DNA from: Enterobacter bugandensis
GTDB lineage: Bacteria > Pseudomonadota > Gammaproteobacteria > Enterobacterales > Enterobacteriaceae
NCBI GenBank assembly: GCA_964290475.1
Contig: CAXYPO010000002.1
Location: forward strand, 580,146-612,145
DNA: 32,000 nt
Direction: 5' to 3'
The translations under genes and the position numbers were made by a program. The notes under the pieces are model-generated. The model made no database searches. It saw only the letters and a list, made by a program, of their open reading frames with translations, and was not told the origin of the DNA. Of this stretch, positions 1-32,000 are shown one piece after another; position 1 is the stretch's first letter; every line of letters begins with the position of its first letter.

Positions 1-175
1 AACGATCAGAAAACGGTTTACCGGGTGGCAAGGGAGCTGCGAAATGCCTGACGTTGTCCCGGGCTGCGATACAGAGTCTCATGGTCGCTCATGTAGGGAA
101 CCCCCCTTTTTTCAGGCGTAGCCGCGCGCGGCTAATCTGCATAAACTACGCTAAACCCGCCTGAAGTGAGGAATT

Positions 176-724
176 ATGACCAGCACCGCTCCTGAAATTA
201 TCCCCGTCTGCGACAACATCGAACTGCGCGCCGTGGCCGAAGACCACGCCGGAGAGCTGCATCGGCTGGTGGTGAAAAACCGCGCCTGGCTACAGAACTT
301 TCTCGACTGGCCGCAGTATGTGGGAACCGTTGAGGACAGCCTGAAGAACATCCAGAGCAACCGGATGCTGCACGAGCGCGGTTACGCCAAAATGTTTCTC
401 ATCTTTCGGGATAACACCATGGTCGGGGTGCTGTCGTTTAACTCCATTGAGCCGCTGAATAAAACCGGCTATATCGGCTACTGGCTGGATGAAGAGCAGC
501 AGGGGCAGGGGATCCTCTCCCGGGCGCTACAGGCCTTTATTCACTATTATGCCGAACGCCGGGAGATCCGCCGGTTTGTGATCAAATGCCGGGTGGATAA
601 CGCCGCCAGCAACCGGGTGGCGCTCAATAATGGCTTTACGCTTGAAGGCTGCCTGAAAGAGGCGGAGTTTCTGAACGGGCGCTATGACGATCAGAACATC
701 TACGCCCGCATCCTGGATCTATAG
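176..724 (+). CDS. rimL: Ribosomal-protein-serine acetyltransferase RimL (GNAT family)
   Basis: 182-aa ORF. Motifs such as [23 protein letters not shown] and [22 protein letters not shown] match recalled RimL. It lies next to ydcK/tehAB as in E. coli. Confidence 0.93.
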
Positions 725-1699
725 CGCCCCCAGCAGCGGGGTACGGATAATGCGCTGGGTACCGTTAATCACCTTCGCGCCGCGCAGGTGAATGGCCTCG
801 CCGTCCAGGGCCTCGATTACCGCATCGTCGGTGATATCAATATGATGCTCGATCAGCACTTCGCCGCTGATGCGCGCCCGGCCCTGGATCACCACTTTAT
901 CATCCACAAGAATGGGCCCGCCGCGCAGCCAGGCGTGGCCGCCAATCAGCACATGATGTTTGATAACGCAGTTGCCCTCCACAAGGGCATTTTCCGCCAC
1001 CTGGGAGCTGTAGCGCAGGGTGGGGATGGCATCCTCTTCCAGCCCGGCGCGCAGACGGGCGTTACCGTAGACTTTCGCGCAGTCGCACACCCAGACGTTG
1101 TTTAGTTCATTGCCTTCCAGCAGGGCATTGTCGAATACCTCGGCACGATGCTCCACAAAGGCAAATTTCACCATTGCGCGACCGTAGATCTGCGCCTGGT
1201 GCACCACCCGCGACTCGCTGACCGTGGCATCGCCGTAGATTTGCAGGATCTGCTCCCGGTCTGGGGTGAGCCCTTTCGCAGCAACGACCATGCTGTTGTG
1301 CAGAATGCGCGCATTGTTGAACAGCTGGCACTCCCCGCGTACCGCCGAGGCCTGCACCGTGACGTTGTCACTAATGCGCGCTCCGTGGCTTATCTCTGCG
1401 CTATCGATCCAGACGTTATCGCTAATTCGCGCGTGATGGCTGATAACGCAGGGGCCGGTGACCCGGGCATTGCCGGACACCTGCGCCCCGGCGAATACCA
1501 CGCTGTTCTCATCATAGATCCAGCAGTCGCCCTGTTGGCTCAGGGCTGACTCATCCTCCACCCAGCCGCCCCGGGTGCCGCTTGCCACATCGCTGAAATC
1601 CCGGCTGGCTATCAGCTGGCGGAGCATCACCGTCGATTTGCTATCGCCGTCCTGCCAGTGGTGCTGGCGCGTTTCGTCGCTGAGTCGATATTTGTTCAT
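719..1699 (-). CDS. ydcK: YdcK family protein (acetyltransferase-like left-handed beta-helix)
   Basis: Long minus ORF (719..1738). The likely start is the internal ATG at 1699 ([12 protein letters not shown]). Repeated hexapeptide-like motifs (GNARVTG, HARISDN, DNVTVQ) and synteny between rimL and tehA. Confidence 0.9.
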
Positions 1700-1821
1700 T
1701 TTGGTTCCCGCTGAAGATCCCTCCACTAAACGTAGCAAAATTTAGGTTGATCGAAAGGGTGGCATCTGCAAATGAAACCTCTTAAAATAGCATTTCAAAT
1801 ATAATTTATATTTTCAAAAAA

Positions 1822-2826
1822 ATGTATAAAACCAACAAATCCGAACAAGTTCTTAACCTGCCATCCGGCTATTACGGCATGGTGCTGGGAACCATTGGCA
1901 TGGGTTTCGCCTGGCGCTATGCCGCCACTCTCTGGCCCGTATCCCACTGGCCCGGCGATATTCTGGTGACGCTGGCGATGGTTATCTGGCTGCTGCTGAC
2001 GGTGGCCTTTATCACCCGGGCGGTGCGCTTCCCGCACAGCGTGCTGGCGGAGATGCGCCATCCGGTCATGAGCAGTTTCGTGAGTCTTTTTCCGGCCACC
2101 ACTATGCTGGTGTCGATAGGGTTTGTCCCCTGGTATCGCCCACTGGCGCTGGTGCTGTTCAGCATTGGGGTGGTGGTGCAGCTGAGCTATGCCGCCTGGC
2201 AAAGCGCCGGGCTCTGGCGCGGTAAACATCCTGAAGAGGCCACTACGCCGGGGTTGTACCTGCCGACAGTCGCTAACAATTTTATCAGCGCCATGGCCTG
2301 CGGGGCGCTCGGTTTCCACGATGCCGGCCTGCTCTTTCTGGGGGCGGGGGTCTTCTCCTGGCTGAGCCTCGAGCCGGTGATTTTGCAGCGTTTACGCAGC
2401 GCGGGAGAACTGCCCACGGCGTTACGCACCTCGCTCGGCATCCAGCTGGCTCCCGCGCTGGTGGCCTGCAGCGCCTGGCTGAGCGTGAACGGCGGCGAGG
2501 CTGATACCTTCGCCAAAATGCTCTTCGGCTACGGCCTGCTGCAACTGCTCTTTACCCTGCGCCTGATGCCCTGGTATCTGTCGCAGCCCTTTAACGCGTC
2601 GTTCTGGAGCTTTTCGTTCGGCGTGTCGGCGCTGGCAACCACCGGTCTCCATCTGGGGCAGAGCAGCGCTTCCGGGCTGTTCCACCTGATTGCTATCCCG
2701 CTGTTTATTTTTACCAATGCCATTATTGCGCTGTTACTGGCGCGTACCTTTATATTGCTGTTGCAGGGCAAGCTGTTAGTCCGCGCAGACAAAGCCACCC
2801 TTATGCAGGCTGAGGAACAAAAATGA
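1822..2826 (+). CDS. tehA: Tellurite resistance/dicarboxylate transporter TehA (SLAC1-like)
   Basis: 334-aa hydrophobic ORF beginning [34 protein letters not shown], typical of TehA. Its end overlaps tehB. Confidence 0.93.
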
Positions 2827-3416
2827 GAGTTGATGAGAACTACTTTACCGACAAATACGGCATGACCCGCACCCACTCCGAGGTGGTGAACGCGGCCGGT
2901 ATCGTTAAGCCGGGCAAAACCCTCGATCTGGGCTGCGGTAACGGGCGTAACAGTCTCTATCTGGCGGCAAACGGCTATGACGTCACCGCCTGGGATAAAA
3001 ATCCGGCCAGCATCGCGAATATCGAAAGTATTCAGGCCAAAGAGGGCATCACCAACCTGCAGACGGCGATCAAGGATCTGAACACCCTGAGCTTTGAGGG
3101 GGAGTACGATTTTATCCTCTCCACCGTGGTGCTGATGTTCCTGGAAGCGCAGACCATTCCGGGGCTAATCGCTAACATGCAGCGCTGCACCAAGGCGGGT
3201 GGCTATAACCTGATCGTGGCGGCGATGGATACCGAAGACTATCCGTGCACCGTCGGCTTCCCCTTTGCCTTTAAAACGGGCGAGCTGAAGGATTACTACG
3301 CCGGCTGGGAGCTGCTTAAGTACAACGAGGACGTCGGCGAGTTACACCGCACCGACGCCCAGGGGAACCGCATCAAGCTGCGTTTCGCCACCATGCTGGC
3401 GCGCAAGCCCGCTTAA
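2823..3416 (+). CDS. tehB: Tellurite resistance SAM-dependent methyltransferase TehB
   Basis: 197 aa with SAM-binding motif [27 protein letters not shown]. 4-nt ATGA overlap with tehA. Confidence 0.94.
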
Positions 3417-4642
3417 CGGGCGGCCAGCAGGCAGATTTGCAGCGCGGTGTTGTAAGAGGCCTCGAACGACGACAGCGGTAAAAACTCAAACTTCGAGTGG
3501 AAGTTATGGGCGCCGGTGAAGAAGTTCGGGGTCAGTAGCCCTTTCGCCGAGAGGGCCGCGCCGTCGGTGCCGCCGCGCATCGGGGTCGGTTTAGGGGTGA
3601 TACCCAGGCTCTCCATCGCGGCAAACATCAGGTCAATGGCACGACGGTCTTTGCCAATGGCGTTGCTGATGTTGCTGTAGGTATCTTCGATGTGCCAGCT
3701 CACCTTCGCGGTGGGGTATTGCGCCGCGATTTTGTCGGCCACGTCGGCAATCTGCACTTTACGGGCGGCAAAGCTGTGGCGGCAAAAATCGCGAATGCTG
3801 GCCTTCAGCACCGCCTCGTTCTGCCCGGCCTGGATACCGTTAAACCAGATATAACCTTCGCGCCCTTCGGTGCATTCCGGCGTCTGCTGGCGATCGAAGT
3901 GGCTGATGTAATCGGTGGCCATCAGCAGGGGATTAACCAGCACCCCTTTGGCCGACATCGGGTGAGCGGTAACGCCGGTGAAGTGGATCTCCGCCGCGGC
4001 GGCGTTAAAGTTCTCATAAACGATTTCGCCCAGCTCGCAGCAATCAATAGTCCAGGCAAAATCAACGTCAAAGCGCTTTAGATCCAGCGCCTTTGCGCCG
4101 TTCAGGCCAATCTCCTCGTCCGGCACGAAGGCCACGACGATATCCCCGTGCTGATGCTCCGGGGTGAGGTTCTCCAGCAGCGTCATCACCACCGTCACCG
4201 CCGATTTATTATCGGCGCCCAGCACGCTGGTCCCGTCGCTGAAAATAATCTCTTCGTTGGGGTAGGCGAGTATTTCTGGATGTTCACTCACCCGCAGCCA
4301 GATCTCTTTTTCTTTATTCAGACAGAGATCATCACCGGTAAAAGTTAATATTTGTGGATGAATATCCGGTGATAATCCGACGTCGACCGTATCAATATGG
4401 GTAATAAAACCGATGCGCGGCGCACCCGGAACATTGCCTTTTTTTACCGCCGTTACGGTGGCAAATTCATCGATGATAATATCGCTCAGACCCAGGGAGC
4501 CCAGCTCTTTCGCCAGCTCGCGGGCCATCTCATGCTGGCCCGGCGTGGAGGGGAGGGTTTTTACTTTTGGATCGCTCTGGCTGGTAATGGCGAGATAGCG
4601 AAAAAAGCGTTGGGTTAATTGTCTGGATAGCGCTGAAGCCAT
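3413..4642 (-). CDS. Peptidase T-like M20 metallopeptidase (PepT paralogue)
   Basis: 409 aa with [40 protein letters not shown] and [11 protein letters not shown] motifs of the M20/PepT family. The sequence diverges clearly from canonical E. coli PepT. Confidence 0.88.
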
Positions 4643-4752
4643 GGTGGATCCTTCTTTATTTGTCTTATCAGGTGTTTGCGTTGTCGCTTTAATGTTATTT
4701 ATGAAATGGCTGAATAATGATTAGCCGTCGAATTAAAAGACAGGAAAACGCG

Positions 4753-6345
4753 ATGAAAAGCAAGCTCACAACTTTAGCTCTGGCCATGGCCGCGCTGACG
4801 GTCAGTTCCACCGTTGCCGCCAAAACGCTGGTGTACTGTTCAGAAGGATCGCCCGAGAACTTTAACCCGCAGCTCTATACTTCTGGCACCAGCGTGGACG
4901 CCAGCGCCGTGCCGGTCTACAACCGCCTGGTGGATTTTAAGCCCGGTACCACCGAGCTGGTGCCGAGCCTCGCCGAAAGCTGGGAGGTGAGCGAAGATGG
5001 CAAGGTCTACACCTTCCACCTGCGTAAAGGGGTGAAGTTCCAGAGCAACAAGCTCTTTAAACCCACCCGCGACTTTAACGCCGACGATGTGATCTTCTCG
5101 TTTATGCGGCAAAAAGATGCAAAGCATCCGTACCACAACGTCTCTAACGGCAGCTACTCCAACTTCGAAAGCCTGGAGTTTGGCTCGTTGATCACCGCCA
5201 TCGACCGGGTGGACGACCACACCGTGCGCTTTACCCTGGCCCATCCGGAAGCGCCTTTTGTCGCCGACCTGGCCTGGTATTTCGCCTCGATTCTTTCGGC
5301 AGAATATGCCGACGCGATGTTAAAAGCGGGCACGCCAGAAAAGGTAGATATGGATCCTATCGGCACCGGCCCGTTTAAGCTGGCCCAGTATCAGAAGGAT
5401 TCACGCATCCTGTTTACCGCCTTCCCGGAGTATTGGCAGGGCAAAGCGAAGATCGACCGACTGGTCTTCAGCATCACCCCGGACGCCAGCGTTCGCTTTG
5501 CTAAGCTTGAGAAAAACGAGTGTCAGGTGATGCCGTTCCCCAATCCGGCCGATCTGCCGCGCATGAAGGCCAATAAAGATATTAACCTGATGAGCAAGGC
5601 GGGGCTGAATACCGGCTTCCTGGCCTTCAATACGCAAAAAGCGCCGCTGGATAACGTCAAAGTGCGCCAGGCGCTGGCGATGGCTATCAACAAGCCGGCG
5701 ATTATTGAGGCGGTCTTCCACGGCACCGGCACGGCCGCAAAAAACCTGCTGCCGCCCGGCGTCTGGAGCGCCGACAGCGAGCTGAAAGATTACGATTACG
5801 ACCCGGAAAAAGCCAAAGCGCTGCTGAAAGAGGCAGGCTTCGCCAACGGCATGACCATCGACCTGTGGGCGATGCCGGTCCAGCGCCCCTATAACCCCAA
5901 CGCCAAACGCATGGCTGAGATGATCCAGGCCGACTGGGCGAAAATTGGCGTCCAGACAAAGGTGGTAACCTACGAGTGGGGCGAATACCTCAAGCGCGTG
6001 AAGGGGGGCGAGCACCAGGCGGCGCTGATGGGCTGGACCACCGCCACCGGCGATCCGGATAACTTCTTTGGCCCGCTCTTTACCTGCACCTCTGCGAACG
6101 GCGGGTCGAACTCGGCGAAATGGTGTTATCAGCCGTTCGATAAACTAATCGCGGAAGCAAAATCGATAACCGATCGGGATAAACGCACGGCGCTTTATAA
6201 AGAGGCGCAGCAGATGATGCACGATCAAATGCCAGCGGTGATGATTGCCCACTCAACCATCTTTGAGCCGGTACGTAAATCGGTAACGGGTTACGAAATC
6301 GATCCTTTTGGTAAACATCTATTCTGGCAGGTGGATATTAAATAA
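4753..6345 (+). CDS. Periplasmic dipeptide/oligopeptide ABC transporter substrate-binding protein (DppA/SBP_bac_5 family)
   Basis: ORF 4717..6345; MKSKLTTLALAMAALTVSSTVAA signal peptide from the ATG at 4753. LVYCSEGSPENFNPQLYTSGTS is DppA-like. No permease or ATPase genes adjoin. Confidence 0.88.
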   Translation: MKSKLTTLALAMAALTVSSTVAAKTLVYCSEGSPENFNPQLYTSGTSVDASAVPVYNRLVDFKPGTTELVPSLAESWEVSEDGKVYTFHLRKGVKFQSNKLFKPTRDFNADDVIFSFMRQKDAKHPYHNVSNGSYSNFESLEFGSLITAIDRVDDHTVRFTLAHPEAPFVADLAWYFASILSAEYADAMLKAGTPEKVDMDPIGTGPFKLAQYQKDSRILFTAFPEYWQGKAKIDRLVFSITPDASVRFAKLEKNECQVMPFPNPADLPRMKANKDINLMSKAGLNTGFLAFNTQKAPLDNVKVRQALAMAINKPAIIEAVFHGTGTAAKNLLPPGVWSADSELKDYDYDPEKAKALLKEAGFANGMTIDLWAMPVQRPYNPNAKRMAEMIQADWAKIGVQTKVVTYEWGEYLKRVKGGEHQAALMGWTTATGDPDNFFGPLFTCTSANGGSNSAKWCYQPFDKLIAEAKSITDRDKRTALYKEAQQMMHDQMPAVMIAHSTIFEPVRKSVTGYEIDPFGKHLFWQVDIK

Positions 6346-6353
6346 CCTTTAAG

Positions 6354-6387
6354 CGCTGCCCGGATAATATTCGGGCAGCGTTTTTTT
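6354..6387 (+). terminator. Rho-independent terminator after the DppA-like gene
   Basis: CGCTGCCCG-gataatatt-CGGGCAGCG followed by TTTTTTT. Confidence 0.9.
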
Positions 6388-6485
6388 GATTTCTTTCGCA
6401 GCCCTCATTTTTTGTCACAACGTGCGGATATATCTTTTGCTATAACTTCATCTGCATATCTGCAATTCACAGGAAAATACCCATT

Positions 6486-7160
6486 ATGCGTACTAAAACT
6501 TTATTTAAAGTTGCTGCGCTCTCTGGCCTGCTGATGCTAGCTGGCTGCGCATCTAAAGTGGCCCAGCCAGATCAATATTCAGGCTTTTTAAAAGACTACT
6601 CCGGCTTACAGCAAACCACGTCGGCCTCGGGTAAACCGACACTGCGCTGGGTTGATCCCTCTTATGATGAATCCAAATACGACAGCATTCTCTGGACGCC
6701 GGTAACCTATTATCCCACGCCAAAACCTACCACCCAGTTGGGCCAGAAGGCGCTGAATGATATTCAGGCCTATACCGATAGCAAACTGAAAGCCGCCGTG
6801 GGCCAGCGTAAGCCCATCGTGACCACGCCGGGCAAACACAGCCTGATCTTCCGCGGCGCCATCACCGGCGTAAGCTCGCAGAAAGAGGGTTTACAGTTCT
6901 ATGAAGTGGTGCCCGTTGCGCTGGTGGTTGCAGGTACGCAAATGGCGACCGGCCATCGCACCATGGATACCCATCTCTTCTTCGAAGGCGAGTTGATTGA
7001 CGCCGCGACCAATAAGCCGGTTATTAAAGTGGTTCGTAAAGGTGAGGGTAAAGAGCTGAACAACGAGAACGCGCCTATGACTCTGGCGACCCTGAAGCAG
7101 GTTGTTGACGACATGGCGACGGACGCCACCATGTTTGATGTGACTAAAACCGCTAAATAA
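6486..7160 (+). CDS. DUF3313-type lipoprotein
   Basis: 224 aa; lipobox LMLAGC after a short signal peptide; FLKDYSGLQ...LRWVDPSYDESKYDSILWTPV is typical of DUF3313 proteins. Confidence 0.8.
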   Translation: MRTKTLFKVAALSGLLMLAGCASKVAQPDQYSGFLKDYSGLQQTTSASGKPTLRWVDPSYDESKYDSILWTPVTYYPTPKPTTQLGQKALNDIQAYTDSKLKAAVGQRKPIVTTPGKHSLIFRGAITGVSSQKEGLQFYEVVPVALVVAGTQMATGHRTMDTHLFFEGELIDAATNKPVIKVVRKGEGKELNNENAPMTLATLKQVVDDMATDATMFDVTKTAK

Positions 7161-7169
7161 GCCTCTGTT

Positions 7170-7197
7170 CCGGCCTGCCTTGCGCAGGCCGGACCTT
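7170..7197. terminator. Candidate intergenic terminator between convergent genes
   Basis: CCGGCCTG-ccttgcg-CAGGCCGG followed by ACCTTTTA, lying between convergent CDSs. Confidence 0.6.
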
Positions 7198-8097
7198 TTA
7201 TGCCAGCCGCGCCCGCCTGAACCAGGTCTCCGGCTTCGCGAACATCACCAGATTCCCCGTTAAGATCAGCAGCAGCCCCGCAATGGCGTTGGTATGCCAG
7301 ACATACCCTTCATACACCGTTGAGAACGACAGCGCCACCAGCGGGAAAAGCAGGGTGCTGTAAGCGGCCTTGCCCGCGCCAATGCGCCCCACCAGGGTAA
7401 AATAGGCGCCAAAGGCAATAACCGAGCCGAACAGAGCCAGATAGAGCAGGGCGCCCATATAGCTCACCGTCCACAGTGGCGTAAAGCTGTTCCCGCGGAC
7501 CAGGGCAATCGCCCCCATCACCAGGGTGCCGTACAGCATCGCCCAGGCGTTGGTGGTCATGGTCTCAAGGTCATTGCGCTGATGACGCAGGCTGATCATA
7601 TTCCCGAGCGAGAAGCCGTAGGTACCAAGAGCCGACAGGGCGATACCGGCGAGCAGCCCCGCGCTCCAGCCGCTGGCAATTAAATCGCTCCAGAAGAGGG
7701 TGATAATCCCCAGCAGCCCCAGCGCGGCCGCCAGATAAAAACGCGACGGCGGGCGCTGGCCAAAGAACAGAAAACTGTTCAGGGCGTTATAGAGCACCGC
7801 CATTGAGAAAATCACCGATTCCAGCCCGGTATTGATGTAGCCGGCGGCAGTGTAAAAACACCAGAAATTGAAACAGAAGACGCAGCAGCCCTGCATAAAA
7901 CAAAACAGATGATCCCGCGGGCGCATTTTTCGCAGGCGACCCAGGCACGTCAGCACCAGCATAATGGCGGCAGTTGCCACCGCAAAGCGCCAGAAAATGG
8001 AGACCGGCGCCGCCACCGGCCCCTGCTGTAAATAGATCGCAATCCAGGTCGTTCCCCAGATAACCACCACCAGCCCGTATAATAATGCGTTCATTGT
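7198..8097 (-). CDS. EamA/DMT-family transporter
   Basis: ORF 7198..8178; probable start MNALLYGLVVVIWGTTWIAIYLQQG at 8097. About ten hydrophobic segments, EamA-like architecture. Confidence 0.82.
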   Translation of the reverse strand, partial: TMNALLYGLVVVIWGTTWIAIYLQQGPVAAPVSIFWRFAVATAAIMLVLTCLGRLRKMRPRDHLFCFMQGCCVFCFNFWCFYTAAGYINTGLESVIFSMAVLYNALNSFLFFGQRPPSRFYLAAALGLLGIITLFWSDLIASGWSAGLLAGIALSALGTYGFSLGNMISLRHQRNDLETMTTNAWAMLYGTLVMGAIALVRGNSFTPLWTVSYMGALLYLALFGSVIAFGAYFTLVGRIGAGKAAYSTLLFPLVALSFSTVYEGYVWHTNAIAGLLLILTGNLVMFAKPETWFRRARLA

Positions 8098-8270
8098 TTC
8101 TCTCTTATTGCTTAGCAGGCGTACAGTATCGGGCCGCACGGCCGGGATGGCTTTCATCTGCTTGCGCTCTACTTGCAAATTCTTGCGCTTTTTTCCGGGC
8201 CCGTCGCGAACAGGGGTGGCACCGGCGAGAGGATCTTTTTAGAATGTTAATCATGGGTTAACGGAAGGAT

Positions 8271-9152
8271 GTGGGCGTTATGGCTGAGATGTACGGTGCC
8301 TTTGAAAATCTGCGCAGGCATAAGGCCGTGCTGCATAATGCGGTGGCGCTGAATTCGGGGATCCAGCTGGCGGCCTGGTCTAATAAACGCGACACCATCA
8401 CCCAGTATTGCGACCACCACACCCTGAGCCTGTACGTGGCCGACGGCTACGAGAGCTACCATAAAACCGCCGCCGGCTGGAAAAACGGCGGCGGCCCGGA
8501 TCGCTTCTGCCTGATGCCGAAAGAGAGCGAGTCGAGCTGGGATATCCGCGACGATCTCTCCTTTGTGCACCTCTACTGCACCGATGCCCATCTGCGCGAG
8601 GTGGGTGAGAAGATCTGGGATAAGAGCCCCTACGCCGTTAACCTGGACGAGAGCCTCTTCGGCGACGACCCGAAGATCACCGCGCTCTACCGCCACTTTA
8701 TCCTCGGCTGCGACTGGGCGCAGGCGGCAAACCAGCTGACGCTAAGCAGCGCCTCCACGCTGCTGTTGACCCATCTGATCCAGGACTACAGCAACGTCCA
8801 GTGGAAGCTACCTGCCGTCACCGGCGGGCTGTCACCCTTTACCCTGCGCAACGTGCTGGCGTATATCGAAGAGAACCTTTCTCAGCCGCTGACCCTGGCG
8901 GATCTCGCCGCCCAGGCAAGCCTGAGCGAATACCATTTTGCCCGCATGTTTCGCCAGTCCATGCAGCTGGCGCCGCACCAGTACGTTATGCAGCGGCGGA
9001 TGGAGCATGCCCGGGTGCTGGTGCAAACCACGCAGCGCCCGCTGACCGAAATTGCCCTGGCCTGCGGGTTTAGCTCGGCCAGCCACTTCAGTAATCGCTT
9101 TCGCAGCGTCTATGGCATCACCCCGAGCCAGCTACGCGCGGCGCGGACGTAA
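8271..9152 (+). CDS. AraC-family transcriptional regulator
   Basis: C-terminal HTH_18: LADLAAQASLSEYHFARMFRQSMQLAPHQYVMQRRMEHARVLVQTTQRPLTEIALACGFSSASHFSNRFRSVYGITPSQLR. The start could be GTG 8271 or ATG 8280. Confidence 0.9.
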   Translation: MGVMAEMYGAFENLRRHKAVLHNAVALNSGIQLAAWSNKRDTITQYCDHHTLSLYVADGYESYHKTAAGWKNGGGPDRFCLMPKESESSWDIRDDLSFVHLYCTDAHLREVGEKIWDKSPYAVNLDESLFGDDPKITALYRHFILGCDWAQAANQLTLSSASTLLLTHLIQDYSNVQWKLPAVTGGLSPFTLRNVLAYIEENLSQPLTLADLAAQASLSEYHFARMFRQSMQLAPHQYVMQRRMEHARVLVQTTQRPLTEIALACGFSSASHFSNRFRSVYGITPSQLRAART

Positions 9153-10295
9153 TACCCCGTAGCAGATCCCGCCCGCTACCAGCCCCCAGAACGCCGAACC
9201 AATGCCCGCCAGGGTCACCCCGCTGGCGGTGAATAAAAAGGTGACGATGGCAGCATCGCGTTCAGAGGCATTATTCAACGCCTGAGATAAACTGCCGCCG
9301 ATGGTGCCGAGCAGCGCCAGCCCGGCCAGGGTCTGGATCCAGCTCAGCGGCAGCGCCGCCATCAGCCCGACAATCGACCCGCCAAACACCCCCGCCAGCA
9401 GATAAAAAACCCCCGCAGCAGCGGCGGCCAGCCAGCGTTTATTTGCCTCCGGATGGGCGTCCGGGCTCTGGCAAATCGCGGCGGTAATGGCGGCAATGCA
9501 GATGGAGTAGACGCCGAAGGGCGAGAGCAGCAGCGCCATGCCCCCGGTGACGATAATGAGCGGCGAGACGGCAACGGGATAGCCGGAGGCCTTCATGGTG
9601 GCGAAGCCGGGCGCGTTCTGCGAGGCCATGGTGACCAGAAAAAAGGGCAACCCGATGCTGATTAAGGTGGAGAGCCGGAAGGTGGGGGCGATAAATTCCG
9701 GCATCACTACTGCAAGGGTAAGATTAGATGTGACAACGTCACCTTTAAGCACCGCTACTGCGCCGCCCACCAGCAGGGTGGCGACAATGGCGTAGCGCGG
9801 AGCCAGCGCTTTCGCAATCAGCCACGCCAGCAGCATACTGCCGCACAGCAGCAGATGCCCCTCCATATTGCTGAAGGCCTGAAGGCCAAAGCGCAGCAGC
9901 ACCCCGGCCAGCATGGCGGCCGCCAGGCTATGGGGGATTATCTGCATCAGGCGGGCAAAGAGGCCGGTGAGGCCGCAAAGTAAGATCAGGGCATTGGCGA
10001 AGATAAAAATCCCGATGGTCTCGGAGATGGTCACGCCCTGCAGGCTGGTGGCCAGCAGGGCCGCGCCGGGCGTTGACCAGGCGGTAAGCACCGGGGCCTT
10101 ATACCACCAGGAGAGCGCCAGGGTACTTATCCCCATTCCCAACCCGAGAGCAGTCATCCAGCCGGCAATCTGTGCGGGCGTGGCACCCGCCGCCGCCGCC
10201 GCCTGCCAGATAATCGCTGCCGAACTGGCGTAGCCGACCAGCACCGCCACGAAACCGGCCAAAAGGGTAGGAAAACTCAGAGATGGGGCGCGCAT
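9132..10295 (-). CDS. ydcO: Benzoate/H+ symporter BenE-like membrane protein (YdcO)
   Basis: ORF 9132..10364; probable start MRAPSLSFPTLLAGFVAVLVGYASSAAIIWQAAAAAGATPAQI at 10295. BenE family, divergent from sutR as in E. coli. Confidence 0.88.
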   Translation of the reverse strand: MRAPSLSFPTLLAGFVAVLVGYASSAAIIWQAAAAAGATPAQIAGWMTALGLGMGISTLALSWWYKAPVLTAWSTPGAALLATSLQGVTISETIGIFIFANALILLCGLTGLFARLMQIIPHSLAAAMLAGVLLRFGLQAFSNMEGHLLLCGSMLLAWLIAKALAPRYAIVATLLVGGAVAVLKGDVVTSNLTLAVVMPEFIAPTFRLSTLISIGLPFFLVTMASQNAPGFATMKASGYPVAVSPLIIVTGGMALLLSPFGVYSICIAAITAAICQSPDAHPEANKRWLAAAAAGVFYLLAGVFGGSIVGLMAALPLSWIQTLAGLALLGTIGGSLSQALNNASERDAAIVTFLFTASGVTLAGIGSAFWGLVAGGICYGVLRPRRA

Positions 10296-10384
10296 ACAAA
10301 CTCCTTGTGCGTTATAGCGTCCGCAAAAGGTATCACTGTGCGCTATAGCATACAAGTGGTACACTGCGCCCCTCGGGAGGATTT

Positions 10385-10912
10385 ATGGACATCACACAAC
10401 ATCTTGCCAGCACATTAAAAACACTGCGCCAGGCGCGGGGCTGGAGCCTGTCAAAACTGGCGGAAGAGACGGGCGTCTCCAAGGCGATGCTCGGCCAGGT
10501 GGAGCGTAACGAATCCAGCCCCACCGTCTCCACGCTGTGGAAAATAGCCACCGGACTGAACGTGCCGTTCTCAGCTTTTATCAGCCCACAGGCCGAGCCG
10601 CAGCCGGTGTTTGATCCCCAGCAGCAGGCAATGGTCATCAAACCGCTGTTCCCCTGGGATGACGAGCTGAAATACGATCACTTCTCTATAACCCTTGCGC
10701 CCGGCGCCTGTAGCGAATCCACGCCCCACGAGGCGGGCGTTATTGAGCATGTGGTGGTGATCAGCGGCGAGCTGGAGATGCAGATTGAGGGCGTCTGGCG
10801 CACCATTGGGCCGGATACCGGGGTGCGTTTTGCCGGAGATAAACCCCACGCCTATCGCAATAGCAGCGAACAGCGGGTGCACTTTCACTCACTTATCCAT
10901 TATCCCCGCTAA
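10385..10912 (+). CDS. sutR: XRE/cupin transcriptional regulator SutR (YdcN)
   Basis: 175 aa; N-terminal HTH (LRQARGWSLSKLAEETGVSKAMLGQVERNESSPTVSTLWKIATGL) plus C-terminal cupin. Synteny with ydcO and rlhA. Confidence 0.9.
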   Translation: MDITQHLASTLKTLRQARGWSLSKLAEETGVSKAMLGQVERNESSPTVSTLWKIATGLNVPFSAFISPQAEPQPVFDPQQQAMVIKPLFPWDDELKYDHFSITLAPGACSESTPHEAGVIEHVVVISGELEMQIEGVWRTIGPDTGVRFAGDKPHAYRNSSEQRVHFHSLIHYPR

Positions 10913-10992
10913 AGCCGCGCAAAACGATTCCGTTGACGCATACTTCTGTCTACAATAGCCGCCATTTTGACCATAACGGATAACGACGAAGT

Positions 10993-12957
10993 ATGCGCCT
11001 GCAATCCCATCATCTTGAACTCTTAAGCCCGGCTCGTGACGCCGCCATTGCCCGTGAAGCTATCCTTCACGGCGCGGATGCGGTCTATATCGGCGGCCCT
11101 GGTTTTGGCGCCCGCCATAATGCCAGCAACAGCCTGCGCGATATCGCCGAACTGGTGCCGTTCGCCCACCGCTACGGGGCGAAGGTGTTTGTCACCCTGA
11201 ACACCATTCTTCATGATGATGAGCTGGAGCCCGCGCAGCGGATGATTACCGACCTGTACCAGACCAGCGTGGACGCGCTGATCGTGCAGGATATGGGGGT
11301 GCTGGAGATGGATATCCCGCCCATCGAACTGCATGCCAGCACCCAGTGCGACATCCGCACCGTCGAAAAAGCCAAATTCCTCTCTGACGCCGGTTTCAGC
11401 CAGATCGTGCTGGCGCGTGAGCTGAACCTGAATCAGATCCGCGATATCCACCAGGCGACGGACGCCACCATCGAATTCTTTATTCACGGTGCCCTGTGCG
11501 TGGCCTATTCCGGCCAGTGTAATATCTCCCACGCCCAGACCGGGCGCAGCGCCAACCGCGGCGACTGCTCTCAGGCCTGTCGTTTGCCCTATACCCTGAA
11601 GGACGATCAGGGACGCGTAGTCGCCTTTGAAAAACACCTCCTGTCGATGAAAGACAACGACCAGACCGCCAACCTGGCGGCGCTGATCGACGCGGGCGTG
11701 CGCTCCTTCAAAATCGAAGGGCGTTACAAAGACATGAGCTACGTGAAGAACATCACCGCCCACTACCGCCAGATGCTGGACGCCATCATTGAGGATCGCA
11801 GCGACCTGGCGCGGGCCTCCTCCGGGCGCACCGAGCACTTCTTTGTGCCTTCGACGGATAAAACCTTCCATCGCGGCAGCACCGACTACTTTGTCAATGC
11901 GCGTAAGGGTGATATTGGTGCCTTTGACTCACCGAAATTCGTTGGCCTGCCGGTGGGCGAAGTGCTGAAGGTGGCAAAAGATCATCTGGACGTCACTGTT
12001 ACCGAGCCGCTGGCCAACGGCGACGGGCTGAACGTGATGATTAAGCGCGAAGTGGTGGGGTTCCGCGCTAATACGGTGGAGAAAACCGGCGAAAACCGTT
12101 ATCGCGTCTGGCCGAACGAGATGCCAGCCGACCTGCATAAAGTGCGCCCGAACACCGCGCTCAACCGCAACCTCGATCACAACTGGCAGCAGGCGCTGCT
12201 GAAAACCTCCAGCGAACGCCGCGTGGCGGTGGATATTGAGCTGGGCGGCTGGGAAGAGCAGCTGATCCTCACCATGACCAGCGAAGAGGGAGTGAGCGTC
12301 ACCCATACGCTGGACGGGATGTTTGAGGTAGCAAACAACGCCGAGAAAGCGCTGAATAGCCTGCGTGACGGGGTGGCAAAACTGGGCCAGACAATCTACT
12401 ACGCCCGCGATATCCAGGTTAACCTGGCGGACGCGCTCTTTGTGCCGAACAGCCTGCTGAACCAGTTCCGCCGTGAAACCGCCGAGATGCTTGATGAAGC
12501 CCGCCTGGCGAACTACCCGCGCGGCAGCCGTAAAGCGGTTTCCGTACCGCCACCGGTCTACCCGGAGACGCACTTAAGCTTCCTGGCGAACGTCTACAAC
12601 CACAAGGCGCGCGCCTTCTACCATCGTTACGGCGTGCAGCTGATCGACGCCGCCTACGAGGCGCATGAAGAGAAGGGCGACGTGCCGGTGATGATCACCA
12701 AACACTGCCTGCGTTTTGCCTTTAATCTCTGCCCGAAACAGGCGAAGGGAAATATCAAGAGCTGGAAAGCGACCCCGATGCAGCTGGTCAACGGCGACGA
12801 GGTGCTGACCCTGAAGTTCGACTGCCGCCCCTGTGAAATGCACGTTATCGGCAAGATGAAGAATCATATCTTCAAAATGCCGCAGCCGGGCAGCGTGGTG
12901 GCCTCTGTCAGCCCGGACGAGCTGATGAAGACCCTGCCGAAACGCAAAGGCGCCTGA
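10993..12957 (+). CDS. rlhA: 23S rRNA 5-hydroxycytidine synthase RlhA (U32 peptidase-like family)
   Basis: 654 aa; AREAILHGADAVYIGGPGFGARHNASNS and the GRSANRGDCSQACRLPY cysteine motif. Synteny with sutR and yncJ. Confidence 0.93.
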   Translation: MRLQSHHLELLSPARDAAIAREAILHGADAVYIGGPGFGARHNASNSLRDIAELVPFAHRYGAKVFVTLNTILHDDELEPAQRMITDLYQTSVDALIVQDMGVLEMDIPPIELHASTQCDIRTVEKAKFLSDAGFSQIVLARELNLNQIRDIHQATDATIEFFIHGALCVAYSGQCNISHAQTGRSANRGDCSQACRLPYTLKDDQGRVVAFEKHLLSMKDNDQTANLAALIDAGVRSFKIEGRYKDMSYVKNITAHYRQMLDAIIEDRSDLARASSGRTEHFFVPSTDKTFHRGSTDYFVNARKGDIGAFDSPKFVGLPVGEVLKVAKDHLDVTVTEPLANGDGLNVMIKREVVGFRANTVEKTGENRYRVWPNEMPADLHKVRPNTALNRNLDHNWQQALLKTSSERRVAVDIELGGWEEQLILTMTSEEGVSVTHTLDGMFEVANNAEKALNSLRDGVAKLGQTIYYARDIQVNLADALFVPNSLLNQFRRETAEMLDEARLANYPRGSRKAVSVPPPVYPETHLSFLANVYNHKARAFYHRYGVQLIDAAYEAHEEKGDVPVMITKHCLRFAFNLCPKQAKGNIKSWKATPMQLVNGDEVLTLKFDCRPCEMHVIGKMKNHIFKMPQPGSVVASVSPDELMKTLPKRKGA

Positions 12958-13188
12958 TTAGCCCAGGTGGCTTGCCGGTTTGCGCGAGTATTGTAAGTAA
13001 TGGTGCTCGCGTAAACCTTCCGCTGACTCTTCAGCCGCGGCGCGCAGCTCGTCGCTGTCCGCTTCATGACGCAGCTGCTGTCCGACGTTCTTCACCCAAA
13101 AAAATTCATGTCCTTTGTGGCCTGCCATCAGCTGACCGGAAAAAAGCGCGCAGGTCAGCATCACTATCGATAACGTTTTTGTAAACAT
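12958..13188 (-). CDS. yncJ: YncJ, small secreted protein
   Basis: 76 aa, signal peptide then AGHKGHEFFWVKNV..QLRHEADSDELRAAAEESAEGLREH, matching recalled YncJ. Confidence 0.9.
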   Translation of the reverse strand: MFTKTLSIVMLTCALFSGQLMAGHKGHEFFWVKNVGQQLRHEADSDELRAAAEESAEGLREHHYLQYSRKPASHLG

Positions 13189-13377
13189 TCTGCCACCACC
13201 CGGTTACGTTGAGCGGCTATCATGCCGATAGTTTAGTTGGGTTATTATTCGACTTTTAAAGACGCGAAAAGGTTTTGTCAGATTTTGTCGGAGCGAACCG
13301 CTTTTTTTGGGGGGAGGAAGTTCTCATGATTTTCTTATTGTTAAAGCAAAGAGATAGCTCAAGGGGATAAATAACTT

Positions 13378-13700
13378 ACAGCGGCGCCCTGGTCCGGCTG
13401 AAAATCGCCGAAGCGTTTCCTGTAGGCCGGGGCGAGGCGCAGGGACGCGCCGAGAGGGCATAGCCTGCATGGATGCAGGCTGGTGCCCGACCCGAAAGCC
13501 GGAAGGAATAAGCTGAGGGTACCGCGCAGCGGCGATTTTCCTGGCCGGGAGCCGGGGTTGCCAGGGGGGAGGCGGCGAGCCCCCCTGGCACGTTCACCGG
13601 TTCAGGCGTAGCAGAGAAGCAAGGAACGTGAGGTGAACGGAACCACCTCCGGTGCCGCATGTTCCCCCTCACCCCAACCCTCTCCCTCAAGGGAGAGGGG
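13378..13700. repeat. Candidate dispersed structured intergenic element (several inverted repeats)
   Basis: Dense perfect stems in a non-coding stretch: AGCCTGCAT-gg-ATGCAGGCT, GCCAGGGGGG...CCCCCCTGGC, CGTTCACC...GGTGAACG, CCCTCTCCC-tcaa-GGGAGAGGG. The reverse translation yields the PLRERVGVRG pattern typical of a recurrent non-coding repeat. Confidence 0.6.
13678..13699 (-). terminator. Hairpin downstream of the cio operon
   Basis: CCCTCTCCC-tcaa-GGGAGAGGG 9-bp perfect stem just beyond the last minus-strand operon gene. There is no clear T-run. Confidence 0.4.
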
Positions 13701-13710
13701 GCCAAACACC

Positions 13711-13839
13711 TTAGTGCGCCTTAAACCCCGCCGCCGTCATCAACAGGCGGAAGAACATCCCCACCAGCGCCAGCGCCAGCACGCTGCCTCCCCAGATGAT
13801 GACCATCCACAGCAGGCGTTTCCATACAGGTTGTTGCAT
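13711..13839 (-). CDS. DUF2474/CydX-like small membrane subunit of cytochrome bd oxidase
   Basis: 42 aa (MQQPVWKRLLWMVIIWGGSVLALALVGMFFRLLMTAAGFKAH). The start overlaps the upstream oxidase subunit stop as TGATG. The listed 89-aa ORF over-extends into subunit II. Confidence 0.85.
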   Translation of the reverse strand: MQQPVWKRLLWMVIIWGGSVLALALVGMFFRLLMTAAGFKAH

Positions 13840-14849
13840 CAGTGATAGCCCTCCCCAGGCTGAACTTTGCCGCGAAAAACGTAATAGCTCCAGAAAGTGT
13901 AGACAAGAATGATGGGGATAATCAGTAGCGCCCCCACCAGCATAAAGCCCTGGCTCTGGGGCGGGGCGGCGGCCTGCCACAGGGTAATGGAGGGCGGAAT
14001 TAGATGCGGCCAGATGCTGATCCCAAGCCCGGAAAAGCCGAGAAACACCAGCCCCAGGGTCAGGATGAAGGGCAGATTATGGTGGTGCGGGTTATTCAGG
14101 CTGCGCCATTGCCACAGGCCCAACAACGCCACCAGTACCGGAACCGGCAGCAGGAAGAAGAGGTTCGGCAGGCTAAACCAGCGGGCGGCGATGGCCTTGT
14201 GCGCCAGCGGGGTCCAGATGCTGATGATAATAATCACCGCCAGCAGCGCCAGCAGCAGGCGTTTCGCCAGCTGACGCATCCGCTCCTGCAGCGGGTTTTC
14301 GCTCTTCATCACCAGCCAGCTGGCGCCCAGCAGGGCATAGGCGATCACCAGCCCCAGGCCGCAGAAGAGGGTGAAAGGGATAAACCAGTCGAAGGGGCCG
14401 CCGCTGTAAGCGCGGCCGGTCACGGCAAAACCGTTAATCACCGCCCCGACCACCATGCCCTGGGTAAAGGTGGCGAGCAGCGAGCCGCCCACAAAGGCCT
14501 TATCCCAGAACGGACGGTGCGCCGGGGTGGCTTTAAAGCGAAACTCAAAGGCCACGCCGCGAAAAATCAGGCCGATTAGCATCAGCGTCAGCGGGATGGT
14601 CAGCGCATCGATTATTACCGCGTAGGCCAGCGGAAAAGCACCAAACAGCGCCGCGCCGCCGAGCACCAGCCAGGTTTCATTCCCGTCCCACACCGGGGCA
14701 ACGCTGTTCACCATCACGTCGCGATCCTGCGGGTCACGCACGGCCGGAAAGAGAATGCCAATACCGAGATCAAAACCGTCCATCACGATATACATCAGGG
14801 TGGCAAAGACGATAATCACAAACCAGATCAGGGAGAGATCGATACCCAT
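13839..14849 (-). CDS. cioB: Cytochrome bd-type ubiquinol oxidase subunit II (cyanide-insensitive type)
   Basis: 336 aa, MGIDLSLIWFVIIVFATLMYIVMDGFDLGIGILFP, the CydB family hallmark. TAATG overlap with subunit I. Confidence 0.88.
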   Translation of the reverse strand: MGIDLSLIWFVIIVFATLMYIVMDGFDLGIGILFPAVRDPQDRDVMVNSVAPVWDGNETWLVLGGAALFGAFPLAYAVIIDALTIPLTLMLIGLIFRGVAFEFRFKATPAHRPFWDKAFVGGSLLATFTQGMVVGAVINGFAVTGRAYSGGPFDWFIPFTLFCGLGLVIAYALLGASWLVMKSENPLQERMRQLAKRLLLALLAVIIIISIWTPLAHKAIAARWFSLPNLFFLLPVPVLVALLGLWQWRSLNNPHHHNLPFILTLGLVFLGFSGLGISIWPHLIPPSITLWQAAAPPQSQGFMLVGALLIIPIILVYTFWSYYVFRGKVQPGEGYH

Positions 14850-16255
14850 TATGGCGTCTCCTTGCTTGCAAATTCAGTATCCGCCGCCGAGAGGGGACGG
14901 GCCGGGCGACCGTCGGTCTCATCGGGGAAGCTTTCATCCTCCTGCGGCCCGGTTTTAATCAGGCGCACCATGTAGCTGTAACCCACGCCAAAGACCGAGG
15001 TATAGACCAGGATAAAGCCCAGCAGGCTGACGCTCATATGCAGGTCACCATGGGCGGAGACCGCCTCGCTGGTGCGTTGTAAGCCATATACCACCCACGG
15101 CTGACGCCCCACTTCGGTGGTTACCCAGCCCGCCAGAATGGCGATCAGTCCCGCAGGCCCCATCAGTAGCGCAAACCACAAAAAAGGCCGCGAGCTGTAG
15201 AGCCGCTGCCGGTAGCGCAGCCACACGGCCACGACGCCCAGCAGCAGCATCAGCATGCCCAGCCCGGCCATAATGCGAAACGACCAGAACACGATGGTGG
15301 AGTTAGGCCGATCCGCTTTTGGGAATTCCTTCAGAGCCGGGACCTGTTTATCCAGGCTATGGGTGAGGATCAGGCTACCCAGCGCCGGGATCTCCAGCCC
15401 GTATTTTGTGCGCTCCGCCTCCATATCCGGCAGGCCGAACAGCAGCAGCGGGGTGGGCTCGCCCGGCGGGTTTTCCCAGTGCCCTTCGATGGCGGCGATT
15501 TTCGCCGGCTGGTGCTCCAGCGTATTAAGCCCGTGCATATCGCCCACCATCGCCTGGATGGGGGCGACAATAAGCGTCATCCACAGCGCCATGGAGAACA
15601 TCCTGCGGATTGCCTGCGTGCTGTTGCCACGCAGCAGATGCCAGGCCGCCGAGGCGCCGACAAACAGCGCGCTGCTTAAAAACGCGGCAATGGACATATG
15701 CAGCAGGCGGTAGGGGAAGGAGGGGTTAAATACCACCGCGAACCAGTCTACCGGCACCACCACGCCGTTGACGATCTCATAGCCCTGCGGCGTCTGCATC
15801 CAGCTGTTGGAGGCGAGGATCCAGAAGGTCGACATTAGCGTGCCCAACGCCACCATGCAGGTGGCAAAAAAGTGCAGGCCGGGCCCGACCTTCTTCCAGC
15901 CAAACAGCATCACCCCCAGGAACCCGGCTTCGAGAAAGAAGGCGGTGAGTACCTCGTAGGTCAGCAGCGGGCCGGTAATGCTGCCGGCGAACTGCGAGAA
16001 CCCACTCCAGTTGGTGCCAAACTGGTAGGCCATCACCAGGCCGGAGACCACTCCCATCCCAAAGTTGACGGCGAAAATTTTCGACCAGAAATGGTACAGC
16101 GAACGCCAGACCGGGTTTCTGGTTTTTAACCATAACCCTTCCAGTACCGCCAGATAGCTGGCGAGGCCGATGGTGATCGCCGGGAAAATAATGTGGAAGG
16201 AGACCGTAAACGCAAACTGGATCCTTGCCAGGTGAAACGCATCAAAACCAAACAT
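14849..16255 (-). CDS. cioA: Cytochrome bd-type ubiquinol oxidase subunit I, CioA-like
   Basis: ORF 14849..16306; probable start MFGFDAFHLARIQFAFTVSFHIIFPAITIGLASYLAVLEGLWLKT at 16255. The sequence from MVGDMHGLNTLEHQPAKIAAIEGHWE onward matches recalled CioA with a short Q-loop. Confidence 0.88.
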   Translation of the reverse strand: MFGFDAFHLARIQFAFTVSFHIIFPAITIGLASYLAVLEGLWLKTRNPVWRSLYHFWSKIFAVNFGMGVVSGLVMAYQFGTNWSGFSQFAGSITGPLLTYEVLTAFFLEAGFLGVMLFGWKKVGPGLHFFATCMVALGTLMSTFWILASNSWMQTPQGYEIVNGVVVPVDWFAVVFNPSFPYRLLHMSIAAFLSSALFVGASAAWHLLRGNSTQAIRRMFSMALWMTLIVAPIQAMVGDMHGLNTLEHQPAKIAAIEGHWENPPGEPTPLLLFGLPDMEAERTKYGLEIPALGSLILTHSLDKQVPALKEFPKADRPNSTIVFWSFRIMAGLGMLMLLLGVVAVWLRYRQRLYSSRPFLWFALLMGPAGLIAILAGWVTTEVGRQPWVVYGLQRTSEAVSAHGDLHMSVSLLGFILVYTSVFGVGYSYMVRLIKTGPQEDESFPDETDGRPARPLSAADTEFASKETP

Positions 16256-16440
16256 GCACAACCTCAAAGTCAATCGTTGTGGCAACAGGTTACCGATGGC
16301 GGGCAAGGAGTATCAGAGACAGAAATGGGGAATTTAGGTATAACAGTTGTTTGAAAGTTTGGTGGTTTAGAGTGCTGTTATGGTTGAGATGAACGCCCCG
16401 CATGCAATAAAACACCCGGGGCACTCTTAACGCTATGTGC

Positions 16441-17466
16441 TTAGTCCCGCCAGCCCATCGCTGGCGCAACGTGTTTCAGAATGGACTCGATCACGTGCAC
16501 GTTATAGTCCACGCCCAGCTGATTCGGTACGGTCAGCAACAGGGTATCCGCTTCGGCAATGGCTTCGTCCTGCTTCAGCTGATCGATAAGCTTATCGGGC
16601 TCGGCGGCGTAGCTGCGTCCGAAGATGGCGCGGGTCTTCTCATCCAGATAGCCGACGCTGTCGCTCTCGTTACGGCTGGAGCCGAAGTACATCCGGTCCT
16701 GCTCGTTCATCAGGGCAAAGATGCTGCGGCTTACCGAGACGCGCGGCGTGCGGGTGTGTCCGGCCACGGCCCAGGCGTCGCGGTAGGCGCGGATCTGTTT
16801 CGCCTGCTGAATGTGGAAGGGCTCGCCGGTTTCATCATCCTTCAGGGTTGAGCTTTGCAGGTTCATCCCTAGCTTTGCCGCCCATACCGCGGTGGCGTTG
16901 GAGCCCGCCCCCCACCAGATACGATCGCGAAGCCCTTCGGAATGCGGCTCCAGGCGCAGCATACCCGGCGGGTTAGGGAACATCGGCTGCGGGTTGGGTT
17001 TGGCGAAACCTTCCCCGCGCAGTACGTCGAGCAGGACTTCGGTGTGGCGTCGCGCCATATCCGACTCGTTTTCGCCTTCCGCCGGGACGTAGCCAAAATA
17101 GCGCCAGCCGTCGATTACCTGCTCCGGGGAGCCGCGGCTGATACCGAGCTGCAAACGGCCGCCGGAGATCAAATCCGCCGAGCCGGCGTCTTCGGCCATA
17201 TAGAGCGGGTTCTCGTAGCGCATATCGATAACCCCGGTGCCAATCTCAATCCGGCGAGTTTTTGCGCCAACGGCGGCCAGCAGCGGGAAGGGGGAGGCGA
17301 GCTGGCGGGCAAAGTGGTGGACCCTAAAATAAGCGCCGTCCGCGCCAAGCTCTTCGGCGGCAACGGCCAGATCGATGGATTGCAGCAGGGCATCGGCGGC
17401 GCTGCGGGTGCCGGACTGCGGCGACGGCGTCCAGTGACCAAAGGACAAAAATCCAATCTTTTTCAT
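16441..17466 (-). CDS. LLM-class (luciferase-like) flavin-dependent oxidoreductase
   Basis: 341 aa; LAVAAEELGADGAYFRVHHFARQLASPFPLLAAVGAKTRRIEIGTGVIDMRYENPLYMAEDAG..DLISGGRLQLGISRGSPE. Confidence 0.88.
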   Translation of the reverse strand: MKKIGFLSFGHWTPSPQSGTRSAADALLQSIDLAVAAEELGADGAYFRVHHFARQLASPFPLLAAVGAKTRRIEIGTGVIDMRYENPLYMAEDAGSADLISGGRLQLGISRGSPEQVIDGWRYFGYVPAEGENESDMARRHTEVLLDVLRGEGFAKPNPQPMFPNPPGMLRLEPHSEGLRDRIWWGAGSNATAVWAAKLGMNLQSSTLKDDETGEPFHIQQAKQIRAYRDAWAVAGHTRTPRVSVSRSIFALMNEQDRMYFGSSRNESDSVGYLDEKTRAIFGRSYAAEPDKLIDQLKQDEAIAEADTLLLTVPNQLGVDYNVHVIESILKHVAPAMGWRD

Positions 17467-17586
17467 AACGGGTTATCCTGTTTGAAGAGGGTAAGCAGCC
17501 TGAGCTGTCTGGCATTACCTCTACTTTACGCATCGGGCGGTGAGAATAAATGCCCTTTATTTCACTAAATAATTCAAAAAAATTGA

Positions 17587-17628
17587 AGTAATGGACTACG
17601 CTTTATATAGCGTAGAAAAAATTACTTA
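17587..17628. promoter_or_regulatory. Nested inverted repeat upstream of the LLM oxidoreductase gene
   Basis: AAGTAAT-gga-CTACGCT-ttatat-AGCGTAG-aaaaa-ATTACTT; both 7-nt arms are perfect. Confidence 0.5.
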
Positions 17629-17849
17629 AAGAAATAGCTTGCAAGCTTCCAGCAGAGATGCGTTAATGGCCCTTCGGTTTGAAATCCAAAAAAATATCGC
17701 AGCAGTATTTAAAGCATCTCTCATCACGTTGTGCCTCTCCGCAGCCTCTCCTGGGTTTTTTCTTTTACGCTCTGATTACGTTTTGTCTCAGACCACTATT
17801 GCCTTAAAGGCCCAATTGTTAATGGCGTTTTTACGCCCTGGAGATTTAC

Positions 17850-18035
17850 ATGACTAACATTCATTTCCGCTGCCCGTGCTGCCACGGTTCGCAATACCGC
17901 ACTTCTATGTTCGACGTGTCAGAGCGCAACCCGCTCGGTGCCAAATGCATCTTTTGCAAATCACCGATGATGACCTTCGATCATATTGCCGCTTCGCAAC
18001 ACGCCCAGCGCGTACCTTTCGAAGCCCGCAAATAA
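17850..18035 (+). CDS. YnfU-like small zinc-ribbon protein
   Basis: 61 aa with CPCC...CIFCK: MTNIHFRCPCCHGSQYRTSMFDVSERNPLGAKCIFCKSPMMTFDHIAASQ. Resembles the YnfU family from memory. Confidence 0.7.
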   Translation: MTNIHFRCPCCHGSQYRTSMFDVSERNPLGAKCIFCKSPMMTFDHIAASQHAQRVPFEARK

Positions 18036-18143
18036 TAACGGGGCGCGCTGTCACGCCCCTGTTCCGCTCCCCGTTCCTATAACAGTTTTATAATTCTTCC
18101 CTTTTTCTCCTGCTGATATACTCTGTGCTATCGCAAGGAGAAA

Positions 18144-19562
18144 GTGATGAAAAAATACCAGCGCCTGGCGCAGCAAATCATTTCGCAGATTGAACTTGGC
18201 GTCTGGCAACCCGGCGACAAGCTTCCTTCGCTGCGCGAGCAGGTGGTGAGCAGCGGCATGAGTTTTATGACCGTCGGCCACGCCTACCAGATGCTGGAAA
18301 GCCAGGGGCGCATAGTTGCCCGACCTCAGTCTGGCTATTACGTCGCCGCCCGTCCCACTGGCCAGCAGCCCGCACCGCCTGCTCAGGTAATGCGCGATGA
18401 GGCGGTGGACATCAACACCTACATTTTCGACGTGCTACAGGCCAGCCGCGACGCCTCCGTGGTGCCCTTTGCCTCAGCCTTTCCCGACCCGCGCCTGTTC
18501 CCGCTTCAGCAACTCAACCGCTCGCTGGCTAACGTCAGTAAAACCGCCACCGCCATGAGCGTGATTGAAAACCTGCCACCGGGTAACAGCGATCTGCGCC
18601 ACGCCATCGCCCGCCGCTATGCCCAGCAAGGGATGACCATCTCCCCGGACGAAATCGTGATCACCGCCGGGGCGCTGGAGGCGCTCAACCTGAGTCTGCA
18701 GGCGGTCACCGAGCCGGGCGACTGGGTGATTGTCGAAAATCCCTGTTTTTATGGCGCGCTGCAGGCCCTGGAGCGCCTGAAGCTGAAAGCCCTGTCGGTG
18801 GCCACCGACGTACGCGACGGCATCGATCTGCAGGCGCTGGAGCAGGCGCTGGAAGAGTACCCGGTAAAAGCCTGCTGGCTGATGACCAACGGCCAGAACC
18901 CGCTGGGCTTTACCCTCAACCCGGCCAAAAAAGCGCAGCTGGTGGCGCTGCTGGCCCGTTACAACGTCACGCTTATCGAGGATGACGTCTATAGCGAGCT
19001 CTATTACGGCCGGGAAAAACCGCTCCCGGCGAAGGCCTGGGATCGCGGCGACATGACCCTGCACTGCTCCTCCTTTTCAAAATGCCTGGTCGCCGGATTT
19101 CGTATTGGCTGGGTGGCCGCGGGGAAACATGCCCGGCGCATCCAGCAGCTACAGCTGATGAGCACTCTTTCAACCAGCTCCCCCATGCAGCTGGCGCTGG
19201 TGGACTACCTGGCGACCAAACGCTACGACGCCCACCTGCGGCGCCTGCGCCGCACCCTGGCCGAGCGCAAACAGCAGGCCTGGCAGTCGCTGCTGCGCCA
19301 TCTCCCTGCGGAGGTCAAAATCCACCACAGCGACAGCGGCTATTTTCTGTGGCTTGAACTGCCCGCCGGGCTGAATGCGGGTCGGCTCAGCGAGCAGGCG
19401 CTGCGCCACCACATCAGCATTGCCCCCGGCAAGATGTTCTCTACCTCCGACGCCTGGACCCCCTTTTTCCGCTTTAATACCGCCTGGGCCTGGGGCGAGC
19501 GGGAAGAGCAGGCGGTAATGACGCTTGGCACGCTCATTCGTGAAATGATGACCCGGCCGTAG
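18144..19562 (+). CDS. ydcR: MocR/GntR-family PLP-dependent transcriptional regulator YdcR
   Basis: 472 aa; N-terminal GntR wHTH (QIELGVWQPGDKLPSLREQVVSSGMSFMTVGHAYQMLESQGRIVARPQSGYYV) and an aminotransferase domain (SSFSKCLVAGFRIGWV). Directly upstream of ydcS. Confidence 0.93.
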   Translation: MMKKYQRLAQQIISQIELGVWQPGDKLPSLREQVVSSGMSFMTVGHAYQMLESQGRIVARPQSGYYVAARPTGQQPAPPAQVMRDEAVDINTYIFDVLQASRDASVVPFASAFPDPRLFPLQQLNRSLANVSKTATAMSVIENLPPGNSDLRHAIARRYAQQGMTISPDEIVITAGALEALNLSLQAVTEPGDWVIVENPCFYGALQALERLKLKALSVATDVRDGIDLQALEQALEEYPVKACWLMTNGQNPLGFTLNPAKKAQLVALLARYNVTLIEDDVYSELYYGREKPLPAKAWDRGDMTLHCSSFSKCLVAGFRIGWVAAGKHARRIQQLQLMSTLSTSSPMQLALVDYLATKRYDAHLRRLRRTLAERKQQAWQSLLRHLPAEVKIHHSDSGYFLWLELPAGLNAGRLSEQALRHHISIAPGKMFSTSDAWTPFFRFNTAWAWGEREEQAVMTLGTLIREMMTRP

Positions 19563-19839
19563 CCCGCTCTTTTCCTGCGTTTTACTCCTGCTGACAATAA
19601 CGATCCCTTATCGCTTTCCCGGCCTTTGGGAAGCGGCGTCATAGGAAATCTGCATAGCGCCGTTGCGTGCTAACCCCTTGTCTATAATCCAGTTAACGGG
19701 GAATGCGTCCTCTGTCACAACCTGATGAAATTTATACGGCGTGCCGGGTGCGCCGCAGGGGCGCGGTCTACGTTTAGTACAGGAGATATTTTTAACGGCA
19801 TGGCCGCCGCCGAATCTCATTGCGACAGGAGTAAAACGT

Positions 19840-20985
19840 ATGAGCAAGTATTTTGCCCGTAGCAGCCTGTGTGCGCTCGGCATGACGATATTGACGGCCC
19901 AGGCAGCAGAGCCGCCCACCGCCATCGGCGAGGGAGAAGGACAGCTGGATATTATTGCCTGGCCTGGCTATATCGAGCGCGGCCAGACCGATAAAGCCTA
20001 TGACTGGGTCACCGCCTTCGAGCAAGAGAGCGGCTGTAAAGTTAACGTCAAAACTGCCGCCACCTCCGACGAAATGGTCAGCCTGATGGCAAAAGGGGGG
20101 TATGACCTGGTCACCGCCTCCGGCGACGCCTCCCTGCGGTTGATCATGGGCAAACGCGTCCAGGCCATTAACCCGGATCTAATCCCAAACTGGAAAACCA
20201 TCGACCCGCGCATCGTCAAAGGGGCGTGGTTTAATGTCGGCGGCAAGGTCTACGGCACCCCCTACCAGTGGGGGCCCAACCTGCTGATGTATAACACCAA
20301 AACCTTCCCGACGCCGCCGGACAGCTGGAGCGTGATCTTTAAAGAGCAGAACCTGCCGGACGGGAAATCGAATAAAGGCCGGGTGCAGGCCTACGACGGG
20401 CCAATCTACATCGCCGATGCGGCGCTGTTTGTCAAAGCCACCCAGCCGGAGCTGGGCATTACCGACCCCTATCAGCTCACCGAAGCGCAGTACGGCGCGG
20501 TGCTGAAGGTGCTGCGCGATCAGCATGCCCTGGTTCACCGCTACTGGCATGACACCACCGTGCAGATGAGCGATTTCAAAAACGAAGGGGTGGTGGCCTC
20601 CAGCGCCTGGCCGTACCAGGCCAACGCCCTGAAGGGCGAGAACCAGCCCATCGCCACCGTCTTCCCGAAAGAGGGGGTGACCGGCTGGGCGGACACTACC
20701 ATGCTCCATACGGATGCCAAACACCCCATGTGCGCCTACAAGTGGATGAACTGGTCGCTGACGCCCAAAGTGCAGGGCGATCTGGCAGCCTGGTTCGGCT
20801 CGCTGCCGGTGGTGGCAGAAGGCTGTAAAGCCAGTACGCTACTGGGGGAGAAAGGCTGCGAAACCAACGGCTACAACGCCTTCGACAAAATCCTGTTCTG
20901 GAAAACCCCCATCGCTGAAGGGGGCAAGTTCGTTCCCTACAGCCGCTGGACGCAGGATTACATCGCCATTATGGGTGGTCGTTAA
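19840..20985 (+). CDS. ydcS: YdcS, spermidine/putrescine-type ABC substrate-binding protein
   Basis: From ATG 19840: MSKYFARSSLCALGMTILTAQAAEPP..GEGQLDIIAWPGYIERG...; first gene of ydcSTUV-patD. Confidence 0.93.
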   Translation: MSKYFARSSLCALGMTILTAQAAEPPTAIGEGEGQLDIIAWPGYIERGQTDKAYDWVTAFEQESGCKVNVKTAATSDEMVSLMAKGGYDLVTASGDASLRLIMGKRVQAINPDLIPNWKTIDPRIVKGAWFNVGGKVYGTPYQWGPNLLMYNTKTFPTPPDSWSVIFKEQNLPDGKSNKGRVQAYDGPIYIADAALFVKATQPELGITDPYQLTEAQYGAVLKVLRDQHALVHRYWHDTTVQMSDFKNEGVVASSAWPYQANALKGENQPIATVFPKEGVTGWADTTMLHTDAKHPMCAYKWMNWSLTPKVQGDLAAWFGSLPVVAEGCKASTLLGEKGCETNGYNAFDKILFWKTPIAEGGKFVPYSRWTQDYIAIMGGR

Positions 20986-21002
20986 TCGCCCGGGAGCATC
21001 CC

Positions 21003-22016
21003 ATGACGTACGCAGTAGAGTTTAACGACGTCTCACGCCGGTACGGGGAGGTGCGGGCGGTGGATGGCGTCACTATCGCCATCCGCGACGGGGAGTTTTT
21101 CTCGATGCTGGGGCCGTCTGGCTCCGGCAAAACCACCTGCCTGCGCCTGATCGCCGGTTTTGAACAGCTGAGCGGCGGCTCTATCACCATTTTTGGCAAA
21201 GCGGCCAGCGAGCTTCCACCCTGGGAGCGCGATGTGAATACCGTCTTTCAGGACTACGCGCTCTTTCCCCATATGTCGATCCTCGATAACGTCGCCTACG
21301 GCCTGATGGTGAAGGGGATCGATAAAAAAAACCGCCATGCCCGCGCCCGTGATGCGCTGGACAAGGTGGGCTTAAGCTTCGCCGAAGGGCGCAAACCCTC
21401 GCAGCTCTCGGGCGGCCAGCGCCAGCGGGTGGCTATCGCCCGGGCGCTAGTGAATCAGCCCAGGGTGCTATTGCTGGACGAACCGCTGGGGGCGCTGGAT
21501 CTCAAGCTGCGCGAACAGATGCAGTTCGAGCTAAAAAAGCTCCAGCAGGAGCTGGGGATCACCTTTATCTTTGTCACCCACGATCAGGGGGAGGCGCTCT
21601 CCATGTCCGATCGGGTGGCGGTATTTAACAACGGTCGCATTGAGCAGGTAGACACCCCGCGCGAGCTCTATATGCGCCCGCGCACCCCGTTCGTAGCGAG
21701 TTTTGTCGGTACCTCTAACGTCTTTAGCGATGCGCTGGCCCAGCGCCTCTGCGGCATGGCGGGCAGTTACTCGCTGCGCCCGGAGCATATCCGCCTCAAC
21801 CAGGGCGGCGAGATCGAGGTTCAGGGCGTGGTGCAGACCGTGCAGTATCAGGGGGCCGCCACGCGCTTCGAACTGCGGCTGGCGGACGGCGCAAAGCTGC
21901 TGGTAAGCCAGGCGAACCTCAGCGATGCCGCGCTGCCGCCGGGCGTGGCGCCGGGCCAGCTGGTCACCGCCTCCTGGGCGCGGGGCGCGATGGTGCCGCT
22001 CCAGGAGGAGAGGTGA
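21003..22016 (+). CDS. ydcT: YdcT ABC transporter ATPase
   Basis: Walker A GPSGSGKTT, signature LSGGQRQRVAIARAL, Walker B RVLLLDEPLGALD; operon context. Confidence 0.94.
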   Translation: MTYAVEFNDVSRRYGEVRAVDGVTIAIRDGEFFSMLGPSGSGKTTCLRLIAGFEQLSGGSITIFGKAASELPPWERDVNTVFQDYALFPHMSILDNVAYGLMVKGIDKKNRHARARDALDKVGLSFAEGRKPSQLSGGQRQRVAIARALVNQPRVLLLDEPLGALDLKLREQMQFELKKLQQELGITFIFVTHDQGEALSMSDRVAVFNNGRIEQVDTPRELYMRPRTPFVASFVGTSNVFSDALAQRLCGMAGSYSLRPEHIRLNQGGEIEVQGVVQTVQYQGAATRFELRLADGAKLLVSQANLSDAALPPGVAPGQLVTASWARGAMVPLQEER

Positions 22017-22017
22017 G

Positions 22018-22962
22018 ATGGAGATGAGCCTGACAAGATCCACATCATCACGCGGTGTTAGCAGCCGTCTCTCCGCGCTCTTCTGGCGCAGGCCGACGCT
22101 GGGGCTGTTGCTACTGCTTATCGGCCCGCTGATGTGGTTTGGCATCGTCTATCTGGGATCGCTGCTTACCCTGTTGTGGCAGGGATTCTACACCTTTGAC
22201 GATTTCACCATGGCGGTGACGCCGGACCTGACCCTCGCCAACCTGCAGGCGCTTTTTCACCCGGCCAACTACGACATCATCCTGCGCACCCTGGTGATGG
22301 CGATTGCAGTGACGCTGGCCAGCGCGGTGCTGGCCTTCCCCATGGCCTGGTACATGGCCCGCTATACCAGCGGCAAATGGAAAGCCTTCTTTTATATCGC
22401 CGTGATGCTGCCCATGTGGGCCAGCTATATCGTTAAGGCCTACGCCTGGACGCTGCTGCTGGCAAAGGACGGCGTCGCGCAATGGTTCCTTAACCATATG
22501 GGGCTGGAGCCGCTGCTTACCTCGCTGCTGACCCTGCCTGCCGTGGGCGGCAATACGCTCTCCACCTCCGGGCTGGGGCGCTTTCTGGTGTTCGTCTATA
22601 TCTGGCTGCCCTTTATGATCCTGCCGGTGCAGGCGGCGCTGGAGCGCCTGCCGCCGTCGCTACTGCAGGCTTCGGCGGATCTCGGTGCCCGTCCGCGCCA
22701 GACCTTCCGCTACGTGGTGCTGCCGCTGGCGATCCCCGGTATCGCCGCCGGGTCAATCTTCACCTTTTCTTTAACCCTCGGCGATTTTATCGTGCCGCAG
22801 CTGGTGGGGCCGCCGGGCTACTTTATCGGCCAGATGGTCTACTCCCAGCAGGGGGCGATTGGCAATATGCCGATGGCGGCGGCCTTTACCCTGGTGCCCA
22901 TCGTACTGATCTCGCTCTGGCTGGCGTTAGTTAAACGCCTGGGAGCCTTCGATGCACTCTGA
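22018..22962 (+). CDS. ydcU: YdcU ABC transporter permease
   Basis: Hydrophobic permease with an EAA-type loop ([27 protein letters not shown]). Start ATG 22018 ([10 protein letters not shown]); the ORF as listed starts upstream inside ydcT. Confidence 0.92.
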
Positions 22963-23758
22963 ACGCGCGCCGCTGTTCCTGAAAATTGCCACCTGGGGCG
23001 GGGTGATCTTTCTCCACTTCCCGCTGCTGATTATCGCCATCTATGCCTTTAATACCGAGGAGGCGGCCTTTAGCTTCCCGCCTCAGGGGCTAACCCTGAA
23101 GTGGTTCAGCGTGGCGGCAGCGCGGGGGGATATTCTTGATGCCGTGACGTTGTCACTGAAGATTGCCGCGCTCTCTACGGCCATCGCGCTGGTGCTGGGC
23201 ACTTTGGCCGCAGCGGCGCTCTGGCGCAGCGAATTCTTTGGCAAAAACGCCATATCGCTGCTGCTGTTATTGCCTATCGCCCTGCCGGGGATCATTACCG
23301 GTCTGGCTCTGCTTACCGCCTTTAAAACCGTCAATCTTGAGCCGGGCTTCTTCACCATTGTGGTCGGGCACGCCACCTTCTGCGTGGTGGTGGTCTTTAA
23401 CAACGTCATTGCCCGCTTCCGGCGCACCTCCTGGAGTCAGGTGGAGGCGTCGATGGATTTAGGCGCCAACGGCTGGCAAACCTTCCGCTACGTGGTGCTG
23501 CCCAATCTGGGGTCGGCGCTGCTGGCGGGCGGTATGCTCGCTTTTGCGCTGTCGTTTGATGAGATTATCGTCACCACTTTTACCGCAGGGCACGAACGCA
23601 CCTTACCCCTGTGGCTGCTCAACCAGCTTGGCAGGCCGCGCGACGTGCCGGTTACCAACGTGGTGGCGCTGCTGGTGATGCTAGTGACAACTCTTCCTAT
23701 TCTGGGAGCCTGGTGGCTCACCCGCGACGGCGATACTGTTGCCGGCGACGGGAAATAA
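22952..23758 (+). CDS. ydcV: YdcV ABC transporter permease
   Basis: EAA loop [28 protein letters not shown]; operon position. Confidence 0.93.
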
Positions 23759-23782
23759 CCTCGATTTCAACAGGACAATGCT

Positions 23783-25207
23783 ATGCAAACTCAACTGCTG
23801 ATAAATGGTGAACTGGTCTCGGGCGAAGGCGAGAAACAGGCGGTCTACAATCCTGCCACCGGTGAGGTGCTGGTGGAGATCGCCGAAGCAAGCGCCGCCC
23901 AGGTGGATGCCGCTGTTCAGGCCGCGGACCGGGCGTTTCGCGAATGGGGCCAGACCACGCCGAAAGTCCGTGCCGAGGCGGTGTTAAAACTGGCGGACAT
24001 CATTGAACATAACGCCGACGTTTTTGCCCGGCTGGAGTCGCAGAACTGCGGTAAACCGCTACACAGCGTGGCGGGGGATGAGATCCCGGCGGTGGCCGAC
24101 GTGTTTCGCTTCTTTGCCGGGGCCGCCCGCTGCCTGAACGGGCTGGCGGCGGGGGAGTATCTTGAAGGCCACACCTCGATGATCCGCCGTGACCCGATCG
24201 GGGTAGTGGCCTCCATCGCCCCCTGGAACTATCCCCTGATGATGGCCGCCTGGAAGCTCGGCCCGGCGCTTGCCGCGGGCAATTGCGTGGTGCTTAAACC
24301 TTCAGAAATTACGCCGCTGACAGCCCTGAAGCTGGCGGAGCTGGCAAAAGATATCTTCCCGGCCGGGGTGCTGAACGTCCTTTTCGGGCGCGGCAAAACC
24401 GTGGGCGACCCGCTTACCGGGCATGACAAGGTGCGGATGGTCTCCCTGACCGGATCTATTGCCACCGGCGAGCACATCATCGGCCATACCGCCTCCTCTA
24501 TTAAGCGCACCCATATGGAGCTCGGCGGCAAAGCGCCGGTGATTGTCTTTGATGATGCCGACCTGGACGCCGTCGTGGAGGGGGTACGCACCTTCGGTTT
24601 TTATAACGCCGGCCAGGACTGCACCGCCGCCTGCCGCATCTATGCCCAGCAGGGGATCTACGCCGCGCTGGTCGAAAAACTGGGCGCGGCCGTTGCCAGT
24701 ATCAAGCTCGGCCCACCGGAAGATGAAACTACCGAGCTGGGGCCGCTAAGCTCGCAGGCGCATCTGGAGCGGGTGGCGAAAGCCGTGGATGAAGCCAAGG
24801 CGCAGGCGCATATTCAGGTGGTGGCCGGGGGCAGCAGGCACGAGGGTAAGGGCTTCTACTTCCAGCCCACGCTGCTGGCCGGGGCGAAACAGGAAGACGC
24901 CATCGTCCAGCGGGAGGTCTTTGGCCCGGTGGTGAGCGTTACCAGCTTTAACGACGAGGCGCAGGTAGTGGAGTGGGCCAACGACTCGCCCTACGGGCTG
25001 GCGTCTTCCGTCTGGACGCAGGATGTCGGGCGGGCGCACCGCGTCAGCGCCCGGCTGCAGTATGGCTGCACCTGGGTCAATACCCACTTTATGCTGGTCA
25101 GCGAAATGCCCCACGGCGGGATGAAAATGTCCGGCTACGGCAAGGATATGTCGGTGTACGGTCTAGAGGATTATACGGTCGTCAGACATGTGATGATAAA
25201 ACATTAA
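23783..25207 (+). CDS. patD: Gamma-aminobutyraldehyde dehydrogenase PatD (YdcW)
   Basis: 474 aa ALDH; [23 protein letters not shown] and [18 protein letters not shown] motifs; last gene after ydcV. Confidence 0.94.
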
Positions 25208-25302
25208 TCCCGCAGCCGCCGGTAACCCCCCGGCGGCTAAATTCATAAAGAATATTTAATATATTCTCAAAATATATCTTTTATTATTTACAAAACGACC
25301 CC

Positions 25303-25329
25303 TAAATTAAACTCCCGCCAGGTCGATAT
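25303..25329 (+). promoter_or_regulatory. Candidate FliA (sigma-28) promoter of the flagellin-like gene
   Basis: TAAATTAA-N11-GTCGATAT compared with TAAAGTTT-N11-GCCGATAA: -35 core TAAA intact, -10 6/8, exact 11-nt spacing. It sits about 30 nt upstream of the ATG. Confidence 0.5.
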
Positions 25330-25361
25330 AACGGTAACCTCTCACTTTGCGGCGCACTATT

Positions 25362-26807
25362 ATGCTTGCCATTAATAATAACGAGATTGCCGGGCTTTCG
25401 CTTAAATACCGGAAAAGCAACGAATCCATGCTTTCACAGGCCGTGGAACGCCTCTCGTCCGGCCTGCGGATCAACGGCGCCAAAGACGATGCCGCCGGGC
25501 AGGCGATCGTCAACCGTATGCAGTCAAATCTCAACGCAGACAGCGTGATTTCTCGCGGCATGGACGATGCTATAAGCCTGGCGCAGACCGCAGAAAGCGC
25601 GCTCGGTGAAATTGGCGACATGCTTATTCGTGCAAAAAGTCTGGCGGTTCAGGCGGCAACGGGAACGCTCTCAGAAAGCGACCGTATCAGTATTAATAAT
25701 GAGTATCAGCAAATACTGGCCGGTATTACGCAAATAACTGAGGGAACGGAAATATTTGGGCAATATCCCCTCGCGACGGATAACCCGGTATTGCCGCCGC
25801 AGCTGCTTGGCGATGTGGGGCCTTTAAATACTAAATTCCCGATAATGGGTAATACCTACTCCTTTACTTCGGGGATTGTTCCGCTGGCCTATATTCCCGC
25901 CGGTTCGACAAATCTGACTATCAGGATCAACTCCCTGGGCCTGGATGACGATCTTCAGCTCTTTACCCGGGATGGTAAACACCTGGTGGGAACACCGCTG
26001 GAAGGCGCAGACGCGGATTTCACCTGGGTGAGCCACGGGATCACCGACGGCACGCTCGCCACCGGTGCCCTTATGAACTCTGCCAACGGCTTTGCCAGCG
26101 GCGCCACCTACGATGACTTCCTGCTGCTGGAAGGGGGGCCGGTCTGGGATAACACCGGCCCGACGCTGGCCTATAACGGCATGAATATCACCTATAGCGG
26201 CGATGGCGACCGCTACGAAGACAGCACTAACGGCGGCTATAACGACGGCACCAACGGCCCGATTATGAGCGAGCGCATTACGCTGGACCAGGTGACCGAA
26301 GATCTGCTGGTGATGGTAGTGGGCAATGGCTCGTTCACCAGCGCAGTGACCTGGGGAAATCTGCCTGCGCCGACGGCGACGCCCGCCGTACCGCCTAAGC
26401 AGAGCCATCCGGTGGAGCTGGTGACCAGCGCCAACTTTGGCGAAGAGATGCAGACCATGACCATCGCGCCGACGCCTGCGGATCTCAAAACCCTTAAGCT
26501 GGAAAACACCAGTATGTCGACCCAAAGCGGGGCCAGTCAGTGTATGGGGGCATTAGATGCGGCGCTGGAAAAGGTGAGTGGCTATCGCAGCCAGTACGGG
26601 GCGACGATTAATAGCGTCGAGTCGCACAAGGCGGTGCTGTCACAGCAGAACATTGCCCTGCAGGCCAGCCGCAGCCGCATTCAGGACGCGGACTATGCCG
26701 CTGAAGCCAGCCGCCTGGCCCGGGCGCAAATTCTGGAGCAGGGGCAGTCTGCGGCGCTGAAAATTGCCAATCAGGCGCCGCAGAGGGTGCTGGATCTGCT
26801 GAAATAA
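25362..26807 (+). CDS. Flagellin-like protein with an atypical central domain
   Basis: 481 aa from ATG 25362. N-terminal D0/D1 (SQAVERLSSGLRINGAKDDAAGQAIVNRMQSNLNADSVISRGMDDAISLAQTAESALGEIGDMLIRAKSLAVQAATGTLSESDR) and C-terminal D1/D0 (ALDAALEKVSGYRSQYGATINSVES...QDADYAAEASRLARAQILEQGQSAALKIANQAPQRVLDLLK). Confidence 0.88.
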   Translation: MLAINNNEIAGLSLKYRKSNESMLSQAVERLSSGLRINGAKDDAAGQAIVNRMQSNLNADSVISRGMDDAISLAQTAESALGEIGDMLIRAKSLAVQAATGTLSESDRISINNEYQQILAGITQITEGTEIFGQYPLATDNPVLPPQLLGDVGPLNTKFPIMGNTYSFTSGIVPLAYIPAGSTNLTIRINSLGLDDDLQLFTRDGKHLVGTPLEGADADFTWVSHGITDGTLATGALMNSANGFASGATYDDFLLLEGGPVWDNTGPTLAYNGMNITYSGDGDRYEDSTNGGYNDGTNGPIMSERITLDQVTEDLLVMVVGNGSFTSAVTWGNLPAPTATPAVPPKQSHPVELVTSANFGEEMQTMTIAPTPADLKTLKLENTSMSTQSGASQCMGALDAALEKVSGYRSQYGATINSVESHKAVLSQQNIALQASRSRIQDADYAAEASRLARAQILEQGQSAALKIANQAPQRVLDLLK

Positions 26808-26809
26808 AG

Positions 26810-26992
26810 TTACCAGCCGCAGACGCTATGCTCGTTTTCAGTGTCATAAGCGCGCACGGTGTTCACCAGATCTTTCACCACGTCGGCGGCGACGTCGGGC
26901 AGCAGCAGCTCCATTGGGGTTTCGGTTTCATAATCCACCGATACCCCGTTGCTGTTATTGGTCACGGTGACCGTATAAGTTGCCTTGCCCAT
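26810..26992 (-). CDS. yoaG: YoaG (DUF1869) small protein
   Basis: 60 aa from ATG 26992: MGKATYTVTVTNNSNGVSVDYETETPMELLLPDVAADVVKDLVNTVRAYDTENEHSVCGW, near-identical to recalled E. coli YoaG. Confidence 0.93.
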   Translation of the reverse strand: MGKATYTVTVTNNSNGVSVDYETETPMELLLPDVAADVVKDLVNTVRAYDTENEHSVCGW

Positions 26993-26996
26993 CGTC

Positions 26997-27350
26997 TTAC
27001 TCCTTATGGGTATTAACGACTTTCCCCAGGCCTGCGCCTTCAAGCGTTGCGTCGGGAGCGGCAAAAAAGTCGATATTAAAATAGGTATCTTCCGTCAGCA
27101 GTTCGATGCGATGCCATTTTTGCGGCGGGGAGATACCAAAGCTGCCGGCTTCGATTACCAGCTCCAGATCCGGCTCTGTGGCATCACCATCGGCAAAGCC
27201 AAAATAGCGCACCGCGCCCTGCATCACCGACAGGCGGCCATAGACGTTGGCTTTGGTGTTGTGATGGGTGAAGAGCGCTTTTGGTGCGGTTTCACGGTTC
27301 CAGAAGGGGGTAGAGCGGGTATGAACATAATTTTCAGGAATACGTAGCAT
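26997..27350 (-). CDS. YeaR-family (DUF1971) cupin-like protein, second tandem copy
   Basis: 117 aa MLRIPENYVHTRSTPFWNRETAP...QKWHRIELLTEDTYFNIDFF; paralogue of the adjacent gene. Confidence 0.88.
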   Translation of the reverse strand: MLRIPENYVHTRSTPFWNRETAPKALFTHHNTKANVYGRLSVMQGAVRYFGFADGDATEPDLELVIEAGSFGISPPQKWHRIELLTEDTYFNIDFFAAPDATLEGAGLGKVVNTHKE

Positions 27351-27376
27351 GGTCGGTTCCTTATAGCGCAGTGCGC

Positions 27377-27703
27377 TCAGTATGATTTCAGGATCTCGGG
27401 CTCAACGAAAAAATCGATATTAAACAGCGTGTCATCACTCATCACCTCGATGTGATGCCAGCGTTCCGGCGGAAATACGCCAAAATGCCCCGCTTCGATG
27501 ATGAGAACGCCGTCGGGCTCGGGGCTGGTCTCATCAGCATAGCCGAGCCAGATAACTGTGCCCTGCATAACGCTAAGGCGAGGATAGACGCCGGGTTGGG
27601 TGCCTTTATCAAGGTGGCGCTGAAACAGGCCAGCAGGGGCGGTCATTCTGTTCCAGATCGGGGTGGAGCGGGTATGAATACAACTCTGCGGAATACGAAG
27701 CAT
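27377..27703 (-). CDS. yeaR: YeaR (DUF1971) cupin-like protein, first copy
   Basis: From ATG 27703: MLRIPQSCIHTRSTPIWNRMTAPAGLFQRHLDKGTQPGVYPRLSVMQGTV...PPERWHHIEVMSDDTLFNIDFF; closest of the two to recalled E. coli YeaR. Confidence 0.9.
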   Translation of the reverse strand: MLRIPQSCIHTRSTPIWNRMTAPAGLFQRHLDKGTQPGVYPRLSVMQGTVIWLGYADETSPEPDGVLIIEAGHFGVFPPERWHHIEVMSDDTLFNIDFFVEPEILKSY

Positions 27704-27775
27704 TTTTCCTCCCTTTTTAGCCTGCAACCATTAAAGCACCTCAGGGACAGGATTATTGTGCATAAAGTGCATTTC

Positions 27776-27786
27776 AATTGCAACTT
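27776..27786 (-). promoter_or_regulatory. Candidate NsrR half-site upstream of yeaR
   Basis: Minus strand AAGTTGCAATT matches the recalled 11-bp NsrR half-site AANATGCATTT in part. It lies inside the imperfect inverted repeat AAAGTGCATTTCAATTGCAACTTT (27764..27787). Confidence 0.35.
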
Positions 27787-27847
27787 TAAACGCACTGGCA
27801 GGAGTGGTCTATACTTAGCTGTTCCGAAGGCCAACAAGGAGATATTT

Positions 27848-27925
27848 ATGAACTATGTAGAGAAAGATGATCCACGTGAAGCGCCGGAATCAGGTGACAA
27901 AAAGCCGCAACCGGCGAAGAAGTAA
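27848..27925 (+). CDS. Short ORF, 25-aa charged peptide of unknown function
   Basis: MNYVEKDDPREAPESGDKKPQPAKK*; preceded by AAGGAG, with a CTATACTT -10-like element upstream and a strong terminator directly downstream. Confidence 0.65.
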   Translation: MNYVEKDDPREAPESGDKKPQPAKK

Positions 27926-27931
27926 CACCAC

Positions 27932-27956
27932 AAAGGTCGCTCAGGCGACCTTTTTT
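27932..27956 (+). terminator. Rho-independent terminator after the 25-aa ORF
   Basis: AAAGGTCGC-tcag-GCGACCTTTTTT, perfect stem with T-run. Confidence 0.93.
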
Positions 27957-28084
27957 ATGTACAAAATGCTACCCAGTTGTTATTAACCTTATGAAATAAG
28001 TGGATATCTTGTAACAAAACACTTGATCTGTATCACTATATGACGCATATTGCGCCCGGTTATTTTATAAGCGGAGTGAGCGCA

Positions 28085-28258
28085 ATGACGTTGTATCAGA
28101 AAATGTTGGTGTTTTACGCAATCATGGCGACGCTCTGCGCCCTTATTACCTGGTTCCTCTCTAAAGATCGTAAACGCATTCGCTTTCTGAGCGCCTTTCT
28201 GGTGGGCTCAACCTGGCCGATGAGTTTCCCGGTGGCGCTGCTAATTTCGTTATTTTGA
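28085..28258 (+). CDS. ortT: OrtT/GhoT-family small membrane toxin (YdcX)
   Basis: 57 aa MTLYQKMLVFYAIMATLCALITWFLSKDRKRIRFLSAFLVGSTWPMSFPVALLISLF. OrtT/GhoT C-terminal signature; on the patD side of the locus as in E. coli; no GhoS antitoxin ORF. Confidence 0.88.
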   Translation: MTLYQKMLVFYAIMATLCALITWFLSKDRKRIRFLSAFLVGSTWPMSFPVALLISLF

Positions 28259-28307
28259 CTCCCGCTGCCGATGGGCGTCTCAACCCTCCGGACGGTAAAC
28301 CCAGGCA

Positions 28308-28733
28308 TTATCCCGGTACATGGCAGGTGGTGTGGTAATAGGTACCGGCTGGCACTTTGATGGGGAAAATGTGGCAGGTTTTGACGTAGTCAGCAGGCTC
28401 CCCCTTGTACACATAAGCCGTCAGATGCTCCTTTTCCGGGAATGGCGTAACGCCGCCCCGGTGCCAAAACGACGCTTTAAGATAGAGATGGGTGTCGTAG
28501 ATGCTGTGGTAGCCATGGCGGATCGCATCTGACGAAGAGGCGGCGAGCGCGGCGTATACCGGGGTTTGCGAAGTATCGCTGGATGTTAATACTAATTGTT
28601 GCTGGGTAATGGCTACCCATGTTGTACAGCCCGGATTGGTACAGACAAACGTTGCTGCAAATCCCGGGGGCGTACTGGCAATAAAGCCCACTCCTGAAAG
28701 CAAAAATGGTAAAGAAAATTTAAATCTGCTCAT
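28308..28733 (-). CDS. Hypothetical exported protein
   Basis: 141 aa, clear signal peptide (MSRFKFSLPFLLSGVGFIASTPPGFAA). Mature part contains four cysteines; no family recognised. Confidence 0.7.
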   Translation of the reverse strand: MSRFKFSLPFLLSGVGFIASTPPGFAATFVCTNPGCTTWVAITQQQLVLTSSDTSQTPVYAALAASSSDAIRHGYHSIYDTHLYLKASFWHRGGVTPFPEKEHLTAYVYKGEPADYVKTCHIFPIKVPAGTYYHTTCHVPG

Positions 28734-29295
28734 TACATCTTGTCCTTAAAGCTTTTTATATCTTCATATTTAATATGCAAGCGTATTATTTCCTGAATAA
28801 CGGATGCGCGAAAAGTACGCCAGCAATGGCGTGGATTATAAAAACGACGTTATAAAATTAATAAGATGCGAAGGGGAGCAATCCTTAATTATCCAGCCAC
28901 AGGCTTTGCTGTCGTGGGATTAGGACAGGGATTTATCAATAACTTATGCATTAACAAACAGATAGCCATCAAATTCATAATTTAAATCTTTAGTTTTATC
29001 GCTGCTCCTGATTTTCTGCCCGCTAAGATGAGGCTTACTACCGCCGCTTTCTGTGATCTCTGTCGCTTTCAGGGTACTCTTTTTATTAATAGTGATCTCA
29101 GTGGCGGCATAAATATAAAATTTAATTACGATGCTGTTGAAGTATTCTTATTAATTATTGTAATAATCGCGCTGTTATAAAAATGATTAACGGTAAGAAA
29201 ATAGAGATTTCCCTCTAAGAAAAGTACCCGGATTTATCCTTTCTGAAGGCCGCTTCCAGTTTTGTCTTTCGGCAATAGCATTTCTTTTGCGATAA

Positions 29296-29311
29296 CTGTA
29301 TAAATACACAG
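29296..29311. promoter_or_regulatory. Candidate LexA (SOS) box
   Basis: CTGTATAAATACACAG compared with consensus CTGTATATATATACAG (14/16, CTG-N10-CAG), 20 nt upstream of ATG 29332. Confidence 0.65.
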
Positions 29312-29331
29312 CCATCAGAAAAGGAGTGCTT

Positions 29332-30084
29332 ATGAACAGCTTTTATTCGCAGCAGGCCTGCTGCACGGTGCGCTGGCTGGATCTGCCCGGCCATGGCGAA
29401 CCGCTGGTGTTTATCCACGGTCTCGGCTGCGCCTCATCTTATGAATATCCCCGTATTGTCTGCGACCCGGCATTCGGTGCCCGCCGGGCGATCCTGATCG
29501 ACCTTCCCGGCAGCGGCTACAGTGATAAACCCACCGCTTATGGCTATCACACCAGCGCCCAGGCACGGGTGGTCATCGAGCTTCTGCAACACCTCAACGT
29601 TGATACCTTCTGGCTATACGGGCACAGCATGGGCGGCAGTATCGCCATCGAAGCCGCAGCGCTTGGCGGCAAACGAGTCCTCGGGCTGATGGTCTCGGAA
29701 CCCAATTTCAGCGCCGGGGGCGGGCAGTTCAGCCGGGGAATTGCGGCGCAAACGGAAGCAGAGTTTATCCGCACGGGCTATCCGGCAATGCTGGAAGCCG
29801 AAACCTCCGGTTGGAAAGGGAGCCTTACAAGCAATGCCCCCTGGGCAGTATGGCGGGGCGCCGCCAGCCTGGTGAAGGGCGTTTCGCCCGCCTGGGGCGA
29901 CATTTTCATTAACCTGGCTGTCCCGACCTGGCTGATTTTTGGCGAACTTTCGCTGCCGGATGCGGACGAGGCGGCCATGCGCCAGCAGGGGGTAGCGGTA
30001 AAGATCCTACCCGACGCCGGACATTCCATGTCGCTGGAGAACCCCTCCGGGCTGGCGAAAATCCTCGCGGAATGCATGGGCTAA
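29332..30084 (+). CDS. Alpha/beta hydrolase
   Basis: GEPLVFIHGLGCASSYEY, nucleophile elbow YGHSMGGSIAIE, late histidine DAGHSMSLENPSG. Start ATG 29332 after AAAAGGAG. Confidence 0.88.
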   Translation: MNSFYSQQACCTVRWLDLPGHGEPLVFIHGLGCASSYEYPRIVCDPAFGARRAILIDLPGSGYSDKPTAYGYHTSAQARVVIELLQHLNVDTFWLYGHSMGGSIAIEAAALGGKRVLGLMVSEPNFSAGGGQFSRGIAAQTEAEFIRTGYPAMLEAETSGWKGSLTSNAPWAVWRGAASLVKGVSPAWGDIFINLAVPTWLIFGELSLPDADEAAMRQQGVAVKILPDAGHSMSLENPSGLAKILAECMG

Positions 30085-30108
30085 AAAAGGCCCGCCTGAG
30101 CGCGGGCC
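30083..30108 (-). terminator. Rho-independent terminator of srfC
   Basis: Minus strand GGCCCGC-gctcag-GCGGGCCTTTTTT. The T-run overlaps the hydrolase stop codon on the other strand. Confidence 0.9.
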
Positions 30109-30115
30109 GCAAGGG

Positions 30116-32000
30116 TTACGGCAGCAGGCTCTTTAACTGCTGGCGGGCAGCGGGGGAGATATCGTGCGGATGCTGATACCCGATATTCTCACAGGCCTGG
30201 GTATAGAGCGCGACCAGCCAGTCGTATACGTAGGCGGTGGCCGCGTGTACCGGCTGCTCCCCGAGCCGGGTCAGGCGCGGGGCGCTGCTGACCACCGTTG
30301 GGGTAACAAAGATCGGCTGCCCTTTGCGGATGCGGCTTGCCGGGCGCGATGAGGCAGGCGTCTGGGCGTAGCCGACCCAGCCGACAAAGTTGCCGAGCGC
30401 AGCGTGCAGCTGGGCGGCGCAGCTCTTGTCGGTATCAACAATCTTTTTCAGCGCTGCCGGCAGGTTCAGGCGGTAGCTGCTGGCGATCAGCACGTCGGCA
30501 ATATGTTGCAACACCGCGCTTTCCAGCCCCAGTCGGCTGGCGGTGCCCTCGTCGCGGCTCCACTGGCGCAGGTGGTTAACCCAGATGCTGTGGGCCTGTC
30601 GGGCTTTATCTTTCGGCTGCCAGCTCTCGTGGCTCTCCTGCGCGCCGTCGGCAAAGAGATCGATGGCGTCGGTAAAGAGGCCGTTGACCTGCTCTTCGCG
30701 CGGCTGCTGTACGTTAAGCAGGGTTTCGAAGGCGCTTAACGGCGGCAATAGCCCCTCCAGCAGTTCACCGTGGCGGGCGGCGCTCCCCTGCAGGGTGCGT
30801 ACCGTTGCCTCGGCGGTGGTACGCTGCGCATCGGGATCCTGGTTCAGCGGGGCAAGATAGCCCGCCATCAGCCTGTGCAGTTCCCGCCCAAGCCTGGCCT
30901 GCAGCGCCTGCAAGCGACGCTGGCGCAGCCCGGCGAGGGTCGCCTGGGAGAGCCACTCGATAACGCGCTGCATGCTGCTGCTGTCCAGCGCCTGCAGGGT
31001 GCCCCAGTGCTGGCCCGGTTTGCCCAGCAGCTGCTGCACCGCCTCATCAAGGTTAGCGCGGGTGGTAAAACGGGCGTCGTGCGGGGTGATAGCCCACACC
31101 ACGCCCGGCAGGGCGGCATCTTCCCCCGGCTGGGTGTCGTGCACCCAGTTCAGCAGCGCTCTGGCGGTGCTGGCGGTCTGGTCGTGCTGCCCGGTGGCGT
31201 TACAGATAACCAGCACGTCCGGCTGAAGCTGCTGGCGATAGTGTTCCAGCAGCCAGCGGCGCTTCGCCTGGGCCAGCGGCGCTTCGGGCTGAACCGAAGG
31301 GGCAGGAATATCAATGATCGCCACCTGGTCCAGCGCGGCGCTCTCGACCGGCAGCTCCAGCTCGCGGGTGAGCAGGGCGAGCAGATCCAGCGGAATGCTG
31401 ATGGCGTTAAGCAGCTCGCCGTTCAGCACCGGATGCAGCACCGCCTGCTGGACGTCCGGCTGGGTGATATCGCCGCAGGTCAGAAAACCTTCCGTGGGCA
31501 GGCCAAAGTTGTCTACCAGCAGGCTCACCGGCGCGGCCAGTTCGCTGGCGTGGCTGGTCTGGTGCAGAATATGCGCCAGCGCCAGCCACTCCTGGGTCAG
31601 TTCCTGCTGTTCGCCCCAGAGCAGCGACCAGACGCTGGCGCGGGTGCTGAGATCCAGAGACGGCAGCAGCAGCGCGAACTGATGCCACAGAGCATCGTCC
31701 ATCTGCCGGGCAGCGGCAGGAACGTGCTCCTGCCAGTAACGGGCGATGGCCCCGACATCTGCGGCGGTGATCCCCGGCACCGACTGGGGCTGGCGCAGCG
31801 CGCGCCACTTCTCCAGCCGCGCTTCGATCACCGCTTTGTCCACTGCCGGCACCGTGGCGCGGGTAATAAACAGCTGGACCAGCTCGGCCTCGGTAACCAG
31901 GCGCAGGCGCAGGGGAAAGGCGTCGTCGGCGGGCTCGTCGGCTGCCGGGGTAAAGCGGACTGCCATATTGGTCAGGGCGTGTCCGGGGTTAATATGGGCG
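30116..32000 (-). CDS. srfC: Putative virulence factor SrfC, 3' part (open at window edge)
   Basis: The 616-aa ORF reads upstream in frame without a stop to the window edge (AHINPGHALTN before MAVRFTP), so the gene is truncated by the window. Sequence style matches SrfC. Confidence 0.75.
   Translation of the reverse strand, partial: AHINPGHALTNMAVRFTPAADEPADDAFPLRLRLVTEAELVQLFITRATVPAVDKAVIEARLEKWRALRQPQSVPGITAADVGAIARYWQEHVPAAARQMDDALWHQFALLLPSLDLSTRASVWSLLWGEQQELTQEWLALAHILHQTSHASELAAPVSLLVDNFGLPTEGFLTCGDITQPDVQQAVLHPVLNGELLNAISIPLDLLALLTRELELPVESAALDQVAIIDIPAPSVQPEAPLAQAKRRWLLEHYRQQLQPDVLVICNATGQHDQTASTARALLNWVHDTQPGEDAALPGVVWAITPHDARFTTRANLDEAVQQLLGKPGQHWGTLQALDSSSMQRVIEWLSQATLAGLRQRRLQALQARLGRELHRLMAGYLAPLNQDPDAQRTTAEATVRTLQGSAARHGELLEGLLPPLSAFETLLNVQQPREEQVNGLFTDAIDLFADGAQESHESWQPKDKARQAHSIWVNHLRQWSRDEGTASRLGLESAVLQHIADVLIASSYRLNLPAALKKIVDTDKSCAAQLHAALGNFVGWVGYAQTPASSRPASRIRKGQPIFVTPTVVSSAPRLTRLGEQPVHAATAYVYDWLVALYTQACENIGYQHPHDISPAARQQLKSLLP

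Follow-up and report, generated by a model that had tools for sequence, protein, structure and literature searches.

A stand-alone flagellin gene of the FlaA family in Enterobacter bugandensis encodes a conserved, portable module predicted to be a beta-sandwich

The outer domains of flagellins are usually seen as hypervariable antigenic decoration. A flagellin gene named flaA is already known, and its central module is uncharacterised. In Cronobacter sakazakii ATCC 29544, deletion of flaA left motility, flagellation and autoaggregation unaffected (Hoeflinger & Miller 2017, PMC5328975). Deletion of fliC in the same species resulted in aflagellate, non-motile cells; flaA cannot replace fliC (PMC5328975). 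When sheared Cronobacter filaments from BHI culture (ca. 2 μg) were stained with Coomassie, only FliC was visible, and no 50-kDa band was seen (PMC5328975). FlaA was accordingly treated as a redundant filament protein in that study; its central domain, promoter and distribution fell outside the analysis (PMC5328975). Taken together, these published data on the ortholog rule out a major structural role in laboratory culture, and no more than that.

Three other flagellin systems serve for comparison. Flagellinolysin (FliA(H) of Clostridium haemolyticum), the second most abundant flagellar protein, has an HExxH metallopeptidase domain that is exposed on the outside of the filament (Eckhard et al. 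2017, PMC5595980). Campylobacter FlaC is a secreted flagellin-like protein that has no part in motility (PMC4863622, PMC5466977). Minor flagellins, such as FlaB of H. pylori and Campylobacter and FlaA of Shewanella, are present in low proportion, and their deletion spares the filaments and basic motility (PMC8306008).

The gene described here lies in a 32,000-nucleotide stretch of Enterobacter bugandensis DNA that was analyzed as a whole (the window). It is a stand-alone, probably second, flagellin gene of the FlaA family, which is found in Cronobacter, Pantoea, Leclercia and their relatives. The reading frame begins with the ATG at 25362 and ends with the TAA at 26805-26807 of the forward strand (Table 1). 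An in-frame TTG upstream, at 25347, is probably not the initiation codon, given that the orthologs align from the ATG at 25362. The product has 481 residues, a mass of 50.8 kDa and a pI of 4.5. Its closest database protein (P0001) differs from it at two residues (I172V and F253S) and is therefore not identical, and full-length orthologs from many genera are 50-79% identical to it. Cronobacter FlaA is one of these orthologs (483 residues, 51% full-length identity, a predicted mass of 50.1 kDa) and has the same central module; the published flaA knock-out primer is an exact match to the 40 nt upstream of it (L004 7961-8000).

Table 1. Positions of the flagellin gene, its parts and the adjacent signals in the window
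Feature	Position	Strand	Basis or remark
FlaA-family orphan flagellin gene, 481 codons + stop	25362..26807	+	ORF and translation, Pfam ends, orthologs, dN/dS
N-terminal D0/D1 helices, aa 1-132	25362..25757	+	PF00669 at aa 4-138, predicted helices, filament-core superposition
Central region (outer domain, beta-rich, with Pro-rich return linker), aa 133-378	25758..26495	+	AF2; 60% family identity
Portable core module, aa 165-342	25854..26387	+	Matches in FlgE, FlgK, RTX, Ig-giant and phage proteins
C-terminal D1/D0 helix, aa 379-481	26496..26804	+	PF00700 at aa 396-480, continuous predicted helix 388-480
Sigma-28 (FliA)-type promoter-like element, TAAATTAA-N11-GTCGATAT	25303..25329	+	59 nt upstream of ATG
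GC-rich hairpin, GCCGCCGG-TAACCCC-CCGGCGGC	25215..25237	+	Just after patD stop; read from sequence

The surrounding region has the order ydcK-tehAB-ydcO...ydcR-ydcSTUV-patD, followed by a DUF1869 gene, two DUF1971 genes, ortT and a srfC-like gene. The flagellin gene is situated between patD (23783-25207) and the convergent DUF1869 gene (26810-26992), which agrees with the placement next to patD, in a metabolic locus, that had been reported in a first-pass annotation of the window. That annotation had also remarked on the lack of other flagellar genes, and none was found across the 32 kb. Rfam RNA elements were likewise absent from the entire window. The hairpin that follows patD may separate the ydcSTUV-patD operon from the flagellin gene in transcription; it has no T-run, and the terminator scan made no call there. 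The context of flaA in Cronobacter is different, i.e. between a HAD hydrolase gene and an MFS gene.

Both termini of the protein are those of a flagellin. Flagellin_N (PF00669) was matched at aa 4-138 with an E-value of 1.7e-26 (93.3 bits against a cutoff of 26.6), and Flagellin_C (PF00700) at aa 396-480 with an E-value of 1.4e-16 (61 bits against a cutoff of 23). In the AF2 model, N-terminal helices were predicted at residues 8-32, 44-99 and 105-128. The modeled D0/D1 superposed on filament cores in the PDB (e.g. 8cvi_I and 9ls0_A) with TM-scores (target) of 0.75-0.81. The complete model yielded 81 PDB matches at E ≤ 1e-3 with query-normalised TM-scores of at most 0.49, and the PDB flagellins matched it at both ends only. 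The first-pass description of an orphan flagellin-like protein with D0/D1 ends is thus upheld by Pfam and by superposition, and the peptide strings quoted in it were all located where they had been placed. The flg22/TLR5-type region, ERLSSGLRINGAKDDAAGQAI, is intact. The scores in the NCBIfam FliC/FljB subfamily models were below the respective cutoffs (192.5 bits against 387 for NF005294; 182 against 619 for NF005953). Identity as FlgL/HAP3 was considered and rejected: the protein scored 101.3 bits in TIGR02550, for which the equivalog cutoff is 127.2, and flagellin models scored higher.

The center of the protein is a strongly conserved, portable module, predicted to be a beta-sandwich, and not the usual hypervariable region. 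A beta-rich center of atypical character had been noted previously; in the present analysis no Pfam family was found at aa ~140-395, and AF2 confidently predicted a beta-rich structure (pLDDT of 85 for the full-length model; pLDDT of 90 and pTM of 0.82 for the domain alone). Among ca. 80 reference genomes, identity was 60% in the central region and 63% in the core module, compared to 59% in the N-terminal and 55% in the C-terminal region. In three clades, in which dS was close to or above 0.6-1, the ratio dN/dS was 0.07-0.13 in every region. The core module is acidic (21 D/E versus 5 K/R; pI ~4.05). When residue conservation was scored over 97 sequences comprising all architectures, the near-invariant residues were P179, G181, D196, D197, Q199, F201, G205, H207, G210, T211, W222, Y250, G280, D281, E304 and E313. 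The central region contains the invariant motifs DDDxQxFxRDGxHLxGTP and YSGDGDRYE. Cys394, the only cysteine in the protein, had been singled out as unusual; it is present, and has no family-wide meaning, being a clade-specific substitution in six of 84 sequences.

Searches with the center were largely negative. The central region had no match above threshold in Pfam or NCBIfam, and protein searches with the central domain, whether started from a single sequence or from a 31-sequence profile, retrieved nothing but fragments of this family. No alignment of the center to the variable domains of ordinary fliC products was found. The domain model had no significant fold match in PDB or viral structures (best Foldseek E-value 0.016, TM 0.32); the non-significant matches were to jelly-roll and P-domain folds, the ColH collagen-binding domain (3JQW), the P-domains of furin and CspC, and galectin. 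Scanning 12 members against Pfam (E ≤ 10), together with a PDB profile search and a PHROGs scan, yielded nothing beyond a sub-threshold hint of PPC (PF04151), which was scored at 11.6-15.8 bits (cutoff 25.9) in three of the 12 members and at aa 178-209 only. Within that segment, the strand pair IPAGSTNLTIRINSLGLDDDLQLFTRDGKHLV aligns to positions 9-39 of the PPC profile, and the acidic loops of the module resemble those of calcium-binding sandwiches. Unlike PPC (~70 aa), the module has about 180 residues with a ~90-residue insertion, and all of the scores are sub-threshold. Of the PPC-like beta-sandwich with Asp-rich loops proposed in the first-pass annotation, therefore, the beta-rich and acidic character was retained, and the resemblance to PPC stayed below threshold in both Pfam and Foldseek. 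A flagellinolysin-type enzyme was ruled out: direct inspection of the sequence bore out the stated absence of HExxH, and there was no match to a peptidase family.

The same module was found in six FlgE proteins, one FlgK, three RTX/Ig giants, two CarboxypepD_reg-repeat proteins and a phage tail-fibre protein, in which it is distal to the fibre-family region. These matches outside flagellin had E-values of 1e-11 to 1e-34. The module defines an unnamed domain family common to hooks, adhesins and phage fibres. We tentatively suggest, as a possibility that is far from assured, that this ~180-residue family binds ligands, possibly glycans and possibly with calcium, and functionalises extracellular polymers, such that FlaA would give a few of the flagellar subunits an adhesive or sensory role towards a conserved ligand from plants or the environment. 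Specialization for one ligand would explain why this outer domain is conserved when the centers of ordinary flagellins are hypervariable. Because the fold match is not significant and the PPC score is below threshold, the term “binding” is used here by analogy and from context. If the module does bind a ligand, it would offer a testable handle on flagella-mediated adhesion and on the retention of “redundant” flagellins, and possibly a scaffold for display on filaments.

The sigma-28-type element upstream of the gene matches TAAAGTTT-N11-GCCGATAA at 11 of 16 positions. In all eight sequences of the window clade, TAAAT[AT]AA-N11-G[CT]CGATA is found at the same position. Agreement with the sigma-28 consensus at 13 or more of 16 positions was observed at -58 to -67 in 53 of 78 ortholog loci; the background for such a match is about 1% of random 200-nt windows. 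The element at -60 is absent in the Pectobacterium/Brenneria/Samsonia/Serratia clade. Cronobacter flaA has a near-consensus sigma-28 promoter, and that of the window flagellin is weaker. Judged from these upstream sequences, flaA appears to be switched on together with the flagellar genes. The Shine-Dalgarno core is missing in the window flagellin and in 46 of 74 orthologs, versus 30% of neighboring ORFs. Since most orthologs are without this core, a low abundance of the FlaA-family protein is plausible.

The window flagellin can now be compared to the described systems. With canonical FliC and FljB it shares Flagellin_N and Flagellin_C, the D0/D1 fold, the flg22/TLR5-type region and, putatively, the class-3 sigma-28 type of promoter. 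Unlike those proteins, it is encoded outside a fliCDST locus (the window contains no fli or flg gene), its center is 60-63% conserved, and the Cronobacter ortholog, the only one tested, does not suffice to form filaments. Like flagellinolysin, it carries a conserved domain in the flagellin center in many species; it differs in having neither HExxH nor a peptidase match, and the Cronobacter ortholog is not abundantly incorporated. As in the case of Campylobacter FlaC, which is exported by the flagellar apparatus, it is an extra flagellin homolog located away from the structural flagellins, and its Cronobacter ortholog is dispensable for motility. Campylobacter FlaC is small and is not known to have an outer domain, whereas a large conserved outer module is the main feature of the window flagellin. 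Minor flagellins are similar to the major one and adjust the mechanics of the filament close to the hook; the FlaA family, in contrast, has a unique conserved module, and its protein was not detected in filaments (Cronobacter gels). The flagellin homologs of Sphingomonas sp. A1 bind alginate, and would be a precedent for a flagellin that serves as a polysaccharide receptor. In their structures (PDB 2ZBI, 3K8V and 3K8W, termed “bacterial cell-surface flagellin” by the depositors), D1 alone aligns with the window flagellin, and the outer domains are unrelated.

The FlaA family inverts the usual pattern of flagellin variation. In Enterobacterales, Halomonadaceae and Alcaligenaceae alike, its outer domain is as well conserved as the polymerisation core, and strong purifying selection acts on it; the gene is probably part of the flagellar regulon and yet is not needed for swimming. 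A second task besides motility is thereby suggested for the machinery that exports and assembles flagella in many plant-associated and opportunistic bacteria, among them Pantoea, Erwinia, Pectobacterium, Cronobacter, Kosakonia and Leclercia. The reading that we prefer, and to which we assign an even chance, is that of a FliA-controlled accessory flagellin, i.e. a one-gene cassette whose product passes through the flagellar export route and displays or releases the conserved acidic module. The cassette's own class-3 promoter would have it transcribed alongside fliC and the late flagellar genes, and the conserved D0/D1 ends should allow the flagellar type III apparatus to export the product. The propeller would be the product of a separate fliC, not the FlaA-family protein. 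Separate fliC genes are present in the carriers Cronobacter and Castellaniella; in the latter, an ordinary 290-aa FliC that scores 438.8 bits in the FliC/FljB subfamily model (NF005294 / NF005953) adjoins the flaA ortholog. The working model that we regard as most likely has the protein co-polymerising in small amounts into FliC filaments; the payload, an acidic ~180-residue predicted beta-sandwich of weak PPC/jelly-roll resemblance, would then be displayed on the surface of the flagellum. In that position the payload would bind an external ligand, probably a carbohydrate or other polymer, possibly with calcium. Because no 50-kDa band was observed in sheared Cronobacter flagella, incorporation would, if real, be of low stoichiometry or conditional. 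Also counting against an accessory flagellin are the lack of a phenotype of the flaA deletion in the assays used, the agreement of the window promoter at only 11 of 16 positions, the missing -60 element of the Pectobacterium/Brenneria/Samsonia/Serratia clade, the non-significant fold matches and the disrupted copies in about four of 79 genomes.

A secreted, non-filament effector of the FlaC type is a real but lesser possibility. D0/D1 would then be needed for nothing but the binding of FliS and passage through the flagellar type III apparatus, the protein would be set free as a monomer, and its module would function as a lectin, binder or enzyme, either in solution or at the surface of a target. 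The failure to detect the protein in sheared filaments, the aflagellate state of the Cronobacter fliC deletion and the precedent of Campylobacter FlaC (PMC4863622, PMC5466977) are consistent with this, as is the poor conservation of the first ~25 residues across the family. On the other hand, D1 and the C-terminal D0 are constrained like the center (dN/dS 0.07-0.13), which is beyond the needs of an export signal; the predicted D0/D1 superposes on polymerised flagellins; and the occurrence of the module on FlgE and FlgK shows that it is compatible with assembled axial structures.

That occurrence on hook and junction proteins could also mean that the module is not a binder at all but is structural, forming outer-domain lattices that stiffen the filament, hook or junction, or else enzymatic, as an unrecognised hydrolase or lyase in “enzymatic flagella”. 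We consider this unlikely. Outer-domain interactions do tune motility in viscous media (PMC8931119), but a lattice needs a high stoichiometry, in conflict with the Cronobacter gels, and a structural role leaves the RTX/Ig giants and the phage tail fibre unexplained. The invariant D196, D197, H207, E304 and E313 could form an active site, and flagellinolysin is an example of a conserved enzymatic domain inside a flagellin (PMC5595980); however, no catalytic family was matched by sequence or fold, and HExxH is lacking.

More improbable still is an alternative major flagellin that would build whole filaments under other conditions (e.g. on plants or at low temperature), in the manner of Salmonella FljB or the E. 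coli flk/fll/flm loci. The complete D0/D1, the gene's own promoter and the known non-fliC flagellin loci of E. coli are compatible with such a role, and in Pectobacterium-type islands a small LuxR/RcsA-like regulator is adjacent, recalling fljB-fljA. That analogy was rejected on inspection, as the downstream 181-aa HTH protein is LuxR/RcsA-like and not FljA. No regulator adjoins the window flagellin, and most clades are also without an adjoining repressor. The putative promoter is of the same class as that of fliC, which would imply co-expression rather than alternation. Moreover, Cronobacter cells that lack fliC have no flagella and are non-motile, most copies are without a Shine-Dalgarno sequence, and an antigen would be expected to vary, yet the center is conserved.

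That the gene is a leftover of flagellin duplication or transfer, without function and on its way to being lost, is hardly credible: the flaA deletion in Cronobacter has no phenotype, the promoter and ribosome-binding site in the window are weak, and about four of 79 reference genomes have disrupted copies (L. adecarboxylata NCTC13032, Enterobacter sp. EA-1, Halomonas PR-M31 and Brenneria salicis), but about 74 of the 79 have intact full-length ORFs, dN/dS is ~0.1 everywhere in three clades, and the promoter is kept at a fixed distance.

By key terms, neither the flaA gene nor its module was found in the Enterobacterales flagellar-genomics studies PMC7526173 and PMC4875605 or in the flagellin-diversity study PMC7018530, and neither appears in one section of the outer-domain clustering study PMC11532411. 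The gene was absent from 5,426 E. coli genomes, and no phage carriage of the flagellin was found in 50,697 phage records. Clustering of all neighbors of more than 70 loci revealed no co-travelling partner gene (chaperone, glycosyltransferase or cap). The gene stands alone in each of at least eight distinct genomic neighborhoods, among them megaplasmids of Pantoea and islands of Pectobacterium, and is present on 61 plasmid records. The taxa that carry it are mostly plant-associated or environmental.

The open reading frame of the orphan flagellin, a member of the FlaA family, was intact, with 481 codons and a TAA stop. Its product is 50.8 kDa with a pI of 4.5 and a single cysteine, C394. All peptides cited for it in the first-pass annotation were found in the translated protein, and the flagellin ends recognized there were borne out by Pfam (Flagellin_N at aa 4-138 and Flagellin_C at aa 396-480, both far above threshold). 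The centre is atypical, as had been proposed: no Pfam family was found at aa ~140-395, and PDB flagellins could be aligned to the ends only. The NCBIfam flagellin models also covered just the two ends, with scores below the curated cutoffs. By these scores, the protein is placed in the flagellin superfamily, outside the curated FliC/FljB subfamily (192.5 bits vs. a cutoff of 387). FlgL was ruled out (101 vs. a cutoff of 127 bits), as was a flagellinolysin, because a sequence check upheld the earlier report that HExxH is missing; membership in an fljBA-type switch was rejected. The cysteine, which had been singled out as unusual, is present, but it is a clade-specific substitution (6 of 84 sequences). 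The GC content of the reading frame (57.5%) was slightly poorer than that of its flanks (61-62%).

Ordinary flagellins have a hypervariable centre; the orphan family shows the opposite pattern. Mean pairwise identities were 59% for the N-terminal D0/D1 region, 60% for the centre, 63% for the core module (aa ~165-340), and 55% for the C-terminal part. Values of dN/dS (Nei-Gojobori) were 0.07-0.13 in all regions in three independent clades; ends and centre alike are under strong purifying selection. The motifs DDDxQxFxRDGxHLxGTP, NGF, YSGDGDRYE, and ED were invariant in the centres of the aligned orthologs. Across 97 sequences of all architectures, module residues at least 85% conserved were P179, G181, D196, D197, Q199, F201, G205, H207, G210, T211, W222, Y250, G280, D281, E304, and E313. 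This conserved outer module is acidic (21 D/E vs. 5 K/R, pI ~4.05).

With the central segment as the query, all 1.84 billion cluster representatives were scanned by HMMER. The 146 clusters retrieved included 112 of flagellins or flagellin fragments and 13 full-size non-flagellin proteins. In six FlgE hook proteins and one FlgK, the module replaces or supplements outer domains; it lies near the N-terminus of three giant Ig-repeat or RTX surface proteins and at the extreme C-terminus of two CarboxypepD_reg-repeat proteins. The last is a Gp10_C baseplate-domain protein, encoded in a phage-tail-like gene row beside a gene for a collagen-like fibre; PHROG tail-fibre families were matched by residues 200-365 of this protein, with the module distal to that stretch. 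The core common to all architectures is aa ~165-340 of the orphan flagellin, and the outer module is portable. The FlgK, from Modicisalibacter sp. "Wilcox" (896 aa), is likewise an orphan: neither flgL nor any other flagellar gene lies close by, and its neighbors encode SapC, a trypsin-Calx-beta protein, and a DUF4347-cadherin-RTX protein of more than 2,181 aa.

Full-length orthologs (480-485 aa, 50-79% identity, 100% coverage) were found in Leclercia, Silvania, Pseudescherichia, Pantoea, Erwinia, Kalamiella, Mixta, Kosakonia, Phytobacter, Enterobacter spp., Atlantibacter, Cronobacter, Franconibacter, Pectobacterium, Brenneria, Samsonia, and one Serratia, and beyond Enterobacterales in Halomonadaceae, Castellaniella, Pusillimonas, and a Thiotrichales MAG. 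Neither 5,426 complete E. coli genomes nor 50,697 phage records contained the central domain. At least eight distinct genomic contexts were observed: patD (Leclercia, Silvania, and the window clade); thrS...ydiY-pfkB (Pseudescherichia, Kosakonia, Enterobacter, Phytobacter, and one Salmonella); LysR-budAB...CitMHS on 170-580 kb Pantoea and Duffyella plasmids (58 of 61 plasmid records, the other three being weak Pseudoalteromonas hits); separate sites in Erwinia, Mixta, Cronobacter, and Franconibacter; integrase-bearing islands with a LuxR/RcsA-like gene downstream (Pectobacterium, Brenneria, Samsonia, and Serratia); and, in Castellaniella, a site adjoining an ordinary 290-aa FliC and glycosyltransferases. 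No co-travelling neighbor was found across the compared loci, and the gene is a one-gene cassette. In Vreelandella sedimenti and Castellaniella it adjoins genes for sugar modification and for glycosyltransferases, an arrangement reminiscent of flagellin glycosylation islands; Flagellin_C was not detectable in the Vreelandella protein (418 aa). Pectobacterium betavasculorum NCPPB 2795 has two copies ~54 kb apart on one contig, with unlike N-termini (MASINTN... and MTPITSLH...) and contexts. Carriers labeled "Vagococcus sp. WN89Y" and "Salmonella enterica strain s1" (both with a Kosakonia/Pseudescherichia-type ydiY context) and Bacillus amyloliquefaciens (P0313) look mislabeled or contaminated.

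Of 78 loci, 53 had a match of 13/16 or better to the sigma-28 consensus (TAAAGTTT-N11-GCCGATAA) 58-67 nt before the start codon, a score reached by only about 1% of random 200-nt windows drawn from these loci. Judged by these matches, a FliA-type promoter sequence is present in most lineages of the family. At the -59 position, TAAAT[AT]AA-N11-G[CT]CGATA was retained in all eight members of the window clade. The -60 element was missing from the Pectobacterium, Brenneria, Samsonia, and Serratia copies (L066-L069, L072, L074, L080). An alternative, TTATCTTT-N11-G(T/C)CG(A/C)TAA, lies ~170 nt upstream in Samsonia L068, Pectobacterium L069 and L072, and Serratia L080, and a conserved ~181-aa LuxR/RcsA-like HTH gene follows the flagellin in six loci (L067, L068, L069, L072, L074, L080); regulation in this clade may differ. 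A second box, (A/G)AATATATC(G/T), common to all eight Leclercia/Silvania/window clade sequences, lies ~85-90 nt upstream of the start, with the sigma-28-like -35 following ~30 nt later; a regulator might bind this box, or it may be a sigma-70 -10-like element. The Shine-Dalgarno core was missing in 46 of 74 orthologs, the window's copy included (30% of neighboring ORFs, a rough control), which fits a low-abundance product.

The gene is annotated "flagellin" everywhere, and one deletion of it, in Cronobacter, has been published. The flaA knock-out primer used there exactly matches the 40 nt directly upstream of the Cronobacter ortholog (L004 7961-8000), and flaA is therefore that ortholog. Its deletion left motility, flagellation, and autoaggregation intact, whereas mutants lacking fliC, alone or together with flaA, were aflagellate and did not swim; only 28.9-kDa FliC was seen in sheared filaments, with no 50-kDa band (Hoeflinger & Miller 2017, PMC5328975). 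Under laboratory conditions, the family therefore does not supply a redundant propeller subunit, and one ortholog, flaA, is dispensable for swimming.

Because D0/D1 is conserved and expression is apparently tied to the flagellar regulon, we infer that the protein is exported by the flagellar type III apparatus. The module is probably its functional payload. In the preferred reading, held with middling confidence, the module would be displayed on the filament surface, with the orphan flagellin at low stoichiometry. Release of the protein, by analogy with Campylobacter FlaC, is conceivable but rather unlikely. A binding role is suggested by the module's placement within giant adhesin-like proteins and distally on a tail fibre, by its weak PPC and collagen-binding-domain resemblance, by its acidic Gly/Asp-rich loops, and by the mostly plant-associated or environmental hosts; of the PPC-like beta-sandwich with Asp-rich loops first described, the loops stood and the PPC likeness proved weak. 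An enzymatic or lattice-forming role is improbable. An alternative major flagellin is disfavored as quite improbable, and a decaying relic is scarcely credible. The gene is real and under selection, and it encodes flagellin D0/D1. Disrupted copies occurred in about 4 of 79 reference genomes. The literature searched did not mention the conserved centre, the FliA-type promoter, the cassette-like distribution, or module sharing with FlgE, FlgK, adhesins, and a phage fibre. The protein gives concrete form to the idea that a flagellin can carry a function other than motility, and makes that idea testable.

Features in and around the orphan flagellin locus (window coordinates)
Feature	Position	Strand	Remarks
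Cytochrome bd oxidase genes	13839-16306	-	T6SS Hcp and Tlde1-domain gene instead in L001
Second conserved box	25269-25279		
Sigma-28-like element	-59 from start	+	TAAATTAA-N11-GTCGATAT, 11/16
Orphan flagellin	25362-26807	+	
DUF1869 (ydcY-like) gene	from 26810	-	convergent, 2 nt past flagellin stop
Tandem DUF1971/TehB-like paralogs	26997-27350, 27377-27727	-	beyond DUF1869 gene
OrtT/GhoT-type small toxin gene	28040-28258	+	in low-GC stretch
141-aa ORF	28308-28733	-	signal-peptide-like N-terminus, several cysteines, no Pfam family; in low-GC stretch
srfC-like "putative virulence factor"	30116-31966 and beyond	-	PF10139

Gene content across the 32 kb agreed with the earlier statement that the window holds no other flagellar gene. 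The remainder is an enterobacterial ydcK-tehAB-...-ydcR-ydcSTUV-patD chromosomal region, followed by DUF1869, two DUF1971 genes, ortT, the 141-aa ORF, an alpha/beta hydrolase, and the srfC-like gene. The flagellin/DUF1869 gap is too short for a terminator, and GC falls to 0.44-0.50 at 27500-29500 (0.58 window-wide). Positions 16444-32000 were 98.2% identical to the matching metagenome contig L001, with divergence upstream (1-16443) that looks like a strain-level island difference. In L001, srfB and then srfA come after the srfC-like gene. In Salmonella, srfABC reportedly belongs to the flagellar regulon; if so, two flagellar-regulon outliers lie less than 4 kb apart.
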